A program made the translations under genes and the position numbers. The notes under the pieces are model-generated. The model saw nothing but the letters and a program-made list of their open reading frames with translations, made no database searches and had not been told where the DNA came from. Source: Candidatus Dormibacteria bacterium (GTDB lineage Bacteria; Chloroflexota; Dormibacteria; Aeolococcales; Bog-877). From it: DNA of 64,000 nt. Below are positions 1 through 64,000 of the stretch, piece after piece (positions within the stretch are counted from its first letter, which is position 1; every line of letters begins with the position of its first letter). The stretch covers positions 1,890-65,889 of the forward strand of contig JBJKSO010000115.1 of the NCBI GenBank assembly GCA_046703825.1, given 5' to 3'.

Positions 1-1216
1 TAAGGACCTCCACCTGCGCGTCCGGATCGATCGCCCGGTGGAGCAGGTGGTCCACCTGCTCCGGGTCCACCCGGTGCAGCGCCTCGTCCGCGGAGAGGAT
101 CTTCTCGTCCACCATGTCGACGGCGATCTTCACGGCGGCGGCGGCGGTGCGCTTGGCACTGCGCGTCTGCAACATGAACAACCGGCCGCGCTCGATGGTG
201 AACTCCATGTCCTGGACGTCGCGGTAGTGGGCCTCCAGCCGCTCGGCGATGCGACTGAACTCGTCGTAGACGGCCGGCAGTGCGCGCTCCAACGAGTCGA
301 TCGGCTGCGGGGTGCGGATCCCCGCCACCACGTCCTCACCCTGGGCGTTCAGCAGGTACTCGCCGAAGATCTTCTTCTCCCCGGTGGATGGGTCCCGGGT
401 GAACGCCACGCCGGTGCCGGAGTCGTCCCCCATGTTGCCGAAGACCATGGCCTGGACGTTGACCGCCGTGCCCATGGTGTGGGGGATGTGGTTGTACTCG
501 CGGTAAGCAACCGCGCGGCGACCGTTCCAGGAGCCGAAGACCGCTGCAATCGCCTCGGTCAGCTGCTGCCAGGGGTCCTCGGGGAACGGCCTGCCGGTGG
601 CCTGCTCCACCAGCCGGCGGTAGTGCTGGGCCAATCCCTCCAGCTGGGTGGACGGGATCTCGGCGTCGGTGGCCGCTTTGGCCTTGCTGCGGACCCGCTC
701 CAACTCCTTGTCGAACGGTTCCGCGTCCAACCCGAGCACGATCCGGCCGAACATCTGGATGAAGCGGCGGTACGCGTCCAGCGCGAAGCGACGATCCCCG
801 GTGCGCTCGGCCAGGCCTTCCACCGTCTGGGCGTTCAGGCCGAGGTTCAGGACCGTGTCCATCATGCCGGGCATGGAGATGGCGGCGCCCGAGCGCACCG
901 ACACCAGCAGCGGGTCTGACGGATCGCCCAGGCGCTTGCCCGCAGTGCGCTCCAGCTTGGCCAGATGCTCCTTGACCTCGTCCAGCATCCCGGCGGGAAA
1001 CTTGCCTGCGGACTTCAAGTAGGCGAGGCAGGCCTCGGTGGTGATGGTGAATCCGGGCGGCACGGGCAGCCCGGCGCGCGTCATCTCGGCGACACCCGCA
1101 CCCTTGCCGCCGAGCAGGTCACGCATCTGGGCCGAGCCCTCGGTGAAGGCGTAGACCAGCTTGCGCTGGGGCTCACCAGCAACCTTGGGACGCGAGCGGA
1201 CTGCGGTCTGTGCCAT
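1..1216 (-). CDS. ppdK: pyruvate, phosphate dikinase, N-terminal part (gene continues beyond the window start)
   Basis: Minus-strand translation from the ATG at 1214-1216 reads MAQTAVRSRPK...KLVYAFTEGSAQMRDLLGGKGAGVAEMTRAGLPVPPGFTITTEAC..., a typical PPDK N-terminus. AGGAGG lies 7-8 nt upstream. The ORF runs off the window edge, so it is absent from the ORF track. Confidence 0.85.
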   Translation of the reverse strand, partial: MAQTAVRSRPKVAGEPQRKLVYAFTEGSAQMRDLLGGKGAGVAEMTRAGLPVPPGFTITTEACLAYLKSAGKFPAGMLDEVKEHLAKLERTAGKRLGDPSDPLLVSVRSGAAISMPGMMDTVLNLGLNAQTVEGLAERTGDRRFALDAYRRFIQMFGRIVLGLDAEPFDKELERVRSKAKAATDAEIPSTQLEGLAQHYRRLVEQATGRPFPEDPWQQLTEAIAAVFGSWNGRRAVAYREYNHIPHTMGTAVNVQAMVFGNMGDDSGTGVAFTRDPSTGEKKIFGEYLLNAQGEDVVAGIRTPQPIDSLERALPAVYDEFSRIAERLEAHYRDVQDMEFTIERGRLFMLQTRSAKRTAAAAVKIAVDMVDEKILSADEALHRVDPEQVDHLLHRAIDPDAQVEVL

Positions 1217-1431
1217 CGACTGCTACCTCCTTCGCCTAGGACAACCTTCAGGATCTCAGTAGCGAGGTCGCTCGAGCCGATCCGGGGCCAATGTTACGAT
1301 CGCTCGCATCCAATAAGAGCACTAGGCCGCCGCCGTCGGCCCAGGCGGCGACGGGCAGGCTGCCGCACGGGGGCGGCGGCGCCAGCGGAGCCCGCCAGAT
1401 GCATCAGATGGGAGGAGGCCGCGGAGCCAGG

Positions 1432-3249
1432 ATGATGTTCCGCAGCGCCGGCCCTCACGAAAAACCCGGCCCGATCCGGACCGGAACGGTCAGGCGCGTC
1501 CTGACCCTGTTCGTCCCCTACCGCGTCAAGGTGGGGGGCATCCTGCTGATCCTGGTCGTGGTTTCGCTGCTGGGGATCGTCAACCCCTACATGCTGAAGC
1601 TGATCATCGACCAGGGGATCCTGCACCACGATCTCCATCTCTTGCTGATCTTTTTTGGGATCATGGTGATCACCCCGGTGATCAGCACCGGGCTTGGCGT
1701 CTGGCAGACCTACCTGAACGCGGTCGTGGGCCAGCGCATGATGCAGGACCTCCGCGTCGCCCTGTACAGCCATCTGCAGCGACTGCCCCTGCGCTGGTTT
1801 ACCGCGACCCGCACCGGAGAGATCCAATCCCGGCTGGCCAACGACGTTGGCGGCGTCGACACCGTGATCACCAACACCGCCACCAGCATCGTCTCCAACA
1901 TCACCCGGACCATGGCCACCATCGCCGGCATGACCTTCCTCAGCTGGCAGCTCACCTTGATCTCGCTGGCCGTGCTGCCCTTGTTCATCCTGGTCACGGT
2001 CCGGGTGGGCGAGATCAGGCGGCGCGTCAGCGCCGACACCCAGGTTACCTTGGCCGATCTCTCAGCCTTGGCCGAGGAGACCCTGTCGGTTAGCGGAATC
2101 CTGCTAACCAAGGTCTACGGCCGAGAACGCGCCGCCCGCGGCCGCTACGTTGCCGAGACCGGCCGCCTCACCAACCTGATGATCCGCCAGCAGATGGTGG
2201 GCCGCTGGTTCTTCGGCTTCATCCAGACCTTCTTCGCGATCCTGCCAGCAGCGGTCTACCTGGTAGCGGGCATGTTTCTGCACGCTGGCCGTCCCGGCGG
2301 GGTGAGCGTGGGCACCCTGGTCTCCTTCACCACCTTCCAGTCCCAGCTGTTCTTCCCGATCGGCCAGCTGCTGAACATCCAGGTCGAGCTGCAGGGAGCA
2401 CTGGCTCTGTTCGATCGGATCTTCCAGTACCTCGATGTGCCGGTCGAGATCCAGGACCGGGAAGGGGCGATCCGGCTGCCGGCGGACACGGTCCGCGGCG
2501 AGATCGCCTTCGAGCATGTGACGTTCCGCTACGAGGCCGATCAGGTCCTACCCGCCGTCGACGACCTCACCTTCACCGCCAAACCCGGGCAGCTCGTCGC
2601 CCTGGTCGGACCCAGCGGCGCCGGCAAGAGCACCACCACCTATCTGGCGGCCCGCCTCTACGACGTCGACTCTGGGCGCGTCACCCTCGACGGCCACGAC
2701 CTAAGGGACCTGGCCCAGGACACCCTGCGCGAGTCGATGGCGGTGGTGACCCAGGAGACGTTTCTCTTTCACAGCACGGTCCGCGAGAACCTCCTGGTGG
2801 GTAAGCCGGACGCCACCCAGCCAGAGATGGAGGCGGCGGCGCGGGCGGCCGCGATTCACGAGCGGATCCTGGAGCTGGATCGGGGCTATGACACCGTGGT
2901 GGGCGAGCGCGGCTACCGGCTCAGCGGCGGTGAGAAGCAGCGAATCGCGCTGGCGCGGGCTGTGCTCAAGAACCCCAAGGTGCTGGTCCTGGACGAGGCC
3001 ACCAGCGCCCTGGACACGCACAGCGAGCGCTCGATCCAGACTGCCCTGGAGGAACTGATGCACGGCCGCACCACCATCGCCATCGCCCACCGCCTGTCGA
3101 CCATCCTGGCGGCGGACCTGATCCTGATGATGGACCACGGCCGCATCGTCGAGCAGGGTAACCACCAACAGCTGCTCTCCCAGGGCGGACCCTACGCCCG
3201 CCTCTACCTGGAGCAGTTCGCCAGCCAGCCGCTGGAGGCAGTCAGCTAG
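1432..3249 (+). CDS. ABC transporter, fused permease/ATP-binding subunit (MsbA-like exporter)
   Basis: Six-TM region followed by Walker A GPSGAGKST, signature LSGGEKQRIALARA and Walker B VLVLDEATSALD. ORF track starts at 1291, but the conserved N-terminus begins near MMFRS (ATG 1432); start uncertain. Confidence 0.85.
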   Translation: MMFRSAGPHEKPGPIRTGTVRRVLTLFVPYRVKVGGILLILVVVSLLGIVNPYMLKLIIDQGILHHDLHLLLIFFGIMVITPVISTGLGVWQTYLNAVVGQRMMQDLRVALYSHLQRLPLRWFTATRTGEIQSRLANDVGGVDTVITNTATSIVSNITRTMATIAGMTFLSWQLTLISLAVLPLFILVTVRVGEIRRRVSADTQVTLADLSALAEETLSVSGILLTKVYGRERAARGRYVAETGRLTNLMIRQQMVGRWFFGFIQTFFAILPAAVYLVAGMFLHAGRPGGVSVGTLVSFTTFQSQLFFPIGQLLNIQVELQGALALFDRIFQYLDVPVEIQDREGAIRLPADTVRGEIAFEHVTFRYEADQVLPAVDDLTFTAKPGQLVALVGPSGAGKSTTTYLAARLYDVDSGRVTLDGHDLRDLAQDTLRESMAVVTQETFLFHSTVRENLLVGKPDATQPEMEAAARAAAIHERILELDRGYDTVVGERGYRLSGGEKQRIALARAVLKNPKVLVLDEATSALDTHSERSIQTALEELMHGRTTIAIAHRLSTILAADLILMMDHGRIVEQGNHQQLLSQGGPYARLYLEQFASQPLEAVS

Positions 3250-3332
3250 GCGGTAATCCCGCCTGGCCCCTGCCCGGCGGGAGGCGGTGCGGCGCCGGCA
3301 GCGGCGCGCCGGCTAGCTAGAATTTCTGCGCC

Positions 3333-3923
3333 TTGGCTGTGGTCGTTCTCTTCCACTCGGTCCTGGGTCTGAGACCCGGCGTCCTGCAGGGTGCGGAACG
3401 CCTGCGCGCCGCCGGGCACGAGGTGCACACCCCCGACCGCTACCAGGGACAAGCTCCCTTTGATTCGTACGAGGACGCCGTCGCCTTCGAGAGAGCGATC
3501 GGCCTCCCTGAACTCATCGCACGCTCGGAGCGATCCGTGTCCGATCTGCCCGAGCGGGCGGTGTATGGCGGGTGGTCTGCCGGGGGCGCCTTGGCGGAGC
3601 ACTTCGCACTGACGCGGAGCGGCGCCGCTGGCTTGGTGCTGATCGCAGCGGCCGCCCGGCTGAGCTGGTTCAACGCCGCCGCGTGGCCCGCTGCAGTCCC
3701 GGTCCAGGTGCATTACGCGACCGAAGACCCGTTCCGCGAGGAGGAGGAGCTCCGGGGCTTCCTGGGAAGCGTCCGCGAGGCAAACGCACGGCTCGACTTC
3801 CGCGAGTACGCGCTCAGTGGCCACCTCTTCGACGATCCCTCCCTGCCGGCCGAGTACAGCGCACCCGCCGCCGAGCTGATGTGGCGGAGGATCCTGGAGT
3901 TTCTGCAAGGGCTGGAGCCCTAG
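3333..3923 (+). CDS. dienelactone hydrolase family (alpha/beta hydrolase) protein
   Basis: 196 aa; nucleophile-elbow-like GWSAGG; overall DLH-like layout. Confidence 0.6.
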   Translation: MAVVVLFHSVLGLRPGVLQGAERLRAAGHEVHTPDRYQGQAPFDSYEDAVAFERAIGLPELIARSERSVSDLPERAVYGGWSAGGALAEHFALTRSGAAGLVLIAAAARLSWFNAAAWPAAVPVQVHYATEDPFREEEELRGFLGSVREANARLDFREYALSGHLFDDPSLPAEYSAPAAELMWRRILEFLQGLEP

Positions 3924-3939
3924 GCGCCGGCCGGCCGCG

Positions 3940-5253
3940 TCAGGGGCTCAGTCGTTCCCTGCAGGCCGCCTCGAGGTGGTCCAGCCCGACTCTGATCTGC
4001 GCCGTGGTGTCGCGGTCGCGGATCGTCACCGCGTGGTCCTCCAGGCTCTGGTAGTCGACCGTGACCGCCACCGGAGTGCCAATCTCATCCTGCCGCCGGT
4101 AGCGGCGCCCGATCGACTGGGTCTCGTCGTACTCGGTGGCAAAGTGGGCCCTCAGATCTGTCTCGACCCGGTGCGCCAGTTCGACCAGGTCGGGCTTCTT
4201 GAACAGCGGCAGCACGGCCACCTGGAAAGGGGCAACCCTTGGACTGAGCCGCAGAACCACGCGCTGCTCCCCACCCACCTCGTCCTCGTCGTAGGCGTCG
4301 AGAAGCACGGCCAGGAAGGTCCGGTCCACCCCCGCCGATGGCTCCACCACGTAAGGCAGGAAACGCTCCCCGCTGACTGGGTCGGTGTATTGCAGGTCGC
4401 GGCCGCTGACCTCCTGATGCCGACGCAGGTCATAGTCGCCGCGGCGGGCTATCCCCTCCAGTTCACCCCAGCCCCAGGGGTAGCGGTACTCGATGTCAGT
4501 CGAGGCCAGCGCGTAGTGGGCCTTCTCGTCCTCCCCGTGCGGGCGCAGGCGCAGGTTCTCCGAGCGGATACCCAGCGAGCGGTGCCAGTCGACTCTCCGA
4601 TCGCACCAGTACTCGAACCAGCGGACATCGTCGCCGGGGGAGCAGAACCACTCGAGCTCCATCATCTCCAGCTCGCGCAGGCGGAAGATGAAGTTGCCGG
4701 TGGAGATCTCGTTGCGGAAACTGCGCCCGATCTGCGCGATGCCGAAGGGCACCCGCCGGCGCGAGCTGGTCAAAACGTTCTTGAAGTTGACGAAGATCCC
4801 CTGCGCTGTCTCCGGGCGCAGGTAGACCACCGAACCCTCGTCCTCCACAGGGCCCATGAAAGTCTTGAACATGAGGTTGAACTGGCGGGCGGCGCTGAGA
4901 GCGCCGCCACAGTTGGGGCAGCGATCACCGTGCAGCTGGTCGGCCCGCCATCGCTGGTGGCAGGGCCCAAGGCAGTCCACCAACGGGTCACTGAAGTTCT
5001 GCAGGTGCCCCGAGGCCTGCCAGACCATGGGATTCATCAGGATGGCCGCCTCCACCCCCTCGACGTCGTCGCGGAGCTCCACCGTCTCTCGCCACCAGAG
5101 ATCCCGGATGCGTCGGCGCAGCCGGACCCCCAGCGGACCGAAGTCGAAGACGGCGTTGATGCCCCCGTAAATCTCGCTGCTCGGGTAGACGTAGCCCCGA
5201 CGCTTGCACAGGGAGACGAGCGTCTCCATGAGGTTGTTCTTGGGAACCGGCAC
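3940..5253 (-). CDS. glyQS: glycine--tRNA ligase (class II, dimeric GlyQS type)
   Basis: N-terminus LVSLCKRRGYVYPSSEIYGG and further GlyRS motifs. GTG start at 5253 with GGAGG 9 nt upstream. Confidence 0.9.
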   Translation of the reverse strand: MPVPKNNLMETLVSLCKRRGYVYPSSEIYGGINAVFDFGPLGVRLRRRIRDLWWRETVELRDDVEGVEAAILMNPMVWQASGHLQNFSDPLVDCLGPCHQRWRADQLHGDRCPNCGGALSAARQFNLMFKTFMGPVEDEGSVVYLRPETAQGIFVNFKNVLTSSRRRVPFGIAQIGRSFRNEISTGNFIFRLRELEMMELEWFCSPGDDVRWFEYWCDRRVDWHRSLGIRSENLRLRPHGEDEKAHYALASTDIEYRYPWGWGELEGIARRGDYDLRRHQEVSGRDLQYTDPVSGERFLPYVVEPSAGVDRTFLAVLLDAYDEDEVGGEQRVVLRLSPRVAPFQVAVLPLFKKPDLVELAHRVETDLRAHFATEYDETQSIGRRYRRQDEIGTPVAVTVDYQSLEDHAVTIRDRDTTAQIRVGLDHLEAACRERLSP

Positions 5254-5312
5254 CTACACCTCCAGCGGTCCCGCCAGGGTTCGCCGGGGACCTCGGTTCA
5301 CTTCAGGTCGGC

Positions 5313-6002
5313 TCATTGTATTGGTGCCGCCAGCCCACCAGCATCGAGCCCCCGCTCGCCCTCGGCGGTGATCAGGCGCGCTCCACCGGCCCCCCTCACG
5401 GTCCAGCTGGTGCCGTCCCAGCAAACGCCGGTCCTTTCGTCGACGGCGAGCACGGGCAGGCCGAGGCCGGAAAGCCGGCCCCGCCAGCTGCCGCCCCAGG
5501 TATCCCAGTGCGGTGCCAGCGCCACGCCCGCCACCAGGCCCAACCCCGGCCGGGTTCGGAATCCGTCCCCGGGCAGAAGACAGTGTTCGACCAGCGCCAT
5601 CGCCCCGGCGCTCGACCCGGCCAGGGGCACTCCCCGCCGGAAAAGCGTCCCCAGGCATTCCGCCGCGGGCGAGCCCAACAGCACCTCCAGCAGCCACCCC
5701 GGGTCGCCTCCAGCCAGGTAGACGGCGCCGGCGCCTTCAAGCTGAGCTAGCAGCGCCGGGCGGGCGGCGTCGGCCGGTCGAAGCAGCCAACAGGGCTCCA
5801 GCTCGGCCCCAATGGTCGCGAAGTAGCTGCGCGCCAGATTGACCGCCGCCTCGGGATGGTCCCGATTGGCGGTGGGCAGCAGCGTCACCCGAGGCGAGCG
5901 GGCGCGGGCCAGCCACCAGGAGTCAGCTGCCTCTCCGCCGGGGAGAAACTCGCTCCCCCCGACCAGCATCAGAGTCGTCTGCAGCTCAGCTGGAGCGGAC
6001 AT
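5313..6002 (-). CDS. peptidase S51 / cyanophycinase-like (class I glutamine amidotransferase-like) protein
   Basis: LMLVGGSEF... with AGSSAGAMAL serine-nucleophile motif. Confidence 0.55.
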   Translation of the reverse strand: MSAPAELQTTLMLVGGSEFLPGGEAADSWWLARARSPRVTLLPTANRDHPEAAVNLARSYFATIGAELEPCWLLRPADAARPALLAQLEGAGAVYLAGGDPGWLLEVLLGSPAAECLGTLFRRGVPLAGSSAGAMALVEHCLLPGDGFRTRPGLGLVAGVALAPHWDTWGGSWRGRLSGLGLPVLAVDERTGVCWDGTSWTVRGAGGARLITAEGERGLDAGGLAAPIQ

Positions 6003-6030
6003 GCACGGACCAAGCCCTTAGCATCGAGCG

Positions 6031-8193
6031 GTGAGGCTCTACGACACCCTGGCGCGCCAGGTGCGCGAGTTGGTGCCACAGACGCCGGGGCGCCTGGGCA
6101 TGTACAGCTGCGGACCAACCGTCTACCGCTCGGTGCACATTGGCAATTTACGCACCTATCTGCTGGCGGACTGGATAAAGCGCACCGCCCAGGCCGAGGG
6201 CCTCGAGGTCCGCCACGTGAAGAACATCACCGATGTTGGCCACATGCGCCAGGAAGCGGCCGAGCGCGGCGGCGACAAGGTGATCGCTGCGGCGCTGGCG
6301 GCGGGCAAGTCTCCGGCGGAGATCGCCCGCCAGTTTGAGAGTGAGTTCCATGAGGCGGAACAGCTTCTGGGTATCATCCCCGCCGACGTATTCCCCCGCG
6401 CGACGGACCACATCTCACCGATGCTGGAGCTGGTTGAGCGGCTGCTCAAGCGGGATGCCGCCTACGTAGTCGACGGGACGGTCTACTTCGACACCGGAGC
6501 GCATCCCGGCTACGGCCGGCTCTCCGGCAACTCGCTGGACGAGCTGTCCGGGGCAGCGGCCGCCGAGACCGACCCGGGCAAGCGCCGCCCCAGCGACTTC
6601 ACGCTCTGGCGCAGCGCGGAGGCCGGAAGGCAGCTGATGGTCTGGGACAGCCCCTTCGGCCGTGGCTTCCCGGGTTGGCACATCGAGTGCTCGGCCATGT
6701 CCATGGCTTACTTGGGCGAGGAGTTCGACCTGCACACCGGAGGTGTTGACAACATCTTCCCCCACCACGAGGACGAGCTGGCCCAGAGCCAAGCCGCCAC
6801 CGGTCGGGCTTTCGCCCGCCACTGGGTCCACGGCCAGCACCTGCTGGCGGATGGGGTCAAGATGGCCAAATCTCAAGGCAACGTCTACACGCTCGATGAC
6901 CTGGTCCGGCGGGGGTTCGACCCGCTGGCCTTCCGGCTGCTCTGCGCCACCGTGGGGTACCGGGCGCGGCTCAACTTCACCCTGGCCTCGCTTGCCGGTG
7001 CCGAGCGTGCCCTGCAGCGGCTGCGGCGCCGCGCCTGCGACGACGGAGGCAGCCTGGACGAGGCCGCCGTCCAAGGGCTGCGGGACAGCTGTCAGGAGCG
7101 CCTCAGCGACAACCTCGACCTTCCCGGTGCGCTGGCGCGGATCTGGCGGTTCGCCAACGACCGCGGCCGAAGCGGCCGCACACGCCGGGCGGCGCTCCTG
7201 AGCGTAGACGTCCTGCTGGGCCTGGGACTGGATCGCCCGCCGACCAGGGAGCCGCGGGACGGCGCCTGGACGGCCGCCGCGCGCCAGCGGGAGGAGGCGC
7301 GGCGAGCTGGCAAATACTCCAGTGCCGACGCTTGCCGCCCTGAGCTGCTCCACTTGGGGGTGGTGCCAGAGGATTCAAAGGAGGAGACCCACTACCGCAA
7401 GGCGACCGCCCTCGACCATAGGCGCGGGCTGATCTCGTCGCCATTGGAGGTTTTGGATCAGCGCTTCCAGCCAGACTTGTGCGAAGTCTCGGTGTCGCTG
7501 GTGGTTTCCGGTTACCCAGCCGATGTCGACCGTTGCCTGCGCGCCCTGGAGGCACACCGTGGCCACCACCGGGTGGAGGTCCTGGCGGTGGATAACGACG
7601 CCGACCCCCAGACCAGCGACGTGCTCCGGTTTTGGGCGGAACGGGTCCCTTCGGTCCGGGTGTTTCGAGCCGACCACCGCCTGGGGGAGGCTGCCGCCCG
7701 CAACGTGACGCTGAGAGCCGCCCGGGGAACGGTCCTCTTGCTCTTGGACACGGGGGTAGAAGCCTCTGGCCCCTGGGTGCAGCCCCTACTCCAAGCGCTC
7801 CGCGACCCGCTGACGGGAGCCGCGGGCCGCTGGGGGGCGCGCACCACGGACCTGCGCGAGTTCTTCGACTCTGACGCTCTCGAGGTCGACGCCATCGACG
7901 GCTACTGCCTGGGCCTTCGCCGCGAGCGGCTGCGCCAGCTCGGCTTTCTCGACGAGCGGTTTCGCTTCTACCGCCTGCTCGACTTCGACCTCAGCATGAG
8001 CCTGCGAGCGGCCGGGCTCATTAACCGGCGATACCCCGAGCTGCCCTTCGTAATGCACGAGCACCGCGGCTGGGAGGAATCCGAGCCCGAGGAGAGGGAG
8101 CGGCTGAGTCGCTTGAACTTCCGCCGCTTCTACGATCGCTGGCACCACCGCCAAGACCTGCTCCTGGCCAAAGGGGCCGCCGACCGCAGCTGA
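6031..8193 (+). CDS. cysS: cysteine--tRNA ligase with C-terminal family-2 glycosyltransferase-like domain (fusion)
   Basis: HIGN (HIGH) and KMAKS (KMSKS) motifs; full CysRS including anticodon-binding region to about aa 460. An extra ~260 aa follows with GT-A/GT2 hallmarks (VSLVVSGYP...VLAVDNDAD..., ...GFLDERFRFYRLLDFDLSMSLRAAG). Single uninterrupted frame. Confidence 0.8.
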   Translation: MRLYDTLARQVRELVPQTPGRLGMYSCGPTVYRSVHIGNLRTYLLADWIKRTAQAEGLEVRHVKNITDVGHMRQEAAERGGDKVIAAALAAGKSPAEIARQFESEFHEAEQLLGIIPADVFPRATDHISPMLELVERLLKRDAAYVVDGTVYFDTGAHPGYGRLSGNSLDELSGAAAAETDPGKRRPSDFTLWRSAEAGRQLMVWDSPFGRGFPGWHIECSAMSMAYLGEEFDLHTGGVDNIFPHHEDELAQSQAATGRAFARHWVHGQHLLADGVKMAKSQGNVYTLDDLVRRGFDPLAFRLLCATVGYRARLNFTLASLAGAERALQRLRRRACDDGGSLDEAAVQGLRDSCQERLSDNLDLPGALARIWRFANDRGRSGRTRRAALLSVDVLLGLGLDRPPTREPRDGAWTAAARQREEARRAGKYSSADACRPELLHLGVVPEDSKEETHYRKATALDHRRGLISSPLEVLDQRFQPDLCEVSVSLVVSGYPADVDRCLRALEAHRGHHRVEVLAVDNDADPQTSDVLRFWAERVPSVRVFRADHRLGEAAARNVTLRAARGTVLLLLDTGVEASGPWVQPLLQALRDPLTGAAGRWGARTTDLREFFDSDALEVDAIDGYCLGLRRERLRQLGFLDERFRFYRLLDFDLSMSLRAAGLINRRYPELPFVMHEHRGWEESEPEERERLSRLNFRRFYDRWHHRQDLLLAKGAADRS

Positions 8194-8200
8194 GGGCGGT

Positions 8201-8953
8201 TCAGGCCGGCGAGTGCAGCTGGTGCAAGATGCGGGCGGCACGGAGCCGGCGGTCCAGATGGTGCTCGAGGTGGGCTAACAGGATCGACTCCAATTCGTCC
8301 CGCAGCGTGGCAGTCCAGCGCAGCCGCCGCAGCGTCCCTTCATCCCCCACGTCCATGCGCCGCAGCACTCTCAGCGCCGCCGCCGAGCAGGGCAGACCGT
8401 TGGGGGGGCGGCACGCTTCGCCCTGAACCACCCCACCCAGGGCGGTATCGAACCAGCTGTCCCGGTCCCGCAGTCCGCCGCCGCAGCCGGCGCAGTGGTT
8501 TACCTCCGGTCGGTAGCCGCCTACCGCCGCCAGGCGGAAGGCGGCCAGACAAAGCTCCGCCCGACAGTCCGAGCCGGCTACCGCCATCCGGTCTCTGGCC
8601 TCCGCCACCAGGAAGTAGAGCTCGGGGTCGGGGTGAAACTCCTCCAGAGTGGCATCGACCAGCTCCGCCAGCACTGCCCCGCAGGCGGTGCGGAGCGCGT
8701 CGTCAACCGGCCAGGGTGGGCCCAAGGGCCGGGCCTGGCCCAGGTGCCCGAGGCCGCGGCCGGGTGTCAGCTGCAGCTCGGTGCGGGTCAGCAGGTCCAG
8801 GCCGGCCGCGGCGCGGGATTTGGCTCTTCGCGCTCCCCGGGCGAGCACGCTGAGTTTGCCGTGATCACGGGTGAAGACGACCAGAATCCGGTCGGCGTCG
8901 TTGAACGCCCGCCGCCGGAGCACCAGCCCCTCGTCGACGAAGCTGGCCGGCAA
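8201..8953 (-). CDS. recO: DNA repair protein RecO
   Basis: N-terminal OB fold EGLVLRRRAFNDADRILVVFT; Cys cluster CAGCGGG; 250 aa. Confidence 0.8.
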   Translation of the reverse strand: MPASFVDEGLVLRRRAFNDADRILVVFTRDHGKLSVLARGARRAKSRAAAGLDLLTRTELQLTPGRGLGHLGQARPLGPPWPVDDALRTACGAVLAELVDATLEEFHPDPELYFLVAEARDRMAVAGSDCRAELCLAAFRLAAVGGYRPEVNHCAGCGGGLRDRDSWFDTALGGVVQGEACRPPNGLPCSAAALRVLRRMDVGDEGTLRRLRWTATLRDELESILLAHLEHHLDRRLRAARILHQLHSPA

Positions 8954-8957
8954 TGAC

Positions 8958-10286
8958 CTAGGGCTCGCGCGGCGGCTGGCTGGCGCTCTCGGTGGCCAGG
9001 CTGGGCTCGGGGTCGGAAACCTCCTCGGTCTCGAAGGGGCGGTCGCGCAGCATGCGGAGAGTCCGGATGGCGTTGCGGTCGACGGACTGGACGGTGATGG
9101 ACACCCCGTCGGCGAGGTCGACTCGGTCCCCCGCTACCGGGATTCGGCCCAGTTGAGCGTACACGAGCCCGCCCACCGAGTCGAAGTCCTCGCCCTCGAG
9201 ATTGAGATGGAGAAGGTCGTTGACGTCATCCAAACTCACCGACCCGCTGAGCATCGCTTCATTGGGCGCCACCAGCTGGATTTCCTCCTGCTCGGCCACG
9301 TCGTACTCGTCGCGGATGGGCCCGACGATCTCTTCCAAAACATCCTCGATCGTGGCCAACCCCGCCGTCCCACCGTACTCGTCAACGACGATCGCCAGGT
9401 GGGTCTTGGCCAGCTGCATCTCGGCCAACAGCTCACCGAGACGCTTGGCCTCGGGAACAAAGAACGGCGGGCGCGAGATGTCACTCACGGTGGCCGGGGC
9501 CGGCCCCCGGCCACCCCGGGCTCGCAAGAGATCCTTGGCGTACACCACCCCGGTGATGTTGTCCACGGTCTCCTGGTAGACAGGTATGCGGCTGTGCCCG
9601 TGCTCCAAGACCTCGCTGACCGCCTCGTCGATGGTGGCTGCGTTCGGCAGCGCCGCCATCTGCACCCTGGGGACCATCACCTCGCGCACCGGCTTGTCGG
9701 TCATCTCCAACACGCCGTGGATCATGTCCCGCTCCTCCTCCTCCACCACCCCCTCGCGCTCACTGGCGACCACCAGCTCCTTGAGCTCGCCCTCGGTCAG
9801 GAACGGACCCCGCACCGCGCGCCCCGGGAGAACCCCGGAGAGCACTGACGTCACCGCGGTCAGCACCCGGACCAGCGGCCCGAGCAGCATGCTGGCCACC
9901 GCGACCGGGCGCGCCATGAACCGTGCCACCGGCAGGGTGTGCTGCAAGGCGTACGACTTGGGACCGATCTCGCAAAGCAGCAGCACCAGCCCTGCCAGGG
10001 CAACCGCCGACCACAGACCAGCGCCAGCCCCGAACTCTTGGGCTGCCAGGAGGGTGGCCGCGGAAGACGCCACGATCAGAGCCAGGGTGTTTACCGCCAG
10101 GATCGTGCCCAAGTAGGACGAGGGCCGGCTGTGCAAGTGCTCGATCAGGGCCGCCTTCTGGTCGCCCTCCAGGCGACGGGCGCGCAGCTTGATCCGGCTG
10201 ACCGAGGTCAGCGAGGTCTCGGCGATGGCGGATAAGGCGGCCAGGAGCAGCGAGGCCACCAGCAGGACTAGAAGCCAGGCGATCAC
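8958..10286 (-). CDS. hemolysin-family / CNNM (DUF21-CBS-CorC_HlyC) divalent cation transport protein
   Basis: N-terminal 4-TM DUF21, tandem CBS domains, C-terminal CorC_HlyC. Confidence 0.85.
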   Translation of the reverse strand: MIAWLLVLLVASLLLAALSAIAETSLTSVSRIKLRARRLEGDQKAALIEHLHSRPSSYLGTILAVNTLALIVASSAATLLAAQEFGAGAGLWSAVALAGLVLLLCEIGPKSYALQHTLPVARFMARPVAVASMLLGPLVRVLTAVTSVLSGVLPGRAVRGPFLTEGELKELVVASEREGVVEEEERDMIHGVLEMTDKPVREVMVPRVQMAALPNAATIDEAVSEVLEHGHSRIPVYQETVDNITGVVYAKDLLRARGGRGPAPATVSDISRPPFFVPEAKRLGELLAEMQLAKTHLAIVVDEYGGTAGLATIEDVLEEIVGPIRDEYDVAEQEEIQLVAPNEAMLSGSVSLDDVNDLLHLNLEGEDFDSVGGLVYAQLGRIPVAGDRVDLADGVSITVQSVDRNAIRTLRMLRDRPFETEEVSDPEPSLATESASQPPREP

Positions 10287-10458
10287 GGGTCAGAGCGGCG
10301 GCTGCCGTTCCTCAGGTTGCCTCTGGGGGCGATCACGTCGGGGACGGCACTAGCCTCCACTTGGTGCGGGCGGCGGCCATCCGCTTGCTAATCGGCCCGG
10401 TTTATGGGTAGGTGCACCAGGGCCCATCTCGGTGGTCGAGTCTAGCAGGCGGCCTCGC

Positions 10459-11388
10459 TCATCGAAACAGGGCTGAGACGCTGCGAGCCTCGTGCACCCG
10501 CACGATCGCCTCCGCGATCAGGGGCGCCACCGACACCTGGCTGACCTTGGGGCTGCGCAGTACCTCGTCGGGGAGACGGATGCTGTCGGTGACCACCAAA
10601 TCGTCGATCGGAGAGTCCATGAGACGGCTGACCGAGTCGTTGCTGAGCACGGCGTGGGTGGCGATGACATCGACCGAGGCCGCCCCGTTCTGCTTGAGGG
10701 CGTTGGCGGCGCCGACCAGGGTCGACCCGGTGGACACCAAATCGTCGATCACGACGCACCTGCTGTCATTGACGTCACCGATGACATGCAGCACCTCTAT
10801 GTCGTCGTTCCTTGGGCGGCGCTTGTCGATGATGGCCAGGGGCGAGTCCAGCCGGCGGGCGATGGCTCGCGCCCGGGCCGTGCCTCCGACGTCTGGGGAG
10901 ACGACGACTATGGGCTGGCGCGCGTGCCGGGAGCGGACGTGCGAGGCCAAGATTTTGTTGGCCGTAAGCGCGTCCACCGGGATGTCGAAGAATCCCTGTA
11001 TGGCCTCGGCATGCAGGTCGAGCACGATGAGCCGCTCAGCTCCCGCCTGCTGTAGGAAGTTGGCCATGAGCTTGGCGGAGATCGGGTCGCGAGCCTGGGT
11101 CTTCTTCTCCTTGCGCTGGTAGCCGTAGTACGGCAGGACCGCGTTGATCCGGGCCGCGCTGGCACGTCGCAGCGCGTCCAGGATGATGAACAGCTCCATG
11201 TAGTTCTCGTTCACGGGGGGCGAGGTCGGCTGGATCAGAAAGACATCGTGGCCCCGCACCGACTCGCCGATCTTCACGTCGAACTCGCCGTCGGCGAAGC
11301 GGTCGACCTGCATGGGCGCCAGCGGGACTCCCACCTCCTCGGCGATCCGCTGTCCCAGCTCCGGGTTGGCGGTCCCGGAGAGCAGCAT
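10459..11388 (-). CDS. prs: ribose-phosphate pyrophosphokinase
   Basis: MLLSGTANPELGQRIAEEVG...; PRPP-binding loop VIDDLVSTGSTL. Alternative TTG at 11412 overlaps the glmU stop. Confidence 0.9.
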   Translation of the reverse strand: MLLSGTANPELGQRIAEEVGVPLAPMQVDRFADGEFDVKIGESVRGHDVFLIQPTSPPVNENYMELFIILDALRRASAARINAVLPYYGYQRKEKKTQARDPISAKLMANFLQQAGAERLIVLDLHAEAIQGFFDIPVDALTANKILASHVRSRHARQPIVVVSPDVGGTARARAIARRLDSPLAIIDKRRPRNDDIEVLHVIGDVNDSRCVVIDDLVSTGSTLVGAANALKQNGAASVDVIATHAVLSNDSVSRLMDSPIDDLVVTDSIRLPDEVLRSPKVSQVSVAPLIAEAIVRVHEARSVSALFR

Positions 11389-11408
11389 CAGCGGCCCCTC
11401 GGCACCCC

Positions 11409-12785
11409 TCAAGATCCACCCTCTGCGGGGTCACGGCGCCGCCGGCGCACCCAATCCATGACGTTGCGCTGCCGGGCGCGAGAGACGGCCAGCGCTCCCG
11501 GGGGGACATCAGCGGTGATCACCGAACCAGCGCCCGTGTAGGCTCCGGAGCCAACCCTGGTCGGGGCCACCAGAACGGTGTTGCTGCCGATGCGGGCACC
11601 GCTCTCGACCACGGTCCGGTGCTTGTCTCGCCCGTCCCAGTTGGCGGTGATCGTTCCAGCCCCGATGTTGACGTCCTCTCCCAGGTCCGCGTCCCCGATG
11701 TAGCTGAGGTGGGGAACTTGGCTACCCGCCCCTACGTAGGAGCGCACCACCTCGGTAAAGGTGCCCAGATGACTCTGGGCAGCCATCTCAGTCCCCGCCC
11801 GGAGGCGATTGAAGGGGCCAATGTCCACGCCGTCAGCCAGCTTACAGGCGACCAAGTGGGCTCGGCTGATCCGGCATCCGTCTCCCACGACGGCATTCTC
11901 CAGTTCGGCAAAGGGTCCCAGATGGCAGGCTCGGCCAATCCTGGTCCCCCCTCGGAGGACCGTGCCCGGTTCTAGGACCGTGTCCTGGCCGACTTCGACA
12001 TCGCAATCCACCCAGGTCGACCCCGGGTCGACCACGGTGACGCCGGCGTGCATCAGGCGCAGCAGCGTCCGCCGACGCAACAGGGCCTCCGCCTGTGCCA
12101 GCTGCACCCGATCGTTGACCTGCTGAGCGTCATCGGCGGTCACCTCCACGGTATCGACGCCCGTCGGCATCCGGGCCGGGGCCCAGCTCAGATAGCGCTC
12201 CCCTTGTGCGTTTCCATCCCCCAGCGTCTCCAGGACCGGCCAGAGGTCTGGCAAACGGAAGCAGTAAGCCCCGGCATTGACCTCGGCCGGTTGCCCGTCC
12301 CAGGGTTCATCCGCCTCTTCCACGATGCCCACCAGCTCACCGCGGTCGTCGCGGCGGATTCGGCCGTAGCCGCGAGCGTCGCGGACTCTGGCCACCGCAA
12401 CCACTGCCCCGGCGGTCCCGCTGGCGGCTCTTCGCGCCAGGAGATCCAGCGCGCTGCCGCCCAAAAGCGGCATGTCTGCCGGCAGCACCAGCACCTCCGG
12501 GCTGTTGTCCAGCAGCGAGCGGGCGGCCAGGAGCGCATCCCCGGTGCCGCCCTGACGCTCCTGGATTGCGATCTCGGCACGCCCATCCAACTCCGCGCGC
12601 ACCGACTCGTGCTTAGCGGCGACTACCACGATTGGGCGGTCGGTGAGCGAGGACGCACTGCGCAGAGAGTGCTCCAGGAGAGTCAGCCCGCCGCAGCGGT
12701 GGAGCACCTTGGGTAGCTGCGAGTTCATCCGGGTGCCCTTTCCGGCCGCGAGGATCACCACGCGCGCACGAATGCGTTCTGACAA
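11409..12785 (-). CDS. glmU: bifunctional UDP-N-acetylglucosamine pyrophosphorylase / glucosamine-1-phosphate N-acetyltransferase
   Basis: N-terminus VVILAAGKGTRM and C-terminal left-handed beta-helix hexapeptide repeats; classic glmU-prs pairing. Confidence 0.9.
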   Translation of the reverse strand: MSERIRARVVILAAGKGTRMNSQLPKVLHRCGGLTLLEHSLRSASSLTDRPIVVVAAKHESVRAELDGRAEIAIQERQGGTGDALLAARSLLDNSPEVLVLPADMPLLGGSALDLLARRAASGTAGAVVAVARVRDARGYGRIRRDDRGELVGIVEEADEPWDGQPAEVNAGAYCFRLPDLWPVLETLGDGNAQGERYLSWAPARMPTGVDTVEVTADDAQQVNDRVQLAQAEALLRRRTLLRLMHAGVTVVDPGSTWVDCDVEVGQDTVLEPGTVLRGGTRIGRACHLGPFAELENAVVGDGCRISRAHLVACKLADGVDIGPFNRLRAGTEMAAQSHLGTFTEVVRSYVGAGSQVPHLSYIGDADLGEDVNIGAGTITANWDGRDKHRTVVESGARIGSNTVLVAPTRVGSGAYTGAGSVITADVPPGALAVSRARQRNVMDWVRRRRRDPAEGGS

Positions 12786-12868
12786 TTCCCACCCTGCAGC
12801 CCCGGGCCGGTACCGCCGCCCGGCGAGTATAGCAACGCCCTCTTCGAGCCAACACGTGGGCCTCCGCT

Positions 12869-13693
12869 ATGCTCGCGCAAGTGACATCTGCGGGGGGCGA
12901 AGGCCTGGACGCCGCTGTCCGCTCCGACCGCCCGGCCGGAGCGGTGCTCCGATTGACCCTGAACCGACCCTCCCAGCGCAACGCGCTGAGCGGCGACCTT
13001 GCCGTCGGACTGCGGGCGGCTCTTCACGACGCGGCCCGGGACCACGAGGCCCGCGTCGCCATCATCACGGGGGCGGGACCGGCGTTCTGCGCGGGAGCGG
13101 ATCTGGGGTCGCTGCGGGCGGGGGCCGATCTGGAGGCCCTGCGCGAGCGCCTCGCCGAGTACTACCGAACGTTCTTGGATCTGCTGGAGTTCCCGCTTCC
13201 GACCGTGGCCGCGGTCAACGGCGCCGCGGTGGGAGCTGGCCTGAATCTGGCGCTGTGCTGTGATCTGCGCATCGCCGCCTCCGGAGCCGTCCTCTCAGCC
13301 CCGTTCGTGCGCCTCGGCATCCATCCCGGCGGGGGTTGCGATTGGCTGCTGCCGCGCCTTGGCGGAGCCGGGTTGGCCAGGGAGATGCTGCTGCTCGGGG
13401 AGCGGGTACCGGCCGAGCGCGCGTACGCGAGCGGCCTGGTCAACCAGGTGGTCCCGCCCGAGCGGCTGGAGGAGGCCGCCCTCAACGTCGCGGAGCGCTT
13501 GGCTGCGCTGCCGGGGCGGCTCCTGCGCGAGATCCGCCAGACGCTGCGGGCCTCAGAGCAGGGAGCTTCATTCGAGCAGGTGCTGGAGCAGGAGACAGAC
13601 ATCCAGGCCCGCTCCTTGCTCAGCGAGAACGCGACCGAGGGCTGGAACGCCTTCCTCGAGCGCCGGCCTCCCCGCTTCTCCCAGGACCGCTGA
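12869..13693 (+). CDS. enoyl-CoA hydratase/isomerase (crotonase) family protein
   Basis: ITGAGPAFCAGADL oxyanion-hole motif; 274 aa. Confidence 0.8.
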   Translation: MLAQVTSAGGEGLDAAVRSDRPAGAVLRLTLNRPSQRNALSGDLAVGLRAALHDAARDHEARVAIITGAGPAFCAGADLGSLRAGADLEALRERLAEYYRTFLDLLEFPLPTVAAVNGAAVGAGLNLALCCDLRIAASGAVLSAPFVRLGIHPGGGCDWLLPRLGGAGLAREMLLLGERVPAERAYASGLVNQVVPPERLEEAALNVAERLAALPGRLLREIRQTLRASEQGASFEQVLEQETDIQARSLLSENATEGWNAFLERRPPRFSQDR

Positions 13694-14366
13694 CCCCGCG
13701 GCGGCCTGACGCCGCCTTGAGCGTCGACGAGGGGCACCACCCCTCCAACACGCAGGCCTCACAGCGCGGACGCCGAGCCGCGCAGACGCGCCGGCCGTGC
13801 AAGATCAGGCGCAGGCTGAGCCCTGTCCATTCAACGGGGGGAACCATGGCGCACACCTCTCGCTCGATGCGCTTTGGGTCCGTGGTCTTGACCAGCCCGA
13901 GCCGCTTGGTGAGCCGTGTCACATGGGTGTCCACGGCGAAGCCCGGCTTGCCGAAACCCACCCCCAGAATCACGTTCGCCGTCTTCCTGCCAACCCCCGG
14001 CAGTCGGGTGAGGTCCTCCATCGTGTCCGGCACCCGGCCATCGAACTCCGCGACCAGGAGTTGGCCCATCCCGATCAGCGCCCGGGCTTTGCTGTGGAAG
14101 AAGCCCGTCGGCCGGATGATCTCCTCCAGTGCGGTCGAGTCCGCGCTGGCGTAGTCCTGGGCCGACTTCATTGCTGCGAAGAGCGTGGGAGTCACCGAAT
14201 TCACGCGCTGGTCGGTGGTCTGAGCGGACAGGATCGTCGCCACCAGCAGTTCCAGCGGGTTCTTGTGCTGCAGCTCACAGGCCGCCGGGTAGCTGTCCGC
14301 CAGCGCTCGGACGGTGGCTAACGCTCGCTGCTTGGCCGTCCGGGGACGCACCGATACTTCCGTCAA
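13620..14366 (-). CDS. nth: endonuclease III
   Basis: ELLVATILSAQTTDQRVN, HhH-GPD LPGVGRKTANVIL, 4Fe-4S cluster CEACVLEGWC. TTG start with GAGGTG upstream. Confidence 0.85.
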   Translation of the reverse strand: MTEVSVRPRTAKQRALATVRALADSYPAACELQHKNPLELLVATILSAQTTDQRVNSVTPTLFAAMKSAQDYASADSTALEEIIRPTGFFHSKARALIGMGQLLVAEFDGRVPDTMEDLTRLPGVGRKTANVILGVGFGKPGFAVDTHVTRLTKRLGLVKTTDPKRIEREVCAMVPPVEWTGLSLRLILHGRRVCAARRPRCEACVLEGWCPSSTLKAASGRRGVSGPGRSGEAGARGRRSSPRSRSR

Positions 14367-14419
14367 GGTCTACACCTCGTGGCGGGCCTGGCTCGGGGTG
14401 AGCCAAGTATCCTGATCTC

Positions 14420-14908
14420 ATGCTGGCTGGCTTCCTGCGAACGCCCCTGGGACGCATTGGCAGGCTGGCGCAGGCAATGGCCCTCGGCGCACTGGTCCTT
14501 CTCCTCGCGGGCTGTGCTGCCGAAGGGAACGTTGGCTCCCCGCCGGACGCCCATGCCCCGATCCCTCCTGGAAACCAAGTGTCGGAGGCCAACAGCACGC
14601 TTGCTTTGCGAGCGCTGCCCAAGCCTCCATCCAACCCGGACTACCGGATCATCATCTACCACAACGTCAACACCGTGGGCGAGTTCGTGCCCGAGAGCTT
14701 GACGGTCACAGTGGGGTCGACCGTCGAGTGGATCTGGACCGACAAGTTCGACATGCACAACGTCTGGTGGATCGACCAGCAGCTCACGAACTCCCCCACC
14801 GAGGGCTCCGGCTACAAGTGGGCGGTGAAGTTTCTCGCTCCCGGCGTGTACGACTACTACTGCACCCTGCACCCAGGCATGCTAGGCCGTGTCATCGTCA
14901 AGAAGTAG
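14420..14908 (+). CDS. cupredoxin (plastocyanin/azurin-like blue copper) lipoprotein
   Basis: Lipobox LLAGC; type-1 copper motif YYCTLHPGMLG (C-x2-H-x2-M). Confidence 0.65.
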   Translation: MLAGFLRTPLGRIGRLAQAMALGALVLLLAGCAAEGNVGSPPDAHAPIPPGNQVSEANSTLALRALPKPPSNPDYRIIIYHNVNTVGEFVPESLTVTVGSTVEWIWTDKFDMHNVWWIDQQLTNSPTEGSGYKWAVKFLAPGVYDYYCTLHPGMLGRVIVKK

Positions 14909-15323
14909 GCTGCTCCGAGCTCTGGTAGTTCCCTGCCTACTCGGCTTGGGCGGGCTCTTGCTGAGCGCGTGCGTCAGCCCCGTCCCACTGGCCCGCACCA
15001 ACTTGCAGTCCTTCTTGGTCTACGTCCAGTCCCACTCGGTGGCCTACGCGTACGACCAGCTGTCCCAGACGGCCAGCAGCCGCACCGACTATGACTCGTT
15101 CTTCAATCTGGTGATGGCCACCAACGCGACGTACAAGGTGCAATCGGCCCGGGTGATCTCTAGCACCGAAGTGGCGTTCCGAGTGCGCGTGCAGCCGAAG
15201 GTCGCCGGAGCCAAGGCGCACGTGATCGGCGTCCAGATGTTGGAGGAAGGTAACGCCGGCAACTGGGCCGTGAACGCCCCGTTCTCGATCGACGGGGCCG
15301 CCGCATTACACCAGTTCGGGTAA
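14889..15323 (+). CDS. hypothetical lipoprotein
   Basis: Signal peptide with lipobox LLSAC; no recognisable domain. Confidence 0.45.
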   Translation: MSSSRSRLLRALVVPCLLGLGGLLLSACVSPVPLARTNLQSFLVYVQSHSVAYAYDQLSQTASSRTDYDSFFNLVMATNATYKVQSARVISSTEVAFRVRVQPKVAGAKAHVIGVQMLEEGNAGNWAVNAPFSIDGAAALHQFG

Positions 15324-15338
15324 CCGAGCCCGCACCAG

Positions 15339-15764
15339 TCAGTCGGGAGCGAGGGCGCCCACCGCCGGCGTGGGGGTAGCCTCCGCGGCGGCGGCTGTTG
15401 GAAGGTCGCTGCCCTTCTCGAGCAGCGGCAAGAGCACATCGCTGACCCCCTGGCGGACCAAAAACGCCCAGCCCTCAGCAGCGGCGACTGGCACGCTGGC
15501 CACGACCTGATCGCCGACAAGCTCAACCGCCCAGCCGGCAGCCTCCAGCCGTCGCAGCACCTCGCTTATCAAGTTCAAGCGGTGCTTGATCTCCTGGGCG
15601 GCAGCAGCCAGCCGAGCCGACACCGGCAAGCTGGCCACTGTGGGTCGGTCCGGGAACGCCAGCGAGTGGAGTTCAAAGTAGGCGTCTTTGATCGGCGAAG
15701 AGTGCCGGGTAACCGCCTGGTACTCCACGGACGCTCTGCCCAGCGGTCGCAGCACCAGCTTCAA
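15339..15764 (-). CDS. hypothetical protein, paralog of the upstream gene
   Basis: 141 aa, shares MKLVLRPL...QAVT...YFEL.SL.FPDRP...SAR.AA...KHRL with 15761..16282. ATGA-type 4-nt overlap with that gene. Confidence 0.5.
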   Translation of the reverse strand: MKLVLRPLGRASVEYQAVTRHSSPIKDAYFELHSLAFPDRPTVASLPVSARLAAAAQEIKHRLNLISEVLRRLEAAGWAVELVGDQVVASVPVAAAEGWAFLVRQGVSDVLLPLLEKGSDLPTAAAAEATPTPAVGALAPD

Positions 15765-16282
15765 GTCCCATGCCCCCGTGATATCCGTCTGTGCCAGCGC
15801 CAGCGGCCGAAGGTCGCGCTGGCCGCCAGCGTCCCTATGGCTGCCAAGGCTAGCAGGGACTTCCGACGCCAGTCCTCGATCGTCAACTCATAGTCACTGA
15901 GCTTCGGTTGCGCCTCTGCCACCCCGACCGTCTCCAGCAGGCCACGGATGTGGTCGCTGATGCCTTGCTCCTGCAGCAACGCCCACGCCTCGTTGCCGGA
16001 CAGATCGGTCTGGATCACGACGTCGCCGTCGACGATGTCGGTCCGCCATCCAAGATTCTCGATGCGGCGAACGACGTCGGTCATCATCCCGAGGCGGTGC
16101 TTGAGCACTTGGTCCAGCGCCGCGATGCGCGCCGAGGCCGGCATATCGTCGGCAAGAGGGCGGTCCGGGAAGCCCAAGGATCGCAACTCGAAGTATTTCT
16201 CGGTGCCAGGAGAGAACGGCCCTTTGGTCACCGCCTGCAGCTCGACCCCCGGATTACGCAGGGGCTTGAGAATGAGCCGCAT
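15761..16282 (-). CDS. hypothetical protein with C-terminal transmembrane anchor (paralog of 15339..15764)
   Basis: 173 aa; C-terminal hydrophobic helix LLALAAIGTLAASATFG; translationally coupled to the CydA-like gene upstream. Confidence 0.5.
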   Translation of the reverse strand: MRLILKPLRNPGVELQAVTKGPFSPGTEKYFELRSLGFPDRPLADDMPASARIAALDQVLKHRLGMMTDVVRRIENLGWRTDIVDGDVVIQTDLSGNEAWALLQEQGISDHIRGLLETVGVAEAQPKLSDYELTIEDWRRKSLLALAAIGTLAASATFGRWRWHRRISRGHGT

Positions 16283-17679
16283 CAGCCCGAAGGGTTCTGG
16301 GTCGTGCTGTTGGTGGCTTGACCGCCCAGGGCGGGCCCGGCCTGCTGGGTCGGCACAAAGTTCTGCTGCTGGTTGATCAGCATCTTGTTGGTGATCAGAA
16401 ATGGTCCGCGCGAGTTCTCACGGATAAAGCCCATCAGCGCCATGATTAGCACGATGGCAACTCCAACCGTCACCAGTGCCGCCGCTTGCCCCCTGGTAGC
16501 ATCTCCCCACCGCAGGCGCCCCACGCTCACGTGCTTGGCATATATCGTCAAGGCGAAGATGCTCACAAACGTGAAGGTTACCAAGGCGGTGATCTTCCAA
16601 GGGATCATGGCACCCCAGGGAATTATCAGGCCACCCTGCCAAATTGGAACATTTGCATTCGCCGCGAACACACTCTCGTAGCTCCACGACAACGAATAAG
16701 GAGTGGAGATGAGGGCCCAAGCGCCCAACGACAGCAGCACCGAGATCCCGAGCGCCGGAGATCGGAAGCCGCTACTTCGCACCCGTCGCCAGAGATAGTA
16801 GATGCCGACAGTGAATATCAAGCCAAGCAGGAATACCTGGAACATGAAAGCCACGCTGAGGCCACCCAGCATCATGTCGTACCAGGATGCGTAGGCGTGA
16901 AGTTGTATCTCTTTGGCGTAGGCCCACCCGATCAGCGGCTGGGTCAGGGTGAAGCCGATCGCGTAGATCATCCCGTAGTGGCCCATCCAGTCAAGGTACG
17001 CCCGCTTTTCCTTCACCTTGGTGAAGAGCAGCCGACCGCCCGCGGAGAGCGCAATCAGGCCCCCGGCGAATGCGACATTGCCGACCATGCGATGCAGATT
17101 CAGAGGGATCTCAGTGGGATTGATCAAATTGCCCGCCAGGTCCAAGCTCGGTCTCGGCGTGAGCATGTAGGAGGCGATGATGTCGATCAATGTGAACTGG
17201 ATCAGCCCATTCACTGCCAGGAGTATCTCAACCCCGAGTCTCAAAGGACGCGCCTGGGCGAGACGATCCCAGTTGGCGTAGAGGGTGTACAAGCAGATGA
17301 TCTCGCCGACGAAGGCGAGCGCCTCGGCGACGAAAGGCCAGAAGAGCACGCGCTGCAGCGACACGTAGAAGTGGGCCCACAGGCCGTTGAAGATGATCAT
17401 GACCCCGAAGATCGCAATCGCCCCACCAAATGCGAACGCAGCCCCAAGCACTTTGACCAGGGATGACGAAAAGCGCTCGTAGTGGGGGTCCTTCCGCTTC
17501 CAGCCCAAGAAGTCGGAGACGGCGAGGATGGTGTAGCCGCCCTGCTGGAAGGCGGCGAACTGGACGTGGGTCAACATGGTCACTGCAACCAGCGCCGTGG
17601 CCACGCCCGTCGACACCTTGACGGGCACTAGCTGCGGGCCAGAGGCCAGCAGCAAGTGGAAGAGCACCTGCAGGCTCAT
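16282..17679 (-). CDS. cytochrome bd ubiquinol oxidase subunit I (CydA)-like membrane protein, paralog 2
   Basis: Polytopic membrane protein. Segments match my recollection of E. coli CydA: ...EALAFVGE..LYANWDRL (cf. FLEST...GWDRL) and C-terminal MGFIRENSRGPFLI (cf. GWFVAEYGRQPWAI). ATG 17679 overlaps the cytochrome b stop (ATGA). Confidence 0.6.
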   Translation of the reverse strand: MSLQVLFHLLLASGPQLVPVKVSTGVATALVAVTMLTHVQFAAFQQGGYTILAVSDFLGWKRKDPHYERFSSSLVKVLGAAFAFGGAIAIFGVMIIFNGLWAHFYVSLQRVLFWPFVAEALAFVGEIICLYTLYANWDRLAQARPLRLGVEILLAVNGLIQFTLIDIIASYMLTPRPSLDLAGNLINPTEIPLNLHRMVGNVAFAGGLIALSAGGRLLFTKVKEKRAYLDWMGHYGMIYAIGFTLTQPLIGWAYAKEIQLHAYASWYDMMLGGLSVAFMFQVFLLGLIFTVGIYYLWRRVRSSGFRSPALGISVLLSLGAWALISTPYSLSWSYESVFAANANVPIWQGGLIIPWGAMIPWKITALVTFTFVSIFALTIYAKHVSVGRLRWGDATRGQAAALVTVGVAIVLIMALMGFIRENSRGPFLITNKMLINQQQNFVPTQQAGPALGGQATNSTTQNPSG

Positions 17680-18908
17680 AGATTGAAGAGCCGGTTGACT
17701 CCGAGGAGAGTCTCGTAGAGGATGAAGCCGATCACGAACGCCGCCGGGATCATCACCTCCGGCCGCCGCCACGGCTCACGCTCCGGGCTTCGGTCGAGCC
17801 AGGGAAGCATGAACAGCAGGGTGGTCGCGATCCCCGGCAGCACGAAAGCGCCCACCGGGATCATCCAAGCCTGCGGGAATTGCACCAGCATCTGGTCGAG
17901 GGGCAAGAAGAACCACTCCGGCGTCGGCACGTAGTTCAGGATCGCCGGGTTGGCAGGAGCCTCCAGCGGTGCGCCGACTACGATCGCCATCACAAAAATG
18001 ATCACCACCAGGCCAAAGCTGACCAGCGCGTCCTTGAACACCTGGGACGGGAAGAACTCGTCCAGGTCCATGGGCACGGCGTAGCCGGGATCGGTCGGCC
18101 GCGTCGGATAGGGCGGCTCTGCCTCCGCCATCCTCCGAGCCCGCTGGTCATCGGTCTCTTCGCGGACGCCCTCGTAGTTGACCCACGAACCGTGCTCGCC
18201 GTGACGTCGCAGCAGGATCAGGTGCAAGCCGATGAGTGGGACGAGCAGGGCTGGCAATAGCCAGATGTGGATGGCAAAGAAGCGGGTCAAGGTAGCAGGT
18301 CCCATCTGCGAGCCTCCCCGCAGGATCTCCTGGAGCTGCCCGCCAAAAATGGGTAGGTAGTTGACGATGTGAGTAACCACCTGTGCGGTGAAGTAAGAGG
18401 CATTGTCCCAGGGCAGCATGGCCCCGGTAATGCCAAGCCCTAGCACCAAGAGGAACAGGATTACGCCGGACAGCCAGTTCAACTCTCTGGGGCGCTTGTA
18501 AGAGCCACTGACAAACGTCCTGATCATGTGCAAGCCAATCACAACCAACAGGATGTACGCCCCCCAGAGGTGCATGCCTCTGACAATCGCACCGAACTCA
18601 TCGTGATGCTCGGTCCAATTGAGACTTATCCAAGCCTCCGTTGTGGACGGAACATAAGTCCACAGCAAGAACATCCCGGTCACTATTTGCAGCACGATGA
18701 TTATCAATGTGGCGCTACCGAGCGAGTAGGCCCAGGCTCCCCGTCTAGGGACCGCTTCGTAGAGCAACTGGTGGGTTATGTCCGTTACCCCCAATCGCTC
18801 GTCGACCCAGCGGTACGTTGCGGCCAACGGAACAGCCACCGGACGGGTGAGCCTGTTCACCAGTTCGCTGCGCTGCCCGTTCTCGAGTTCGATCTGCTGC
18901 TTGGCCAT
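17676..18908 (-). CDS. cytochrome b (bc-complex, b6-type His spacing)
   Basis: MAKQQIELENGQRSELVNRLT...; heme-ligand pairs GMHLWGAYILLVVIGLHM and AIHIWLLPALLVPLIGLH. ATG at 18908 lies 2 nt after the Rieske stop. Confidence 0.85.
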   Translation of the reverse strand: MAKQQIELENGQRSELVNRLTRPVAVPLAATYRWVDERLGVTDITHQLLYEAVPRRGAWAYSLGSATLIIIVLQIVTGMFLLWTYVPSTTEAWISLNWTEHHDEFGAIVRGMHLWGAYILLVVIGLHMIRTFVSGSYKRPRELNWLSGVILFLLVLGLGITGAMLPWDNASYFTAQVVTHIVNYLPIFGGQLQEILRGGSQMGPATLTRFFAIHIWLLPALLVPLIGLHLILLRRHGEHGSWVNYEGVREETDDQRARRMAEAEPPYPTRPTDPGYAVPMDLDEFFPSQVFKDALVSFGLVVIIFVMAIVVGAPLEAPANPAILNYVPTPEWFFLPLDQMLVQFPQAWMIPVGAFVLPGIATTLLFMLPWLDRSPEREPWRRPEVMIPAAFVIGFILYETLLGVNRLFNL

Positions 18909-18910
18909 CG

Positions 18911-19426
18911 TTATGCGGAGTAACTCACGAGGATGTTTCTGACCCAGAGGGTGCTGCCTACCATCTTGTGCTGGTAACGGAACAGCGGCCATGGCGGCGG
19001 GCCACCCACGTTCACTCCTTCGATGCTGTAGAGCCCCCCGTGACACGGGCACAAGAATTGTTGCAGGTTGATATCCCAGTGGACGTCGCACTGCATATGG
19101 GTGCACACGTTGGACAGCGTAATCAGCTGCACCTTCCCGCTGAAGTTGAGTTTTACTACATACACTATTCTCGGGCTGGGCGGCGACGGCCAAGCTTCGC
19201 CGACCGGCAGGTCGACCACATAGGCGGTGGGCAGTCCGACCGGGACTTTGCTGATATCAGCGACCATGACCCAGGGGTGGCGGCGGCGAGCGAAGAGCGG
19301 GCTGATAATTGACCCAACTATCGGGCCGCCGATCAACAGGGTGGTGGCCCCTCCGACGACATTGATACCCATGACCATGAACCGCCGGCGGCTCACCTTG
19401 CGCGTGACGAAACCCTGCTCAGCCAC
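18911..19426 (-). CDS. Rieske [2Fe-2S] iron-sulfur protein with twin-arginine signal
   Basis: Tat motif SRRRFMVMG; Rieske boxes CTHMQC and CPCHGG; GTG start. Confidence 0.85.
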   Translation of the reverse strand: MAEQGFVTRKVSRRRFMVMGINVVGGATTLLIGGPIVGSIISPLFARRRHPWVMVADISKVPVGLPTAYVVDLPVGEAWPSPPSPRIVYVVKLNFSGKVQLITLSNVCTHMQCDVHWDINLQQFLCPCHGGLYSIEGVNVGGPPPWPLFRYQHKMVGSTLWVRNILVSYSA

Positions 19427-19613
19427 TGCCGTTGTGAACTATTCCGATCAGGAGAGCCAACATCATCCCGAGAACGAACAGCGTTGTGTAGGCGGCCGCA
19501 GCGCCCGCATACCACATGACGCCCAGCCCGCCCTCGGCGCTGCGCACACGCCGAAGCCGCCGGAACACCATCCAGCTGGCCATGACCGTGAGGGCGAAGA
19601 ACCCAGTAAACAT
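19419..19613 (-). CDS. small two-helix membrane protein (64 aa), not in standard-size gene calls
   Basis: Sequence MFTGFFALTVMASWMVFRRLRRVRSAEGGLGVMWYAGAAAAYTTLFVLGMMLALLIGIVHNGSG. Two hydrophobic helices with a basic loop. Sits between the CydA-like and Rieske genes, overlapping the Rieske GTG by 8 nt. Confidence 0.35.
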   Translation of the reverse strand: MFTGFFALTVMASWMVFRRLRRVRSAEGGLGVMWYAGAAAAYTTLFVLGMMLALLIGIVHNGSG

Positions 19614-19651
19614 GATCCCCAGATCCCACGCCGATTCAAAGTCCTGATAGT

Positions 19652-20860
19652 TCAAGGCAGGTACCCGCGGGGCGCATTGAAGTTCTGGCGGGCCGAGTGC
19701 AGCGTCAAGAGGCAAGCACTCTGGCCCTGGGGAGCACCGATGGCACAAGGGATCTTCGAGTTCTCTTTGATGATGCCCATGAATAGGGCCAGGGCGAGCG
19801 CGGTCACCCCGACCACGCCGATAACCCCTCTGGCAGCGGGAGCCACCCGCACGCGCGTGTCCATCCTACGAAGGTCCCGAATGTAGATCACCAGGTGAGC
19901 CAGGGTGGCCAGAAACGCTACCGCGAGAGCAGCGTAGCGGAGGGCGACCAGACCCGCCGGGATGATCGAGGCGGGCAGAGCGGTGCCGGCCATTCCCAGC
20001 ACCGCGATCACCGTCAAGACTCCGCCAGGACCCCCGTCCCGCTTCTCGTCGTGGCGCCAGAAGACCCAGTTGGCGCCAATGACGACCACCGCGAGCAGGA
20101 CCACCTGGGCGATGAACAAGTTGCCCGATCCGAGGACGAAGAGGTTGTCGAAGGCCGGCATCTGGGTGTTCTTGAGCGTCTCGGCCAGGAAGAAGCCGCT
20201 GATGGGCTGGGCCATGAGAAAGACGGACCCGATCGCGAAGTTCAGCCGGGCCGCCCAGTGCTGGAACTCGGCATCTGCGGCCGTGGGCGCGCGCCGACCC
20301 CGCCAGACTGCCACGGCGGCCAGGAACAGAGCGGCCCAAGAAAGGTTCCCGAAGGCGTAGTGGAACAGTAGAGGGAAGTAGGTCGGCGAGAAGTTCGCGT
20401 GCGCGGCACTTACCGCTATCCCCGGGTCAAGGATGAAGCTATCCAGGTCAACGATAAAGATAAGAAACACGTACTGCACGACGATGAATGCGAACCCGAC
20501 CGCCAAGTGCAGCTTGGGCGGCAGCTTCTCCCAGCCATAGGAGTACGCCAGCAGCAGCGGGATTCCGATAAAGAAACTCATGAAGGCGATAGTCAGGGGT
20601 ATGAGCAGTTCGTTCAGCATCGTGCCGACCAGGCGACCGTAAAAGCCCGTAAGGAGCACGATGGCGAAGACCGCCCAGGTGGCAGCGAAGCTGTACAAGT
20701 AGAGGACCGAGTGGTTCAACTTGTAGGCGTAGCGCAGGTACATCTGGTTGCCCGTACGGCGACCCATCAACTCCATGCATGGAGTGATGGCGATAGCGGC
20801 CAGGATGAAGGTGACAAGAGCGATATGGATCAGGAAGGTCGCCCCGATCCCCACCTCCAT
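19652..20860 (-). CDS. cytochrome bd subunit I (CydA)-like membrane protein, paralog 1
   Basis: TM1 His (ATFLIHIAL), SYGWEKL (cf. GWDRL), C-terminal MGIIKENSKIPCAI (cf. EYGRQPW). Start taken at ATG 20860; the ORF could extend to 20953. Confidence 0.55.
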   Translation of the reverse strand: MEVGIGATFLIHIALVTFILAAIAITPCMELMGRRTGNQMYLRYAYKLNHSVLYLYSFAATWAVFAIVLLTGFYGRLVGTMLNELLIPLTIAFMSFFIGIPLLLAYSYGWEKLPPKLHLAVGFAFIVVQYVFLIFIVDLDSFILDPGIAVSAAHANFSPTYFPLLFHYAFGNLSWAALFLAAVAVWRGRRAPTAADAEFQHWAARLNFAIGSVFLMAQPISGFFLAETLKNTQMPAFDNLFVLGSGNLFIAQVVLLAVVVIGANWVFWRHDEKRDGGPGGVLTVIAVLGMAGTALPASIIPAGLVALRYAALAVAFLATLAHLVIYIRDLRRMDTRVRVAPAARGVIGVVGVTALALALFMGIIKENSKIPCAIGAPQGQSACLLTLHSARQNFNAPRGYLP

Positions 20861-21020
20861 CCCAAGCCTGCCAAACGGCACCTTGGGGGTAGGCGTCACA
20901 AACCCGATCAGCACTTCGCTCCAATGCTGACGGCACGGCCCCCCCGGTGGCAACTCCCAACGCGAAGACGCAGGCTGGCCGGTCCCATGACCGCGGCCAT
21001 CGCCAACCGATAATCGCCCG

Positions 21021-21974
21021 GTGCCCGAGGACCTGCGCCTGATCCACGGCGACGACCCCTACTTGGTCGAGCAGGAGGCGGGACGCTGGCGCGATCAGCA
21101 AGCCGACGCGGGATCCGACCTGGGTCCTGAGGAGTTCCGGGGGTCGCGCGATTGGGACTCCCTAAGCCAGAGCCTGGCCACCCCAGCGTTCCTGACCGAC
21201 CGGCGGGCAGTCCTGATTTGGGACCCGCCCCAGGTGCTGCGGGGTCAGACCGCCGCCGCCGATGGCGACTTGGAGAGGTTCGTCCAGCTGCTGGACACCC
21301 GGGAGCCGACCACAGCAGTCGCCATCGCCCTGCGCCAAACCCTAGTCGCCGGCTCGAAAGCGCTCAAGCGCCTCCTGGCGGTGGGTGCCCAGGTCACACT
21401 GCTTCAGCGGCCGAAGGGAGCCGAGCTGCGCCGTTACCTTCAGCGAGAGCTCCAGCGCAGCGGACTGCGACTCGGAGCGCCATCCACCGAGCGACTCCTG
21501 GCCATAGCCGGCCACAGTCTGGGGCAGCTGGCTTCCGAGATTCAGAAGCTACAGATGTACGCCGGCAACCAGGGCAAGGTGGGCGATGCGGAAGCGGCTC
21601 GGCTGATCGCGCCTGGCCCCACGCCCGAGATCTACCGCCTTACCGACGCCATCTTCGGGTCCCCCGCGCGGGCGCCGGGGGTATTGCAGCAGTTGCGAGG
21701 ATCGCCCGAGTCGTCACCGCAGATGGTGATCGGCGCACTCGCTCGAGTGTTACGCGACTTGCTGAGCCTGGCGGCGGGAGCGCAGCTGGGATTGCCAGAT
21801 TGGAGGCGGGAGCGGCTAGGACGCCAGCTGGATCGGGCTGGCCACGATCGTGTCTTTCGCTGGCTGGTGGGCTTGGCTGATCTAGACTGGGCGATCCGCG
21901 TGGGCGCCGTGGGCGCCGAGGAGGGTCTCGAGGCCATGGTGGCCCGGATGTGCCTAGAAATCTCCCGGAGTTGA
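21021..21974 (+). CDS. holA: DNA polymerase III subunit delta
   Basis: 317 aa. My assignment rests mainly on the typical holA-rpsT arrangement and general delta-like layout; weak primary-sequence support. Confidence 0.7.
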   Translation: MPEDLRLIHGDDPYLVEQEAGRWRDQQADAGSDLGPEEFRGSRDWDSLSQSLATPAFLTDRRAVLIWDPPQVLRGQTAAADGDLERFVQLLDTREPTTAVAIALRQTLVAGSKALKRLLAVGAQVTLLQRPKGAELRRYLQRELQRSGLRLGAPSTERLLAIAGHSLGQLASEIQKLQMYAGNQGKVGDAEAARLIAPGPTPEIYRLTDAIFGSPARAPGVLQQLRGSPESSPQMVIGALARVLRDLLSLAAGAQLGLPDWRRERLGRQLDRAGHDRVFRWLVGLADLDWAIRVGAVGAEEGLEAMVARMCLEISRS

Positions 21975-21986
21975 GGCCCCGGTCTG

Positions 21987-22409
21987 CTAGCTGGGCTTGC
22001 GCTCGCCGGACGCCCGCCGCGCCGAGGCTGCGGTGCGTTCGGTCTTGGTGCCGCCCTTGCGGCCAGTTCCAGCCTTGGACGCCGATCGGCGCGCCCCCGC
22101 CGCCTTGCGGGTACCGCGAGCCGGTGCGGACACCACCGCCTCCGCCCCGCCGGCAGCGGTCCGCGCGGCCAGGCTCATCAGTCGCGACTTGCGCCGGGCA
22201 GCGTTACGCGGATGGAGCACGCCGTGCTCCACCGCCTTGTCCAGCGCCGATGCAGCTCGGCTCACCACCTCGGCCGCTGGCTCCGCGGCCAGCACCACGC
22301 GGCGGGCCCGAGCCACCGCCGTGCGGACGGACGAGCGCACCCGCCGGTTCCGCTCGTGCTTGCGACCTGAGGACCTGATGCGCTTTCGCGCTGACTTGAT
22401 GTTCGCCAT
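21987..22409 (-). CDS. rpsT: 30S ribosomal protein S20 with ~55-aa basic Ala/Arg-rich C-terminal extension
   Basis: MANIKSARKRIRSSGRKHERNRRVRSSVRTAV... Confidence 0.85.
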   Translation of the reverse strand: MANIKSARKRIRSSGRKHERNRRVRSSVRTAVARARRVVLAAEPAAEVVSRAASALDKAVEHGVLHPRNAARRKSRLMSLAARTAAGGAEAVVSAPARGTRKAAGARRSASKAGTGRKGGTKTERTAASARRASGERKPS

Positions 22410-22521
22410 AAGTTCCCAAACTGGAGCGACCCGTGCGCAGCCGCACGGACACCTACCCTAGAGCAGGGGGCAGTGTAGCAAGCCGGCGGCGGCCGGGGAT
22501 CTCGCCGCTAAAGTAGGCGCG

Positions 22522-23415
22522 GTGTTGCGACACGGGCTGGCTCCGGCCAAGCTCAACTTGGCCTTGGAGCTTGTCGGCCGGCGCGACGACGGCTATCACC
22601 TGATCCGGTCGGTCTCCCACACGATCGATTGGAGCGACGCAATCTCGTTGGAGCTGGGCAAGCCAGCTGGATCTCCACCAGGGCCCGTACCACCCCCCGA
22701 GGTCCTGGTCGGGGGGCCCGAGGCCGCCGGGCTCACTGCGGGCAACGAGGACCTGGCGGGGCGCGCGGCGCTCCTGATGGCCCGCAGCGGCCTGGGCACG
22801 CCAGTGGAACGCATAGCCTTGGCGAAGCGGATCCCACCACGCAGCGGCTTGGGCGGCGGCTCCGCGGATGCGGCGGCTGTCATTCGGATGACGGCCGAGC
22901 GGGCGAACGGCAGCCAACTGCGGCGCATCGCGCTGCAATGCGGCGCTGACGTCCCCTTCGCCCTGTGCGGTGGGGCGGCGCTGATCGCAGGAATCGGCGA
23001 CGAGGTAGTCCCGCTGCCACCCCTCACCGGCGGCGCCTTTCTGATTGCGTTCCTCGGCCCCGTCTCGACTGCGGATGCCTACGCGGCCAGCGACGGCTCC
23101 GACTTCACCGACGGCTCGCGGGTCGACGAGCTGGCGGAGCAACTCCGCCGCGGCACCGCACCGGCACAACTGTTCGGCAGCGCCCTGGAGCGCCCCGCAC
23201 GGGCCGTGTCGCAGGAGCTCGACCGCAGAGCTGATCGACTGCGCGCGGCAATACCCCAGGCGCGCTGGGCGATGACCGGCAGCGGCGGCGCCTTCTTTGC
23301 CTACCTTTCCAAGCCCGAGTCCGTACCCGCGATTGCCGAACAGCTGCAGGCGGAGCTGCCCCAGGTGCCTTGGCGGATCGCCCTCCCAATTAGCGGATGG
23401 CCGGAGCCGACCTGA
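22522..23415 (+). CDS. ispE: 4-diphosphocytidyl-2-C-methyl-D-erythritol kinase
   Basis: LAPAKLNLALELVGRRDDGYHLI; GHMP kinase motif PPRSGLGGGSADAAA. GTG start. Confidence 0.85.
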   Translation: MLRHGLAPAKLNLALELVGRRDDGYHLIRSVSHTIDWSDAISLELGKPAGSPPGPVPPPEVLVGGPEAAGLTAGNEDLAGRAALLMARSGLGTPVERIALAKRIPPRSGLGGGSADAAAVIRMTAERANGSQLRRIALQCGADVPFALCGGAALIAGIGDEVVPLPPLTGGAFLIAFLGPVSTADAYAASDGSDFTDGSRVDELAEQLRRGTAPAQLFGSALERPARAVSQELDRRADRLRAAIPQARWAMTGSGGAFFAYLSKPESVPAIAEQLQAELPQVPWRIALPISGWPEPT

Positions 23416-24815
23416 GGCTGGGCGCCGCGCTGGCCGCCGGCAAGGTGGTCGGCGGCGCATCGCGCCTCCTGGGCCTAGGCGGGGGCACGACCCTCCCCGG
23501 CGATGTGGCGAGGTGGGCCGACCCCGGCATCCTGGAGAAGCTGGCGAGGCGGGCGCGGCGGGGAAGCCTGCTCATCACGGGCACCAACGGCAAGACCTCC
23601 ACGGCAGCCATGGTGCGAGCGACCGCCCGGGCCATGGGCTGGCGGGTCGGGGGTAACTCCAGCGGATCCAATCTCCTCTTCGGCCTGACTGCCTCGGTGC
23701 TCGACCAGACCGGGCTCAATGGGTCGCTTCTCGCCGATGCTTTGGTACTGGAAGTCGACGAGCTGAGCAGCCCGCAGGCCGTGCGCGAGGTGCGACCCGC
23801 CGGCCTTGTGCTCTTGAATCTCTTCCGGGACCAGCTGGACCGCTCCTTCGAAGTGGAGCAGATCGCCGCCCGGATGGGGCAGGCCATCGCAGCTCTGCCG
23901 GCCGAATCGTTCACCCTGGCGAACGCTGACGACCCGAGGGTGGTCCAACTCAGCCTGGCCGCGGCCTCAGGACGCCAGGTCCGCTTCTTTGGCATCGACG
24001 ACCCGTACCAGGCAAGAGCGACGCTCCCGGACATCGCGGACGCGCGTCTCTGCCCGCGCTGCCGGGGCGAGCTGGTGTTCTCCCAGGTCTACTACGGCCA
24101 CTGCGGCCACTACCACTGCCCCACTTGTGGGCTGGAGCGCCCACGGCTGGACTACGCCGCCCGGGAACTGCGTCTCGACGGTCTCGGCCGCTTGAGAATG
24201 CGTGTGGCCGAGGCGGGTACCGACACTCTGACCGAGGTGGCGGTGGAGCTGGGCGGGATCTACAACGCGGCCAACGCGGTGGCCGCATTCGGCGCCGCGC
24301 GCTGCCTGGGGATTCCGGCGACGGTCGTGGCGGACGCCCTGGCCAGCTTCCTACCGGCATTCGGGCGCTCGCAGGTTGCGGTCTGGGAAGGGGTCCCGGT
24401 ACGGCTCATGCTCGCCAAGAACCCGTCGGGGCTGGAGGAGTCGATGCGTGCCGTCCTCCAGCTTGAGCGGCCGAGCTGCCTGGCCTTGGCCCTCAACGAC
24501 GGGGTCGCGGACGGCCGCGACATCTCGTGGATCTGGGACGCCGATTTGGAGATGCTGGCGGCGGACGGACCCGAGACGGTGGTGGTCTCGGGAAGCCGGA
24601 GCCGCGACCTGCTGCTGCGGCTGGCCTACGCCGGCCTGGCAGAGGACCGCCTCCTGCTGGCCGAGACCCCCCGGGCGGCGCTGGATGCGCTCCGGCGCCT
24701 GAGCCCTCCTCAGGGCGCACCGGCTCCCGCCCTGCTGACTTACACCGCCATGTTCGCCTGGCATCGGGAGCTGGCGCGGACCGGTGCGGTTAGCCGCTTC
24801 TGGGACAACCAATGA
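23397..24815 (+). CDS. murT: lipid II isoglutaminyl synthase, Mur ligase-like subunit MurT
   Basis: Mur ligase P-loop ITGTNGKTSTAAM; Cys4 ribbon CPRCRGE...CGHYHCPTCG; C-terminal DUF1727-like region. Confidence 0.85.
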   Translation: MAGADLRLGAALAAGKVVGGASRLLGLGGGTTLPGDVARWADPGILEKLARRARRGSLLITGTNGKTSTAAMVRATARAMGWRVGGNSSGSNLLFGLTASVLDQTGLNGSLLADALVLEVDELSSPQAVREVRPAGLVLLNLFRDQLDRSFEVEQIAARMGQAIAALPAESFTLANADDPRVVQLSLAAASGRQVRFFGIDDPYQARATLPDIADARLCPRCRGELVFSQVYYGHCGHYHCPTCGLERPRLDYAARELRLDGLGRLRMRVAEAGTDTLTEVAVELGGIYNAANAVAAFGAARCLGIPATVVADALASFLPAFGRSQVAVWEGVPVRLMLAKNPSGLEESMRAVLQLERPSCLALALNDGVADGRDISWIWDADLEMLAADGPETVVVSGSRSRDLLLRLAYAGLAEDRLLLAETPRAALDALRRLSPPQGAPAPALLTYTAMFAWHRELARTGAVSRFWDNQ

Positions 24816-25597
24816 CCGCCCGGGAGCTGGTGCTCGGCCACCTCTACCCGGCGGAGATGAACCTCTACGGCGACCGAGGCAACGTGATCAGCCTGGTGCG
24901 CCGGGCAACCCGCCGGGGACTCCAGCTACGGGTGGTGGAGATCGGCCTCGGGGCCGGCCCGGCGGCGCTGATCGAGCAATGCGACGGCTTCTTCTTCGGC
25001 GGTGGTCAAGATCTCGACCAGAGCCAGGTGTCCGAGGATCTGCTGGCGCACAAGGCGGATCCCCTGCGGCGGGCCGTGACCCTGGAGGCTCCCCTGATAG
25101 CGGTGTGCGGCGGCTACCAGCTGCTGGGCGCCTACTACACGACCGCACTGGGTGAGCGCATCCGCGGGCTGGGCTTGCTTCCCCTGCACACCGAGGCGGG
25201 CAGGGACCGCTTGGTGGGCAACGCCGTGGTCCGGGCCGATCCCGGGCTGGGAATCTCCCCGGAACTGCTGGTCGGCTTCGAGAACCACAGCGGCAAGACC
25301 TTCCTCGACCCTGGGCTCAAGCCCCTGGGTCAAGTGGTCCAGGGGCGCGGCAATGACGGGCGAAGCGGGGGCGAGGGTGCATGGCGGGGCTCGGTGGTCG
25401 GTACTTACCTGCATGGCCCGCTGCTGCCCAAGAACCCGGCTATGGCGGATTGGTGGCTGCGCTTGGCGCTGTTGCGCCGCGGGGCCGAGGCTGACTTGGA
25501 GCCCTTGGACGACCACCTGGAGCAGGCCGCCCGGACCGAGGCCATGGCGTTGGCGCGCAGCTCCCCGCGCCGGCTGCGGCTGCTGGGTCGCCGCTAG
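24812..25597 (+). CDS. gatD: lipid II isoglutaminyl synthase, glutamine amidotransferase subunit GatD
   Basis: CobB/CobQ-type GATase: ...LIAVCGGYQLLG...; ATGA overlap with murT. Confidence 0.85.
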   Translation: MTARELVLGHLYPAEMNLYGDRGNVISLVRRATRRGLQLRVVEIGLGAGPAALIEQCDGFFFGGGQDLDQSQVSEDLLAHKADPLRRAVTLEAPLIAVCGGYQLLGAYYTTALGERIRGLGLLPLHTEAGRDRLVGNAVVRADPGLGISPELLVGFENHSGKTFLDPGLKPLGQVVQGRGNDGRSGGEGAWRGSVVGTYLHGPLLPKNPAMADWWLRLALLRRGAEADLEPLDDHLEQAARTEAMALARSSPRRLRLLGRR

Positions 25598-26511
25598 GAC
25601 GCGAGGCTCGGCGGCAGCCCCGGCAGCGGCGATCCCGGCGCCTGGATGTTGTAGTCGGCGCCGTAATCCGATAACCCAACCTTGAGATTCATGGTCAGCG
25701 CCACCTGGCCACCCGCCGTGCCCGAGAACTGGCTCGGATCCAGCAGGCCCAGCGGGCCAAGCTGGACGGTCAGGGAGCCGGTCTCGTTCACCTGCACCGG
25801 CCGATCGGTGCTGGGGTCAACGTAGGCGTCGACGGTCTCAGTCCCGAACTGCAGCAACGAGCTCAGCCCACCAAGCTGGCTGCCTCCCCCGCTCGAGCCG
25901 ACCAGGCCACCGAGCAGGTTGTGCAGGGAGGTGCCGGCGACCTGGGCCTGCAGGTGGTCGACCGTCTGCCCATTGAGCGTGGTCGTGCCCAGGTTCTGAA
26001 CCTTGGTGGAGGAGCTGAGTCCGGAGAGCCATTTCTTGAACGTGGTTACAAACGACCCAGCGCCCGGTGCCAGGGAGGGCGAAGCCATCTTCGAGCTCAG
26101 TGGGCCGTACCAACTGCCGGAACCGACCCGAAGGTAGGTCTGGCCGTTGGCGACCACGGCTGAGACCTGGTAAGGCAACAGCGGACTGGCGGTGTAGGTG
26201 GCCTCGGCGTTCTGGCGATTCTCGACGCGCGCTGATCCCGTGAGCGTCGTCTGCCCCAGCTGCCTCAGCGCCTGCAGCTCGGCCTGCGTGAGGCCAGTGG
26301 CCGACGAGTCGTTGACGGAGACGCTCCCCGAGAAGCTCACGGCCACCGAGGTCGCGAGGGCGCTGTTGCTGGCTCTCAGCAGAAGGCTCGAGGTGTGGGC
26401 GTGGTGACTCGCCGGCGCCGGGCCGCAACCCGCCAGTAGCAAGATTGCGATGGCCCCTGCGGCGGGCACGCCTCTTGTGATCCAAGGCACCACCGCGGCA
26501 TCGTAAGCCAA
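25594..26511 (-). CDS. hypothetical lipoprotein (Ser/Gly/Thr-rich)
   Basis: Lipobox LLAGC after an N-terminal signal. Confidence 0.45.
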   Translation of the reverse strand: MAYDAAVVPWITRGVPAAGAIAILLLAGCGPAPASHHAHTSSLLLRASNSALATSVAVSFSGSVSVNDSSATGLTQAELQALRQLGQTTLTGSARVENRQNAEATYTASPLLPYQVSAVVANGQTYLRVGSGSWYGPLSSKMASPSLAPGAGSFVTTFKKWLSGLSSSTKVQNLGTTTLNGQTVDHLQAQVAGTSLHNLLGGLVGSSGGGSQLGGLSSLLQFGTETVDAYVDPSTDRPVQVNETGSLTVQLGPLGLLDPSQFSGTAGGQVALTMNLKVGLSDYGADYNIQAPGSPLPGLPPSLAS

Positions 26512-26582
26512 ATCACAGCTGGTGCCGCCTCTGCCACCGCGCCGTTACGGATTCCCCGGCCCCAACTGACCCCCAGGCGCAG

Positions 26583-28778
26583 GTGCTAGCGTTCGAAGAG
26601 ATGGGAAAGGTTAAGCCGCGCCGCGCCGCCCGCAACGGCCGAGCCGCCTCCACGGCACTGCCGCCCAGGACCCCAGCCGGTAACGGGAGCTGGGAACGGC
26701 AGCTGCGGGACCCAACCAACTACATCAATCGCGAGCTGAGCTGGCTTGACTTCAACCTGCGCGTGCTGGCGGAAGCTCGCGACGCCCGCGTGCCCCTGCT
26801 GGAGCGGCTGCGCTTCCTGGCGATCACCTCCAACAACCTGGACGAGTTCTACATGATCCGGGTGGCCGCTCTGAAGCGACAGCTCGCCGAGCGGGTCCAG
26901 GCCACCCATGCCGACGCCATGCCTCCCAGCGAGCAGCTCTGCGAGATCAACCGGCGGGTGAAGCAGTTCACGGCCGAGCAGACCACCTGCTTGGAGCAGG
27001 AGCTGTTGCCGCAGCTGCGGGAGTCCGGGATCGTCCTGGCCCTGCACGGCGAGCCGCTGGGCGAGGAGGAGCAGGCGCGCTGTGACCGATTCTTCAGCGA
27101 GCAGGTCTACCCGCTGCTCACGCCACTGGCGATCGACCCGGCACACCCCTTCCCCTATCTCAGCAACCTCTCACTCTCGATCGCGGTGCTGCTGGGTGAG
27201 ACCGCCGAGGAGCCGGCGGAGGACCACCGGGTGGCCCGGATCAAGGTCCCTCCCACCCTGCCACGCTTCTTCAAGGCGGGCCAGACCGGCCCCTTCGTCC
27301 CAGTGGAGCGGATCATCGCCGAGCGCCTGGGCCGGTTGTTCCCGGGCATGGCGGTGCTGGCACACGGGACCTTCCGCGTGACCCGGGACGCTGACTATGT
27401 CGTCGACGAGGACGACCGCAACCTGCTCTCCGCCATCGAAGAGGAACTGCGCGAGCGCCGGTTTGGCGCGGTCGTCCGGGCGGAGGTCGCCCCCGATCTC
27501 CCCGATGAGATCGTGGGGATGCTGGAGGCGGAACTGGGAGTGGGGGCCGACGACATCCAGCGCATCGAGGCCCCTCTGGACCTGACCGGCCTGTTCACAG
27601 TCATCTCGGCCCTGGAGCGTCCGGACCTCACTTACCCTCAGTTCAGCGGGACCACCCCTCCCCGCCTGCTCCCCCTCCAGGATCAAGAGCTGGACTTCTT
27701 CGCGATCCTGAGGCGCGGCGACGTCTTGGTCCACCACCCCTACGACTCCTTCGCGGCCACGACCGAGCGCTTTATCGAGCAGGCGTCCCGCGACCCGCGG
27801 GTGGTCGCCATCAAGCAAACGCTGTACCGAACCAGCGGTGACACCCCGGTCGTCGACGCGCTCACCCGAGCGTCCGAGGACGGCAAGCAGGTGGTGGTTC
27901 TGGTCGAGATCAAGGCACGCTTCGACGAGCAGAACAACATCCGCTGGGCCCGCCAGCTGGAGCAGGTGGGCGCCCACGTCGCCTACGGGGTGCCCGGGCT
28001 CAAGACCCACGCCAAGCTGGTGCTGGTGGTCCGTCAAGAGGAGGGCGGCGTGCGCTACTACGCGCACATCGGCACCGGCAACTACAACGCCGTCACCGCC
28101 CGCCTCTACACCGACTTCGGCATGCTGACCGCGCGGCCCGAGCTCACCGCCGAGCTGGCCGACCTCTTCAACTACCTCACCGGCTACTCGCGCAAGCGCA
28201 ACTACGGCAGCCTCTGGGTCGCCCCCATCAACGAAGTGGAGCGCTTCGAGAGCCTGATGGAGCGCGAGCTCGAACATCTGCGCCGGGGGAGGCCGGCGGG
28301 GGTGCTGGTCAAGGTGAACGCCATCTCGGACGAGCGCGCAATCCGCGCGATCTATCGGGCCAGTTCGCAGGGCCTCCCGATCCGTCTCTTGGTCCGCGGG
28401 ATCTGCGCGCTGCGCCCGGGGCTGCCCGGGCTCAGCGACACGGTGCAGGTGCGCAGCATCATCGGCCGCTTCCTCGAGCACGGCCGCGCCTTCATGTTCG
28501 AAAATGGCGGCTCCCCCGAGGTGTACATGGGCTCCTCCGACCTCATGGGGCGCAACCTCTATCGGCGGGTGGAGCTGGTGACCCCGGTGCTGGACGCCAC
28601 GGCAAGACAGGAGATCAAGGAGGTGCTGGAGCTGATGTGGGCCGACCGCCGCCAGAGCTGGTCGCTCCTCCCTCAGGGGCGCTGGACCAGGGTGGACCCC
28701 GGCTCGAGCGCGCCGGGAGTCCAAGAGCGGCTCATCGCCCGTGCCAAGGAGCGCCCCTTGATCGGGTCGGGCCACTAG
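26583..28778 (+). CDS. ppk: polyphosphate kinase 1
   Basis: YINRELSWLDFNLRVLAEA N-terminus; two PLD-like HKD domains. GTG at 26583, or ATG at 26601. Confidence 0.9.
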   Translation: MLAFEEMGKVKPRRAARNGRAASTALPPRTPAGNGSWERQLRDPTNYINRELSWLDFNLRVLAEARDARVPLLERLRFLAITSNNLDEFYMIRVAALKRQLAERVQATHADAMPPSEQLCEINRRVKQFTAEQTTCLEQELLPQLRESGIVLALHGEPLGEEEQARCDRFFSEQVYPLLTPLAIDPAHPFPYLSNLSLSIAVLLGETAEEPAEDHRVARIKVPPTLPRFFKAGQTGPFVPVERIIAERLGRLFPGMAVLAHGTFRVTRDADYVVDEDDRNLLSAIEEELRERRFGAVVRAEVAPDLPDEIVGMLEAELGVGADDIQRIEAPLDLTGLFTVISALERPDLTYPQFSGTTPPRLLPLQDQELDFFAILRRGDVLVHHPYDSFAATTERFIEQASRDPRVVAIKQTLYRTSGDTPVVDALTRASEDGKQVVVLVEIKARFDEQNNIRWARQLEQVGAHVAYGVPGLKTHAKLVLVVRQEEGGVRYYAHIGTGNYNAVTARLYTDFGMLTARPELTAELADLFNYLTGYSRKRNYGSLWVAPINEVERFESLMERELEHLRRGRPAGVLVKVNAISDERAIRAIYRASSQGLPIRLLVRGICALRPGLPGLSDTVQVRSIIGRFLEHGRAFMFENGGSPEVYMGSSDLMGRNLYRRVELVTPVLDATARQEIKEVLELMWADRRQSWSLLPQGRWTRVDPGSSAPGVQERLIARAKERPLIGSGH

Positions 28779-28779
28779 C

Positions 28780-29190
28780 GTGCTGGCCGAGGCAGCGCTC
28801 GACTTCGTAGCCCAGAACCACCGCGGCGTGCTCGCCACCTACCGCCGCGACGGCGGTGCGCAGATGTCGCCGATCCTGGTCGCCCCCGGTCATGACGGCA
28901 GCCTGCTGGTCAGCACCCGGGAGGCGGCGGTCAAGACCGCCAACCTCCGCCGGAACCCGCGCTACGATCTGCTGGCCTTCTCCGATCAATTTTTCGGACC
29001 CTGGATCAGCGTCACCGGCACCGCCGAAGTGATCTCTCAGCCCGAGGCGATGAGCTGGCTCGAGGAGTACTACCGCGCCGCCGTGGGTGAGCACCCGGAC
29101 TGGGCGGACTACCGTCGCGCCATGGAGCGAGAGCGGCGGGTGGTGCTGCACCTGGACATCGGCTCGGTGGGCCCGGACCGACAAGGCTAG
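28780..29190 (+). CDS. PPOX-class (pyridoxamine 5'-phosphate oxidase-like) F420-dependent oxidoreductase family protein
   Basis: 136 aa with a split-barrel flavin-binding-like pattern. Confidence 0.65.
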   Translation: MLAEAALDFVAQNHRGVLATYRRDGGAQMSPILVAPGHDGSLLVSTREAAVKTANLRRNPRYDLLAFSDQFFGPWISVTGTAEVISQPEAMSWLEEYYRAAVGEHPDWADYRRAMERERRVVLHLDIGSVGPDRQG

Positions 29191-29192
29191 GC

Positions 29193-29909
29193 TTGCCCGA
29201 GGACTTCGCCGCCGCCTCCACCCGGGTGGGAGAGTACGCGGCAGCGCTGATCCGGCCCGGGATGCGGCTCGGGCTGGGCACCGGCCGCACCGCCACCGCG
29301 TTTTTGGAGGCGCTCGCGCCAAGACTGCGGGCGGGCCTGGCGGTGCAGGCCCTCTGCACTTCCGAGGCGACGGCGGAGCGCGCCCGCAGGATGGGCATCG
29401 GGCTGCTGGATTCCAGCGTGCCCGAGCTGGACCTGGACGTGGACGGAACCGACGAACTGGACTCCGAGCTCAATCTGCTCAAGGGACGCGGGGGCGCCCT
29501 GGTGCGGGAGAAGATGGTTGCCAGCCGCAGCCGCCGCCTTTGGGTGCTCGGCCAGGAGAGCAAGGTGGTAGCCCGCCTGGGCTCCACTCACGACCTCCCG
29601 GTCGAGGTGACCAAGTTCGACTGGCGCGGTACCCAGGCGACGCTGGAGCGTCTGCTGCCGTGCCGGGTACGCCTGCGCGGCGGCGAGGCCGCCTTCGTGA
29701 CTGACAACGGCAACTACCTGCTCGACCTCAACTTCGAAGTGGCGCCGACCGGGCTCGAACGGGTGGCTGAAGTGCTGCAGGCCGTGCCTGGGGTATTGGG
29801 GCACGGCCTCTTCCTGGGGCTGGCCACCGCTGCTCTGCTGTCGGACGGCGAGCACGTGCGCGTGCTCGGCGACTTGGAGGCGAGGCGCCCGATCCTGCCT
29901 AGATCGTGA
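29193..29909 (+). CDS. rpiA: ribose-5-phosphate isomerase A
   Basis: LGLGTGRTA, DVDGTDELD..LNLLKGRGGALVREKMVA. Confidence 0.85.
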   Translation: MPEDFAAASTRVGEYAAALIRPGMRLGLGTGRTATAFLEALAPRLRAGLAVQALCTSEATAERARRMGIGLLDSSVPELDLDVDGTDELDSELNLLKGRGGALVREKMVASRSRRLWVLGQESKVVARLGSTHDLPVEVTKFDWRGTQATLERLLPCRVRLRGGEAAFVTDNGNYLLDLNFEVAPTGLERVAEVLQAVPGVLGHGLFLGLATAALLSDGEHVRVLGDLEARRPILPRS

Positions 29910-30516
29910 TCCCCCGCTGGCGCCGGTTGAGGATCGTACTCAGGCCCAGGGGGACCACCAGACCCAGAAATGCGGTGATCACGGCAATGCCGTTGGGCAG
30001 GTCCTTCGGCTTTTCCATCCCCACATAGGAGAAGAGCGCCGCCAGCACTGCGGTGATGAGGACCACCGCCGTCGCCGCCAGCACCACCCAGCGAAAGTTC
30101 TCCGGCAGGCTGACCACCAGGTCGGGCCAGCGGCTGCGCACGTACCGGTAGACGTTTACCGCCGCGATCCCGTTGAGGATGCAGGCGCTGATGAAGGCGC
30201 TGATCGCCACGCCGAGGCGAAAGGCGGCCAGTTGGGAGATGACCCAGGCCGAGAAGTTGACCACCAGCAGGCCGATGGGAGTGGCCAGCCCGATGGCCGG
30301 CAGGATACAGGCCCGCCAGTCCTGGGGAAATGGGATGAACAGACCGTTTGGGCTGACCCCCTCCGCGCTCCGCCGCAGCCGGCTGACCTGCTCCGGACTG
30401 GTACCTTGAGATCGCAACCGTCTGCCCTCGCGCTTCCCCGCTGGGAGGTGTCCGCCGGAGTTCGATTGTTCGATTGATGGTACGCGGCGGGTGAACCTGC
30501 TCGACCTGGTCATCAT
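29899..30516 (-). CDS. hypothetical membrane protein (4-5 TM helices); start uncertain
   Basis: Hydrophobic helices from about aa 60. The ORF as drawn overlaps the divergent marP-like start, so the real start is probably internal. Confidence 0.4.
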   Translation of the reverse strand: MMTRSSRFTRRVPSIEQSNSGGHLPAGKREGRRLRSQGTSPEQVSRLRRSAEGVSPNGLFIPFPQDWRACILPAIGLATPIGLLVVNFSAWVISQLAAFRLGVAISAFISACILNGIAAVNVYRYVRSRWPDLVVSLPENFRWVVLAATAVVLITAVLAALFSYVGMEKPKDLPNGIAVITAFLGLVVPLGLSTILNRRQRGITI

Positions 30517-31669
30517 CCTCGTCCTGCTCTACGAGGCCGTGGTCGGTTACCGGCGAGGGCTGAGCTACTCGCTGCTGAGCGTGGCTGGGGTACTGCTCGG
30601 GATCGTGGCCGGTTCCTGGCTGGCGACCCTGATCCCGACCGCCGTCACCACCATGCCGCTGGCGGTCCGCTCGGGGCTGGCTGCGGTGCTGATCCTGATC
30701 ATGGCCTGGATCGGTCACGCCCTCGGCGCCCGCGCGGGGGTGCGGGCCCGGCTGGGCGCGCTCAGGATCCACCTGGGCGTCTTCGACTCCTTGGGCGGAT
30801 TGACCTGGGGTCTGCTGGCGGTCCTGGCGGCGGTGTGGTACCTGGGTTCGGTGCTGGCCGCCGGACCCTGGCCCGCGCTGGCAGCGAGCATCCGCGGCTC
30901 TACCATCGTCTCGGCGCTGAGATCCGACTTCCCTCAGGCGCCGGTCTGGTTTGGCTCCCTCCAGAGGTTGTTCGCCGAGGTGCCCTTCCCGCCGACCTTC
31001 GTGGGCATCGTCCCCCTGCTGCCCGCGGGGGTGCCGCCGGCGGCAACGGTGGCCGGCAATCCGGCGATCAACGCCGCCGCCCGGGAAACGGTCAAGGTGG
31101 TCAGCGCGGGCTGCGGCGGCTTGATCGAGGGAAGTGGCTTCCCGGTGGCCCCCGACGTCATCCTCACCAACGCCCACGTGGTCGCGGGCGGGCATGACAC
31201 CCAGGTGCTGGTTCCCGGTGCCGGCGGCCCGCTCGCGGCCACGGTGGTCTTCTTCGACCCCGAGCGAGACCTGGCGCTGCTGCACGTGCCCGGGCTCGGG
31301 CTCACCCCGCTCTCGTTCTCGGGTACCGTCCAGCGCGGGACGGGTGGGGCGGTGATCGGGTACCCCGGCGGCGGCCCCGAGCGAATCGTCCCGGCCGCCG
31401 TGGATGCGGTGCTGAACGCCCAGGGCGCCAACATCTATTCCCAGGGAACGGTCAACCGGCAGATCTACGTGATCGAGGCCAACGTCCAGCCGGGCAACTC
31501 GGGCGGCCCTCTGCTGAACCTCAAAGGGCGGGTGCTGGGGGTCGTCTATGCCAAGTCGCTGGAGGTCACCAACCAGGCCTACGCGCTCACCAGCGGGGAG
31601 GTGCGCCAGGACGTGAGCCGAGGGCGGCAAGACACCGCCCCGGTTTCCACCCAAGCCTGTGCGGCTTAG
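30491..31669 (+). CDS. MarP-like membrane-anchored serine protease (CvpA-family 4-TM domain + trypsin-like S1 protease)
   Basis: N-terminal 4-TM domain; catalytic triad context TNAHVV...DLALL...GNSGGPL. Confidence 0.8.
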   Translation: MNLLDLVIILVLLYEAVVGYRRGLSYSLLSVAGVLLGIVAGSWLATLIPTAVTTMPLAVRSGLAAVLILIMAWIGHALGARAGVRARLGALRIHLGVFDSLGGLTWGLLAVLAAVWYLGSVLAAGPWPALAASIRGSTIVSALRSDFPQAPVWFGSLQRLFAEVPFPPTFVGIVPLLPAGVPPAATVAGNPAINAAARETVKVVSAGCGGLIEGSGFPVAPDVILTNAHVVAGGHDTQVLVPGAGGPLAATVVFFDPERDLALLHVPGLGLTPLSFSGTVQRGTGGAVIGYPGGGPERIVPAAVDAVLNAQGANIYSQGTVNRQIYVIEANVQPGNSGGPLLNLKGRVLGVVYAKSLEVTNQAYALTSGEVRQDVSRGRQDTAPVSTQACAA

Positions 31670-31689
31670 AGGTTTGATTAGGCAACCTA

Positions 31690-31704
31690 CTTAGGTAAAC
31701 TAAG
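31690..31704. promoter_or_regulatory. inverted repeat CTTAGgtaaaCTAAG immediately upstream of the MarR start (candidate MarR box)
   Basis: Perfect 5-bp arms; additional TTAGG repeat just upstream. Confidence 0.35.
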
Positions 31705-31707
31705 CAC

Positions 31708-32148
31708 GTGCCCGTCGCCTCCCCTTCGCTGGCCGGACTGTCCAGCCGTCTGCCCGCCCTGCTCAACCGCCTGGGCCGCCGCCTGCGTCAGGCCGCGGAT
31801 GAACTTTCGTTGCCGCCGGGGCACTTCGCGGTGCTGCTCTACCTTGCCGAGCACCCCGTGGCCACGGTGACCGAGCTGGCTCTCCACGAGGGAGTGCGGC
31901 TTCCCTCGATGACCGAGGTGCTGAAAGAGATGGAGCGGGACGGGCTCGTCGCCAAGCAGGCGTCGCCGGACGATCGCCGTCGCCAGCTGGTCAGCGTGAC
32001 CAAGGCCGGGGCGCGCGCCACCGAGGCGGCGCGCCAAGCGCGCTCGGTCTGGCTGGAGGCGCGGCTGGCCCACCTGACCGCAGCCGAGGTGCGCTCCCTG
32101 GAGCGCGCCCTGCCAGCGTTGGAACACCTGGTCGGCAACCCCCGCTGA
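31708..32148 (+). CDS. MarR family transcriptional regulator
   Basis: Winged HTH ...LAEHPVATVTELALHEGVRLPSMTEVLKEMERDGLVAK...; GTG start. Confidence 0.8.
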   Translation: MPVASPSLAGLSSRLPALLNRLGRRLRQAADELSLPPGHFAVLLYLAEHPVATVTELALHEGVRLPSMTEVLKEMERDGLVAKQASPDDRRRQLVSVTKAGARATEAARQARSVWLEARLAHLTAAEVRSLERALPALEHLVGNPR

Positions 32149-32150
32149 CA

Positions 32151-33548
32151 GTGTCGCCAAGAGGGATCACCGGCCGGACCTTTCAAGCCCTCAGCACCCG
32201 CAACTACCGCCTGTTCTTCTTCGGCCAGCTGGTGTCGGTGACGGGCAGTTGGCTGCAGAGCACGGCCCAGGCGTGGCTGATCCTGGAGCTCACCCACTCC
32301 ACTCTGATGCTGGGTCTCCTGGTCACGGCCCAGTTTCTGCCCAACCTGCTCTTGCAGCCCCTGGGCGGCCTGGTCGCCGATCGGCTACCCAAGCGCCGGA
32401 CCCTTATCGCAACCCAGAGCAGCTTTGCCTTGGTGGCGGCCGCCTTGGGCATCAGCGAGGGCCTCCACATCGCCACCGCGCCGGAGGTGTTCGGGGTGGT
32501 GGTGCTGTTCGGGCTGATCAATGTGGTGGACGGTCCCACCCGCCAGGCCTTCGTGACCGAGATGGTGGGGTCGACCCAGCTGCCGAACGCGGTGGCGCTG
32601 AACTCGATGGTCTTCAACGGCGCCCGGGTGGTCGGACCCGCGGTCGCCGGGCTGCTGATCGCCACGGTTGGCACCGACGTCTGCTTCGACCTCAACGCCG
32701 TCTCCTACCTGGCAGTGATCGGCGGGCTGGCCCTGATGGATTCCGGCCGCCTTTACCTGGCGGCCCGGCGTGCCACCGGCGCAGGCGCCTGGGGGCAGAT
32801 CCGAGAGGGCGTCGCCTTCGCCCGGCGCACCCGGGAGGTGGCGCTGGTGATCGCCCTGATGGCGGTCGTCGGCACCTTCTCCTTCAACCTCAGCGTCATG
32901 ATCCCGGCGATGGCCCGGAACGGGCTCCACGCCGGGGCGACCGGGTTCGGACTTCTCAGCACTTCGCTCGGGATCGGAGCGCTTTTGGGAGCCCTGGGCG
33001 TGGCCTATGCCAGCCGGGCCTCGGTGCCGGCGCTGCTGGCCGGCTGCGCCACTTTCGGAGCCTTCATGGTGCTGGCCTCGCGCGCCGGGTCGCTCGGAGA
33101 GGCGATGGTGCTACTGGCGGTGGCCGGAGCCGGAATGATCGTCTACTCCTCGATGTCGAACAGCGTCATTCAGCTCTTCACGCCCGGGGAGCTCCGGGGC
33201 CGGGTGATGGCTCTCTACCTCTGGGTGTTCATGGGCTCCACACCCATCGGCAGCCCCCTGGCCGGCCTGGTGGAGCAGGATTGGGGCAGCCGGGCGACCC
33301 TGGCGCTGGCCGGAAGCTTCGCGCTACTGACCGCCGCCGTCGGGGCCGTCTACTGGCGCCGGAGCCGGCGCGCCAAGGTGACCCAGGGCCGAGCCACCCG
33401 CCGAGTGGTAGCCGCCGTCGACGTGGACGATCTCCCCGGTCGTGGCCGGGAAGTAGTCCGAGAGCAGGGCCACGACGGCCTTGCCGACCGGGGAGGAGTC
33501 CCGGGGATCCCAGCCCAGCGGGGCGCGGTCGGAGAAGGCCTGGGGTAG
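32151..33548 (+). CDS. MFS transporter
   Basis: 12 TM helices. The hydrophilic C-terminal ~65 aa is antisense to the fabI 3' end. Confidence 0.8.
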   Translation: MSPRGITGRTFQALSTRNYRLFFFGQLVSVTGSWLQSTAQAWLILELTHSTLMLGLLVTAQFLPNLLLQPLGGLVADRLPKRRTLIATQSSFALVAAALGISEGLHIATAPEVFGVVVLFGLINVVDGPTRQAFVTEMVGSTQLPNAVALNSMVFNGARVVGPAVAGLLIATVGTDVCFDLNAVSYLAVIGGLALMDSGRLYLAARRATGAGAWGQIREGVAFARRTREVALVIALMAVVGTFSFNLSVMIPAMARNGLHAGATGFGLLSTSLGIGALLGALGVAYASRASVPALLAGCATFGAFMVLASRAGSLGEAMVLLAVAGAGMIVYSSMSNSVIQLFTPGELRGRVMALYLWVFMGSTPIGSPLAGLVEQDWGSRATLALAGSFALLTAAVGAVYWRRSRRAKVTQGRATRRVVAAVDVDDLPGRGREVVREQGHDGLADRGGVPGIPAQRGAVGEGLG

Positions 33549-34157
33549 GCTGGCGAACCCTGGGATACCCTTGGCGGCGGTGGTGAACACCGGCCCGGCA
33601 GAGACGGCGTTGACGCGAATGCGCCGGTTGCCCAGGTACTGCGCCAGATAGCGCACCACGGCTTCCAAGGCGGCTTTCGACACCCCCATCCAGTCGTAGC
33701 CGGGCCAGGCCAGGGAGGCGTCGAAGTCCAGCGTGACCACGCTGCCACCGCCTTCGGGGACCAGCGGTTCCAGCGCCGTTACCAGCTGCTTCAGGGAGAA
33801 GGCGCTCACCCTAAGCGCGGTCGCGGCCGACTCCCAGGGCGTGCTGAGGAAGCCGCCGCCCAGCGCCTCCGGCGGGGCGAAGGCCACCCCGTGCACGATG
33901 CCGTCGACGGACCAGCCCCGCCGGCGCAGCTGGTCGGCGAGCGCAAGGAAATCCTCCTCTCGGGTCACGTCCAGCTCCAGCACCGGGGGCTCCGGCCGCA
34001 GCCGGGAGGCCGAGCGGCGGGTGAGGCTCATCGGACGGCCGAACGAGGTCAGCACCACCTCGGCGCCGTCGCGCTGAGCCTGCTCGGCGACCGCGAACGG
34101 AAGCGACGCGGGCGTGAGCACGCCGGTGACCAAAATCCGCTTCCCTTCCAGCAACAT
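33324..34157 (-). CDS. fabI: enoyl-[acyl-carrier-protein] reductase (NADH), InhA/FabI type
   Basis: MLLEGKRILVTGV Rossmann start (ATG top 34157 by frame arithmetic); SDR fold. ORF track begins at 34292. Confidence 0.8.
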   Translation of the reverse strand: MLLEGKRILVTGVLTPASLPFAVAEQAQRDGAEVVLTSFGRPMSLTRRSASRLRPEPPVLELDVTREEDFLALADQLRRRGWSVDGIVHGVAFAPPEALGGGFLSTPWESAATALRVSAFSLKQLVTALEPLVPEGGGSVVTLDFDASLAWPGYDWMGVSKAALEAVVRYLAQYLGNRRIRVNAVSAGPVFTTAAKGIPGFASLPQAFSDRAPLGWDPRDSSPVGKAVVALLSDYFPATTGEIVHVDGGYHSAGGSALGHLGAPAPAPVDGPDGGGQ

Positions 34158-34241
34158 GGGCACGGCAAGATTACCGACTGGCACCGACCCAGCTGTACAG
34201 AAGCGGGCAATCCGAACGGGAACGGCTAATATGTCTCGAGG

Positions 34242-35291
34242 ATGGCCGCCGGAACCAGGCCACGGCGCCGTCGCGCCGGGCTCGCGACTCACAAGACGAC
34301 TTTCTCATGGGGCCGGCACAAGACGTTGGCGTCTCTGTTGCTCGTGCTTGGCTTCGCCTTCTCTGGCCTCGCGGGCGCGGTTGCCTACTTTCTCCCTGCC
34401 ATATCCGCCGCGGTCCAATCCACCGGCGGGAAGACGACCGGGCGCGCAGGGCAGAACAAGCTGCACCCGGCCAAGCTTGGAAGCGGCTCAACCAACGCTG
34501 TGAGCAGCGGCAATTCTTTCACCGTGCTGCTGCTGGGATCCGACAACGACTCCAAGTTCGTCAGCAGCCACGTGCTCACCCAGACGATGATTTTGGTGCG
34601 GGTCAACCCGCAGAGCCATCAGGTGGTGATGCTCTCGATTCCCAGAGATCTGTGGGTGCAGCTCTCAACCGGCGGCTATGCCAAGATCGATGCCGCGTAC
34701 TCGCTAGGGGGCGCCGCCGCTGCGATTCAGACGGTTGAAAACGACTTCCAGGTTCAGATCAACTACTGGGCCTGGATCGGGCTCGGCGGCTTGGTCAACC
34801 TGGTGAACCAGCTGGGCGGCGTCAACGTCAACGCCCAAATGCCGGTTCTAGACGACCAGTACCCCTACGATCTGACCGGCAGCAACCCGTACGCGTACGA
34901 GCGGATCGCAGTCCTCCCCGGTCCGCAGCGGCTCAACGGCACCAACGCGCTGGAATATGTCCGCTCTCGCCACGGCGACATCCTTGAGGACATAGCGCGT
35001 GCTCAGAAGCAGCAGCAGCTGCTGCTGGACATCAAGTCCGCAGCCAAAACGATGAGCCTGTTCGACGTGCCAAGAATAGCGGCGGCGCTGAATGGATCGA
35101 TAAAGACCGATATGAGTTTGACCCAGATCAATCAGCTGTTGCCGCTGGCCCGCGCGGTCACTGGTGGCAACGTCAAGCAGATCGTGCTCTACTCCAGCTA
35201 CTACACCGGGCAGGTCATCAGCGGTCAGGACGCACTGGTTCCCAACTGGCCAGCGATCAACTCCCTGGTCTCCCAGTACTTCCCGGCGTGA
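34242..35291 (+). CDS. LCP family (LytR-CpsA-Psr) cell-envelope polymer transferase
   Basis: N-terminal TM then TVLLLGSDND...; R-rich cytoplasmic tail. Confidence 0.85.
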   Translation: MAAGTRPRRRRAGLATHKTTFSWGRHKTLASLLLVLGFAFSGLAGAVAYFLPAISAAVQSTGGKTTGRAGQNKLHPAKLGSGSTNAVSSGNSFTVLLLGSDNDSKFVSSHVLTQTMILVRVNPQSHQVVMLSIPRDLWVQLSTGGYAKIDAAYSLGGAAAAIQTVENDFQVQINYWAWIGLGGLVNLVNQLGGVNVNAQMPVLDDQYPYDLTGSNPYAYERIAVLPGPQRLNGTNALEYVRSRHGDILEDIARAQKQQQLLLDIKSAAKTMSLFDVPRIAAALNGSIKTDMSLTQINQLLPLARAVTGGNVKQIVLYSSYYTGQVISGQDALVPNWPAINSLVSQYFPA

Positions 35292-36319
35292 AGTCGTTCC
35301 TCGCAGCGGTGGCGGCCATGGGACTGATGGCGATCTTCGGCCTGGTCATCTATTCGATCCTGGGAACGCTGCAGACCACCACCAACCACTCCCACAATCC
35401 CACCAAGACCTCGGCGCTGATCTCTCTTCCCGGCAAGGTGGTGGTGGCCCAAAACGGATCGCTTTACCAGCTGCAAGGTCTGACCTTCACCAAGCTGTCC
35501 ACGCCGCCCGGCTACTGGATGCAGGCATCGGTGGCCCCCAACGGCGACCTGGTGGCGGTTGACCGCACCAGCAGCTACTCCGACGTCTACTTGCTGAACT
35601 CCCAGGGCCACCAGGTGAGCCTGCTGCTGCAGGAGAGCGCGTCCCAGCTGCTCAACAACCACTGGGTCTTCTACCCCCGGGTGGCCAGCAACGGCACCCT
35701 CTTCTACGCTTGGGACTGGCACGACCCCTACGCCAGCTACAACGTCGACTTCCAGATCCAGGCGGTGCCGCTCAACAATCCCGGCGCCAGCGCGACCATC
35801 TGGAGCACCCCCAACAACTACCAGGGCGGGGACGTCGAGCCTGCCCCCCTCAGCAACGGCGGGGTGATCTACGCCAAGTACTACGTGGGCGGCTCTTTGG
35901 CCCCGAGCCCGGGCGCTACATACTCGATCCTCAGCTACGCCTCCTCCCCCTATGCCAACCCCGTCAACCTGACCACGGCATCCGAGAACTGCAGCCAGCC
36001 CTCCATCTCCCCCACCGGCACCGAGGTGGCCATGATCTGCACCAACGTCACCTTGCAGACCAGCACCATCGACATCGCCACCTGGAACGGGACCAGCCTG
36101 GGTACGCCCCAGGTGGTGGCGCCTGGACCGCTGGACGCTAGCCCCAGCTGGTCCCCAGACGGCAAGAGCCTCCTCTTCCTGAACCCCAGTCCAACCAAGG
36201 CCTCCCAGTTCCAGCTGTTCTGGATCCCCAACGTGCTCGCCGCCCACCCCTCGGCACCCCGGCAGGTCACCCAGGGCCTCAACCTGGACGCTCTGTCCGC
36301 TCCGGTGTGGACCAGCTGA
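35288..36319 (+). CDS. secreted beta-propeller (TolB/PD40-like) protein
   Basis: Signal/TM anchor; PD40-type repeats (SPSWSPDGKSL, VAPNGDLVA, ISPTGTEVA). GTGA overlap with the LCP gene. Confidence 0.55.
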   Translation: MKSFLAAVAAMGLMAIFGLVIYSILGTLQTTTNHSHNPTKTSALISLPGKVVVAQNGSLYQLQGLTFTKLSTPPGYWMQASVAPNGDLVAVDRTSSYSDVYLLNSQGHQVSLLLQESASQLLNNHWVFYPRVASNGTLFYAWDWHDPYASYNVDFQIQAVPLNNPGASATIWSTPNNYQGGDVEPAPLSNGGVIYAKYYVGGSLAPSPGATYSILSYASSPYANPVNLTTASENCSQPSISPTGTEVAMICTNVTLQTSTIDIATWNGTSLGTPQVVAPGPLDASPSWSPDGKSLLFLNPSPTKASQFQLFWIPNVLAAHPSAPRQVTQGLNLDALSAPVWTS

Positions 36320-36326
36320 GGTCGAA

Positions 36327-38996
36327 CTAGCTGGGGGACGACCCCGGCACGGGAGACCGCCAGGGGTCGCTGAGCTCCCCTACCAGCAGCGCCACCAGCG
36401 CTGTCCAGCCGGTCTGATGGGCGGCTCCATGGCCCCGCCCGTCCTCGCCGTCGAAGTACTCGCGGAAGAGCAGGCAGTCGTGCCAGCCGGGATCGGTCTG
36501 GAACTTCTCGCTCTCGCCGAAGACCGGCCGCCTCCCCCGCTGGTCGTTGCGGAATATGGCCACCATCGAGTCGGCCACCCGGTCGGCGATGGTGGTGAGC
36601 AAGGCCGGCCTTCCCTCTGGGCTGGGAAAGGGCTGAGTGAAGGAGCGGCCCAATCCCACCGCCAGCAGCCGCAGCGCCTGGATCAGCAGGTAGCTGGTCG
36701 GAAACCAGATCGGACCCCGCCAGTTGGAGTTGCCGCCCATGATGCGCTCCTCCGAGGTTCCCGGCTCGTAGCGCACCGGGGGCATGTCCGGCAGCAGACG
36801 GCTCCGGTAGGGCTGGTCCAGATGGAACCGCGAGAGCGAGCGTAGACCATGCTGCGAGAGGAATTCCGCGGGATCGAGCATGCTGGCGAGCAAGCGACGC
36901 AGCCGGTCGGGAGCCACCAGGGTCAGGCAGGCGTAGGGATCCTCGCTCCGTGCCCTGCGGTAATGGAAGGCTCCCGACCGGGCGGCCACCTCCAGCTGCC
37001 GCTCGATGCTCGGCACGCGGTCCAGGGTGTGCTGGTGCACCACCTCGCTGGCGACCATCGGCATGAGGCCCACCAGGCTGCGCACTTTGATCTGCTCGGT
37101 GCGGCCGTCCGGCAAGCGCAACCGGTCGTAGTAAAAGCCGTCCACCTCGTTCCACAATCCGCTGAGTCGTCCGGCCCCATTGAGCGCCTCCGCGATGTGA
37201 ACGTAATGCTCGAAGAAGTGCAGCGCCATGTCTGAGTATTGCGGCTCTTCCATCGCCAGCTCGGCTGCGATCCGGAACATTTTCACCGCGAACATCCCCA
37301 TCCACGCGGTGGCGTCGGCTTGGGCCAGCTGCGCCCCCGGCGGAAGGTGGCTGCGATCGACCGCCGAAATGTTGTCCAGACCGAGGAATCCGCCCGAGAA
37401 GATGTTCTGATCGCCCAAATCGCGCCGGTTAACCCACCAGCCGTAATCGAACAACAGCGCCAGGAAGGCGCGCTCCAAAAATGCGCGGTCGGGGACGCCG
37501 GTGCGGTTGCGGTCGCGCACGTAGACGTGCCACACCGCCATCGCGTGCACTGGCGGGTTGCAGTCGCTGAAGTCCCACTCATAGGCGGGCAACTGACCGT
37601 CCTCATGGATGTAGCGCGTCTCCAGCAATAGCATCAGCTGCTGCTTGGCCATCTGCGAGTCGATCGCCTCCAGCGCCAGGGCATGGAATGCAAGGTCCCA
37701 GGCCGCGAACCAGGGGTATTCCCAACTGTCGGGCATAACGATGACGTCGGCCGCCCTGAGCCGGCCCCATTCCGAGTTGCGCCCGCGTTGGCGCTCGGGC
37801 GGCGGTGGTGAGGCGGGGTCTCCAGACAGCCAGCGCTCGACGTCGTACTCGTAGTACTGCTGCGACCAGAGCAACCCGGACCACGCCTGCCGCTGGATCA
37901 TCCTGTCCTCCGCACTGGCGTTGGCCGCGCAGGCATTGGAGTAGAAGCGGCGAGCCCGGGCGCGACCGCGGCTGAGCATCGCATCAACCTGGTCGGGACC
38001 GACCGCGGCGTCAGCAGTCCAGACGAGGCGGACCAGCCGCGACCCCCCGGGAGGGATCTTGAGGCGAAAGTGCGCTGCCGCCCGGGTGCCGGTCGCCTCG
38101 GGCCGACAGAGCCCAGGGTTGCCCGCCAGCACCGCTCTCGCGATGGCGTCCTTGGGATAGTCGGTGCGTGGGGGCTGGCCGAAGAGCGCCGGGGCGTCGG
38201 TCTCGTTGTCGCACATGAGCCACTCGAAGGCACCGGCCGCCTGCAGGCAATAGTCGCCGAGTTCGGGATGCGACAGGCTCACGCGGTCGGCGCGGGCCCT
38301 GAGGATCGCGGGAGGCGTCCCGCCTTCGTTCCACGCCCAGGTGTTGCGGAGCCAGACCTGGGGCAGCAGATGCAGCTCCCCCGCCTCCCGGCTGTGGTTG
38401 GTGACCCGAAACCGCCATCCCAAGATCGATGGTTTGGCCTTGCCGTACTCCACCTGGACAGACCAGTAGCGATCATCCTCGAAGTAGCCGAGATCGAGCA
38501 GATTGAGCTCTGGTCCCGGCTGGGAGTTACGGCGCAGGAGTTCCTCGTACGGAAACGCGGCCATCGGGTAGCGGTACACAGCGCGCAGGTAGCGGCCATC
38601 GGGCAGGGCGTCCAGGTAGTGCCAGTACTCCTTGACATCCTCGCCGTGGTTTCCCTGCGCGTTGCTGAGTCCGAACGCGCGCTCCTTCAGGCAGGCGTCC
38701 TGGCCGTTCCACAGAGCGAAACTCAGGCACACCCGCTGCCGGCGATCACAGACTCCGAGCAGACCGTCTTCCCCCCAGCGGTAGGCGCGCCTGCTTGCCT
38801 GCTCGTAGGGGAAGTAGCTCCAGGCGTCGCCGTCGGCGCTGTAATCCTCGCGGACGGTGCCCCACTGTCGCATCGACAGGTATGGGCCCCACAGGAACCA
38901 GTCCGCCGCCACTTGCCGCGGTTGCCGCCGGCCGCGCCGGAAGAGGGGGCGGGACGACGGCACCAAGCGATTGTCGCACCCCGGGCAGCTGCCCAA
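36327..38996 (-). CDS. glycoside hydrolase family 63-like (MGH1/processing alpha-glucosidase-like) protein
   Basis: N-terminal WGPYLSMRQWGTVREDYS motif; 889 aa. Confidence 0.65.
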   Translation of the reverse strand: MGSCPGCDNRLVPSSRPLFRRGRRQPRQVAADWFLWGPYLSMRQWGTVREDYSADGDAWSYFPYEQASRRAYRWGEDGLLGVCDRRQRVCLSFALWNGQDACLKERAFGLSNAQGNHGEDVKEYWHYLDALPDGRYLRAVYRYPMAAFPYEELLRRNSQPGPELNLLDLGYFEDDRYWSVQVEYGKAKPSILGWRFRVTNHSREAGELHLLPQVWLRNTWAWNEGGTPPAILRARADRVSLSHPELGDYCLQAAGAFEWLMCDNETDAPALFGQPPRTDYPKDAIARAVLAGNPGLCRPEATGTRAAAHFRLKIPPGGSRLVRLVWTADAAVGPDQVDAMLSRGRARARRFYSNACAANASAEDRMIQRQAWSGLLWSQQYYEYDVERWLSGDPASPPPPERQRGRNSEWGRLRAADVIVMPDSWEYPWFAAWDLAFHALALEAIDSQMAKQQLMLLLETRYIHEDGQLPAYEWDFSDCNPPVHAMAVWHVYVRDRNRTGVPDRAFLERAFLALLFDYGWWVNRRDLGDQNIFSGGFLGLDNISAVDRSHLPPGAQLAQADATAWMGMFAVKMFRIAAELAMEEPQYSDMALHFFEHYVHIAEALNGAGRLSGLWNEVDGFYYDRLRLPDGRTEQIKVRSLVGLMPMVASEVVHQHTLDRVPSIERQLEVAARSGAFHYRRARSEDPYACLTLVAPDRLRRLLASMLDPAEFLSQHGLRSLSRFHLDQPYRSRLLPDMPPVRYEPGTSEERIMGGNSNWRGPIWFPTSYLLIQALRLLAVGLGRSFTQPFPSPEGRPALLTTIADRVADSMVAIFRNDQRGRRPVFGESEKFQTDPGWHDCLLFREYFDGEDGRGHGAAHQTGWTALVALLVGELSDPWRSPVPGSSPS

Positions 38997-39020
38997 ATCC
39001 GGTCTCCCCTGTTGGACGCC

Positions 39021-39995
39021 CTAGAGGACAAGCTCCGGCAGGTCGTCTCCCGCTGGCGGCCAGCCCCCAAGGTGCGCAACTTTGCCGCCGGCGCTCACCA
39101 GGCGCGCAGGAAGCCTGGCCTTGGCCAGCAGCGCGGCCGCCTCCCCGCCCGCCACGACCGCCGCGGTGGAAAAGACGTTGGCCAACGTGCAACTCGGGGC
39201 GGACACGCTGGCCGTCCGCCAGATCACCGGTGCCGCTCGACCGGTACGGGGATCGATCAGGTGATGCCGCTCCTCCCCCGCCTGCTGCCAGCGCCGGCGG
39301 ACGGTCGACGAGGTGGCTAGCCCCGGGGCCACCAGGCGCACCGTTTGCCCGGGGGCCCTAGCGCCAGCTTCGTGGTCGTCGGCCACCCTCACGACCCATC
39401 CCGTGGCCGGTTCCCGTCCGGCGACGGCGAGGTCGCCACCGAGACTGACCAGGGTCGGAGCTGAGGTGACGTCATGTATAGCGCGGGCGCATCTATCGGC
39501 GCACCAGGCCTTGGCGGTGGCGCCCAGGTCCAGCTCCACCGGGGAATCCCAGCTGAGCCACCGGCCGTGTAGGTGCAGCTGCCGCCATCCCGGGCAGGGA
39601 GAGGGCGGCTCCAAGACTTGGCCGATCGCTTGCCCCTCTGCAAGTAGATCGAAGTCGCGATCGTAGCCGCTGGTCCGGAGGGCCCGGCCAACCGTCGGGT
39701 CGACCAGGCCGCCGGTGAGGCTCGCTCCCTCCAGCGCCAGCGCGACCAGCTCAGCCAGGCGGGGACTCAGCTCCCGCCCCCGCCCGGGACTGCGGTTGAG
39801 CCGGGAGAGCTCGGAGTCACGACGGAATCGGCTCGCCACCAGGTCGAGCGCCTCCAGCTCCCGATCGACGATCGGGAGCGCGCGCGCCAGCAAGTCGGCC
39901 GTGGTGGTGATGACCTGGGCCGTGGTCCCGAGCGCGGGGCGGCGCGCCGAACACAGCTGGGAGCCAACCGCAACCACCTGCCATGGCTGACTCAC
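39021..39995 (-). CDS. apbE: FAD:protein FMN transferase (ApbE family)
   Basis: ApbE family fold with DLGATAKAW region. Confidence 0.8.
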   Translation of the reverse strand: MSQPWQVVAVGSQLCSARRPALGTTAQVITTTADLLARALPIVDRELEALDLVASRFRRDSELSRLNRSPGRGRELSPRLAELVALALEGASLTGGLVDPTVGRALRTSGYDRDFDLLAEGQAIGQVLEPPSPCPGWRQLHLHGRWLSWDSPVELDLGATAKAWCADRCARAIHDVTSAPTLVSLGGDLAVAGREPATGWVVRVADDHEAGARAPGQTVRLVAPGLATSSTVRRRWQQAGEERHHLIDPRTGRAAPVIWRTASVSAPSCTLANVFSTAAVVAGGEAAALLAKARLPARLVSAGGKVAHLGGWPPAGDDLPELVL

Positions 39996-40015
39996 ACGTG
40001 ACCCCCATCCGGAGC

Positions 40016-41554
40016 TCAGCGTCGGGCGCCGGTGCGGACCCTGCTTGGCGACTCCTCCGGCACCGTTGGGCTTTCGGTGCTCCGGGGCGAGGTGCTCCTC
40101 GCATTCCCATCGGGAGTTGGCGTCCCCGGTCCGTTCACCGGGCTCGGCAACTCCACGATAAAGGTGGCGCCACCACCGTCAGTGGGCTCCAGCCGGACCG
40201 ATCCGCGATGGGCCGACACGATGGCGGCAACTATCGCCAGGCCCAGACCAGCGCCTCCACTCTCCCTACCACGGGCCGAGCCCGCACGCACGAAGCGCTC
40301 GAAGATCTTCCCCGCCAGCTCCGGCGGCACTCCGGGGCCGTGGTCGACCACCCGGAGCACGGCGGAGGCGCCCTGCTGAGCGACCGACACCTCCACCTGG
40401 GTGCCCGCTGGCGTGTGGACCATCGCATTGCGGATGAGGTTGTTCAGCACCTGGCGGAGCCGCGGCTCATCCCCCATCGCCATCACCGGCGCCGGGGCGC
40501 TCACCCGGATCGGGTGACGGCGGTCCGCGACCGAGGCGTCAGCCGCCGCATCCACGGCCAACTCGGAGAGGTCCACCTGGCGGAGCTGCAGCGGGCGTCC
40601 CTCGTCCAAGCGCGCCAGCAGCAGCATGTCGTCCACCAGCGACGTCATCCGCGCCGATTCCGCCTCGATCCGGGTCATGGCGGTGGAGAGGTCCTCCGGG
40701 TTGGACCCGGCCCCGTGACGGAAGAGCTCGGCGTAGCCGCGGATCGAGCTGAGCGGAGTCCGCAGCTCGTGTGACGCGTCCGCGATGAACTGGCGCAGCT
40801 TCTCCTCGGAGGCCGCCCGGGCGCCGAAAGCCTCCTCGATCTGCCCCAGCATCTCGTTGAGGCTAGCGCTCAGCTGGCCCACCTCGGTGCTGGTGTCCGA
40901 GGTGTCGACCCGGCGGGAGAGGTCCCCTCGAGCAATCGCCTGCGCGGTGTGGCGGATTCGCTCCAAGGGCATGAGCCCGAGCTTGACCGTCCACCAGGCC
41001 AGCAGCGCAACCGTGCCCAGCACGACGGCACTGACCAGAACCTCGAGATTGCGAAGCTGGGCCAGGGTGGTGTTGACGTTGTTGAGCGGGGCCGCCAGCA
41101 CGAGCACCACCGGCGTGCCTGGAGTCGCTCCCTGCCCGGGGGCCTCGAGCAGCTGGTACATCACCCGGTACTCAGCGCCGCTGTAGCAGCGACGGCTGAC
41201 GTCAGCCGGGAAGCTGGAGGCGGTGGTGGTGAACTGCTGAGCGGCATTTGCGCCGTTGAACACGCTCTTGGGAAGTACCGGAGCAGGGGCGTTGTCCGGC
41301 CGGTAGCAGACGGACTGGAGCCCCTGGGACAGGGCGGTGCCGTGCGTCGAATACAGATTGCCCCAGACGCCGGACGGGAAGGCCCCGAATCGGGGCACCG
41401 CCCCTGAAGCAGCGAAGTTGTAGAGGATGGTGGCGGCGTCGCTGCTGCCACTGCTGAGCTGACCGTTCACCTGCTGGCTGAGCGACGACTGCAGGGCCAG
41501 GTAGGTGACCGCGTCCACGGCGGCCAGGCCGACGGCGACCATCGCCACCAGCAC
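40016..41554 (-). CDS. two-component sensor histidine kinase (TM-HAMP-HisKA-HATPase_c)
   Basis: H-box ASHELRTPL; G1/G2 boxes DHGPGVP, GAGLGLAIV. The maximal ORF to 41725 would overlap the response regulator by 141 bp; GTG 41554 or ATG 41542 proposed. Confidence 0.8.
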   Translation of the reverse strand: MLVAMVAVGLAAVDAVTYLALQSSLSQQVNGQLSSGSSDAATILYNFAASGAVPRFGAFPSGVWGNLYSTHGTALSQGLQSVCYRPDNAPAPVLPKSVFNGANAAQQFTTTASSFPADVSRRCYSGAEYRVMYQLLEAPGQGATPGTPVVLVLAAPLNNVNTTLAQLRNLEVLVSAVVLGTVALLAWWTVKLGLMPLERIRHTAQAIARGDLSRRVDTSDTSTEVGQLSASLNEMLGQIEEAFGARAASEEKLRQFIADASHELRTPLSSIRGYAELFRHGAGSNPEDLSTAMTRIEAESARMTSLVDDMLLLARLDEGRPLQLRQVDLSELAVDAAADASVADRRHPIRVSAPAPVMAMGDEPRLRQVLNNLIRNAMVHTPAGTQVEVSVAQQGASAVLRVVDHGPGVPPELAGKIFERFVRAGSARGRESGGAGLGLAIVAAIVSAHRGSVRLEPTDGGGATFIVELPSPVNGPGTPTPDGNARSTSPRSTESPTVPEESPSRVRTGARR

Positions 41555-41583
41555 CAGCAGCAGCCGCAGCCGGAGGGAGAAAC

Positions 41584-42282
<699 letters not shown>

Positions 42283-42487
42283 CGAGCTACTAGATTGTCA
42301 GAGTGGGCTGGTCCATACCTGAGTTTTCCCTGGGAGCTCGCTGGGATTCCTGACGGATCGGGGAGCTCGCAACTCAAGGCAACGTCCAAGGGCCCTCTCA
42401 GCAACCTCACAGATCCCGGCGCCAAGATGTGAGCTACCGCACAGGACCTAATCATTCCCTCAAGTTAGGTCCTATCTCCCTCCCCAA

Positions 42488-42521
42488 GAAGCGGCCCGGT
42501 TCCGGGCCGCTTCTCCTCTTT
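42488..42521 (+). terminator. perfect GC-rich hairpin followed by a T-rich tract; an orphan intrinsic-terminator-like element
   Basis: gaagcggcccgg-ttcc-gggccgcttc with tcctcttt downstream; no annotated plus-strand gene upstream. Confidence 0.4.
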
Positions 42522-42622
42522 AGGCCCCCCGGGAGCCACCCCGCTGGCTGCTCAGGTCAAGGAGCCGTCGGGAGGATCTGCTAGCCTACGTGCCGCGTAC
42601 CGGGTCGATCCGGGTCGCGAGT

Positions 42623-44248
42623 TCAAGGCAGTCCTCGGCGGCGTTGCTGGGACCGCCAGTCGCGGGGCCGTGGCGCAGCGGGAGCGCGCTTCCTTGGCAT
42701 GGAAGAGGTCGCGGGTTCGATTCCCGCCGGCTCCACTCGAGTTTCGTATTCGAACTCGCACACGCTGAAGATGTCGTCGAAGGGCGGCCGGTACTCCTGG
42801 TGGGAGAGCCGGCCGTCTTTGACTTCCAGGCGCTCGAACACCGCGGTGTTGAACATCTTGCGGGTGCGGTCGCTGGCCTTGCGGTAGGCGTCGGCGCAGC
42901 GGGTGGCGAGGGTGGCGGCCAGCTCCAGGATCTCCTGCCACTCGCCGAGGTTGGCGTCGAGGTCGCCGAGCCGGTCCTTGGCGGCGTCGATGTCGGCACC
43001 GATGCGGGCCTGCTCAGTCTTGAGGGTCGGCACGTCGATCGCTCCGGCGTAGTAGGCGTCGAGGAGCTTGTACCGCTGGGCTTCTGCCTTGGCGAGCCGG
43101 CGGGTGAGCAGCTCGCGCTGGGCGGCGTCGGCGCGCTGGCGTTCCACGATCTCGGCTGCCATCTCCTCGCGTAGCCGTTCCGCCCAGGAGGCCGGGAGCT
43201 GGATGCGCTGGTACAGCTCTTCGACCTGGGCTTCGAGGTCCTCGGCTGCGACGTAGCGCTCCCGGCAGGTGCCTTCGGGGTCGTTCTTCTGGCCCAAGCA
43301 GAAGAAGTAGGTGTAGCGGGCCTTGGAATGTTGGATGGAGAGGCGCCGTCCGCACACCCCGCAGTGGAGCAGGCCTTTCAGGTAGTGCGGGTGCTTGCGT
43401 TCGCGGGTGCCCCGCGCGGCGCGGGCGGCGAGCAGCTCTTGGACCCGGCGGAAGGTCTCGGGATCGACGAGCGGCTCGTGGGTGCCAGGGTGTTGCACGC
43501 CGTTCCACTCCACGATGCCGACGTAGACCGGGTTGGCCAGGATCTTGGCCAGGCCCTGCCAGGTGATGGCCTTGGGCATCCGGTCGCGCCGTGCACGGTT
43601 GGTGAGGCCTCGGTGCGCCAGCTCTCCGGCCAGGCGTTGAAGGGTCCACTCGCCCGTGGCGTAGTGCTCGAAGGCGAGCGTGACGAGCGGCGCGCGTTCT
43701 GCGTCGGGCACGATGCGGGCCACCTGGCGACCGGCGGTCACTTCGCGCAGGTTCACGTAGCCGAGTGGGGCGCCGTGGGGGAACCCGCCCATCTTGGCCT
43801 TCTGGCTGAGGCCCTTGCGGATCTCGCTCGCCAGGTTGGCCGAGTAGAACTCAGCCATGAGCGCGTGGATGCCTTCGACCAACCGTCCCGACGCGGTCTC
43901 CTCCACGTTCTCGGTCACCGACACGAGCGCCACGCTGCGGCGTCGCAACAGCGCCCGGATGGCGACGTGGTCTTCCATGTTGCGCGCCAGCCGGTCGATC
44001 TTGTGGACGACCACGGCGTCGACGTCGTGCTCTTCGGCGATGCGGGCCAGCATCTACTTCAGGGCCGGGCGGTCGGCGGACCGCGCCGACTCGCCCCGAT
44101 CGACGTACTCGTCGACGAGGTCCCAGCCGGCGTCGCGGACGTGGCGAGTGCAGGCCTCCCGCTGGGCCGGTATCGAGAAACCCTCCTCGCCCTCGCCCTT
44201 CTCTGCCTGTTCGCGGGTCGACACCCGCAGGTAGATCACACAGCGCAT
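42623..44248 (-). pseudogene. large serine recombinase interrupted by an in-frame TAG at 44054-44056
   Basis: ATG 44248 with AAGGAGG upstream; catalytic MRCVIYLRVSTREQ. Then ...SADRPALK-TAG-MLARIAEEHDVDAVVVHKIDRLARN continues the resolvase domain in the same frame. Recombinase domain and zinc ribbon (CGVCGRRL...C) follow. The 3' end overlaps the tRNA-Ala on the opposite strand. Confidence 0.7.
42664..42735 (+). tRNA. tRNA-Ala (anticodon GGC)
   Basis: Hand-folded cloverleaf: acceptor GGGGCCG/CGGCTCC with G3:U70; D stem GCGC/GCGC; anticodon arm CTTCC-TTGGCAT-GGAAG; T arm GCGGG-TTCGATT-CCCGC; discriminator A. CCA not encoded. Coordinates ±1. Confidence 0.85.
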
Positions 44249-44316
44249 CGCATCAGCCTCCTTTGCCGATCCTCCCATGGGGACTCGTTCTTCGGCGGGG
44301 TGCAAGTCCTTCGTCG

Positions 44317-45237
44317 TCAGCTGGCCTCCTCGTGGCGGTTGCCGTCCTGTTGGCAGCGGGCGGCCCGGGCCAGCCGGGCCAGTGACTCGGCCGGCCGGGG
44401 CCAGCCGGCAAGCTCGGCCAGGCGCACCCGGGTCCCGTCGGCGCCGAGAGGCGCCCAGATGCCCTCTGTCGGCCGGACGGCCATCGGCCGGGTGGTCGTG
44501 GCGGCCGCCAGGCGTTGGCCGGACAGGGCCAAACGTGCGCCGACCTCGCGCCGCGGACCCGGCACCACGACCAACAGCCAGAAGCGGACGCCCCAGGCGG
44601 CCTCGAGCCGGGCGTAGTCGCCGGCCTTCTTTTCGAGCCGGGAGAGCTGCTCGCTGCCCCGGTCGTACTCCAAGCAGAAGGCGACGGTGGCGTCGCCCTC
44701 CCGCCACACCCCGAGGCCGTCGGGGCGGACCACCTCGCCGAGGCGGTCGGTGCAGTAGCGCTCGCCCCACCACGTGGAGAGCTCGGCATCGGGCTTGGTG
44801 CGGGCGGCGGCCACCAGACGGACGAAGAGGTCGTTGGCGCCGACGGTGTGGGCGAGGCGCTGGCTGGTGGCGATCGACATCGCCCAGTCGGTGCGCCAGC
44901 GCATCTTGGGCTCCCGGGTGGGATCGTCGTTCGCCATGGCCGCCACGACGTAGGCGCCGAGGACGTCGAGCACGAAGTGGTACTCGCCTTCCCGGCCGGC
45001 GCGCAGGGGTCGGAAGCGTTCTACGAGACGCAACTCGTGAAGCCGGGTCATCCGGTGCTGGGCGGTGTTGCGGTCACCGAAGAACATCACGTGGATCTGC
45101 GACGTCGTGAGCACTCGATGCCAGCGAAGGAGACGAAGGATGCGTCGATCACGATCGGTCAACGACGAGGCCACGTCCATGATCAACCGGTCCGAGATCC
45201 TCCGCCGCCGGCGAGAAGTCGACGCAGTCATGCACAA
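44317..45237 (-). CDS. replication-relaxation family protein
   Basis: HTH ILRLLRWHRVLTTSQIHVMFFGDRNTAQHRMTRLHELRLVERFRP. Confidence 0.65.
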   Translation of the reverse strand: MCMTASTSRRRRRISDRLIMDVASSLTDRDRRILRLLRWHRVLTTSQIHVMFFGDRNTAQHRMTRLHELRLVERFRPLRAGREGEYHFVLDVLGAYVVAAMANDDPTREPKMRWRTDWAMSIATSQRLAHTVGANDLFVRLVAAARTKPDAELSTWWGERYCTDRLGEVVRPDGLGVWREGDATVAFCLEYDRGSEQLSRLEKKAGDYARLEAAWGVRFWLLVVVPGPRREVGARLALSGQRLAAATTTRPMAVRPTEGIWAPLGADGTRVRLAELAGWPRPAESLARLARAARCQQDGNRHEEAS

Positions 45238-45650
45238 TCACCAATACAGTCGGAGTTCTCCACTGGCGGGGGGAGAGCGGCTCCGACGTGCGAGGACGCG
45301 CTATCAGGAGGGGTCCTCTCTGGAGTGGCGGGAGGACGGACCCCTGAAAGGACCCCTGAACGGACGGGGTGACGGAGCCCCTTCCTTTCCATCCGCAAGG
45401 TGGTCTCGTGCGCCGAGCCCGTGACACGGCGCACCTCACGTCGCTCGGCGTGCACCTCCGCCGCCACCGACAGGAGCGCCCGGGCCAGCGGCCGCAGCGC
45501 ACCCGGCGGTGGCTCGCCAGGCTCACGACGCACGCCGCAACGCTGCGTGTCCGCCGGGTGGCCATCGTGTGCGCAGCACGCGTCGTCCCCACGTTGCCGG
45601 CGACACCCCCACCCGCGCTCACCCGGCTCCGGGGCGGCCGGCTGCCGGGC

Positions 45651-45988
45651 TTGCGGATGATGGGGGTCGGCCGTCGGCGGCCCGGGAGCACGGGCCTCGA
45701 CGTCGAGGGTCTCGGCTTGCGGATGGTGGGGGTCGCCCCCCCGCTGGTCTTGCGGGTGGTGATAGGGCGTCTGGCGACGCTGCGAGGTTGTCCGGGCTCT
45801 CGTCATCGGCCCACCCCCGCGGCGCCGGTCAGCACCTCAACCAAGCGACGGTCGTCGTCGTCCACTGGTGTGCGCCACACCGGCTCGGCGGCGAGGGCAG
45901 GTGCGCGGCTCCCGACGAGGCCGACTGCGATGCGGGGGACCACCGTCTTCATCGCCAACTTGTCGGCGTTGCGAATGGTGGGGGTCTC
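45651..45988. repeat. iteron-like direct repeats TTGCG(G/A)ATG(A/G)TGGGGGTC
   Basis: Copies at about 45651, 45717 and 45969, plus a degenerate copy at about 45749. Confidence 0.5.
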
Positions 45989-46733
45989 CCACGCGGCTCG
46001 AACGGCGTTGAGGATGGCGGCGCGGTGACCCGTCCTCTGCGTCAGCACCAGCACTACGCGCGGCACGCTGGCCGACGCGGCAGCGAGGTAGTCCGCCCAG
46101 CGGGCGACCACCGATGCCAGGCGCGGCGCTGGGATGCGATCGACTCTGGCGCAGAGCACCGCCTCGATCTCCGCGCCAGCGCCGACATGCGCCGTGAGCT
46201 CGGCATCACCCGAGAGGCGCCGTTCCTCACCGGTGCGCCGGTCTGCATCCGTGACGCCGGCCGTTCGGCGACACCAGGCGGTCACCACCAGCCCGATGGT
46301 GGGACCGTGGTCCAAGAGCCCGAGCCAGAGGTCTCAGAGCTGCACCCGTCCGCAGGCCGGACAGGTCCTCGCTCCAGGGCCGCGGTGGCTCGGTGCCGAC
46401 CGCAGCGGCCCCGAACGGGGTGAGCCAGACGTGGTAGGGGCAGGTGCCGATGGCCGCCTGAGGTCGGTGGCGGTTGACCAGTCCGGCGCTGTAGAGGACA
46501 CCGAGGCGGTGCTGAACGGTCCGCTCGGGCATCCCGGTGAGCCGGACGAGTTGGCTGGTCGTGAGCGCCTCGTGCTCGCGGAGCAGCGTGAGCAGGTGCC
46601 GGTCGACCGGCCGGAGCGTGCCGGGTGGTACTGCCCCCGGAGTGCCCCGGATCGAGTCAAGCGGGGGCTGAACGCAGACTGGTCGCGACGACGCACGCGA
46701 CCGATCGTTCGCTGACGTGGGGTTTTGGAACAT
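45803..46733 (-). pseudogene. second replication-relaxation family paralog, apparently frameshifted
   Basis: The N-terminal HTH LLTLLREHEALTTSQLVRLTGMPERTVQHRLGVLYSAGLVNRHRP is in one frame (46733..~46230). A C-terminal region resembling the paralog continues in another frame (46315..45803). Confidence 0.45.
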
Positions 46734-46897
46734 GATGCCGTGCCCTGCCGGCCGAGCAAGCGCCTCGAACGATGGAGGAGACCTCGATCGGGTCGCGAAG
46801 TCAAGGGGTTTTCGAAGATTTTCTTGTCCGGCCCGGGTGGATGCGAAGATGTCCTACCGGCGCACTTGCGCCGCTCCCGACGCCGAGGCCCCCATTC

Positions 46898-48295
46898 ATG
46901 CTGCTCACGATCTCGACCGACCACTCCCCGGCCACCGATCTCGGGTACTTGCTGCACAAGAACCCCTCCGCGCACCACTGCGCTGACTTCGGCTTCGGTC
47001 GAGCCCATGTCGTCTACCCCGAGGCGAGCAATGAGCGCTGCACCGCGGCTGTCGTGGTCGACGTCGACCCGGTTGGACTGGTCCGTCGCCGCGGTCCGAG
47101 GGGCAATGACTTCTCTCTAGGCCAGTACGTCAACGATCGCCCCTATGCGACCTCGTCCTTCATGTCCGTGGTCCTGGGCAAGGTGTTCTCCACCGCGATG
47201 GCAGGGAGAAGCAAGGAGCGCCCCGAGCTGGTCGAACAGGCCATGCCCTTCGAGGTTCGTCTGCCCGTGACGCCCTCTCGTGGCGGCGAGGAGGTCGCAC
47301 ACAGACTCTTCGAGCCCCTTGGCTATGAGGTCACAGCACAGGCCATCCCGCTCGACCCGCGGTTCCCGGAGTGGGGGGCCAGCCAGTACGTAGACCTCAC
47401 CTTGAGGGCAACCGTGACCCTCAAAGGGCTGCTGGAGCACCTTTTCGTCCTCCTGCCCGTGCTCGACGACGACAAGCACTACTGGGTGGGGCAAGACGAG
47501 ATCGACAAGCTGCTGCGAAGAGGCAGCGACTGGCTGTCCGGACACCCAGAGCGCGAGCTCATCACGCGCCGCTACCTGCGCCATGACCGTCAGCTCACCC
47601 GGGAGGCCCTGGGCCGGCTCATGGAGGAGGACCTGGAAGATCCCGACGAGGCGGAGGCCCGGTACGACGCTCAAGAGCAGGCAGTCGAAAAGCCGATCAA
47701 CCTGAACCAGCAACGACTCGACGCCGTCCTTCAAGCCATCCGCGCCAATGGCGCCCGCCGAGTCCTCGATCTCGGCTGCGGCGAGGGGAAGCTACTGGGC
47801 GAGCTGCTCCGTGTGCAGGGCATCGAACAGGTCGTGGGAATGGACGTCTCGTTTCGCATTCTCGAGGTCGCTGCCCAGCGTCTCCACCTCGACACCATGG
47901 CGCCGAGCCAACGTGCCAGGGTCGATCTCCTCCAAGGATCCCTCACCTATCGCGACGCCCGCTTGGTCGGCTTCGACGCCGCCGCACTGGTGGAGGTGAT
48001 CGAACACCTCGATCCTTCTCGGCTCGGGAGCTTCGAGCGCGCCGTCTTCGCCTACGCCCGACCGTCGACCGTGATCGTCACCACGCCCAACGTCGAATAC
48101 AACGCCCGCTTCGACTCCTTGCCGGCCGGCGCATTCCGCCATCGTGACCACCGTTTCGAGTGGACGAGGGCGGAGTTCACCAACTGGTGTGAACAGATAG
48201 GCGCCCGGCACGGCTACGCGGTGGTCCTCTCCGGCATAGGGCCCAAGGATGCGACCGTAGGGCCTCCCACCCAGATGGCGGTGTTCAGCAGATGA
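46898..48295 (+). CDS. hen1: 3'-terminal RNA ribose 2'-O-methyltransferase Hen1
   Basis: MLLTISTDHSPATDLGYLLHKNPS N-terminus; SAM-binding VLDLGCGEGKLLGELL; 4-nt overlap with the downstream pnkp. Confidence 0.85.
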   Translation: MLLTISTDHSPATDLGYLLHKNPSAHHCADFGFGRAHVVYPEASNERCTAAVVVDVDPVGLVRRRGPRGNDFSLGQYVNDRPYATSSFMSVVLGKVFSTAMAGRSKERPELVEQAMPFEVRLPVTPSRGGEEVAHRLFEPLGYEVTAQAIPLDPRFPEWGASQYVDLTLRATVTLKGLLEHLFVLLPVLDDDKHYWVGQDEIDKLLRRGSDWLSGHPERELITRRYLRHDRQLTREALGRLMEEDLEDPDEAEARYDAQEQAVEKPINLNQQRLDAVLQAIRANGARRVLDLGCGEGKLLGELLRVQGIEQVVGMDVSFRILEVAAQRLHLDTMAPSQRARVDLLQGSLTYRDARLVGFDAAALVEVIEHLDPSRLGSFERAVFAYARPSTVIVTTPNVEYNARFDSLPAGAFRHRDHRFEWTRAEFTNWCEQIGARHGYAVVLSGIGPKDATVGPPTQMAVFSR

Positions 48296-50829
48296 CCGCC
48301 CTGAAGATCCCGGAGCTCTGCGTCGTGGCGCTCGTAGGGGTGACCGGCTCGGGCAAGTCGACCTTCGCGGCCCGCCATTTCCTGCCAACCGAAGTCCTGT
48401 CCTCCGACTTCTGCCGAGGTCTGGTCGCCGACGAGGAGAACGACCAGACGGCCACGAATGCTGCCTTCGACGTGCTCTACTACATCGCCGGCAAGCGCCT
48501 CGAAGCAGGGCGACTGACCGTGGTGGACGCCACCAACGTGCAGGCCGAAGCCCGGCGATCCGTGGTCAACCTAGCCAGGGCGAACAACGTCCTGGCGGTG
48601 GCGATCGTGCTCGACGTGCCCGAAGAGGTATGCGCTGCTCGCAATGCATCGCGCTCCGACCGCCAATTCGGATCACACGTGCTGCGCAACCAGCGCAGCC
48701 AGCTCCGCCGCTCGATGCGGGGACTGCGCCGTGAAGGGTTCCACCGGGTGTACCACCTGAAGGACGAAGAAGAGATCGCCGCGGCCACCTTTGAGCGTGA
48801 GCCGCTCTGGAACGACCGACGGAGCGATCACGGGCCCTTCGACATCATCGGCGACGTACACGGATGCCACGAAGAGCTAACGGGGCTTCTCACCGCCCTC
48901 GGCTACGAGATCGACCCCGACGGGCCTTCGGCCCGTCACCCCCATGGCCGTCGGGCAGTCTTCCTTGGCGACCTGGTCGACCGAGGACCGGCGACGCCGG
49001 CCGTGCTGCGGCTTGTCATGGGCATGACCGGCGAGGGGAGCGCCCTGTGCATCCCCGGCAACCACGAGGTGAAGCTGCTTCGAGCGCTGAACGGCCGCAA
49101 CGTCACCACCGGTCATGGCCTCGCCCAGAGCCTCGAACAACTCGCCGCGGAACCGCCGGAGTTCTCTAAGCGGGTCGCCTCGTTCCTCGATGGTCTGATC
49201 AGTCACTTCGTGCTCGATGAGGGGCGACTCGTGGTAGCGCACGCCGGACTCCCAGCCAACATGCAAGGGCGCGCCTCCGCGACGGTCCGCTCGTTCGCTC
49301 TCTACGGCGACACGACGGGAGAGACCGACGAATACGGCCTGCCGGTGCGCTACCCGTGGGCAGAGGACTATCGAGGAGAGGCCACGGTCGTCTACGGCCA
49401 CACGCCCGTACCCGAAGCGGTCTGGCTGAACCGGACGATCTGCATCGATACCGGCTGCGTCTTCGGAGGCCAGCTCACGGCCCTGCGCTACCCCGAACGC
49501 GAGCTGGTCTCTGTGCCAGCGAAGGAGGTCTACTACGAGCCAGTCAGACCGCTCGCGTCGACTCCAGCCGATGAGGCACGCGAACCTGCCGACCTGGACC
49601 TCGATGACGTCCTCGGCAAGCGAATAATCGAGGCCCGCTTGGCCGGCACCGTCACGATCCGCGAGGAGAACGCCGCCGCTGCCCTCGAGGTCATGAGCCG
49701 GTTCGCCGTCGACCCACGATGGCTCGTCTATCTCCCTCCGACGATGTCCCCTACGGCGACCTCGGACCGGGAGGGGCTGCTCGAACATCCCCACGAGGCC
49801 TTCGCTGCCTTTCGGGCCGCCGGCGTTCGCACCGTGGTATGCGAGGAGAAACACATGGGGTCTCGAGCCGTCGTCGTAGCGTGCCGGGACGCCTCGGTCG
49901 CATCACGACGCTTCGGAATCGATGCGCCCTCAGGCGGCGTCGTGTTCACCCGGACCGGTCGCCCCTTCTTTGCCGACGCGGAGATGGAAGCCGCCTTCCT
50001 GGCCAAAGTGCGCGCCGCCGTATCGGTGACGGGTCTCTGGGAGGAGCTCGCCAGTGATTGGGTCGTGCTCGACTGCGAGCTTCTCCCATGGTCCGCCAAG
50101 GCGGAGGACCTCTTGCGTCAGCAGTACGCCGCAGTGGGCGCCGCCGCGAGGCGAGCGGTGCGCGCCGAGGACGCAGTCGTCCAAGCGGTAGCTGCACGGG
50201 GCGTTGACGTCGCCGATCTCACTGCCGAGATGGGCGAGCGCGCCGCCATGGTGGATGGATTCGTTACCGCATATGGGCACTACTGCTGGCCGGTTGAATC
50301 CGTTGACGACCTCAAACTCGCCCCATTCCAAGTCCTAGCCGGGGAAGGATCGGTCCACGCCCTCCGGGACCACCCGTGGCATCTGGAACTGCTCAGGCGC
50401 CTCGCTGATGCCGACCCGACGACGTTCCGGGCCACCAAAGCCATCACCGTGGAGGTGGAAGACAAGACCTCCTGCGAGGCTGGAACCGAGTGGTGGGAGG
50501 AGATGACCAGCCGGGGAGGCGAGGGCATGGTGGTGAAGCCGGTCGACGCCGTTCACCGTGGCCCCAAGGGCTTGGCGCAGCCCGGCATCAAAGTGCGCGG
50601 TCGGGAGTACCTCAGGATCATCTATGGCCCCGAGTACACGGCCGAACGACACCTGTCGCGTCTCCGCGCCCGTGGCCTCGGGCATAAGCGCTCCCTCGCC
50701 ATCCGCGAGTACTCCCTTGGCATCGAGGCGCTGGAACGGTTCGTCGCCGGAGAACCGCTCTACCGTGTGCATGAGTGCGTGTTCGGTGTTCTCGCCTTGG
50801 AGAGCGAGCCGGTCGACCCACGGCTATAG
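48292..50829 (+). CDS. pnkp: polynucleotide kinase-phosphatase Pnkp (kinase / metallophosphoesterase / ligase-like adenylyltransferase)
   Basis: P-loop GVTGSGKST; phosphoesterase motifs GDVHGC, GDLVDRGP, GNHE; C-terminal ligase-like domain around CEEKHMGSRAV. Confidence 0.85.
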   Translation: MTALKIPELCVVALVGVTGSGKSTFAARHFLPTEVLSSDFCRGLVADEENDQTATNAAFDVLYYIAGKRLEAGRLTVVDATNVQAEARRSVVNLARANNVLAVAIVLDVPEEVCAARNASRSDRQFGSHVLRNQRSQLRRSMRGLRREGFHRVYHLKDEEEIAAATFEREPLWNDRRSDHGPFDIIGDVHGCHEELTGLLTALGYEIDPDGPSARHPHGRRAVFLGDLVDRGPATPAVLRLVMGMTGEGSALCIPGNHEVKLLRALNGRNVTTGHGLAQSLEQLAAEPPEFSKRVASFLDGLISHFVLDEGRLVVAHAGLPANMQGRASATVRSFALYGDTTGETDEYGLPVRYPWAEDYRGEATVVYGHTPVPEAVWLNRTICIDTGCVFGGQLTALRYPERELVSVPAKEVYYEPVRPLASTPADEAREPADLDLDDVLGKRIIEARLAGTVTIREENAAAALEVMSRFAVDPRWLVYLPPTMSPTATSDREGLLEHPHEAFAAFRAAGVRTVVCEEKHMGSRAVVVACRDASVASRRFGIDAPSGGVVFTRTGRPFFADAEMEAAFLAKVRAAVSVTGLWEELASDWVVLDCELLPWSAKAEDLLRQQYAAVGAAARRAVRAEDAVVQAVAARGVDVADLTAEMGERAAMVDGFVTAYGHYCWPVESVDDLKLAPFQVLAGEGSVHALRDHPWHLELLRRLADADPTTFRATKAITVEVEDKTSCEAGTEWWEEMTSRGGEGMVVKPVDAVHRGPKGLAQPGIKVRGREYLRIIYGPEYTAERHLSRLRARGLGHKRSLAIREYSLGIEALERFVAGEPLYRVHECVFGVLALESEPVDPRL

Positions 50830-50990
50830 CTCGTCTTCGACCGCGGCCCCTGATCGGGTCACAAATTCCGCACGAGCTGGCCAATCTGCTCCCGCAACTG
50901 TCCCGGGTTCGAATAACGACAACTCAACACCACTTGACGTGGGCCCATACGAACCGGCTTCGGGCTTGAGGGATCGAGCTCCGATGCCGC

Positions 50991-51380
50991 TCAGCGCCCC
51001 CGTGGTTCGCTGCCGGCCCACAGGACGATCCGCCAGCCCGCGTCCGACCGGAGAAATACCGCGACCAATCGATAAGGCACTGGCATCGCTTCGCCCGGCT
51101 GGGTCACTTCACCCTCGGCAGCGAGCCACGCGACGTCGCCACGGATGCTGAGCTGCCGTTCAGGGAAGGTGAACCGATACCCCTCAGGTTTCGTATAGAG
51201 CCGATCGAGGAACGCGGCCACCTCATCGAGGCCGACGGCAGCCTCCCCGCTCTCCGAGCCCAGCACAGACACTTCGCGGTCGGTGGAAAAGCAGACCAGG
51301 GTCTGCGGGAGGTCACGGGCGGCAATCGCCGCGAGGACCGCATCCAAGACCTCCTCCGGGGCCCCCGGGTGGGCGCTCAT
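50991..51380 (-). CDS. SnoaL-like / NTF2-fold (DUF4440-like) protein
   Basis: 129-aa NTF2-like pattern; ATGA coupling to vapC upstream. Confidence 0.55.
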   Translation of the reverse strand: MSAHPGAPEEVLDAVLAAIAARDLPQTLVCFSTDREVSVLGSESGEAAVGLDEVAAFLDRLYTKPEGYRFTFPERQLSIRGDVAWLAAEGEVTQPGEAMPVPYRLVAVFLRSDAGWRIVLWAGSEPRGR

Positions 51381-51772
51381 CCAAGCGCCGATTGCAGCTC
51401 GGTGTGGCCGAAGTCGTCCCCCTTGAACAGCAACGGCTCCCCGGTAGCTCGCGACAATGCGTACGCGAAGCAATCGCCGAAGTTGAGCTGCGCCGGATGA
51501 CCGCTACCTTTCCCGAAGTCGCGGTAGGCGCGACGTGCGATCTCGGCGTGCTGCTGGGTCACCGGCTCAACATGAATCTGCGACGTGGAGAGCAGATCGT
51601 CGAGGTGGCGGCTGAGCACGGGGTCGCCGTTCAGATCGATGATGACGCCCGCCTCGATGTAGTTCCCGGCCGAGATCTTCGGTCCCACCGCTGCGGCAAG
51701 TGCAGCCACGTAGCGGTCCGCGTCGGGCTCGTCCCGCAATATGGCGACGAGGGCGGAGGTATCGACGATCAA
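51377..51772 (-). CDS. vapC: type II toxin VapC (PIN domain ribonuclease)
   Basis: MIVDTSALVAIL... with PIN acidic residues. Confidence 0.8.
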   Translation of the reverse strand: MIVDTSALVAILRDEPDADRYVAALAAAVGPKISAGNYIEAGVIIDLNGDPVLSRHLDDLLSTSQIHVEPVTQQHAEIARRAYRDFGKGSGHPAQLNFGDCFAYALSRATGEPLLFKGDDFGHTELQSALG

Positions 51773-52032
51773 CTGGGCAACCCATGTTCATCGTAGAGAA
51801 GGGCGCCGTGCTCGGCACTCCGGTACGGCTCGACCCACCTTCTGGCCGCGTCCTCACCGATCTCGCGGAGACGAGCGGCGCGCTCGCCGACTTCCGAATC
51901 CCGGCTACCCCGCACCCGATCGAGACGCTCTCGGAGGGCGACCGTCACGGCTCGGGTCAAGGTCTCACCGGTCGTGCCGGCGAGTACCCGAGCCAGGCGT
52001 TCCGCTTCCGCACTCTTGATGTTGAGGCTCAT
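51769..52032 (-). CDS. vapB: type II antitoxin VapB (ribbon-helix-helix type)
   Basis: 87 aa, MSLNIKSAEAERLARVLAG...; 4-nt overlap with vapC. Confidence 0.7.
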   Translation of the reverse strand: MSLNIKSAEAERLARVLAGTTGETLTRAVTVALRERLDRVRGSRDSEVGERAARLREIGEDAARRWVEPYRSAEHGALLYDEHGLPS

Positions 52033-52141
52033 GGAGGAAGTCTACCATAGCTAGGGTTCCATTCTACCAATCCGCGTGAGGGAGTGAAGATCCCGTGGCC
52101 GACGGCGCGCTTGCTGGATGGTGCTTCCCGCCACGCTCGTC

Positions 52142-52172
52142 CGGCGGTTCGTATCCGGAGGCATCACCTCCA
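52142..52172 (+). repeat. direct repeat copy 1 (GCGGTTCGTATCCGG-N-GGCATC-N-CCTCCA)
   Basis: 27 of 29 nt identical to the copy at about 53311-53339. Confidence 0.4.
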
Positions 52173-52559
52173 CCAACCAACCAGTCCGCCACCGCCGCCA
52201 GGGCCGCCGAGCTGCGGAAATGTCTTCTGGCAGCGGGGCGCGCATCAGCGCCAACTCGCCGAGTCGCTCGTCACGGGGGGCCGCGGTTCGCGCTCGTAAC
52301 CGGCGGGGAGCTGAGCCGCTCCATTACGCGGCGGATGGCGGTCCCGCCACCGAAGTTCTGCGGCGCAGTCGGACCTGATCGCTTATCTCATCGGAGCCGG
52401 CGCTGATCCGGACGCCTGGGACAAAAGCGGCGTCGCGAGCGACTGGATCCGCGACCTGTCGGGGACCCACTGAACAACTCATGGGCCACGGCGCCCGTCG
52501 CCTGGCCGGCAAGCCCTCGCCGGTCTGGTGTCTCGGCCGGCGCCCGGCACGGGCCAGGC

Positions 52560-52925
52560 TCAGCGGAGTTGACGCACCCTCCCCGCCGAGCCCCAACTCG
52601 CATCAGCCGTCCATACGTCGACGTCCAAACGCTCGCCGAGGGCAAGGCATAGCCGGTCGGCAAGGGACAAGCCTTCGCCTTTCCGCCACCGGCGGGCCGC
52701 CCATTCGGCGTCGCCCGCGACGACTGCTTCAATCGTGAGGTCGTAGCTGACTAGCAGTGCCCTCACCAGGTCCCAGTCCCGGCCCGCGGCGCGGATCTTC
52801 TGAGCAACCTCCGACCAGTTGGCGGCGCCACACGTGGCGCCACCAACTAGGACGCTCTCAACCTCGTTGCTGCCTTCCTCCCCCTGGGCGAAGGCAAGCA
52901 GGACTGAAGCGTCAACGACGCTCAC
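52560..52925 (-). CDS. vapC: type II toxin VapC (PIN domain)
   Basis: MSVVDASVLLAF...; 121 aa. Confidence 0.75.
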   Translation of the reverse strand: MSVVDASVLLAFAQGEEGSNEVESVLVGGATCGAANWSEVAQKIRAAGRDWDLVRALLVSYDLTIEAVVAGDAEWAARRWRKGEGLSLADRLCLALGERLDVDVWTADASWGSAGRVRQLR

Positions 52926-53167
52926 GCTGCATCCTCATTAGTTGCCGCCGCACGGCGCTCGGCGAGGAGCTCGCCGACAAGGTTGAGACCCGAGAGTTCC
53001 TCTCGCACGCGGTCGCGCAGTTGTCGCTGGGTCATCAGGACCATCCCCGACGGCGTCTCGAGCAGGACAAGCGTCGCGCCTGCGACGAGGCCCGCTCGCT
53101 GGCGCACCTCGGCTGGCACCACCAGCCGACCCCTGTCACCCACAACTACCTTGTGCGTACCACTCAT
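52922..53167 (-). CDS. vapB: type II antitoxin, AbrB/MazE/SpoVT-fold (VapB)
   Basis: MSGTHKVVVGDRGRLVVPAEVRQRAGL...; ATGA overlap with vapC. Confidence 0.7.
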   Translation of the reverse strand: MSGTHKVVVGDRGRLVVPAEVRQRAGLVAGATLVLLETPSGMVLMTQRQLRDRVREELSGLNLVGELLAERRAAATNEDAA

Positions 53168-53310
53168 GTGGCGATCGTACCACCTCGGTCCACCGAGTGG
53201 GCCGTCTGAGCCGGCGACCGGGCGAGCGCTGCTCGCCCGCACTGTCGGCGACGTGGGACCTTGGGTTTCCTGCGGAGGACCCGAACCCAGGGACCCGCGA
53301 TGCTTGGTAC

Positions 53311-53339
53311 GCGGTTCGTATCCGGCGGCATCCCCTCCA
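53311..53339 (+). repeat. direct repeat copy 2
   Basis: See copy 1. Confidence 0.4.
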
Positions 53340-53795
53340 GGGGCGACCAGCCCTTGTGCAGCCCCACCCAGAGGACGCAACGAGGCCACTACCGCCCGGC
53401 TGTTCACCGCGCGTGACGTGTACGCGGAGATGGTGTCCGCGGAAACCGGCTGGGCGGAGTCGACGGTGTTGAAGACGATGCAGCGGATGAAGTTGGCTCC
53501 AAAGCGTCCGCCGACGGTAAATCGGGAGCGGGCGGAGCCAGACGGGTTCCAGATCATCGATGACGAGTTCGCCGATCGCCACGCCACGCGCATCCGGCGA
53601 TTGAGGACCCCTTGACCCGCGTGGATCGGGCCCTTCGGTGGCGCATTCCGGGGCGCCGCTTCGCACTGGGGACCGCGGGGCCAGGGCTCTCCGAAGCGGC
53701 TCTTGTCACTCGGAACGACGCACTTCGCTTTGGGATGGCTCGGATCCGAAGCGAGTACTCGGAGACTCGCTAACCCGCTGGGACTGCGAGCGTGG

Positions 53796-54521
53796 CTAGT
53801 TCTGATCGCCGACAGCTGCTGCCGCCTCAGGTGTTTCTCTCCCTGCGGCCGGCGCGCGGGTCGGGTCTTGTCCGCGGTGGTTGGTCTCGAGCAGCAGAAG
53901 ATGGGTGACAGTCTCGGCCAGCCATCGCTCGTATTGCTCTGGGGTCCAGCCGTGGTGTTGGGTTAGGAGCGCGTAGAGATCTGGGTTGGCGAGCGCGGAG
54001 TAGGTTTCGGCAGCGTCAAGTGGGCCGATCCGCAGCGGTCCGTTGGCGGCGAGCAGGTCGACCATGGCGCGCTGCATGGCGCGCCGGCGGGTGTGGCTGG
54101 TCGTGATGAATTCGGCCAGATCGTCGCCAGCGCCGGCGTCGGCGATGATCTGGTGGATGGGAGCCGAGCGCTGGAGGGTGGCGCGGGAGAAGGCGGCGAG
54201 CATTCTCACCTGCGCGACTTGGTCGCTCTCCGCGCGTACTCCTCGGAGGGCGGGCAGGTTCAGAAACTGTTCCAGGAATGATGCCGGTCCGGGGATATCC
54301 ACGATGGACAGGTCGAGTGCGGCCCGCAGTAGCGCTCGCTTGGTGCCGTACCGCTTGTAGATCGTTTCGACCGACACGTCAGCGGCGTCGGCTACGGCCT
54401 CGACGGTGGTGGCCTGGTAGCCGCGGCTTGCGAACAGACGGCTCGCCTCCTGGGCGATCCGGCGGCGGGTGGCCTCTGCCCGCTGGGCTCGGCGCTGACG
54501 CGGGGCCTTGACTTCACTCAC
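53796..54521 (-). CDS. TetR/AcrR family transcriptional regulator
   Basis: HTH ...RRIAQEASRLFASRGYQATTVEAVADAADVSVETIYKRYGTK...; GTG 54521 proposed; the ORF could extend to 54638. Confidence 0.8.
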   Translation of the reverse strand: MSEVKAPRQRRAQRAEATRRRIAQEASRLFASRGYQATTVEAVADAADVSVETIYKRYGTKRALLRAALDLSIVDIPGPASFLEQFLNLPALRGVRAESDQVAQVRMLAAFSRATLQRSAPIHQIIADAGAGDDLAEFITTSHTRRRAMQRAMVDLLAANGPLRIGPLDAAETYSALANPDLYALLTQHHGWTPEQYERWLAETVTHLLLLETNHRGQDPTRAPAAGRETPEAAAAVGDQN

Positions 54522-54540
54522 CACCAGGAGTATACAGTCC

Positions 54541-54556
54541 ACTGTCTCAATACAGT
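54541..54556. promoter_or_regulatory. palindromic operator candidate ACTGTCTCAATACAGT next to a TATACT -10-like box just upstream of the tetR start
   Basis: Inverted repeat ACTGT-N6-ACAGT; a third ACTGTAT half-site overlaps the -10. Confidence 0.4.
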
Positions 54557-54686
54557 TACATGTAGTCACGGAGGTAGGTGCAACACCCATGACCTCGGCC
54601 ATCACGGGTGCCTCGTGTGTGGCTGCGGCAGCTACCACGCTTGTCCACGCGGCCGGCGCCCAGCCCGCTCGACTCGGTCGCTGACG

Positions 54687-56246
54687 ATGACGGCTAACCC
54701 TGCCAGCCCCGAGTCGGTGCAGGTGCTGATCGTTGGTGCCGGCCCGGCCGGCCTGACTGCCAGCCTGCTGCTGGCCCGCCGAGGGGTCCGATGCATGGTC
54801 GTCGAGCGGCGCCCACAGCCTTCGATCCTGCCGCGCGCCACCGGCGTCAACGTGCGCAGCATGGAGATCTACCGAACCCTCGGCTTGGAAGACAGGATCG
54901 ACGCCGTATCGATGCCGACCGCCGGCGTGCCTTTCGTGCTGGTGGGCGGAACACTCTCGGAGCCACCCACGGCGGCGATCGAGTCGAAGCAGTACGAGCC
55001 GCCGACGGCTGCGGACTGGCCGAGCCCGACTTATGCCCGCTGGTGCGCGCAGGACGAGCTGGAGGGCGTTCTGCTCGGCGCGCTTCGGTGCGAGGCGACA
55101 GCCGAGGTGCGCTTCGGAGTTGAACTGGTGTCGTTCGACCTGGGACCTGACGTAACCGCGCGCGTCCGCGACGTCAACAGCCGTCAGACCCAGACCGTGG
55201 TCGCCGACTATCTGCTGGGCGCGGACGGCGCCAGCAGCGCGGTCCGCGGCTCGCTAGGGATCGCCATGCACGGGCAGGCCGGGCTGTCGAATCACGTCAG
55301 CATCTTGTTCCGCGCCGACCTCGATGAGCATCTGGCAGGACGGCGCTTCTGCCTCCACCGGATCGAGAACGCCACCGTCACCGGCGTTATGCGTCCTGCT
55401 GGGGGATCCGGGCGCTGGCTGTTGACAGCGCCCGGGATTGGCGCACCGCCGGCACCCTGCTGCACCGAGCTTGTCCGAGCCGCCAGTGGCGTCGCGGATC
55501 TCGACGTTGACATCATCGCCACCGGCGCTTGGCAAGCCTCAGCCCAGGTCGCGGAGCGCTTCCGGGTCGGCCCGGTCTTCTTGGTCGGCGACGCTTCGCA
55601 CCAACACACCCCCGGAGGCGGGTTCGGCATGAACGCTGCCATCGCCGGAGCGCACAACCTGGCTTGGAAGCTGGCCGCGGTACTGGGCGGCTGGGCCGAC
55701 CCAGCGGTGCTCGACAGCTACGAGACCGAGCGGCGGCCCCTCGCCGAGCAGACTACCGCTCTCTCTGTTGGCATGCTACGGGCAGGCGGGCAATACTCAG
55801 CCAGGACCCTCGGCGTCGTGCTCGGCGCTCACTACAGCAACGGCGTCCTCGTTCCCGACGGCAGCTCACCTCAACCAGTCGACGACCCCATCGCCGACTA
55901 CCAACCCTGCTCCCGACCGGGTCACCGCACACCGCACGTGTGGCTCGACCCAGCCCGCACTCGATCGACCCTGGACTTGTTCGGAGCCGAGCTCGTCGTC
56001 TGTACCCCGGACCTTCACCGGTGGGACGCCGCGGTCGGCCGCCAAGCGGCCGCCGGCATCCCCATCCGAGCCGAGCTAATCAGCAGCGAAGCCGCTAGCA
56101 CCTACGCGCTGAACCCCGAAGGGGCCGTCCTGGTCCGTCCCGACGGCTACGTCGCCGCCCGCTGGGCGGACAAGCCAAGTGATCCCGCGATGCAACTCAG
56201 CACCACACTCGAGACCCTGCTCCAGCGTTCACCCCAACCGTGTTGA
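54687..56246 (+). CDS. FAD-dependent monooxygenase (aromatic-ring hydroxylase family)
   Basis: VQVLIVGAGPAGLTASLLLARRGVRCMVVER dinucleotide fold; GD motif LVGDASH. Confidence 0.85.
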   Translation: MTANPASPESVQVLIVGAGPAGLTASLLLARRGVRCMVVERRPQPSILPRATGVNVRSMEIYRTLGLEDRIDAVSMPTAGVPFVLVGGTLSEPPTAAIESKQYEPPTAADWPSPTYARWCAQDELEGVLLGALRCEATAEVRFGVELVSFDLGPDVTARVRDVNSRQTQTVVADYLLGADGASSAVRGSLGIAMHGQAGLSNHVSILFRADLDEHLAGRRFCLHRIENATVTGVMRPAGGSGRWLLTAPGIGAPPAPCCTELVRAASGVADLDVDIIATGAWQASAQVAERFRVGPVFLVGDASHQHTPGGGFGMNAAIAGAHNLAWKLAAVLGGWADPAVLDSYETERRPLAEQTTALSVGMLRAGGQYSARTLGVVLGAHYSNGVLVPDGSSPQPVDDPIADYQPCSRPGHRTPHVWLDPARTRSTLDLFGAELVVCTPDLHRWDAAVGRQAAAGIPIRAELISSEAASTYALNPEGAVLVRPDGYVAARWADKPSDPAMQLSTTLETLLQRSPQPC

Positions 56247-56317
56247 AGACCAATCACGGCACTTGTGCCCGTCGTGGCCCAGCCTCCTCAGACGCGAGGC
56301 GGGCCACCTTGCAATGG

Positions 56318-56755
56318 TCAGGACAGTTCGGCGAGCCCCTGCCTTACCCACTCCCGCAGCGGCGGCATCTCAGCGAACGGGGCACCGTCGGCGTCGGCCT
56401 GGCCCAGCACCTCCTCGGCCGAGGCCTTGGCCCTTAGGCCGGCGTACAGGTACACGAGGGCCGACGAACGCGGCCCGGTGCGGCAGGTCACCAGTGTCGG
56501 CCGCGGGAGTTGGTCGAGCGCTGCCACCCCGCGCCTGGCGACGTCAATGTCGAAGGGCCGGGGCGGGTCGGCGATGAGGTTGGCCGATACACGAACGGCG
56601 GCCTGGACATCGGCATAGGACATGCCGCTGTCCATCGAAGCCCACTCCTCGCCGCACAGATAGAGCCAGGACGCCGCGCCGGCGTCACTTGCGAACGCCT
56701 TGGGATCCGGGATCGGTCCTCGGTTGTGAGTCAGATCGGTCGGGCTGGAGAACAT
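56318..56755 (-). CDS. DUF442-type dual-specificity phosphatase-like protein (CX5R)
   Basis: LVTCRTGPRSS matches the C-x5-R P-loop. Confidence 0.5.
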   Translation of the reverse strand: MFSSPTDLTHNRGPIPDPKAFASDAGAASWLYLCGEEWASMDSGMSYADVQAAVRVSANLIADPPRPFDIDVARRGVAALDQLPRPTLVTCRTGPRSSALVYLYAGLRAKASAEEVLGQADADGAPFAEMPPLREWVRQGLAELS

Positions 56756-56856
56756 CGGTACTTAACCTCCTGTGTGGCGGTCTCTCTCCTACCTGGGATA
56801 GATAGAGAGGCAACCGGGCCGGCTTGCCCGAGAGTGGGCGCGCCGGCCCGACGTCT

Positions 56857-57513
56857 CTACCGCGGCTGCGGGACGATCCGGATGTACGGCTTGGGTTCCT
56901 TCCAGTCGCCGAAGATCTGGCGGGCCTCGTCGTTGGACACAGAACCGGTGATGATCACGTCCTCGCCCTGCTTCCAGTTGACCGGCGTGGCCACGCGGTG
57001 CTTGGCGGTCAGCTGCAGGGAGTCGAGCACCCGGAGGACCTCGTCGAAGTTGCGGCCGGTGCTCATGGGATAGACGAGGATCAGCTTGACCTTCTTGTCC
57101 GGGCCGATGACGAACACGTTGCGCACTGTCTGGTTGTCGTTTGCGGTGCGGGTCTTGGCTTCACCGCCGGTGCTGGCCGGCAGCATCCCGTACAGCTTGG
57201 AAACGTTGAAGTCGTGGTCGCCAATGATCGGGTAGGCCGGCCGGGACCCCTGAGTCTCCTCGATGTCGTCCGCCCACCGCTCGTGATCGTCGGTGGCGTC
57301 GACGGACAGACCGATGATCTTCGCATTGCGGCGCTCGAACTCCGGCTGCAGCTTGGCCATGTACCCGAGCTCGGTGGTGCACACCGGCGTGAAGTCCTTG
57401 GGGTGGGAGAAGAGGATGGCCCACGAATCGCCAATCCAGTCATGGAACCTGATCCGGCCCTGCGTCGTGTCGGCCTCGAAGTCGGGTGCCGTGTCGTTGA
57501 TTGAAAGACCCAT
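56857..57513 (-). CDS. 1-Cys peroxiredoxin (Prx6 type)
   Basis: FTPVCTTE peroxidatic Cys motif; 218 aa; GGAGGG RBS. Confidence 0.85.
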   Translation of the reverse strand: MGLSINDTAPDFEADTTQGRIRFHDWIGDSWAILFSHPKDFTPVCTTELGYMAKLQPEFERRNAKIIGLSVDATDDHERWADDIEETQGSRPAYPIIGDHDFNVSKLYGMLPASTGGEAKTRTANDNQTVRNVFVIGPDKKVKLILVYPMSTGRNFDEVLRVLDSLQLTAKHRVATPVNWKQGEDVIITGSVSNDEARQIFGDWKEPKPYIRIVPQPR

Positions 57514-57638
57514 GCTGTTTGTCCCTCCGTAGTGTTGGGCTTTTTTGCCCTGTTTGTCGCTGCGCCCTTGCAGCTCTTCGGCAAAGGTAAAGTGGCCCCG
57601 TTCCCTGCGCGTTCCCGGGCCGCGGATCGGGCGGCACC

Positions 57639-59696
57639 TCAGCCCGCCTGTCGCGCTGAATAGTTCGCCCAGAACGGCTGGCCAGCCGTTTCGTACAGCG
57701 CGGCCGCGGTGTCGAAGTGCCCGCGGGCGCCGGGCAGGTCCCTTTCGAGGCGGCTGACGCTCCCGGCGGCCGATTCCGCCATCGCCTGCCAGGCAGAACT
57801 GGAGAAGTACTCCGCCACCCGGGCGGCGGCGTCCCGGTAATAGCGGGCGTTGTCGCCGTCGCCGAGAGCGGCGAACGCGCCAGCGGCCACCGGATTCAGC
57901 AGGGCGCTGCAGGTTGGGCAGTCGCCATAGCGGGCGCTGGCGGCCGCGGCGGCCTGCACCGAGCGCACCGCCGACTCCGGCTCGCCACGCTGAATGGCGG
58001 CGAAGGCGGCGGTGGCATGGATGCGACCCCACACGTGGCTAGCCATCGGCGACACCGTCGCGATCCCTGAGGCCCGCCTAAGGTAGTCGCCAACCTCACC
58101 TAGTCGACCCTGGCAGGCAGCCAGCTCCGCCCGCCGCTGCCAGGGGAGAGCGCCGGAACGGGACCCAAGGGATTCGTGCAGGGCGCAGCTGCGCTCCAGG
58201 CAGCCGTCGCTCTCCTCCCAGCGGGCCTGCAGCAACAGCGACTCGCCGAGCAGGCACCACGCGAAGGCCTGGGCGCGCACCGCCCCGGCCTCCTCGGCCC
58301 TCTCGAGGATCTGCCGGGAGTAGCCCTCGACCGACTCGAACAGGCCGTCGCCGTAGAGGTGGTACTGGCCGATGCAGTGGTGGATGTCGAACACCCTAGC
58401 GAGCTGGCCCTCGATGTCAGCCTCGGCCAGTCGCGCCAGCTCCGATTTCAGCCCCTCCCGCCATTCACCCTCGAAGTGGGACACGATGGCGACCGCCTCG
58501 TGTGCCCCGGCCACGTCGTCTGGGGTGCCGCAAGCGACGGCCGCCTCGAGGGCCGCTGTCGCGAGCCTGCGGGCCGCCGGGATCTCGCCACTCTCCCAAG
58601 CGAGATTGGCCCGAGCCCGCAGCAGCCGCGCGAGTTCGGCCGGGCTCGCCTCGGGTGCGCCTTGCGCCAAATCCAGATGGGGGCCGGCCATGTCGGGCCG
58701 GTGCTGCATAAGCCAGGCCTCGGCGCATTTCCGCTCGAGACGGCCAACATCACCCAAGCAACCGGCGGCGGCCCGGACTTCGGTCAGCGCTAGCTCGTAG
58801 GCCTTGGCCGCCCGGGCACCGTCGCCGGCCAGGACCCTCAGGTCTCCGACCCTCTCCCACAGCTCGGACCTGAGCTCAGGCTCCTCAAAGCGGCGGGCAG
58901 CGATGTCCTCCCGGAGGCGCTGCACCCTGGCGCTCGGCTCCACCCCCAACTCGCGGTCGAGGACATCTCTCAGGTGCTCGTACTGCCGCAGGGCATCGTC
59001 CCGCCGGCCGGTCAGCCCGTACAACCTCATCACCAGGGAATGCGATTCCTCCCGGGTCGGATCGGCCCCGACCAGCTCGCGGGCGGCTTCAAGCGCGCTT
59101 GCGATGTCGCCCTGCGCCTCGAGCAGAGCGCACCACTCGGAGAGGCCCCCCAAGTAGTCCTCGCGCAACTCGCGGCGGACCGCGGCCGCCCACTCCTCAT
59201 ACGGGTCGTCTGGCAAGAGATCGCCGCGGTACCAGGACAACGCTGACTGGTATCCGTCCATGTCTCCCGACCGACGGGCCGCCGTCAGCTCCGCCCGGAA
59301 GTGCACCGCGTCCACTGTCAGCCCATCACTGGCAAGGGATAGAACGTCGTTCTGGAACTCGATGAGACGGGCTGCTCCGTGAGAAGCGGCGTCGAGCGCG
59401 ACCCGCGCCTGATGGATCGCCTTGCGGAGGTTGGCACCGCCGGCAGCCAGATCGAGGTCCGGCCACAGCTGGTCCAGCAACTGTTCCCGATGCACCCGAT
59501 GGCCCGGGGCCAACGCAAGGATCTTCAGCAGGGCGGCTGGCTTGCGCCTTCGCCACGCGTCGGGCGCAACCGGGTTGACACCGACCCCGACGGTGAATCC
59601 GCCGAGCAAAGAAATCCTAAGTCCATCCCGCCCCACCGCCTGCCCATCGGGCTGCAAAGCCGACCTCCCCGGCGCGAGGCTGCCAAGCCCACTCAT
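57639..59696 (-). CDS. SARP/AfsR-type transcriptional regulator (winged-helix DNA-binding + BTAD + TPR repeats)
   Basis: LRISLLGGFTVGV... BTAD pattern YEEWAAAVRRELREDY...; C-terminal helical repeats. Start uncertain (ORF to 59777). Confidence 0.65.
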   Translation of the reverse strand: MSGLGSLAPGRSALQPDGQAVGRDGLRISLLGGFTVGVGVNPVAPDAWRRRKPAALLKILALAPGHRVHREQLLDQLWPDLDLAAGGANLRKAIHQARVALDAASHGAARLIEFQNDVLSLASDGLTVDAVHFRAELTAARRSGDMDGYQSALSWYRGDLLPDDPYEEWAAAVRRELREDYLGGLSEWCALLEAQGDIASALEAARELVGADPTREESHSLVMRLYGLTGRRDDALRQYEHLRDVLDRELGVEPSARVQRLREDIAARRFEEPELRSELWERVGDLRVLAGDGARAAKAYELALTEVRAAAGCLGDVGRLERKCAEAWLMQHRPDMAGPHLDLAQGAPEASPAELARLLRARANLAWESGEIPAARRLATAALEAAVACGTPDDVAGAHEAVAIVSHFEGEWREGLKSELARLAEADIEGQLARVFDIHHCIGQYHLYGDGLFESVEGYSRQILERAEEAGAVRAQAFAWCLLGESLLLQARWEESDGCLERSCALHESLGSRSGALPWQRRAELAACQGRLGEVGDYLRRASGIATVSPMASHVWGRIHATAAFAAIQRGEPESAVRSVQAAAAASARYGDCPTCSALLNPVAAGAFAALGDGDNARYYRDAAARVAEYFSSSAWQAMAESAAGSVSRLERDLPGARGHFDTAAALYETAGQPFWANYSARQAG

Positions 59697-59854
59697 TCCA
59701 CACGGAAAGGTAGAACGTTTCACCCCGTGACGGCGCTCCGATTGCGGTCGGCATTGCTTGCGAGGTTCCATCGGCATTGCGTGGCTGGCAGCGCGTTGGC
59801 GGATCAGGGGCCGCGCCGGCCGGCTGGCGGCGGCTAATCGGGTAGCTTTGCGGA

Positions 59855-60304
59855 GTGAGCTTGGAGGCTGAGGAGCTGAACCGCCGCCTGCTGCGAGCCC
59901 GCGACGTCATGGACCGCGCCTACTCCCGGCCGCTCGATGTCCGGGGGTTGGCGGCGGTAGCACACCTGTCTGAGGCCCACTTCATCCGGAGCTTCCGAGG
60001 CGCCTTCGGCGAGACCCCTCACCGTTACCTGCAGCGGCGGCGCGTGGAGCGTTCGATGTTTCTACTTCGCGAGACCCAGCACCGGATCACCGACATATGC
60101 AACGACGTCGGCTTTACCAGCTTGGGTACCTTTAGCCTGACCTTCCGTGACATAGTCGGGGAGAGCCCGTCCGACTATCGGCTCGGGCACAACCCGATCG
60201 TTGCGCCGAACTGCTTTCAGATGGCTGCCACACGACCGGCCGACGCGGCATTGGCCCTCCGATCGAGCACCTTTGGAGAAGCTGAGCGCGAGGCGACTGC
60301 CTAG
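59855..60304 (+). CDS. AraC family transcriptional regulator (HTH_18)
   Basis: ...AHLSEAHFIRSFRGAFGETPHRYLQRRRVERSMFLL...ICNDVGFTSLGTFSLTFR... Confidence 0.7.
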   Translation: MSLEAEELNRRLLRARDVMDRAYSRPLDVRGLAAVAHLSEAHFIRSFRGAFGETPHRYLQRRRVERSMFLLRETQHRITDICNDVGFTSLGTFSLTFRDIVGESPSDYRLGHNPIVAPNCFQMAATRPADAALALRSSTFGEAEREATA

Positions 60305-60345
60305 CATGCTCGCCTAAGACGCATCGCTCGCGAGGAGAGACAAGG

Positions 60346-60777
60346 ATGATCACCAAGTTCAATGTGGTCTCGCTAAAAGTCTTGGACCAGGACGAGGCGC
60401 TCGACTTCTACGTCAACAAGCTCGGCCTCGAGGTGGCCCAAGAATTCGTGCAAGGCCCGGTCCGATGGCTGACGGTGCGGGTACCCAGTGACCCGAGCAC
60501 CGAGATCTACCTGGAGAAGCCGGGACCGCCAGCGCAGGACGAAGCCTCCGCTGCACAACTTCGCGAGCTGATCACCAAAGGGGCGGTCGGGTTTCTTGCC
60601 TTCAACAGCGATGACGTCCGGGCAACCTACCACCTGCTCAAGGCCCGAGGGGTCGCCGATTTCACCCAAGAACCCACCGACCACTTCTATGGCACCGACA
60701 TGGGCATCCGCGATCCGTTTGGCAACGCGATCAGGATCCTGCAGCCGGCGAAGGCGCGGCCGGCCGCCACCGCCTGA
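60346..60777 (+). CDS. VOC (glyoxalase/bleomycin-resistance) family protein
   Basis: 143 aa beta-alpha-beta-beta-beta module pattern. Confidence 0.65.
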   Translation: MITKFNVVSLKVLDQDEALDFYVNKLGLEVAQEFVQGPVRWLTVRVPSDPSTEIYLEKPGPPAQDEASAAQLRELITKGAVGFLAFNSDDVRATYHLLKARGVADFTQEPTDHFYGTDMGIRDPFGNAIRILQPAKARPAATA

Positions 60778-60855
60778 CCCGGTCTCCTCAGCTTCGCCGG
60801 CGACGAGGGCAGCCGCGGGGGCAACACGGACGGCACCCGTACGATCAGTCGGATC

Positions 60856-62106
60856 GTGCCTAACCCCGCGGCAGAGGCGCTGGCCGCCTTCTTCCTGGTC
60901 GCCACCCTGGCCGGAGCAGTGGTCCGCCCTCGAGGCCTGCCCGAGGTAACCATCGCGCTGCCCGCGGCCGCGATTCTGGTTTTGACCGGGGCGCTCCCGC
61001 TCGGGCAGGCCGCCCAGGAGGGAAGGGCTCTGGGCCCCACGCTGGGATTCCTAGCGGCGGTCCTGGTGCTCGCCAGCCTCTGCGATGGCTATGGCCTCTT
61101 TGAGGCTGCGGGGCGGTGGATGAGCGCTGCTTCGCGCCGAAGCCCAACCAGGCTGCTGGGGGTGGTGTTCGTGGTGGCCAGTCTCACCACCGCCGCTCTG
61201 AGCCTCGACGCCACCGTCGTTCTGCTGACGCCGGTCGTGCTGGCGACGGCGGCCCGAATGCACCTGCGCAGCCGACCGCCAGCCTACGCGTGCACGCACC
61301 TGGCCAACACCGCCTCGCTCCTGCTGCCGATCTCCAACCTCACCAACCTGCTGGCATACCGGGCCAGCGGGCTGAGCTTCGCGAGCTTCGGCTTGACCAT
61401 GGCGCTGCCCTGGGCGGCAGCCATCGCTGTGGAGTGGCTTTTGCTCCGCCGCTTCTTCCGCTCGGACCTGGTGGGGCGCGGTCAGGCCGCGCCTCGAGAA
61501 GCGGCCGGCACGCCCTGGTACGCCCTGGCGGTGGTCCTGCTCACGCTGGGAGGGTTCTTCGCCACCTCAATCCTCGGCGTCTACCCGGCCTGGGCGGCTC
61601 TGGCGGGAGTGGTGCTGCTCGGCGTACCGGGTGTTGTCAGCCATCGAGTCCAGCTGCGGAACGTCGGAGACGCCGTGGATGTTCCCTTCCTGGCCTTCAT
61701 TTTCTCGCTCGCGCTGGTGGTCCGGGCGCTTTCCCTACACGGGCTTGGGGCTGCGGTCGGACATGCGCTGCCGGCCGGCACTTCCCTCGGCAGCCTCCTC
61801 CTCACCGCCACCCTCGCCGCGGTGCTGGCCAACCTGATCAACAATCTTCCAGCGGTACTGCTGCTCTTGCCCGTGGCCAGCCTGGACGGCACCGGTTCGG
61901 TGTTGGCCGTGCTCATCGGCGTCAACGTCGGACCCAACCTAACCTACGTCGGGTCGTTGGCTACCTTGCTGTGGCGGCGGGTGCTGCGCCAGCGAGGGGC
62001 TGACTTGCCCGTTTCTGAGTTCCTGCGGCTGGGTGCGGTGACGGTACCGCCGGTGCTGGTCGCCTCCACCCTGGCGCTGTGGCTGTCGCTTCGGCTGGTG
62101 GGATGA
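60856..62106 (+). CDS. arsB: arsenite efflux permease ArsB-family (ArsB/NhaD superfamily) membrane protein
   Basis: 12-TM, ...DATVVLLTPVV... pattern resembling ArsB. Confidence 0.65.
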   Translation: MPNPAAEALAAFFLVATLAGAVVRPRGLPEVTIALPAAAILVLTGALPLGQAAQEGRALGPTLGFLAAVLVLASLCDGYGLFEAAGRWMSAASRRSPTRLLGVVFVVASLTTAALSLDATVVLLTPVVLATAARMHLRSRPPAYACTHLANTASLLLPISNLTNLLAYRASGLSFASFGLTMALPWAAAIAVEWLLLRRFFRSDLVGRGQAAPREAAGTPWYALAVVLLTLGGFFATSILGVYPAWAALAGVVLLGVPGVVSHRVQLRNVGDAVDVPFLAFIFSLALVVRALSLHGLGAAVGHALPAGTSLGSLLLTATLAAVLANLINNLPAVLLLLPVASLDGTGSVLAVLIGVNVGPNLTYVGSLATLLWRRVLRQRGADLPVSEFLRLGAVTVPPVLVASTLALWLSLRLVG

Positions 62107-62113
62107 TCCCCGG

Positions 62114-62623
62114 GTGCACGTGGTGGTTTGGCTGGTTGAGGGCACCTGGCAGGGATGCCTGAAAGCGGCCGCGCCGCGCATCCGTGACGCTGACCGGCTC
62201 ACCCTCCTGCACGTCTCGCCCGGCGCCGTCGGAGCCGCGGCCGGAGCTGCGGCCGACGCTCTGTTCGGACGTACGCACCGCCCGCAGCCGGCGCCGGTGG
62301 ACTGGGAGCAGGTTGAGGACCAAGAGGCGGCGAGTCTGCTCGCCCGGGCGGCCCAAGTGCTGGGGCGACCGGAGGCCGAAAAACTCCTGCTCAAGGGGCG
62401 GCCAGAGCGGGAGGTACTCCAGCTGGCCGACGGCGCCGACCTCTTGGTGCTGGCCCGCGACGGCGACCGGGTCCGGCTGGGACCGCGCAGCCTGGGGCCG
62501 GCAACCCGCTTTGTGGTGGACCACGCTCCCTGCGACGTTCTGCTGGTGTGGCCCCATGACCCGCCTGGCCTGGAATCGATTCCGGCCCCGGAGCCGCACG
62601 GCCGGCGTCCGCCTCACCACTAA
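62114..62623 (+). CDS. universal stress protein family protein
   Basis: USP-like C-terminus LLVLARDG...FVVDHAPCDVLLV. Confidence 0.6.
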   Translation: MHVVVWLVEGTWQGCLKAAAPRIRDADRLTLLHVSPGAVGAAAGAAADALFGRTHRPQPAPVDWEQVEDQEAASLLARAAQVLGRPEAEKLLLKGRPEREVLQLADGADLLVLARDGDRVRLGPRSLGPATRFVVDHAPCDVLLVWPHDPPGLESIPAPEPHGRRPPHH

Positions 62624-62893
62624 CAGGTCGGCGGGCGCGCCTCGCTCAGCGCGAAGCACTTCGCTCGGGCGGCGATCCCGGGATTCCAATAGGATGCTGC
62701 CGGTTCGTGCCGTCTTCTTTCGGCGCCCCAGACGTAGACCGCCTCCAGGCAGGGTAGATGCACGCGCCCAAGAGCTCGAGCTCAATCCAGGCAGCTTCGC
62801 CCCGACCACACCACGGCTTTGGCTGAACCACGGCCTCCGGCCGACGGCCTCGGCCCCGAAGCCGCCCTGCCGAGCCGATTCGGGGACTTCAGA

Positions 62894-64000
62894 ATGCGGG
62901 TGCTCCAACCGGACTCCGGGGGCGGAGGTGAGCTGGTTGCGCTGATCCGCGGCGACCCCAGCTCCGGAGCCACTCCGTTAGTGCGGCTGCACTCGGAGTG
63001 CCTGACTGGGGACGCGTTGGGGTCGCTGCGCTGCGATTGCGGCGAGCAGCTGCAGGCGGCCCTGATGGCGATCGGGCGCGAGCCCTGGGGAGCCGTGGTC
63101 TACCTCCGTCAGGAGGGGCGGGGGATTGGTCTAGCCGACAAGGCCCGCGCCTACGCCTTGCAGGACCGCGGCTTGGACACGGTGCAGGCCAACCAGGCCC
63201 TGGGGCTGCCGGTGGATGCTCGCGACTACCGGCAGGCGGCGCGGGCGCTGCGCGACCTGGGGATGACCCGCATCAGACTGCTCAGCAACAACCCAGGCAA
63301 GGTTGCGGCCCTGCGGGAACTGGGGGTGGAGGTCGTGGAGCGCGCCCCGCTCGAGGTCGGCGCAGGCCCCCACAACCGCGGCTACCTGCTCACCAAAGCG
63401 CGCCGAATGCACCACCGGCTCCGCCAGTTCGATGAGACGGGAGCGCCCAAGGCGCTGCGCCGCCCCCGGGTCACCCTTCACTGGGCTCAGACCTTGGACG
63501 GTCGGATCGCCACCCGTACCGGAGACTCGCGCTGGGTGGGCGGTCCGCCCTCGCTCAGCCTTGCCCACGAGTTGCGCGCGAACCACGACGCGGTGCTGGT
63601 GGGAGCGGGCACGGTGGTCGCCGACGACCCCCAGCTCACCGTCCGGCTGGTGCCCGGCCCCTCCCCCCTCCGGGTCGTGGCCGACGCCCGGCTGCGGGTG
63701 CCGCTGACCTCCCGGATCTTTCGAGAACCGGACGCCATCACCCTGGTGGCAACCACGCGGGAGTCGGATCCGCACCGGCGTCAGGCCCTGAGCGAGATGG
63801 GGGTTGGGGTCCTCCTGCTGGAGGAGGATCATCGCGGTCAGGTGTCGCTGCAGCAGCTCATGGCACGACTGGTGGAACTCGGCGTACACCGCCTGCTGGT
63901 CGAGGGAGGGGCGCAGATCATCACAAGCCTGCTTGCGCTGAGACTGATCGACCGCTTGGTGGTGTGCATCGCCCCCCGCATCAGCGGTGCGGGCTTGGAC
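62894..64000 (+). CDS. ribA: GTP cyclohydrolase II fused to a RibD-type reductase domain (3' partial)
   Basis: GCHII zinc site RLHSECLTGDALGSLRCDCG; continues in-frame into VTLHWAQTLDGRIATRTGDSRWVGG... reductase fold. Runs off the window end, so it is absent from the ORF track. Confidence 0.7.
   Translation, partial: MRVLQPDSGGGGELVALIRGDPSSGATPLVRLHSECLTGDALGSLRCDCGEQLQAALMAIGREPWGAVVYLRQEGRGIGLADKARAYALQDRGLDTVQANQALGLPVDARDYRQAARALRDLGMTRIRLLSNNPGKVAALRELGVEVVERAPLEVGAGPHNRGYLLTKARRMHHRLRQFDETGAPKALRRPRVTLHWAQTLDGRIATRTGDSRWVGGPPSLSLAHELRANHDAVLVGAGTVVADDPQLTVRLVPGPSPLRVVADARLRVPLTSRIFREPDAITLVATTRESDPHRRQALSEMGVGVLLLEEDHRGQVSLQQLMARLVELGVHRLLVEGGAQIITSLLALRLIDRLVVCIAPRISGAGLD

Follow-up and report, generated by a model that had tools for sequence, protein, structure and literature searches.

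Why should a cysteinyl-tRNA synthetase (CysRS) end in a glycosyltransferase (GT) domain? The question is raised by a gene at positions 6031 to 8193 of the 64,000-nucleotide stretch of DNA analyzed here (the window), located on the forward (+) strand, to which all coordinates below refer. The gene encodes a protein of 720 amino acids (aa) between a GTG start and a TGA stop, and the terminal stop is the only one in frame. The preliminary description had reported a full-length cysteine--tRNA ligase running in frame into a GT-A/GT2-like domain, and the single open reading frame, with Pfam domains PF01406 and PF00535 in succession, bears this out. The motifs quoted there were likewise all located in the protein: HIGN (aa 36 to 39), KMAKS (aa 277 to 281), the DTG of LLLLDTGVE (D573-T-G), and the GT2 C-terminal motif GFLDERFRFYRLLDFDLSMSLRAAG.

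The simplest answer would be an artifact: loss of a stop codon, a frameshift, or a misassembly could have fused cysS to an adjacent GT gene. Such errors are known in MAG contigs, which is a matter of prior expectation only, and one related locus (L088), on a long-read contig, is fragmented by a frameshift. However, coding statistics are uniform over the junction, with GC3 at 0.87 in the CysRS core, 0.83 in the CysS_C mini-domain plus linker, and 0.84 in the GT part; the junction (aa ∼450 to 490) aligns collinearly with Dormibacterota homologs, without indels; and the linker carries a conserved motif (S469). Furthermore, a relative of the protein is encoded in 268 species-representative genomes, and a search of these relatives for the same fusion found it, complete, in frame, and with a collinear junction, at 63 of the best 80 loci, each in an independent genome. 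The fusion also occurs in at least 120 clusters of proteins drawn from NCBI, ENA, JGI, and Logan assemblies, and all of the 120 best clusters combine PF01406 with PF00535, at 100 to 46% identity and 96 to 100% coverage. Hundreds of independent assemblies keep the same frame, so that an error of base calling or assembly at the junction is untenable, and the conservation of the fusion across relatives rules out the stop codon lost between two genes that had been proposed as the alternative; the probability of an artifact of any kind is negligible.

The fused loci come from Dormibacterota, Dehalococcoidia, and SAR202. Across them the two halves have co-diverged: their pairwise identities are correlated with r = 0.943 over 1953 pairs, and the core averages an identity of 0.60, the GT part one of 0.50. 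When the CysRS half alone was compared, all 120 nearest relatives listed were fused proteins or contig-edge fragments. The fusion is real and ancient, and it has been inherited vertically as one unit. The database names met for the fused proteins were always "cysteine--tRNA ligase" or "cysteinyl-tRNA synthetase," names that conceal the second domain. Neither a description of a CysRS-GT fusion nor experimental work on any member of the family was found in the full-text literature covered, which takes in few subscription journals.

The N-terminal half has the complete layout of a CysRS. The class I catalytic core (aa 16 to 323; 6076 to 6999) matches PF01406 with 297.6 bits and contains the HIGN (6136 to 6147) and KMAKS (6859 to 6873) signatures, both aligned to Escherichia coli CysRS (1li5); the helical anticodon-binding bundle follows at aa ∼324 to 415 (7000 to 7275), as delimited by the TIGR00435 and 1li5 alignments. 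In the alignment to 1li5, C27, HIGN, W216, C220, H245, E249, and KMAKS find their counterparts, and all are invariant in 20 homologs; the zinc- and cysteine-binding residues of the E. coli enzyme are C28, C209, H234, E238, and W205. The cysS equivalog model TIGR00435 is matched with 362.4 bits (cutoff, 340), such that aa 1 to 457 cover positions 1 to 465 of the 466 in the model, and aa 2 to 457 align to residues 3 to 460 of the 461 in 1li5. The half is of the "TDVGH..." insertion type, as in 6ujd and 3sp1. Conversely, the MshC model TIGR03447 fails (241.2 bits; cutoff, 485.1), and MshC structures align to aa 1 to 399 only (189 bits), whereas the window protein retains the anticodon-binding region. 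None of the catalytic, zinc/cysteine-binding, or anticodon-binding elements of a canonical CysRS is missing. Judged by its sequence, this half is a canonical cysS orthologue and not an MshC-like enzyme; no second cysS lies within the 64-kb window.

Between the bundle and the GT domain lie two short conserved segments. The first is the CysS_C mini-domain, the C-terminal anticodon-binding alpha/beta module (aa ∼416 to 457; 7276 to 7401), for which PF23493 scores 22.4 bits at aa 418 to 456 in the window protein, slightly below the cutoff of 23; the same model is recorded in many fused homologs and exceeds the cutoff in relatives, P0123 and P0140 among them. Residue conservation was assessed in 79 sequences, comprising 65 fused and 14 stand-alone proteins, the latter described below. 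In this set, D433, R436, and D448 of the mini-domain are present throughout (79/79), R420 in 78, and R424 in 76. By alignment, R420, R424, D433, R436, and D448 correspond to R423, R427, D436, R439, and D451 of E. coli CysRS, residues of its anticodon-binding C-terminal domain that are reported to take part in anticodon recognition in the 1U0B structure. The second segment is the linker (aa 458 to 485; 7402 to 7485), marked by an "SSxxEV" motif whose S469 is invariant in the 20-homolog alignment and present in 62 of the 65 fused proteins. In AlphaFold2 (AF2) models, the linker has a pLDDT of 82 to 96 when modeled with the GT part only and of 81 to 93 when modeled with CysS_C and GT together, and it is predicted to pack onto the GT domain.

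The identity of the C-terminal domain (aa ∼486 to 712; 7486 to 8166) rests on several concordant lines. PF00535 matches aa 497 to 620 with 50.1 bits in the whole protein and 52.4 bits in the C-terminal part, well above its cutoff of 23.3, and the AF2 model of the GT part is confident (pLDDT 91.7, pTM 0.90). A Foldseek search of this model against the PDB gave 510 matches at E ≤ 0.001; all 50 best matches listed are glycosyltransferases, led by GT27/GT2 enzymes (E of 1e-13, TM-score of 0.76), although identity to solved GTs is as low as 13 to 20%. Profile matches to PDB entries include the GT-A prototype 2z87 and 6p61. The claim that the C-terminal part is a GT-A domain therefore stands. The best NCBIfam match of the GT domain is MftF, far below its cutoff (58 versus 280). 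No membrane segment was detected in the protein (maximum KD19, 0.94), and the GT domain is acidic, with a median pI of 5.4 and a net charge of about −10. A membrane-bound or RNA-binding C-terminal helix was considered and rejected, given the lack of a hydrophobic segment, a helix charge of about +1, and the acidity of the domain.

The active-site motifs of the domain can be traced one by one with the roles defined for GT-A enzymes (PMC7185993). The equivalent of DxD is D573-T-G-V-E577 (7747 to 7761); the DTG noted earlier as atypical was confirmed, the canonical second Asp being absent. This is not a peculiarity of the window protein: the third position of the motif is Ser in 36, Gly in 27, Ala in 1, and His in 1 of the 65 fused proteins, and the family motif reads D-x-[S/G]-[V/I/L]-E; 64 of the 65 fused and 13 of the 14 stand-alone sequences have E577. 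This residue may stand in for the missing Asp. The GT half belongs to a distinct GT2-like subfamily in which D-x-x-x-E replaces DxD. The xED-Asp is D651 (7981 to 7983), which falls on the Asp in the "GGED" motif when aligned to 2z87 and is invariant in all 79 sequences. Farther on, H676-E-H678-R-G-W681 (8056 to 8073) contains the probable C-terminal metal-binding His (C-His), which by its position in the model would be H676 or H678. Other features of the domain are R501-C502, V-D521-N522, D548-H549, N558, the probable G-loop glycines G596, G599, and G602, D620, Y625, R631, F-R645-F-Y647-R648, and a C-terminal helix (aa 686 to 704). In the AF2 model, the G-loop glycines and H676/H678 occupy the expected places in the order of secondary-structure elements, and all five residues are conserved in 14 of 14 stand-alone proteins. 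Among the 65 fused proteins, N558, G596, G599, and H678 are invariant, D573, E577, G602, and H676 occur in 64, and D521 occurs in 61. Strong purifying selection acts on the GT half, a soluble and acidic GT-A domain, and the conservation of the xED-Asp, the G-loop glycines, and E577 suggests that the domain is catalytically active.

The prediction that we tentatively favor, at somewhat less than an even chance, is that of a housekeeping CysRS joined to a probably active, soluble, inverting, metal-dependent glycosyltransferase. The host would be a bacterium of the Dormibacteria type, a group either sister to Chloroflexota or ranked as one of its classes, and its CysRS would permanently bear a C-terminal GT-A domain. 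The N-terminal part would charge tRNA-Cys as usual. In the GT domain, D521 and N558 would bind the nucleotide-sugar, the metal would be coordinated by D573, E577 (taking the place of the second DxD Asp), and either H676 or H678 as the C-terminal His, and D651 would deprotonate the acceptor, which would be a soluble cytoplasmic molecule or macromolecule rather than a membrane lipid. By analogy with E. coli CysRS in complex with tRNA (1U0B), the GT domain would be attached directly to CysS_C, the module that binds the anticodon, and would lie a long way from the pocket for aminoacylation, so that the two active sites are probably independent. The fusion would then probably serve stoichiometric co-expression or co-localization with the CysRS/tRNA-Cys complex and not substrate channeling.

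Relatives in which the GT domain is detached from the catalytic core complicate this picture. Two forms were found: proteins of ∼310 to 330 aa that consist of the CysS_C mini-domain and the GT domain, in Limnocylindria and Ktedonobacteria, and GT-only proteins encoded by genuine internal genes, which rule out the idea that the GT is always tethered to CysS_C. A 60-aa CysS_C query, meant to show whether cysS in the stand-alone lineages has a CysS_C of its own, gave just three candidates, and the single match was a fragment on a frameshifted contig. In the stand-alone proteins, D521 is replaced by Ala (10/14) and N558 by Thr (8/14), and D548/H549 is variable, whereas D620, Y625, R631, R645/Y647/R648, D651, H676/H678/R679, and the C-terminal helix remain invariant. 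Because detached members lack donor-side residues, glycosyl transfer may not be the property for which the family is selected.

These observations give some weight to a noncatalytic appendage, that is, a pseudo-glycosyltransferase or a sensor of a ligand such as a nucleotide-sugar or nucleotide that regulates, stabilizes, oligomerizes, or localizes CysRS. The DxD is degenerate (D-T-G/S) throughout the family, no pathway partners were found at the examined loci, and the persistence of the C-terminal half in members that drop the donor-side residues suggests that a binding surface, and not donor chemistry, is the shared constraint. An inactive GT-A domain in the role of a scaffold also has a precedent in COSMC, an inactive GT31 protein that acts as a chaperone (PMC7185993). 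However, DxD and xED are both gone from COSMC, whereas the xED-Asp persists here in every sequence of the set. Moreover, D521, N558, D573, E577, the G-loop glycines, D651, and H676/H678 are near-invariant in the 65 fused proteins despite class-level divergence, a degree of conservation that exceeds the usual needs of a scaffold. We consider this explanation, which takes in the regulatory appendage named as a fallback in the preliminary description, unlikely but still a serious rival to active catalysis.

The position of the GT domain directly after CysS_C invites another explanation, in which the mini-domain steers the GT to tRNA-Cys to attach a sugar to an anticodon-arm nucleotide or to act on some other part of the CysRS-tRNA complex. 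In its favor, the detached GT often retains the mini-domain; the five CysS_C residues that match the E. coli anticodon-binding domain (R420, R424, D433, R436, and D448) are invariant in 14 of 14 stand-alone proteins; CysS_C and GT are modeled confidently by AF2 as a single unit (pLDDT 90.3, pTM 0.81); and the animal enzymes QTGAL/B3GNTL1 and QTMAN glycosylate tRNA anticodon nucleosides (PMC11755703). Against it, the existence of genuine GT-only genes without CysS_C indicates that the tether is dispensable, and the donor-binding residues are lost precisely in the stand-alone CysS_C-GT proteins. The GT domain, acidic and with a C-terminal helix that is not strongly basic, is also unlike typical RNA-binding modules, and no tRNA-Cys gene was found near any locus. 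Bacterial tRNA-Cys is not known to contain a glycosylated nucleoside. On balance, action on tRNA-Cys is improbable.

The genomic context was inspected for hints of a pathway. The neighbors in the window are housekeeping genes, encoding GlyRS, RecO, and PRPP synthetase, with synteny in a 2.39-Mb Dormibacterota contig, and no T-box or riboswitch was found in the window with Rfam. No operon partner is conserved at the examined loci, such that the neighbors give no hint of a donor or an acceptor, and the contexts of distant fusions differ from one another. The stand-alone loci share genes for a rhomboid-like protein, a DLH hydrolase, and a Pot-type ABC transporter because of lineage synteny only, and the contexts of the GT-only genes are miscellaneous. 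A single stand-alone CysS_C-GT gene (L004/L057) lies 29 nt downstream of a FemAB-family gene. As tblastn searches of the window and of all other loci gave no FemAB homolog, this aminoacyl-tRNA-dependent transferase, seen beside one stand-alone member only, was rejected as a recurrent partner. Two isolated observations concern single loci. At L006, a ManC-like nucleotidyltransferase gene lies upstream, its only occurrence. At L001, the downstream open reading frame of 365 aa, with no Pfam hit recorded, looks by its sequence as if it encodes a repeat-rich and probably secreted protein; it is unrelated to FemAB.

The preliminary description had also suggested that the fusion couples glycoside synthesis to cysteinylation, as in low-molecular-weight thiol pathways: the GT would make a glycoside, and the CysRS core would cysteinylate it via Cys-AMP, in the manner of MshC during the synthesis of mycothiol. 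The two enzymes share ancestry (MshC structures match aa 1 to 399 with 189 bits), fusions often join steps of one pathway as a general principle, and the thiol of Dormibacteria and Dehalococcoidia is not established. Nevertheless, this suggestion is not supported, because the CysRS half scores above the cutoff of the cysS equivalog but below that of the MshC model (241 versus 485) and keeps the whole tRNA anticodon-binding apparatus; because the GT family persists elsewhere without the CysRS catalytic core; because neither an MshB/BshB-like deacetylase nor any other thiol-pathway partner is conserved beside the examined loci; and because the GT domain would sit at the anticodon end, distant from the Cys-AMP site. 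The known glycosyltransferases of thiol pathways, MshA and BshA, are GT-B/GT4 enzymes, whereas the window domain is GT-A/GT2. A role in thiol synthesis is thus very improbable.

Whole extra enzyme domains are rare on bacterial housekeeping aminoacyl-tRNA synthetases, and this one spans a class-level radiation that includes Dormibacteria, Dehalococcoidia with SAR202, and other Chloroflexota, lineages that are abundant in soils and oceans and almost uncultured. The role of the GT domain, once worked out, would add a noncanonical function or a regulatory link to an essential translation enzyme, possibly tying sugar-nucleotide metabolism to cysteine decoding or revealing tRNA glycosylation in bacteria. 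Should the tRNA-directed explanation prove true, the fusion would represent the first tRNA glycosylation system in bacteria, as well as the first aminoacyl-tRNA synthetase to carry a tRNA-modifying glycosyltransferase of its own.

Comparison with known systems places the protein between several precedents. E. coli CysRS (1LI5/1U0B) resembles aa 1 to 457 of the window protein end to end, including the bundle and CysS_C; the window protein differs by ∼260 additional C-terminal residues with the GT-A fold and by HIGN in place of HIGH. MshC (TIGR03447; 3C8Z, 8HFM) shares the homologous class I core and the combination of cysteine with sugar chemistry but, unlike the window protein, lacks the anticodon-binding C-terminal region. 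Mycobacterial LysX, a fusion of LysRS to an MprF-type lysyl-phosphatidylglycerol synthase, is likewise a bacterial aminoacyl-tRNA synthetase joined to a second enzyme-like domain. However, the partner domain of LysX uses aminoacyl-tRNA supplied by a dedicated second copy of LysRS, whereas in the window protein the synthetase is apparently the housekeeping copy, and its partner, placed at the anticodon end, is a GT-A/GT2 domain with no known aminoacyl-tRNA chemistry that falls outside the aminoacyl-tRNA-dependent transferases. The GT domain has the same GT-A fold as the chondroitin polymerase K4CP (2Z87), a Leptospira GT (6P61), and ppGalNAc-T2 (2FFU/6NQT), and it shares the xED-Asp and, as judged by position, probably the G-loop glycines and the C-terminal His with GT2/GT27 enzymes. 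It differs from these in having D-x-[S/G]-[V/I/L]-E in place of DxD, and the window family carries motifs of its own: R-C (aa 501 to 502), ADH, F-R-F-Y-R-x-L-D, H-E-H-R-G-W, and the helix EERExLSxxNFxRF..RW. Finally, QTGAL (B3GNTL1) and QTMAN (GTDC1), likened here by description, are animal tRNA glycosyltransferases that act on queuosine-34 of tRNA-Tyr and tRNA-Asp (PMC11755703); they set a precedent for a GT that acts on an anticodon-loop nucleoside, although they are eukaryotic and are not fused to a synthetase, and queuosine is absent from tRNA-Cys.

The coupling of a cysteinyl-tRNA synthetase (CysRS) to an in-frame glycosyltransferase (GT) noted in the preliminary description was borne out: a single ORF (6031..8193, plus strand; 720 aa) begins with GTG, and its terminal stop is the sole in-frame stop. 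Pfam models identified PF01406, the catalytic core of CysRS (297.6 bits over aa 16-323), PF23493, the C-terminal mini-domain CysS_C that binds the anticodon (22.4 bits over aa 418-456, slightly under the cut-off of 23) and, as GT2 in the C-terminal part, PF00535, Glycos_transf_2 (50.1 bits over aa 497-620; cut-off 23.3); every motif cited in that description was found in the protein. GC3 stays even over the junction, at 0.87 for the CysRS core, 0.83 for CysS_C with the linker and 0.84 for the GT part.

The flanking genes, all on the minus strand, are housekeeping genes: a class II aminoacyl-tRNA synthetase (aaRS) of the GlyRS type (3940..5253), an S51 peptidase-like gene (5313..6002), RecO (8201..8953), a CNNM/CBS/CorC protein (8958..10286) and PRPP synthetase (10459..11412). 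A 2.39-Mb contig (L002) harboring a relative is syntenic with the window and, together with the nearest homologs, assigns it to Dormibacteria. Only 28 bp (6003-6030) separate the start codons of the S51 peptidase-like gene and the divergent fusion gene, and therefore the two genes must have promoters and ribosome-binding sites that overlap or sit inside the adjoining coding sequences, or else a called start is wrong. The 7 nt between the ends of the fusion gene and the convergent RecO gene (8193-8201) leave no space for a conventional intrinsic terminator. A search against Rfam yielded one tRNA-Ala in the window and no T-box or further element. The GC content of the window is ∼68%, and the median for Dormibacteria, a group placed either beside Chloroflexota as its sister or within it as a class, is 66.9% (PMC10608941). 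Because of this composition, spurious ORFs of up to 581 aa overlap the real genes in other frames and on both strands between 3572 and 11412 (for example, 3976..5721, plus strand), so that ORF lists from the window require filtering by homology or codon-position GC.

Among 5.8 billion proteins, the PF01406-PF00535 architecture was detected in at least 120 protein clusters (690 to 770 aa; identity from 100% down to 46%, query coverage 96 to 100%) that stem from NCBI, ENA, JGI and Logan assemblies, with named sources in Candidatus Dormibacterota, Chloroflexota and Dehalococcoidia; the nearest homologs are ∼70% identical to the window protein. In an alignment of 20 sequences, the junction is collinear and the linker motif around S469 is conserved. 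A profile of the GT domain, run against one genome per GTDB species, retrieved relatives in 268 genomes; the best 80 loci comprise 63 complete in-frame fusions, 3 cut by contig ends and 14 with no CysRS core. In the 63 fusions, the two halves have strongly correlated pairwise identities (r = 0.943), averaging 0.60 in the core and 0.50 in the GT, and therefore CysRS and GT codiverged as a single inherited unit. The recurrence of the fusion in so many clusters and loci, its collinear junction and this codivergence exclude, with practical certainty, an artifact in which two genes were joined by a misassembly or by a lost stop, the alternative raised at the outset. The CysRS-GT fusion is real, ancient and widespread in under-studied lineages. 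Several Dormibacteria- or Chloroflexota-type members (loci L024, L025 and L084; protein clusters P0021 and P0052) are labeled as Candidatus Acidiferrales, Candidatus Micrarchaeia archaeon, Steroidobacteraceae, Nanopelagicaceae or Verrucomicrobiae and are probably mis-binned contigs or mislabeled metagenome-assembled genomes (MAGs).

Judged by sequence, the CysRS half belongs to the cysS family and shows all the defining features that can be tested at this level. It passes the NCBIfam cysS equivalog TIGR00435 over aa 1-457 (362.4 against 340), and aa 2-457 align with residues 3-460 of Escherichia coli CysRS (PDB 1LI5/1U0B). The counterparts of the E. coli zinc- and cysteine-site residues (C27, C220, H245, E249 and W216), along with HIGN, a HIGH-type motif, and KMAKS, are invariant in the 20-sequence alignment. 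This half is not MshC: the protein fails the NCBIfam MshC model (241 against 485), and MshC structures match only aa 1-399, whereas the match to E. coli CysRS runs to aa 457. The core belongs to a second sequence type of bacterial CysRS; within 6031-7263, HIGN replaces HIGH, and a 'TDVGHMRQE..ERGGDKV' insertion (aa 68-83) follows the first Rossmann strand-helix unit, a feature common to the CysRS structures 6UJD and 3SP1 but absent from E. coli CysRS. With only the CysRS half as the query, all 120 nearest relatives were fused proteins or contig-edge fragments, the pattern expected of one housekeeping cysS passed on vertically. No second cysS is present within the 64-kb window, and we infer that the fused gene is the sole copy.

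Both Pfam score and predicted fold place the GT half in the GT-A/GT2 superfamily. A confident AlphaFold2 prediction for aa 462-720, based on a 15-sequence alignment (pLDDT 91.7, pTM 0.90), has the alternating beta/alpha order of the GT-A fold, and Foldseek returned 510 PDB matches at E ≤ 0.001, led by polypeptide GalNAc-transferases (GT27; E = 1e-13, query-normalized TM 0.76), followed by bacterial GT2 enzymes. Profile searches of PDB sequences matched chondroitin polymerase (2Z87), the prototype GT-A enzyme, and also 6P61, a 228-aa glycosyltransferase that aligns along the entire GT domain. Core motifs published for GT-A enzymes are DxD, the xED-Asp, the G-loop and the C-His (PMC7185993). D651, aligned to the Asp of 'GGED' in 2Z87, is the xED-Asp and is invariant (79 of 79). 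By their position, G596/G599/G602 would be the G-loop and H676/H678 (in 'HEHRGW') the C-His; these residues are kept in at least 64 of 65 fused and all 14 stand-alone proteins. The canonical DxD is absent, and the family instead has the motif D573-x-[S/G]-[V/I/L]-E577, with both acidic residues present in 64 of 65 fused proteins. The GT half, which also has signature motifs of its own, cannot be assigned to any characterized GT family; the best named-family match in NCBIfam, MftF, lies far under its cut-off, marking an uncharacterized subfamily. Because the domain is acidic (median pI 5.4) and contains no hydrophobic segment, it is soluble and not a generic binder of nucleic acids or membranes. 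In an exhaustive HMMER search, the N-terminal half of the GT also matched giant proteins of 1100 to 4400 aa (including P0181, P0189-P0191, P0195 and P0257) at 25 to 33% identity in 4 to 7 stretches per protein, apparently tandem arrays of GT2 domains.

With the GT part as the query, that HMMER search gave 65 representative clusters at E ≤ 1e-30. Two architectures occur in addition to fusions and obvious N-truncated fragments. In the first, CysS_C is followed by the common linker and the GT (∼305 to 345 aa); such genes are genuine, with their own starts and intergenic DNA upstream, and comprise L004/L057, L005, L006 and a syntenic set of 13 more loci, several labeled Candidatus Limnocylindria. 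L006 comes from the isolate Ktedonospora formicarum, within a 4.4-Mb contig, and its product (WP_220194942.1) carries no annotation beyond 'glycosyltransferase family 2 protein.' The second architecture, GT-only proteins of ∼228 to 260 aa, is likewise encoded by real internal genes. In a rough neighbor-joining tree, with neither an outgroup root nor resampling support, several detached forms are nested in the fused clade, and a second clade mixes CysS_C-GT and GT-only forms. Since the CysS_C segment is derivable only from CysRS, repeated fission or truncation is suggested. A model of CysS_C-GT is confident overall (pLDDT 90.3, pTM 0.81), which does not prove a fixed domain orientation.

Individual detached loci vary. 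In L004 (JACPWV010000076.1, a Chloroflexi groundwater MAG), the CysS_C-GT gene (1843-2805) lies 29 nt downstream, on the same strand, of a gene of the FemAB family of aminoacyl-tRNA-dependent transferases (744-1814); this pairing was found at no other locus, and FemAB was rejected as a recurrent partner. In L006 (BNJF01000001.1), the gene (10001-10990) has a ManC-like sugar-1-phosphate nucleotidyltransferase (8671-9753) 248 nt upstream of it and MurJ and LytR-CpsA-Psr genes nearby, and its family motifs are partly degenerate, with 'YRSQQYMD' replacing 'FRFYRNLD' and 'HRGW' missing. In L088 (ERZ25039541 contig_19497, a 133-kb long-read contig), gene calls are broken into short ORFs throughout, the CysS_C-GT gene being called as two pieces of 105 and 159 aa; this pattern resembles uncorrected frameshift errors more than biology.

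Several donor-side residues of the GT domain are lost in the 14 stand-alone proteins (D521 to Ala in 10, N558 to Thr in 8, D548/H549 variable), and the domain's C-terminal half is still invariant. Together with the degenerate DxD, this decay is what a non-catalytic regulatory or scaffold role of the GT would lead one to expect, a reading that we consider unlikely but worth keeping in view. The same 14 proteins retain an intact CysS_C, with invariant R420, R424, D433, R436 and D448 (E. coli R423, R427, D436, R439 and D451 by alignment), as would befit a GT guided by this mini-domain to tRNA-Cys; animal tRNA glycosyltransferases provide a precedent (PMC11755703). The existence of GT-only forms and the acidic GT surface speak against such guidance, which is improbable and, if true, would make the fusion of high interest.

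Among the fused, stand-alone and GT-only loci compared, no conserved neighbor points to a pathway: gene contexts of distant fusions are dissimilar, neighbors shared by stand-alone loci reflect lineage synteny only, and GT-only contexts are miscellaneous. The preliminary description had suggested that GT and CysRS could be coupled as in a thiol pathway. This is very improbable, given the canonical synthetase, the absence of conserved pathway partners nearby, the persistence of the GT family without a CysRS core and the GT-A fold, MshA and BshA being glycosyltransferases of the GT-B type. Our leading, still tentative, reading is a bifunctional protein: the N-terminal part would work as a normal CysRS, and the C-terminal part is predicted to be a soluble, inverting, metal-dependent and probably active glycosyltransferase, with putative metal ligands and a presumably soluble acceptor. 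Attachment of the GT appears to be at the synthetase's anticodon end, which would leave the two catalytic sites independent, and the fusion may serve co-expression or co-localization.

The fused proteins encountered are named at source 'cysteine--tRNA ligase' or 'cysteinyl-tRNA synthetase,' with one 'hypothetical protein,' and no description of a CysRS-GT fusion was found in the full-text literature searched, aaRS surveys included. The likeness of the window protein to LysX and other fusions of an aaRS with an enzyme is one of principle only.

Follow-up and report, generated by a model that had tools for sequence, protein, structure and literature searches.

Our analysis showed that the seven-gene string encoded on the minus strand of a Dormibacterota soil genome is a genuine, tightly packed respiratory operon, and that it is a Dormibacterota member of the OR-N5a/OR-N5b operon class of the cytochrome bd superfamily. 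Since this arrangement was catalogued in 2021 (Murali, Gennis and Hemp, bioRxiv 10.1101/2021.01.16.426971), the locus represents a known enzyme type and not a new one. Its products probably form a Q-cycle-coupled quinol:O2 oxidoreductase supercomplex. A sequence-only reading knew of no characterised counterpart to the arrangement; this is right with respect to biochemistry, and we found no paper in which an OR-N5 enzyme had been purified, assayed or solved structurally, but the gene arrangement itself had already been described by Murali et al. (2021), who proposed quinol as the electron donor of OR-N5 and scored OR-N as present in Dormibacterota (their Supplementary Table 3).

A translationally coupled seven-gene operon

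All seven open reading frames (ORFs) proposed earlier are present (Table 1). As read from the sequence, each gene's start codon overlaps the stop of the gene before it or follows it after 2 nt, indicating translational coupling along the whole string, and no internal promoter- or terminator-like sites were found in it beyond chance. The 2-nt spacing previously noted between the Rieske and cytochrome b genes is confirmed (TAA-cg-ATG), and the Rieske gene starts with a GTG in an 8-nt overlap with the preceding stop. The ATGA overlap is real at the junction of cytochrome b and the second CydA-like gene, but not at the downstream pairs, which read TGATG (1-nt overlap, second CydA-like gene/hypA) and TTGA (hypA/hypB, with TTG as the hypB start). 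The sizes of 433 and 496 aa first given for the CydA-like proteins are those of maximal ORFs; database gene calls yield 402 aa (P0001, 100% identical to the first gene product) and 465 aa (P0200, of the same length as the second), the latter additionally supported by the ATGA coupling. Similarly, 505 aa is only the maximal ORF of cytochrome b, whose start is the ATG at 18908. The reported absence of CydB and cytochrome c holds: no CydB-like gene occurs in the operon or among the confidently called genes of the window (the whole 64-kb stretch analysed), and a CxxCH motif is found neither in the seven products nor in those other genes.

Table 1. Genes of the operon, in order of transcription (positions in the window).
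Feature	Coordinates	Strand	Remarks
N5b-type CydA-like subunit (first gene)	19652..20860	-	402 aa; maximal ORF runs to 20953
Small 2-TM hairpin membrane protein	19419..19655	-	ORF and hydropathy
Rieske [2Fe-2S] protein	18911..19426	-	171 aa; PF00355 match
Cytochrome b, fused b6/subunit IV	17676..18908	-	410 aa, 7 TM; PF00033 and PF00032
N5a-type CydA-like subunit (last CydA-like gene)	16282..17679	-	465 aa; maximal ORF to 17772
hypA	15761..16282	-	173 aa
hypB	15339..15764	-	141 aa; tandem hypA paralogue

The Rieske protein has an N-terminal twin-arginine motif (SRRRF), a transmembrane (TM) anchor and the cluster boxes CTHMQC and CPCHGG; the NCBIfam b6f and bc1 Rieske models match it below their cut-offs. 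In the cytochrome b (PF00033, 2.3e-43; PF00032, 4e-6), a b6-like N-terminal part is joined to a subunit-IV-like C-terminal part, and the best NCBIfam match is cytochrome b6 (217 bits, below the model cut-off). Its histidine pairs are H113/H127, with 13 residues between them, and H214/H229, with the b6-type spacing of 14; PEWF replaces PEWY, and the lack of any cysteine indicates that there is no covalent haem ci. The 2-TM peptide, for which no Pfam family was found, is 78 aa long if started at the TTG overlapping the preceding stop, or 64 aa from the ATG at 19613. By tblastn, essentially all Dormibacterota loci that extend over this position have the gene there, and a blastp search with ORF segments detected it in 41 of the 49 loci; four other loci (L044, L045, L047 and L048) have a 2-TM gene of 73-112 aa there with no detectable sequence similarity. 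HypA consists of a conserved soluble domain of ~120 aa lacking a signal peptide, followed by a C-terminal extension with a hydrophobic tail that is limited to this copy, and gave no match in Pfam, NCBIfam, PADLOC or the PDB. It is indeed a paralogue of HypB, as had been suggested (43% identity). A single orthologue follows N5a in Dormibacterota loci, duplicated in the present genome, and HypB is the copy nearer to it; an HMM built from the Dormibacterota orthologues also matches the correspondingly placed gene of L044 (E 1.6e-16) and of L047 (E 3.3e-9).

The CydA-like pair and the OR-N5 class

The proposal that both large membrane proteins are CydA-like is borne out by Pfam, profile searches and predicted fold. 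N5b and N5a score 45.4 and 33.5 bits, respectively, against PF01654 (Cyt_bd_oxida_I; gathering cut-off 26.2 bits), both matches being restricted to profile positions ~4-241 of 418, so that likeness to CydA at the sequence level ends after about helix 6, within the N-terminal ~230 residues. In a PDB profile search N5b matched the CydA subunits of bd menaquinol oxidases (9r2g_A and 5doq_A), and hhalign aligned N5a with verified E. coli CydA (probability 94.9%, E 4.6e-8), the retained residues described below being in register. The top ten PDB matches of the AlphaFold models (pLDDT 89.5 for N5b and 80.4 for N5a) are all CydA chains. In BLAST and a neighbour-joining tree the first gene falls with N5b, in a 'first-gene' clade that includes the Rubrobacter-like N5b. 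The last CydA-like gene falls with a Rubrobacter-like N5a protein (34% identity, 213 bits); of the 13 numbered positions in the published OR-N5a reference from Rubrobacter, this protein matches 11.

The two paralogues had been treated as equivalent, yet only the downstream one has the proton-channel glutamates. In N5a the equivalents of E. coli H19, E99, E107, H186 and E445 are H38, E119, E126, H196 and E421; those of H19, E99, H186 and E445 are kept in 43/43 orthologues and that of E107 in 39/43. N5b retains H19, H126, H186 and E445 equivalents (H12, H118, H167 and E366), with Ala at the E99 position (46/46 orthologues) and Gly at the E107 position (42/46). This pattern matches the published distinction between the 'a' and 'b' copies. 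The M393 ligand of haem b558 and the Q-loop are absent from both. Of the two hallmark motifs cited earlier, the GW(D/E)(R/K)L segment exists as GWEKL in N5b, but N5a has NWDRL and hence no GW, its WDRL aligning by hhalign to E. coli W118-L121. The C-terminal G-x-I-x-E-N-S-(R/K)-x-P occurs in both proteins (GIIKENSKIP and GFIRENSRGP); its equivalence to E445-GRQPW fits the published curated alignment, although neither HMMER nor hhalign recovered it, and E406 of the Rubrobacter N5a reference falls in the same MGxxRE motif as the C-terminal glutamate here.

The reference proteins of the OR-N5a and OR-N5b subfamilies are WP_143528031.1 and WP_143528035.1 of Rubrobacter xylanophilus, the spacing of whose accessions implies an equal number of intervening genes. 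Our locus shares with this class a pair of CydA paralogues that have about 10 helices each and lack the Q-loop and M393, an 'a' copy with the five equivalents listed above and a 'b' copy without the glutamates, and a single operon in which the paralogues flank petA and petB/petD. Cytochrome b is a single fused protein here, the Rubrobacter-like loci (L049-L051) having separate petB and petD genes, and N5b has His at the H126 position where the OR-N5 reference table has Asn. What the locus adds to the known type is small: unlike the references, it has the constant 2-TM gene ahead of the Rieske gene, a conserved sixth gene after N5a (duplicated here), and Arg (Arg147) at the H126 position of N5a, which is typical of Dormibacterota.

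Whether relatives share the gene string was a question raised by the sequence-only reading. All loci of sufficient length from 42 Dormibacterota species have the order N5b-small gene-Rieske-cytochrome b-N5a-hypothetical gene, which is thus not a chance arrangement; unrelated contigs (L044, L045, L047, L048, L049 and L051) carry the string too, with identities of 25-39%.

Proposed function and competing readings

The sequence-only reading of a quinol-oxidising bc module wired directly to bd-like subunits remains, its implied novelty apart, the best-supported functional interpretation, given the strict conservation of the string, the active-site and channel residues kept in one paralogue and, in one lineage, a cytochrome b fused with a CydA-like domain. 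In our model, the Rieske protein and b6-type cytochrome b would run a Q-cycle, oxidising (mena)quinol at a Qo-type site, and the Rieske cluster would reduce b-type haems in a heterodimer of CydA paralogues instead of cytochrome c1/f. N5b, with haem-ligand residues still present, would stand in structurally for CydB, and N5a, which keeps the ligands of the bd di-haem site and the two channel glutamates, would reduce O2 to water with protons from the cytoplasm. The 2-TM peptide and the cytoplasmic hypothetical protein may be accessory subunits or assembly factors. The absence of M393 and the Q-loop, and the Arg replacing the proton-channel histidine H126 in Dormibacterota N5a, count against this interpretation. 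A cytochrome c gene or domain is added in some relatives (L045, L052 and P0067), so direct transfer from Rieske to the CydA-like subunits is not universal and may not occur here.

It is conceivable, though unlikely, that the complex is instead a complex-III analogue, in which the CydA-like pair would be a haem-b electron exit replacing cytochrome c1/f and a soluble periplasmic carrier would feed haem-copper oxidases. The candidate carrier is a plastocyanin/azurin-family cupredoxin (PF00127, E 8.5e-9) with a lipoprotein-type signal, encoded convergently to the operon and syntenic in 23 Dormibacterota loci; the cytochrome c additions just mentioned and the cytochrome c terminal oxidases reported phylum-wide would also fit. 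The SoxM complex of Sulfolobus, which pairs the blue copper protein sulfocyanin with a Rieske/cytochrome b module, offers a precedent. However, the adjacency carries little weight, as synteny is just as strong for the housekeeping neighbours holA and nth, and one entire Dormibacterota subclade and all non-Dormibacterota loci lack an adjacent cupredoxin gene. Moreover, the strict retention of the channel glutamates and of the E445 and H19 equivalents in N5a fits a proton-consuming catalytic site and not a simple electron wire. The surroundings of that site are unlike those of canonical bd (M393 is missing, Arg replaces H126, and the positions listed in Table S6 of Murali et al. have other residues), which might point to a quinol-dependent reductase of NO, nitrite, peroxide or another small oxidant, with a duty in detoxification or stress and not in energy conservation. 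Canonical bd oxidases also act on peroxide, peroxynitrite and NO as side reactions, universal-stress-protein genes recur beside the operon in other lineages, and a desulfoferrodoxin (superoxide reductase family) gene adjoins the fused version in L052. We consider this improbable too: no sequence feature indicates a particular alternative substrate, the stress-gene neighbours would suit a low-oxygen oxidase equally well, and the family's authors interpret OR-N as oxygen reductases, citing expression of OR-N1/N2 in an aerobic Mn oxidiser (bioRxiv 10.1101/2021.01.16.426971).

The archaeal CydAA' (qOR4a/4b), a heterodimer of CydA paralogues reported to be a functional cytochrome bd oxygen reductase, raises the further idea that one transcript encodes two independent enzymes, an ordinary Rieske/cytochrome b complex and a separate CydAA'-like oxidase with its own, unrecognised quinol site. 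This is very improbable. The pet genes lie between the CydA-like genes in 48/48 loci with the N5 pair of the window (L001-L042 and L044-L049) and in L051, the exceptions among relatives being L053, where both CydA-like genes follow cytochrome b, and L052. In the latter, a single 1096-aa polypeptide, adjoining a Rieske gene, comprises cytochrome b/subunit IV, cytochrome c, a CydA-like domain and a second cytochrome c, which argues for physical coupling of cytochrome b and the CydA-like domain. In addition, the proteins lack the Q-loop region, their sequence likeness to CydA does not extend beyond about helix 6, and the operon encodes no other electron acceptor for the Rieske/cytochrome b module.

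The supercomplex that we favour would share features with several known systems. Both large subunits are predicted to have the CydA fold of canonical CydAB(X) (qOR1-3, e.g. E. coli 6RKO and M. smegmatis 9R2G; Foldseek E 1e-8 to 7e-5, TM 0.5-0.7), with its haem ligands H19 and H186, its GWDRL-type segment and, in N5a, its channel glutamates; in contrast to CydAB(X), CydB, the Q-loop and M393 are absent, the partner subunit is a CydA paralogue and quinol oxidation is assigned to the Rieske/cytochrome b module. As in CydAA' (Caldivirga maquilingensis), a heterodimer of CydA paralogues without CydB is predicted here and the second copy lacks the channel glutamates, but the CydA of CydAA' retains its quinol site and works alone, without Rieske/cytochrome b genes. 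The CydA-like OR-N1 proteins of Nitrospira likewise lack a quinol site and share operons with petA, petB and petD, but they belong to a separate clade, come from another organismal context (nitrite oxidisers) and have 14 helices and other channel-position residues (Table S6). In actinobacterial bcc-aa3 and SoxM a quinol-oxidising Rieske/cytochrome b unit and the oxidase that it feeds are parts of one assembly, and no free soluble cytochrome c is involved; there the oxidases are haem-copper and the bridge is a dihaem cytochrome c or a blue copper protein, whereas the oxidase-like partner here is bd-type and neither a c haem nor a copper site is encoded in the operon. Canonical bd and cytochrome c oxidases are also reported from Dormibacterota, so the complex is not needed to explain their aerobic respiration. 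For each electron, the proposed supercomplex would carry about two charges across the membrane, compared with one for an ordinary bd quinol oxidase.

The operon and its neighbours

Our analysis showed that seven minus-strand ORFs, free of internal stops and with a third-position G+C of 0.73-0.82, form a gene string encoding two CydA-like proteins, a Rieske protein and a cytochrome b, together with a peptide of two transmembrane segments (2-TM peptide) and two hypothetical proteins, hypA and hypB. The string described in the sequence-only reading thus stands with minor corrections. CydA-like 1, here called N5b, is the product of the first gene; its length is that of database gene call P0001, whose sequence shows 100% identity to the protein of the window. 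The length of CydA-like 2 (N5a), encoded by the last large gene, agrees with gene call P0200 on an NCBI contig of 82,884 bp.

Features of the operon, its flanks and two further regions (gene coordinates after start refinement)
Feature	Position	Strand	Length	Remarks
Operon	15339-20953	-		seven ORFs lie within
CydA-like 1 (N5b)	19652-20860	-	402 aa	
2-TM peptide	19419-19655	-	78 aa	
Rieske protein	18911-19426	-	171 aa	
Cytochrome b	17676-18908	-	410 aa	
CydA-like 2 (N5a)	16282-17679	-	465 aa	
hypA	15761-16282	-	173 aa	
hypB	15339-15764	-	141 aa	
hypA + hypB	15339-16282	-		tandem pair
holA				divergent, upstream flank of operon; housekeeping
Cupredoxin, plastocyanin/azurin family	14420-14908	+		downstream of operon; lipoprotein-type signal LLLAGC
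Lipoprotein-like ORF, family not known	14889-15323	+	144 aa	downstream of operon; 20-nt overlap with cupredoxin gene
nth				other strand, downstream of operon
Large serine recombinase (Resolvase + Recombinase + Zn ribbon)	42623-45237	-		beside Replic_Relax protein
Hen1 methyltransferase + Pnkp kinase-phosphatase-ligase	46772-50829	+		PF12623, E 1.6e-110; PF16542, E 1.6e-180; 4-nt overlap

The genes are translationally coupled: adjacent ones overlap or lie 2 nt apart, the sole uncertain junction being that between the N5b and 2-TM genes, which overlap with TTG 19655 as the start of the small ORF and are separated by ~38 nt with ATG 19613. The Rieske and cytochrome b genes meet at TAA-cg-ATG and the cytochrome b and N5a genes at ATGA, both as originally read; the two downstream junctions, also read as ATGA, proved to be TGATG and TTGA. 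A sequence scan found no promoter- or terminator-like sites inside the gene string beyond the shuffled expectation. The lower G+C of the operon (0.61 vs ~0.68) raised the question of horizontal transfer, which we rejected because of the housekeeping flanks, the phylum-wide synteny and the third-position G+C. Elsewhere in the window, the region of the serine recombinase is probably an integrated mobile element, and the Hen1 and Pnkp genes are a bacterial RNA-repair pair.

The Rieske protein has a twin-arginine motif (SRRRF) and the boxes CTHMQC and CPCHGG. The cytochrome b, supported by PF00033, PF00032 and the NCBIfam b6 model, is of the fused b6/subunit-IV type and contains no Cys; its histidine pairs, H113/H127 and H214/H229, have 13 and 14 residues between them, a spacing that is a hallmark of b6. 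The Rieske boxes, the four His ligands and the subunit-IV part are as in b6-type Rieske/cytochrome b complexes, whereas PEWF replaces PEWY and the c-type acceptor of such complexes is not encoded in the operon. No CxxCH motif, as expected of a c-type partner (c1, f or dihaem c) that would accept electrons from the Rieske protein, was found in the seven products or in the confidently called genes of the 64 kb window, and no CydB-like ORF in either the operon or the window, the partner subunit being a CydA paralogue.

The 2-TM gene before the Rieske gene is a positional constant among the loci of relatives. The hyp protein encoded after N5a is soluble, ~120 aa long and without a signal peptide, and occurs in Dormibacterota and also in two other loci (L044, HMM E 1.6e-16; L047, E 3.3e-9). 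Its tandem duplication is confined to the window, relatives having one copy, and the upstream copy, hypA, has gained a C-terminal extension of ~50 aa with a hydrophobic tail. Searches of Pfam, NCBIfam, PADLOC and the PDB gave no match to the hyp proteins (the best PDB hit, to designed armadillo repeats at E 0.45, is noise).

The two large proteins as OR-N5a and OR-N5b

The similarity of both large proteins to CydA, proposed from sequence motifs, is borne out by Pfam, PDB profile, hhalign and predicted-fold comparisons alike. They score 45.4 and 33.5 bits against PF01654 (gathering score 26.2), the match being limited to the ~240 first of 418 profile positions. A profile of N5b finds the N-terminal part of CydA of solved bd menaquinol oxidases (9r2g_A, E 3.4e-9). 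In comparisons with E. coli CydA (sequence 522/522 identical to 6rko_A), the N5a family aligns with a hhalign probability of 94.9% (E 4.6e-8), pairing H38 with H19, E119 with E99, E126 with E107, WDRL with W118-L121, R147 with H126 and H196 with H186 (E. coli numbering second). The N5b family aligns more weakly (39.8%); histidines occupy its H19, H126 and H186 positions, and Ala and Gly stand in for the two glutamates. AlphaFold models, built on alignments, have a pLDDT of 80.4 (N5a) and 89.5 (N5b), and the best ten PDB matches of each are CydA chains, followed by CydB chains. Nine transmembrane segments are predicted by hydropathy and 10-11 long helices are seen in the models. At 465 and 402 aa, the proteins are shorter than the 522-aa E. 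coli CydA. The Q-loop of canonical bd, with its quinol site, and Met393, the ligand of haem b558, were not found in either: matches end at about profile position 241, and the loops that follow helix 6 in the models are short.

The key residues are strongly conserved. Both H38 of N5a (43/43 orthologues) and H12 of N5b (46/46) align to H19, an axial ligand. In N5a, the proton-channel glutamates E119 and E126 (E99 and E107 equivalents), seven residues apart, are kept in 43 and 39 of the 43 orthologues, and H196 and E421 (H186 and E445 equivalents) in all. N5b has A92 and G99 at the two glutamate positions, keeps H12 and H167 (H19/H186) and has E366 at the E445 position, where relatives have E, S or T. 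In both paralogues, the three haem-ligand equivalents are kept and an invariant Met lies five residues before the E445 equivalent. The correspondence of ENS(K/R)xP to E445-GRQPW, proposed earlier, was not recovered by HMMER or hhalign; E421 of N5a is equated with E445 through an MGxxRE motif that also contains E406 of a reference-like protein.

The bd superfamily comprises the qOR, OR-C and OR-N families (Murali, Gennis and Hemp, bioRxiv 10.1101/2021.01.16.426971). Within OR-N, OR-N5a and OR-N5b are co-occurring CydA paralogues of ~10 helices and no quinol site, with '-' at M393 in the published table; 'a' subfamilies mostly have E99 and E107 and 'b' subfamilies lack them, and channel residues vary among OR-N subfamilies (Murali et al., 2021). 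Accession numbers within the published reference pairs differ by four, which matches how the genes are spaced in the window. The OR-N5a reference was replaced here by a stand-in (L051, 5236-6591; cluster P0085) encoded in an N5b-Rieske-petB-petD-N5a operon, which agrees with the Rubrobacter OR-N5a residue table at 11/13 numbered positions with zero offset, a twelfth being in the allowed set. The window N5a scores 213 bits against the stand-in and 63.5 bits against the product of its upstream partner, the first gene of that operon. A neighbour-joining tree rooted with an OR-C-like Thermoflexus protein separates the N5a and N5b clades, the first large gene of the window grouping with the 'first-gene' clade, and the residue counts among 43 N5a and 46 N5b orthologues agree with the published a/b definition. 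Because stand-in scores, tree and residue counts agree, we assign, on sequence grounds, the last large gene to OR-N5a and the first to OR-N5b; the OR-C hallmark CxxCH is absent from both proteins. The one tested reference feature lacking in N5a is the H126 equivalent (H132 in the reference), where Arg147 is found here and Arg in all 39 Dormibacterota sequences, the other 4 of the 43 having His. We treat this Arg as a lineage variant and not as grounds for exclusion, since OR-N channel residues are variable according to the authors of the family. The original observation is thus confirmed, because both large proteins are CydA-like, the Rieske/cytochrome b pair is typical, and CxxCH and CydB are absent.

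Public annotation calls N5b a 'cytochrome ubiquinol oxidase subunit I' (P0007, P0009, P0010 etc.) and leaves N5a (P0200) without a name or a precomputed Pfam match. Metabolic reconstructions may, as a result, wrongly infer a canonical bd quinol oxidase.

Distribution of the operon

The closest relatives, at 57-65% identity, are all Candidatus Dormibacterota MAGs. With one genome scanned per species, 42 Dormibacterota loci were recovered; wherever the locus was long enough, tblastn gave the order holA (opposite strand)-N5b-small ORF-Rieske-cytochrome b-N5a-one hyp, so that the gene string is conserved among relatives. Six of these loci (L009, L014, L018, L025, L034 and L037), which have the gene order of Dormibacterota at 58-63% identity, come from one MAG series (SMAG_) and are titled Micrarchaeia archaeon, Nanopelagicaceae, Verrucomicrobiia, Acidiferrales etc., labels that look wrong. 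The family is small: of 1.84 billion cluster representatives searched exhaustively by HMM, no more than 301 reached E <= 0.001 and 18 reached E <= 1e-30. A word-indexed search based on a mixed alignment gave no proteins other than those of Dormibacterota already found and the window's own N5a.

Distant representatives (25-39% identity) have a like string in non-Dormibacterota lineages. Strict co-occurrence of both paralogues with petA and petB/petD in one operon was seen in the window, the 42 Dormibacterota loci and seven others (L044-L049 and L051). The string is repeated exactly in L044, L047 and L048, is accompanied by a monohaem cytochrome c gene in L045, and has cytochrome b as separate petB and petD in L049 and L051. 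L053 (1-8317) has an order unlike that of the window, small ORF-Rieske-cytochrome b followed by both CydA-like genes, with a molybdopterin oxidoreductase, a 4Fe-4S subunit and an NrfD-type membrane subunit encoded directly upstream of the small ORF. In L052 (3510-7284), the Rieske gene is followed by a 1096-aa fusion of cytochrome b/subunit IV, cytochrome c, a CydA-like domain and a second cytochrome c; this ORF was found on three contigs and adjoins Usp and desulfoferrodoxin genes. Of the computational arguments for the bc-type and bd-type parts working as one assembly, this fusion is the strongest. The sole non-Dormibacterota match of the genome scan, in Thermoflexus (L043), is an OR-C-like CydA with a fused cytochrome c domain and without pet genes, and was set aside as another system. 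Repeated direct neighbours of the operon in L044-L049, L052 and L053 are Usp or Usp+PCP_red proteins and an ABC_tran + ABC2_membrane pair, the ABC pair being inserted between the Rieske and petB genes in L049; neither adjoins the operon in the window.

Proposed function and its alternatives

Our literature search turned up no report of an OR-N5 enzyme being purified, structurally resolved or assayed; for the respiration of Dormibacterota, it yielded nothing beyond a general remark on cytochrome c oxidases. To our knowledge, OR-N5 is one of several bd-superfamily branches without any purified enzyme. The earlier statement that no such arrangement had been characterised holds for the enzyme and not for the operon type, which was published by Murali et al. 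(2021). That study records OR-N in Dormibacterota, along with qOR1 and qOR2, and proposes that quinol is the ultimate donor and that the enzymes are oxygen reductases. The gene-cluster type has thus already been described, named, interpreted alike and recorded in this phylum, and is no new kind of system; the first reading of a bc module wired to bd-like subunits was correct in outline and not novel. What goes beyond the preprint are the ligands and Met in both paralogues, the Arg of N5a and, judged from the preprint apart from its Figure 1, the hyp gene with its duplication and the 2-TM gene.

In the mechanism that we consider probable, quinol would be oxidised at the Qo site and one electron recycled via the two b haems. 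The other would leave the Rieske cluster for the haems of an N5b/N5a heterodimer and reach O2 at N5a, with protons taken from the cytoplasm via the E119/E126 path, for a charge yield roughly twice that of a bd oxidase. As a complex-III analogue, the complex might instead hand its electrons to the neighbouring cupredoxin, whose gene, with that of the lipoprotein-like ORF, is convergent on the operon and syntenic in 23 Dormibacterota loci. This adjacency is weak evidence, however: it has been lost in one Dormibacterota subclade as well as in every other lineage, and the housekeeping neighbours are equally syntenic. We regard such a role as unlikely. Membership of the cupredoxin in the operon itself was rejected on account of its opposite strand and lineage-restricted adjacency. 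A reductase of some oxidant other than O2, which would differ from the activity proposed by Murali et al. (2021), also seems improbable to us, and that the two halves are independent enzymes, set beside their fusion in L052, we think very improbable.

A fuller form of the Q-cycle mechanism is more tentative, and we would put it somewhat short of an even chance. The six products (N5b, 2-TM peptide, Rieske protein, cytochrome b, N5a and hyp) would form one obligate supercomplex, a Q-cycle-coupled high-affinity oxidase in which the Rieske protein reduces a bd-type oxidase directly, without c haem or copper, with ~2x the charge yield of ordinary bd. Because the H19, H186 and E445 equivalents are retained in N5a and N5b alike, haems would sit on both subunits, with a maximum of six for the two together. 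The basic idea of such a supercomplex is published; its subunit inventory, a haem-bearing 'b' subunit and a direct Rieske-to-bd contact would be new.

Should the wiring proposed here be correct, it would add a third means of coupling the Q-cycle of a Rieske/cytochrome b module with an oxidase, the other two being soluble cytochrome c and the bcc-aa3 or SoxM assemblies. Cultivated Rubrobacter are carriers of the same operon type. For slow-growing soil bacteria such as Dormibacterota, the arrangement would mean a more efficient bd-type respiration.

Follow-up and report, generated by a model that had tools for sequence, protein, structure and literature searches.

In the window, a stretch of 64,000 nucleotides from a Candidatus Dormibacteria bacterium, a tRNA-Ala(GGC) gene is followed by the features collected in Table 1. 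All those listed in an initial annotation of this region were found, the ankyrin fragments with sub-threshold matches (E 0.0056 and 0.09). The tRNA is intact, its CCA is not genome-encoded, and it carries the core CCAC at 42733-42736. The large serine recombinase (LSR) gene beside it encodes a resolvase domain with the catalytic-Ser motif YLRVSTREQ, a Recombinase domain and a zinc ribbon (PF00239, PF07508 and PF13408, all above cutoffs); its best NCBIfam neighbours are CcrB (115 bits) and CcrC (103 bits), both far under the equivalog cutoffs (900 bits). The protein is 92% identical to, and colinear with, the intact 591-aa LSR of a related contig (L165), and its last conserved codons are ...EFEYETR. 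It is inactivated by an in-frame TAG downstream of the catalytic motif, at a position occupied by E, Q or A in homologs and by Glu in L165. As had been reported, the LSR coding end overlaps the tRNA on the opposite strand: the ORF crosses the entire tRNA antisense and stops at 42623. This read-through tail is not a conserved protein, the tRNA-antisense tails of homologs being different and variable in length.

Table 1. Features at the tRNA-Ala(GGC) locus, in window positions
Feature	Position	Strand	Basis or remark
tRNA-Ala(GGC)	42664..42736	+	ARAGORN; Rfam tRNA 67.7 bits; attB-derived half of attL
Read-through tail of integrated LSR ORF (VEPAGIEPATSS...*)	42623..42736	-	antisense of tRNA, translation
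LSR gene body, pseudogene	42737..44278	-	Pfam Resolvase/Recombinase/Zn_ribbon_recom
In-frame TAG in LSR	44054..44056	-	translation; single assembly
Replic_Relax paralog 1 (RR1), intact	44317..45237	-	PF13814 E 4e-46
Two iterons (LSR-sense GACCCCCRYCATCCGCAAG), 66 nt apart, RR2-RR1 spacer	45648..45734	.	repeat search
Replic_Relax paralog 2 (RR2) pseudogene	45803..46733	-	tblastn with intact RR2 proteins switches frame
Conserved core module end (GAAAATCTTCG...CCCCTTGACTTC, -35-like RR2 promoter region)	46797..46823	-	anchored alignment of 15 loci
hen1, 465 aa, cargo, intact	46898..48295	+	TIGR04074 equivalog 705 bits (cutoff 340); Hen1_L and methyltransferase domains
pnkp, 845 aa (kinase, phosphatase, ligase), cargo, intact	48292..50829	+	TIGR04075 equivalog 1407 bits (cutoff 750)
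Detached last LSR exon (VVLSCRYSNPGQLREQIGQLVRNL*)	50859..50933	-	in-frame reconstruction; distal att arm at 50907-50933, its first 27 nt
SnoaL_3 gene, vapC-1 (PIN), vapB-1 (Rv0623-like), outside element	50991..52032	-	absent from all six sister copies
D3-1, candidate orphan distal arm/tail exon, second LSR subfamily	52146..52172	+	encodes ..VEVMPPDTNRRTS.. in LSR sense
vapC-2 (PIN) and AbrB/MazE-type antitoxin, outside element	52560..53167	-	domain search
D3-2, second candidate orphan distal arm	53313..53339	+	encodes ..LEGMPPDTNRVPS..

RR1 combines a winged-helix region with a PD-(D/E)XK-type motif (H..PDG.GVW..FCLEYDRG.E) that is invariant in the family, PD..E.D being kept; its fold class is taken from PMC3424549. 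RR2 has one frameshift at ~46315-46326, mapped against intact copies. Iteron-like repeats begin at 45648, 45714 and 45966, the third (45966-45986) being degenerate, and their position and 33/66-nt spacing are conserved in at least 15 family loci. In the anchored alignment, information content rises at the end of this core module, and the cargo slot begins beyond it. The element's proteins gave no match to a known relaxase family, and the RR1 PD-(D/E)XK-type motif adjoins the conserved iterons; the two Replic_Relax genes and the iterons may replicate or mobilise the excised circle.

The Hen1-Pnkp pair is intact, as initially annotated. Both proteins pass the equivalog cutoffs and are full length against Pfam, the NCBIfam equivalogs and solved structures, with all structural modules matched: PDB matches cover residues 1-227 and 259-464 of Hen1 and the kinase (4-171), phosphatase (172-418) and ligase (435-845) of Pnkp. 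The true start of hen1 is 46898, and the two genes are adjacent and co-oriented, with a 4-nt overlap. This order of overlapping genes, the three Pnkp modules, and a Hen1 with an N-terminal ligase-activating domain and a C-terminal 2'-O-methyltransferase are those of the Pnkp-Hen1 system that heals, 2'-O-methylates and seals RNA breaks with 2',3'-cyclic-phosphate and 5'-OH (PMC3675462). The cassette may benefit the host or the element through repair and 2'-O-methylation of ribotoxin-cut tRNAs.

The extent of the mobile unit was read from six independent contigs (L165-L170) that align to the window solely over 42731/5-50933, at 88-93% nucleotide identity; these are metagenome assemblies, in which contigs may be broken or wrongly joined where a repeat ends. 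Their Pnkp proteins are 95-97% identical, both flanks of the copies are unrelated to the window's and also differ from contig to contig, and the homology of all six breaks off exactly at 50933, with different DNA beyond. Because the six contigs share the exact unit with unrelated flanks on both sides, hen1-pnkp is real cargo, and it is the only cargo. The unit thus delimited (42737-50933, 8,197 bp) starts directly at the tRNA-Ala end and contains, in this order, the LSR gene with its TAG, RR1, the iterons, the frameshifted RR2, hen1, pnkp and the 27-nt distal att arm; attL and attR (50933|50934) are both defined at base-pair resolution. Five of the six sister copies have no recognisable tRNA alongside, so that their sites are secondary, tandem or degenerate. 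The presence/absence comparison that had been suggested also yielded an orthologous locus without the element, in a distant relative (L163); it has the same tRNA-Ala(GGC), identical in sequence, and its synteny with the window ends at the tRNA. The nearest ortholog of the flanking kinase is ~60% identical. It is the sister copies that limit the unit to 42737-50933.

An LSR-driven element integrated at tRNA-Ala, as first annotated, is upheld, although not its extent of 42623-53600. We believe that 42737-50933 is very probably one copy of an 8.2-kb site-specific integrative element, with an LSR, two Replic_Relax genes flanking iterons, and hen1-pnkp exactly filling a 4-kb cargo slot. The LSR TAG and the RR2 frameshift, both noticed before, have in all likelihood immobilised it while leaving hen1-pnkp intact. 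A copy with only two lesions, colinear with intact relatives, does not establish the "old, fixed island" of the initial annotation.

The att architecture was then compared across the family. The canonical 27-nt distal arm occurs once in the window (50907-50933; none expected by chance), starting 77 nt past the pnkp stop, and 29 bp separate that stop from the stop of the tail exon. When the LSR end is joined to the arm, an in-frame conserved tail ([VE][VL]L.CRYSN..LR.QL..L*) results in all eight elements tested, and the joined, unsplit form was seen directly at two loci (L171/P0020 and L018). Thirty-three loci have the LSR directly against the 3' end of a tRNA gene (Ala, Gly, Val, Leu, Gln) or of the tmRNA gene. 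Measured from the junction, NTCGAAC lies 15 nt away in every target and 20 nt away in every arm, and the first 4 nt of the arm are those of its target in 12 of 12 elements; arms are ~27 nt long, and the sequence common to the junctions is CCAC alone (in L167, AC alone). These data suggest that the attP used by the LSR spans the 3' end of the LSR gene and is recombined with the very 3' terminus of a tRNA or tmRNA gene; the crossover probably has A73-C74 as its central dinucleotide. One attP arm is the LSR coding end (..GAGTTCGAATACGAAACTCGA); the other (GTGGTGTTGAGTTGTCGTTATTCGAAC) mimics the tRNA acceptor/T-arm, with TTCGAAC placed 5 nt further from the crossover. Integration leaves the tRNA intact, creates no direct repeat and detaches the last ~24 LSR codons, which come to lie 8 kb away at attR, so that the integrated ORF runs into the antisense strand of the tRNA; on excision the gene would be whole again. 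Within the window no tRNA segment was found a second time, in line with the initial annotation, which had left the far boundary undefined; the distal arm now supplies that boundary. The missing duplication is not a product of decay, because the family appears to recombine at the last tRNA bases (A73-C74) and never duplicates the tRNA end. An element family whose recombinase gene is split at each integration was not found in the literature searched.

Since sister-copy homology stops at 50933, the SnoaL gene, both vapBC modules, the direct repeats and the ankyrin debris, previously counted as features of the element, lie outside it. In each vapBC pair a PIN toxin gene lies directly downstream of, and overlaps, a small antitoxin gene (PIN E 3e-14 and Rv0623-like antitoxin E 3e-24 in the first; PIN E 1e-8 with an AbrB/MazE-type antitoxin in the second), and these are neighbours of the element. 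The short direct repeat (D3) is present in two copies, with none expected by chance. As a complement to the main reading, 50934-53339 might, we suggest tentatively, hold what is left of two older elements that belonged to a second LSR subfamily and were displaced outward as later elements inserted at the tRNA (attP x attL accretion), each keeping its distal arm and vapBC cargo and having lost its recombinase core. Each D3 copy lies just distal to a vapBC pair and, like canonical arms, imitates a 3' end of the Ala/tmRNA type with 5 nt added; D3 encodes ..MPPDTNR.. in LSR sense, which resembles the tail of a database LSR (P0068, ..GGPNTNRAPVV). Moreover, tandem arms or LSR-to-arm junctions occur at L014, L017, L018 and L037, and accretion of the same kind is found in Dehalococcoides (PMC3146451). 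However, none of the 82 loci scanned has the D3 motif, just one database tail resembles it, no recombinase remnant was seen besides a weak ~25-nt resemblance next to 50934, and LSRs are not known to recombine attP with attL.

It is very unlikely that the entire 42.6-53.6 kb is one element whose cargo also includes the SnoaL gene, the two vapBC modules and the ankyrin genes. Islands typically contain toxin-antitoxin modules and pseudogenes, the GC profile proposed as a check does give a GC3 of 0.71-0.80 over 46.8-54 kb versus 0.82-0.88 in the left flank, and synteny with L163 resumes nowhere right of the tRNA; yet all six sister copies lose homology at 50933, where the downstream DNA differs, and the cognate LSR tail exon, with its stop codon, is at 50859-50933. 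Even less probable is a mobile unit formed by the 4.1-kb LSR-RR1-RR2 core alone, inserted between tRNA-Ala and a hen1-pnkp that was already there and natively adjoined the tRNA. Family-wide conservation does end ~17 nt upstream of the RR2 -35-like box, with hen1 beginning 74 bp past that end, hen1-pnkp is found in none of 78 genome LSR loci, and in relatives that lack the LSR a tRNA or tmRNA lies shortly upstream of hen1 (L094, 52 bp; L091, 2.5 kb; L093, a tRNA array). This reading is nevertheless already contradicted by the six sister copies, which carry LSR through pnkp as a single block to 50933, by the position of the canonical distal arm after pnkp, and by two loci (L017 and L036) that have 3.5 kb in common past RR2 and sit at different tRNAs. 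A prophage, phage satellite or actinomycete integrative conjugative element (AICE) is just as improbable, for although many phages and some AICEs encode LSRs, and such elements typically integrate at the tRNA side, the 8.2 kb contain no capsid, terminase, FtsK-like Tra or Rep (RepSA, RepAM or Prim-Pol) gene and have no relatives in the viral contig collection.

The 8.2-kb integrative element shares with integrative mobilizable elements (IMEs) an integrase of its own, defined att sites and the lack of conjugation machinery, neither Tra/FtsK nor T4SS genes having been found in it. Complete elements of the family measure 6.4-8.5 kb, and LSR homologs number > 3,700, mostly in Acidimicrobiales-type MAGs. 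The association with hen1-pnkp is lineage-specific, because in one element (L002) a decayed hen1-pnkp lies just beyond the distal arm and 80 more distant Pnkp loci have neither LSR nor arm. Here the cassette is the sole load of a defined site-specific mobile element targeting tRNA genes; carriage by a defined mobile element is not mentioned in PMC3675462.

The closest known system appears to be the ssrA-specific genomic islands of Dehalococcoides, with their LSR DsiB integration module (McMurdie et al. 2011, PMC3146451). In both, LSR gene and target RNA gene are convergent, the 3' end of the LSR gene overlaps attL and its stop codon comes from the target or from an adjacent island, variable cargo lies beyond a conserved integration module beside the target, and transfer genes are lacking (IME-like); tandem arrays with the newest island nearest the target are counted as a further likeness (PMC3146451). 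Insertion of the Dehalococcoides islands falls midway within the tmRNA T-loop and leaves a 20-bp direct repeat, whereas our element has its junction at A73-C74, after C74, and no tRNA-end repeat in the window; their accessory genes are DsiA/ParB/Mom instead of two Replic_Relax paralogs and iterons, and a conserved detached tail exon, demonstrated in our family, is a speculation for them (PMC3146451). Unlike them, the family targets many tRNAs as well as tmRNA, and of the ssrA-GI module (dsiA, dsiB, parB, mom) neither a second small serine recombinase nor ParB was found.

Serine recombinases integrating at tRNA genes have been called rare (PMC3218068; bioRxiv 10.1101/2020.12.28.424599). Examples are the Mycobacterium AICEs at tRNA-Leu and the phage phiRSM at tRNA-Ser (Ghinet et al. 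2011, PMC3218068), as well as the minority of tycheposons that bear an LSR (bioRxiv 10.1101/2020.12.28.424599). These are conjugative, filamentous-phage or replicative elements, each described at one tRNA target or a few tRNA/tmRNA sites, and the text consulted mentions for them neither a Replic_Relax module nor a split recombinase gene nor an attP arm that mimics a tRNA end. Staphylococcal SCC (CcrA/CcrB/CcrC) is, like our element, small, cargo-carrying and without transfer genes of its own; it integrates at the 3' end of the protein-coding gene rlmH/orfX and, unlike our element, has neither Replic_Relax genes nor a split recombinase gene. In the SSV1-type archaeal integrase, attP lies inside the integrase gene, which is partitioned by integration at a tRNA gene and restored by excision. 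That enzyme is a tyrosine recombinase split into two large parts, whereas the one described here is a serine recombinase that loses just ~24 C-terminal codons.

All the features that the initial annotation had listed at this locus were confirmed, and their positions are collected in the table below. The tRNA-Ala(GGC), identified by both ARAGORN and Rfam, was the only tRNA that ARAGORN found in the window, and the Rfam scan of the window yielded nothing else. The large serine recombinase (LSR), encoded on the minus strand, carries Resolvase, Recombinase and Zn_ribbon_recom domains, and its open reading frame extends antisense across the entire tRNA gene to a stop at 42623. The products of hen1 and pnkp match every solved module of the Clostridium and Anabaena enzymes. 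Carrying two lesions and an intact RNA-repair cargo, the window's copy is a family member that was disabled recently. In a window of about 68% G+C, the composition profile showed no sharp GC signature, and the GC3 of LSR and of the Replic_Relax paralog RR1 (0.88-0.89) was equal to or above that of the host. A patch of lower G+C (0.60-0.62) at 16000-21000, with genes for cytochrome b and cytochrome-bd-like membrane proteins, probably owes its composition to membrane proteins and not to an island.

Features of the tRNA-Ala locus and its right-hand side (window positions)
Feature	Position	Strand	Remarks
tRNA-Ala(GGC)	42664-42736	+	ARAGORN, Rfam
In-frame TAG interrupting LSR	44054-44056	-	
RR1 (Replic_Relax paralog)	44317-45237		intact; upstream of LSR, LSR sense
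RR2 (Replic_Relax paralog)	45803-46733		one frameshift; upstream of LSR, LSR sense, beyond repeat-bearing spacer
hen1	true start 46898		full length, above NCBIfam equivalog cutoff
pnkp	48292-50829		full length, above NCBIfam equivalog cutoff
Distal att arm	50907-50933		just after pnkp stop
D3-1 (27-nt repeat)	52146-52172		
D3-2 (27-nt repeat)	53313-53339		

The extent of the mobile unit was given by six sister contigs (L165-L170) found by a Pnkp search (proteins 95-97% identical), all of which carry LSR-RR1-RR2-hen1-pnkp. When compared by blastn with the whole window, the six produced one block, from 42731/5 to 50933, at 88-93% identity; homology stopped exactly at 50933 in every one of them, and the flanks were unrelated to the window on both sides and differed from contig to contig. 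Therefore, the mobile unit is the 8,197 bp segment 42737-50933, with hen1-pnkp filling its cargo slot. The LSR is intact in L165 (591 aa) and split by an IS630-type insertion in L167, L168 and L169; the transposase (DDE_3) lies at 3773-4759 of L167 and likewise within the LSR of the other two, and these three contigs have a common right flank and different left flanks. The intact sister element of L165 (3181-4500) abuts a fragment resembling a tmRNA 3' end (..CACCTCCAC), with no tmRNA gene nearby, and has an AbiTii abortive-infection gene beside it.

We had initially favoured a smaller unit, a 4.1-kb LSR-RR1-RR2 core inserted beside a pre-existing hen1-pnkp, because family-wide conservation in related genomes ends about 17 nt upstream of the -35-like box preceding RR2, a point that in the window is 74 bp from hen1, and because hen1 lies directly downstream of a tRNA or tmRNA in several LSR-free relatives. 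This was rejected since L017 and L036, two loci at different tRNA-Gly genes, have 3.5 kb beyond RR2 in common (95% identity), and the short motif that ends this shared DNA was found again in many loci and recurs after pnkp. Read in the LSR sense, the canonical distal arm is GTGGTGTTGAGTTGTCGTTATTCGAAC, which is present once in the window, with 0 occurrences expected by chance. As to the cargo of the 8,197 bp unit, neither LSR nor distal arm was found at 80 more distant Pnkp loci (L083-L162), so that the association with hen1-pnkp is specific to the lineage of the window's element. In L002, on contig JBBELT010000254.1, the resident element has a decayed hen1-pnkp just outside its distal arm; both genes (L002:1-3224; 333 and 593 aa) seem to be truncated, and between them and the arm is a fused RHH-PIN gene. 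In other loci hen1 was close to RNA genes: 12 tRNA genes within 3 kb directly upstream of hen1-pnkp (L093:4947-7932), a tRNA-Val 52 bp upstream of hen1 (L094) and a tmRNA 2.5 kb upstream (L091). The location of RNA-repair genes beside tRNA genes may be a separate pattern.

At the tRNA-Ala junction (attL), host sequence ending in CCAC is followed by TCGNGTTYCGTATTCGAAC, and at the distal junction (attR, between 50933 and 50934) GTTCGAATAACGACAACTCAACACCAC precedes the flank. In one copy the host side retained AC only, and we infer from the sequences a putative central dinucleotide at A73-C74. Family-wide, NTCGAAC lay 15 nt from the junction in every tRNA/tmRNA target and 20 nt from it in every distal arm, and the first 4 nt of the arm were those of its own target in 12/12 elements (GTGG for Ala, Leu and tmRNA; GAGC for Gly). 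According to Rutherford, Van Duyne and colleagues, the zinc-ribbon-domain motif of serine integrase sites reportedly lies about 5 bp further out in attP than in attB. For an empty-site comparison, exact matching of the LSR fragment and of the flanking kinase yielded no contig. Since the nearest orthologs of this kinase were only about 60% identical, a distant relative (L163) was used as the unoccupied locus. It was syntenic with 30.0-42.3 kb of the window, and synteny broke exactly at the tRNA, which was identical in sequence, had no encoded CCA and was followed by an unrelated trailer. Thus, integration costs the tRNA nothing. Moreover, LSRs 90-92% identical have different targets, namely tRNA-Ala-GGC (window), tmRNA (L007) and tRNA-Ala-CGC (L008), and therefore the element cannot supply part of the tRNA.

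The initial annotation had found no duplicated tRNA 3' segment. When we scanned the whole window, allowing up to 3 mismatches, neither the tRNA 5' and 3' segments nor the attL flank proved to be repeated; this LSR family makes no such repeats. In L002 and L004, nothing useful came of a search for inverted repeats pairing with the LSR end. On the host side of the distal junction of L004 (4972-5032) there are tandem partial copies of the true tRNA-Gly 3' end (GAGCGGCTGAAGGTGCGT, twice, plus fragments), possibly scars that earlier events left at the site.

When the LSR 3' end was joined to the distal arm of the same element, an in-frame tail with a stop codon was obtained in 8/8 cases, as in the window (...EFEYETR followed by VVLSCRYSNPGQLREQIGQLVRNL and the stop) and in L004 (...FEYGTR followed by ELLCCRYSNPRVMREQLDELIRRL and the stop). 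The joined form also exists in actual assemblies, in L171 (protein P0020) and, with a 1-nt indel, in L018. These results show that integration detaches the last 24 or so codons of the LSR gene, which explains why, as already noticed in the initial annotation, the recombinase coding end overlaps the tRNA. In L018 a second LSR end is joined to another arm, forming a tandem array: both LSR 3' ends (11480-11560 and about 16442) join a distal arm instead of a tRNA in a head-to-tail arrangement, and at the first junction the indel breaks the frame of the tail.

More than 3,700 homologs of the repaired LSR were found, many at 60-93% identity; their C-termini all consist of ...FEYxxxVE, then xxG[ILF]EP (the tRNA T-arm translated antisense) and then variable junk. 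A third tail type, ..VRSSRLGL[TS]W.., was observed in P0027, P0051 and P0086 and suggests a further distal-arm class in the subfamily inserting after an encoded CCA. Most of the 78 genomic LSR loci compared came from Acidimicrobiales-type MAGs; Dormibacterota, Thermoleophilia and Coriobacteriia contributed some. At 33 scanned loci the LSR was convergent with a tRNA (Ala, Gly, Val, Leu, Gln) or tmRNA gene and abutted its 3' end; among the more distant relatives, several had a gene for tRNA-Pro, -Met or -Ile directly downstream of the LSR. A viral contig collection contained no relatives of the element. The nearest relatives of the element were in Acidimicrobiales-type or 'Actinomycetes bacterium' MAGs and those of the flanking histidine kinase (40016-42282) mostly Candidatus Dormibacteria; spread of the element across phyla is possible.

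RR1, with an invariant H..PDG..EYDRG.E signature, lies next to the LSR on its upstream side in almost every close relative, and RR2 is conserved only in its winged-helix part. The spacer between them conserves 1-4 copies of the iteron GACCCCCRYCATCCGCAAG, spaced 33 or 66 nt apart. Replic_Relax proteins have been classed as HTH plus PD-(D/E)XK (PMC3424549). No phage or conjugation genes were found in the element, and we infer for RR1, RR2 and the iterons a putative role in replication or mobilisation of the excised circle. A 192-codon ORF between RR1 and RR2 was discarded as a gene, its translation being Arg/Pro-rich and of low complexity and the homologous ORF of L167 having no Pfam match; the interval was treated as non-coding iteron spacer.

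The closest described system is the integration module of the Dehalococcoides ssrA-GI, whose LSR gene (dsiB) likewise overlaps attL. However, that module differs in insertion point, accessory genes and target range and, unlike the family of the window, leaves a direct repeat; therefore, the element is not an ssrA-GI member. Serine-recombinase integration at tRNA genes has been termed rare (PMC3218068), and the limited collection of literature searched contained no description of this LSR family. Tentatively, and with considerable doubt, offset-mimic retargeting, attL re-use, a tail-swap switch and a tRNA-repair cargo could jointly represent an integration logic that has not been described before. 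In it, the attP arm would be a mimic of the tRNA 3' end offset by 5 bp, and changing about 4 nt beside the crossover would retarget the recombinase to almost any tRNA/tmRNA end. Recognition would be mainly through the tRNA half-site, so that an occupied site (attL) could be used again, generating tandem islands. Integration would replace the conserved 24-aa C-terminal tail of the LSR with junk, and this swap might act as a built-in switch between free and integrated states, controlling activity or directionality. Hen1-Pnkp, the sole cargo in the window's lineage, would repair tRNA, the class of molecule whose gene the element occupies.

The att sites at base-pair level and the recognition rule (tRNA-end mimic, +5 offset, 4-nt match) concern a very large uncharacterised serine integrase family, whose natural targets, tRNA/tmRNA 3' ends, exist in every bacterium, making it attractive as a source of integration tools. 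In addition, a site-specific mobile element can carry a Pnkp-Hen1 RNA-repair cassette and nothing else as cargo. This implies that RNA repair is selected for directly, for example as a defence against anticodon nucleases or other ribotoxins, and such carriage is a route for the patchy distribution of Pnkp-Hen1. The recurring annotation of variable-length recombinase ORFs that overlap tRNA genes is also explained as an artefact, and a mechanism is offered for the build-up of islands beside tRNA genes where neither tyrosine integrases nor direct repeats are involved.

On the right-hand side, pnkp is followed by a SnoaL_3 gene, two PIN/antitoxin pairs, weak ankyrin fragments and the two D3 copies, beyond which lies a TetR/FAD-monooxygenase pair. 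Neither SnoaL nor the ankyrin debris belongs to the element, and the same holds for vapBC-1 and vapBC-2. D3 mimics an Ala/tmRNA-type 3' end with 5 extra nt and, in the LSR sense, encodes ..MPPDTNR.., like the tail of the database LSR P0068. It was discarded as a family-wide att arm, being absent from 82/82 loci scanned, and by its sequence is a candidate arm of another LSR subfamily. Tandem arms are present in other loci, and the D3 copies may plausibly be what is left of two older elements that were shifted outward when further insertions followed, as happened in the Dehalococcoides ssrA islands (PMC3146451). Just past D3-2, a plus-strand gene fragment (53370-53615) encodes ..ARLFTARDVYAEMVSAETGWAESTVLKTMQRM.. 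and has no Pfam match. Finally, the interval of 57 nt (50934-50990) that separates the SnoaL stop from the attR junction contains, in the LSR sense, CCGGTTCGTATGG, which weakly resembles an LSR 3' end and may be the last trace of the recombinase gene of a previous occupant.
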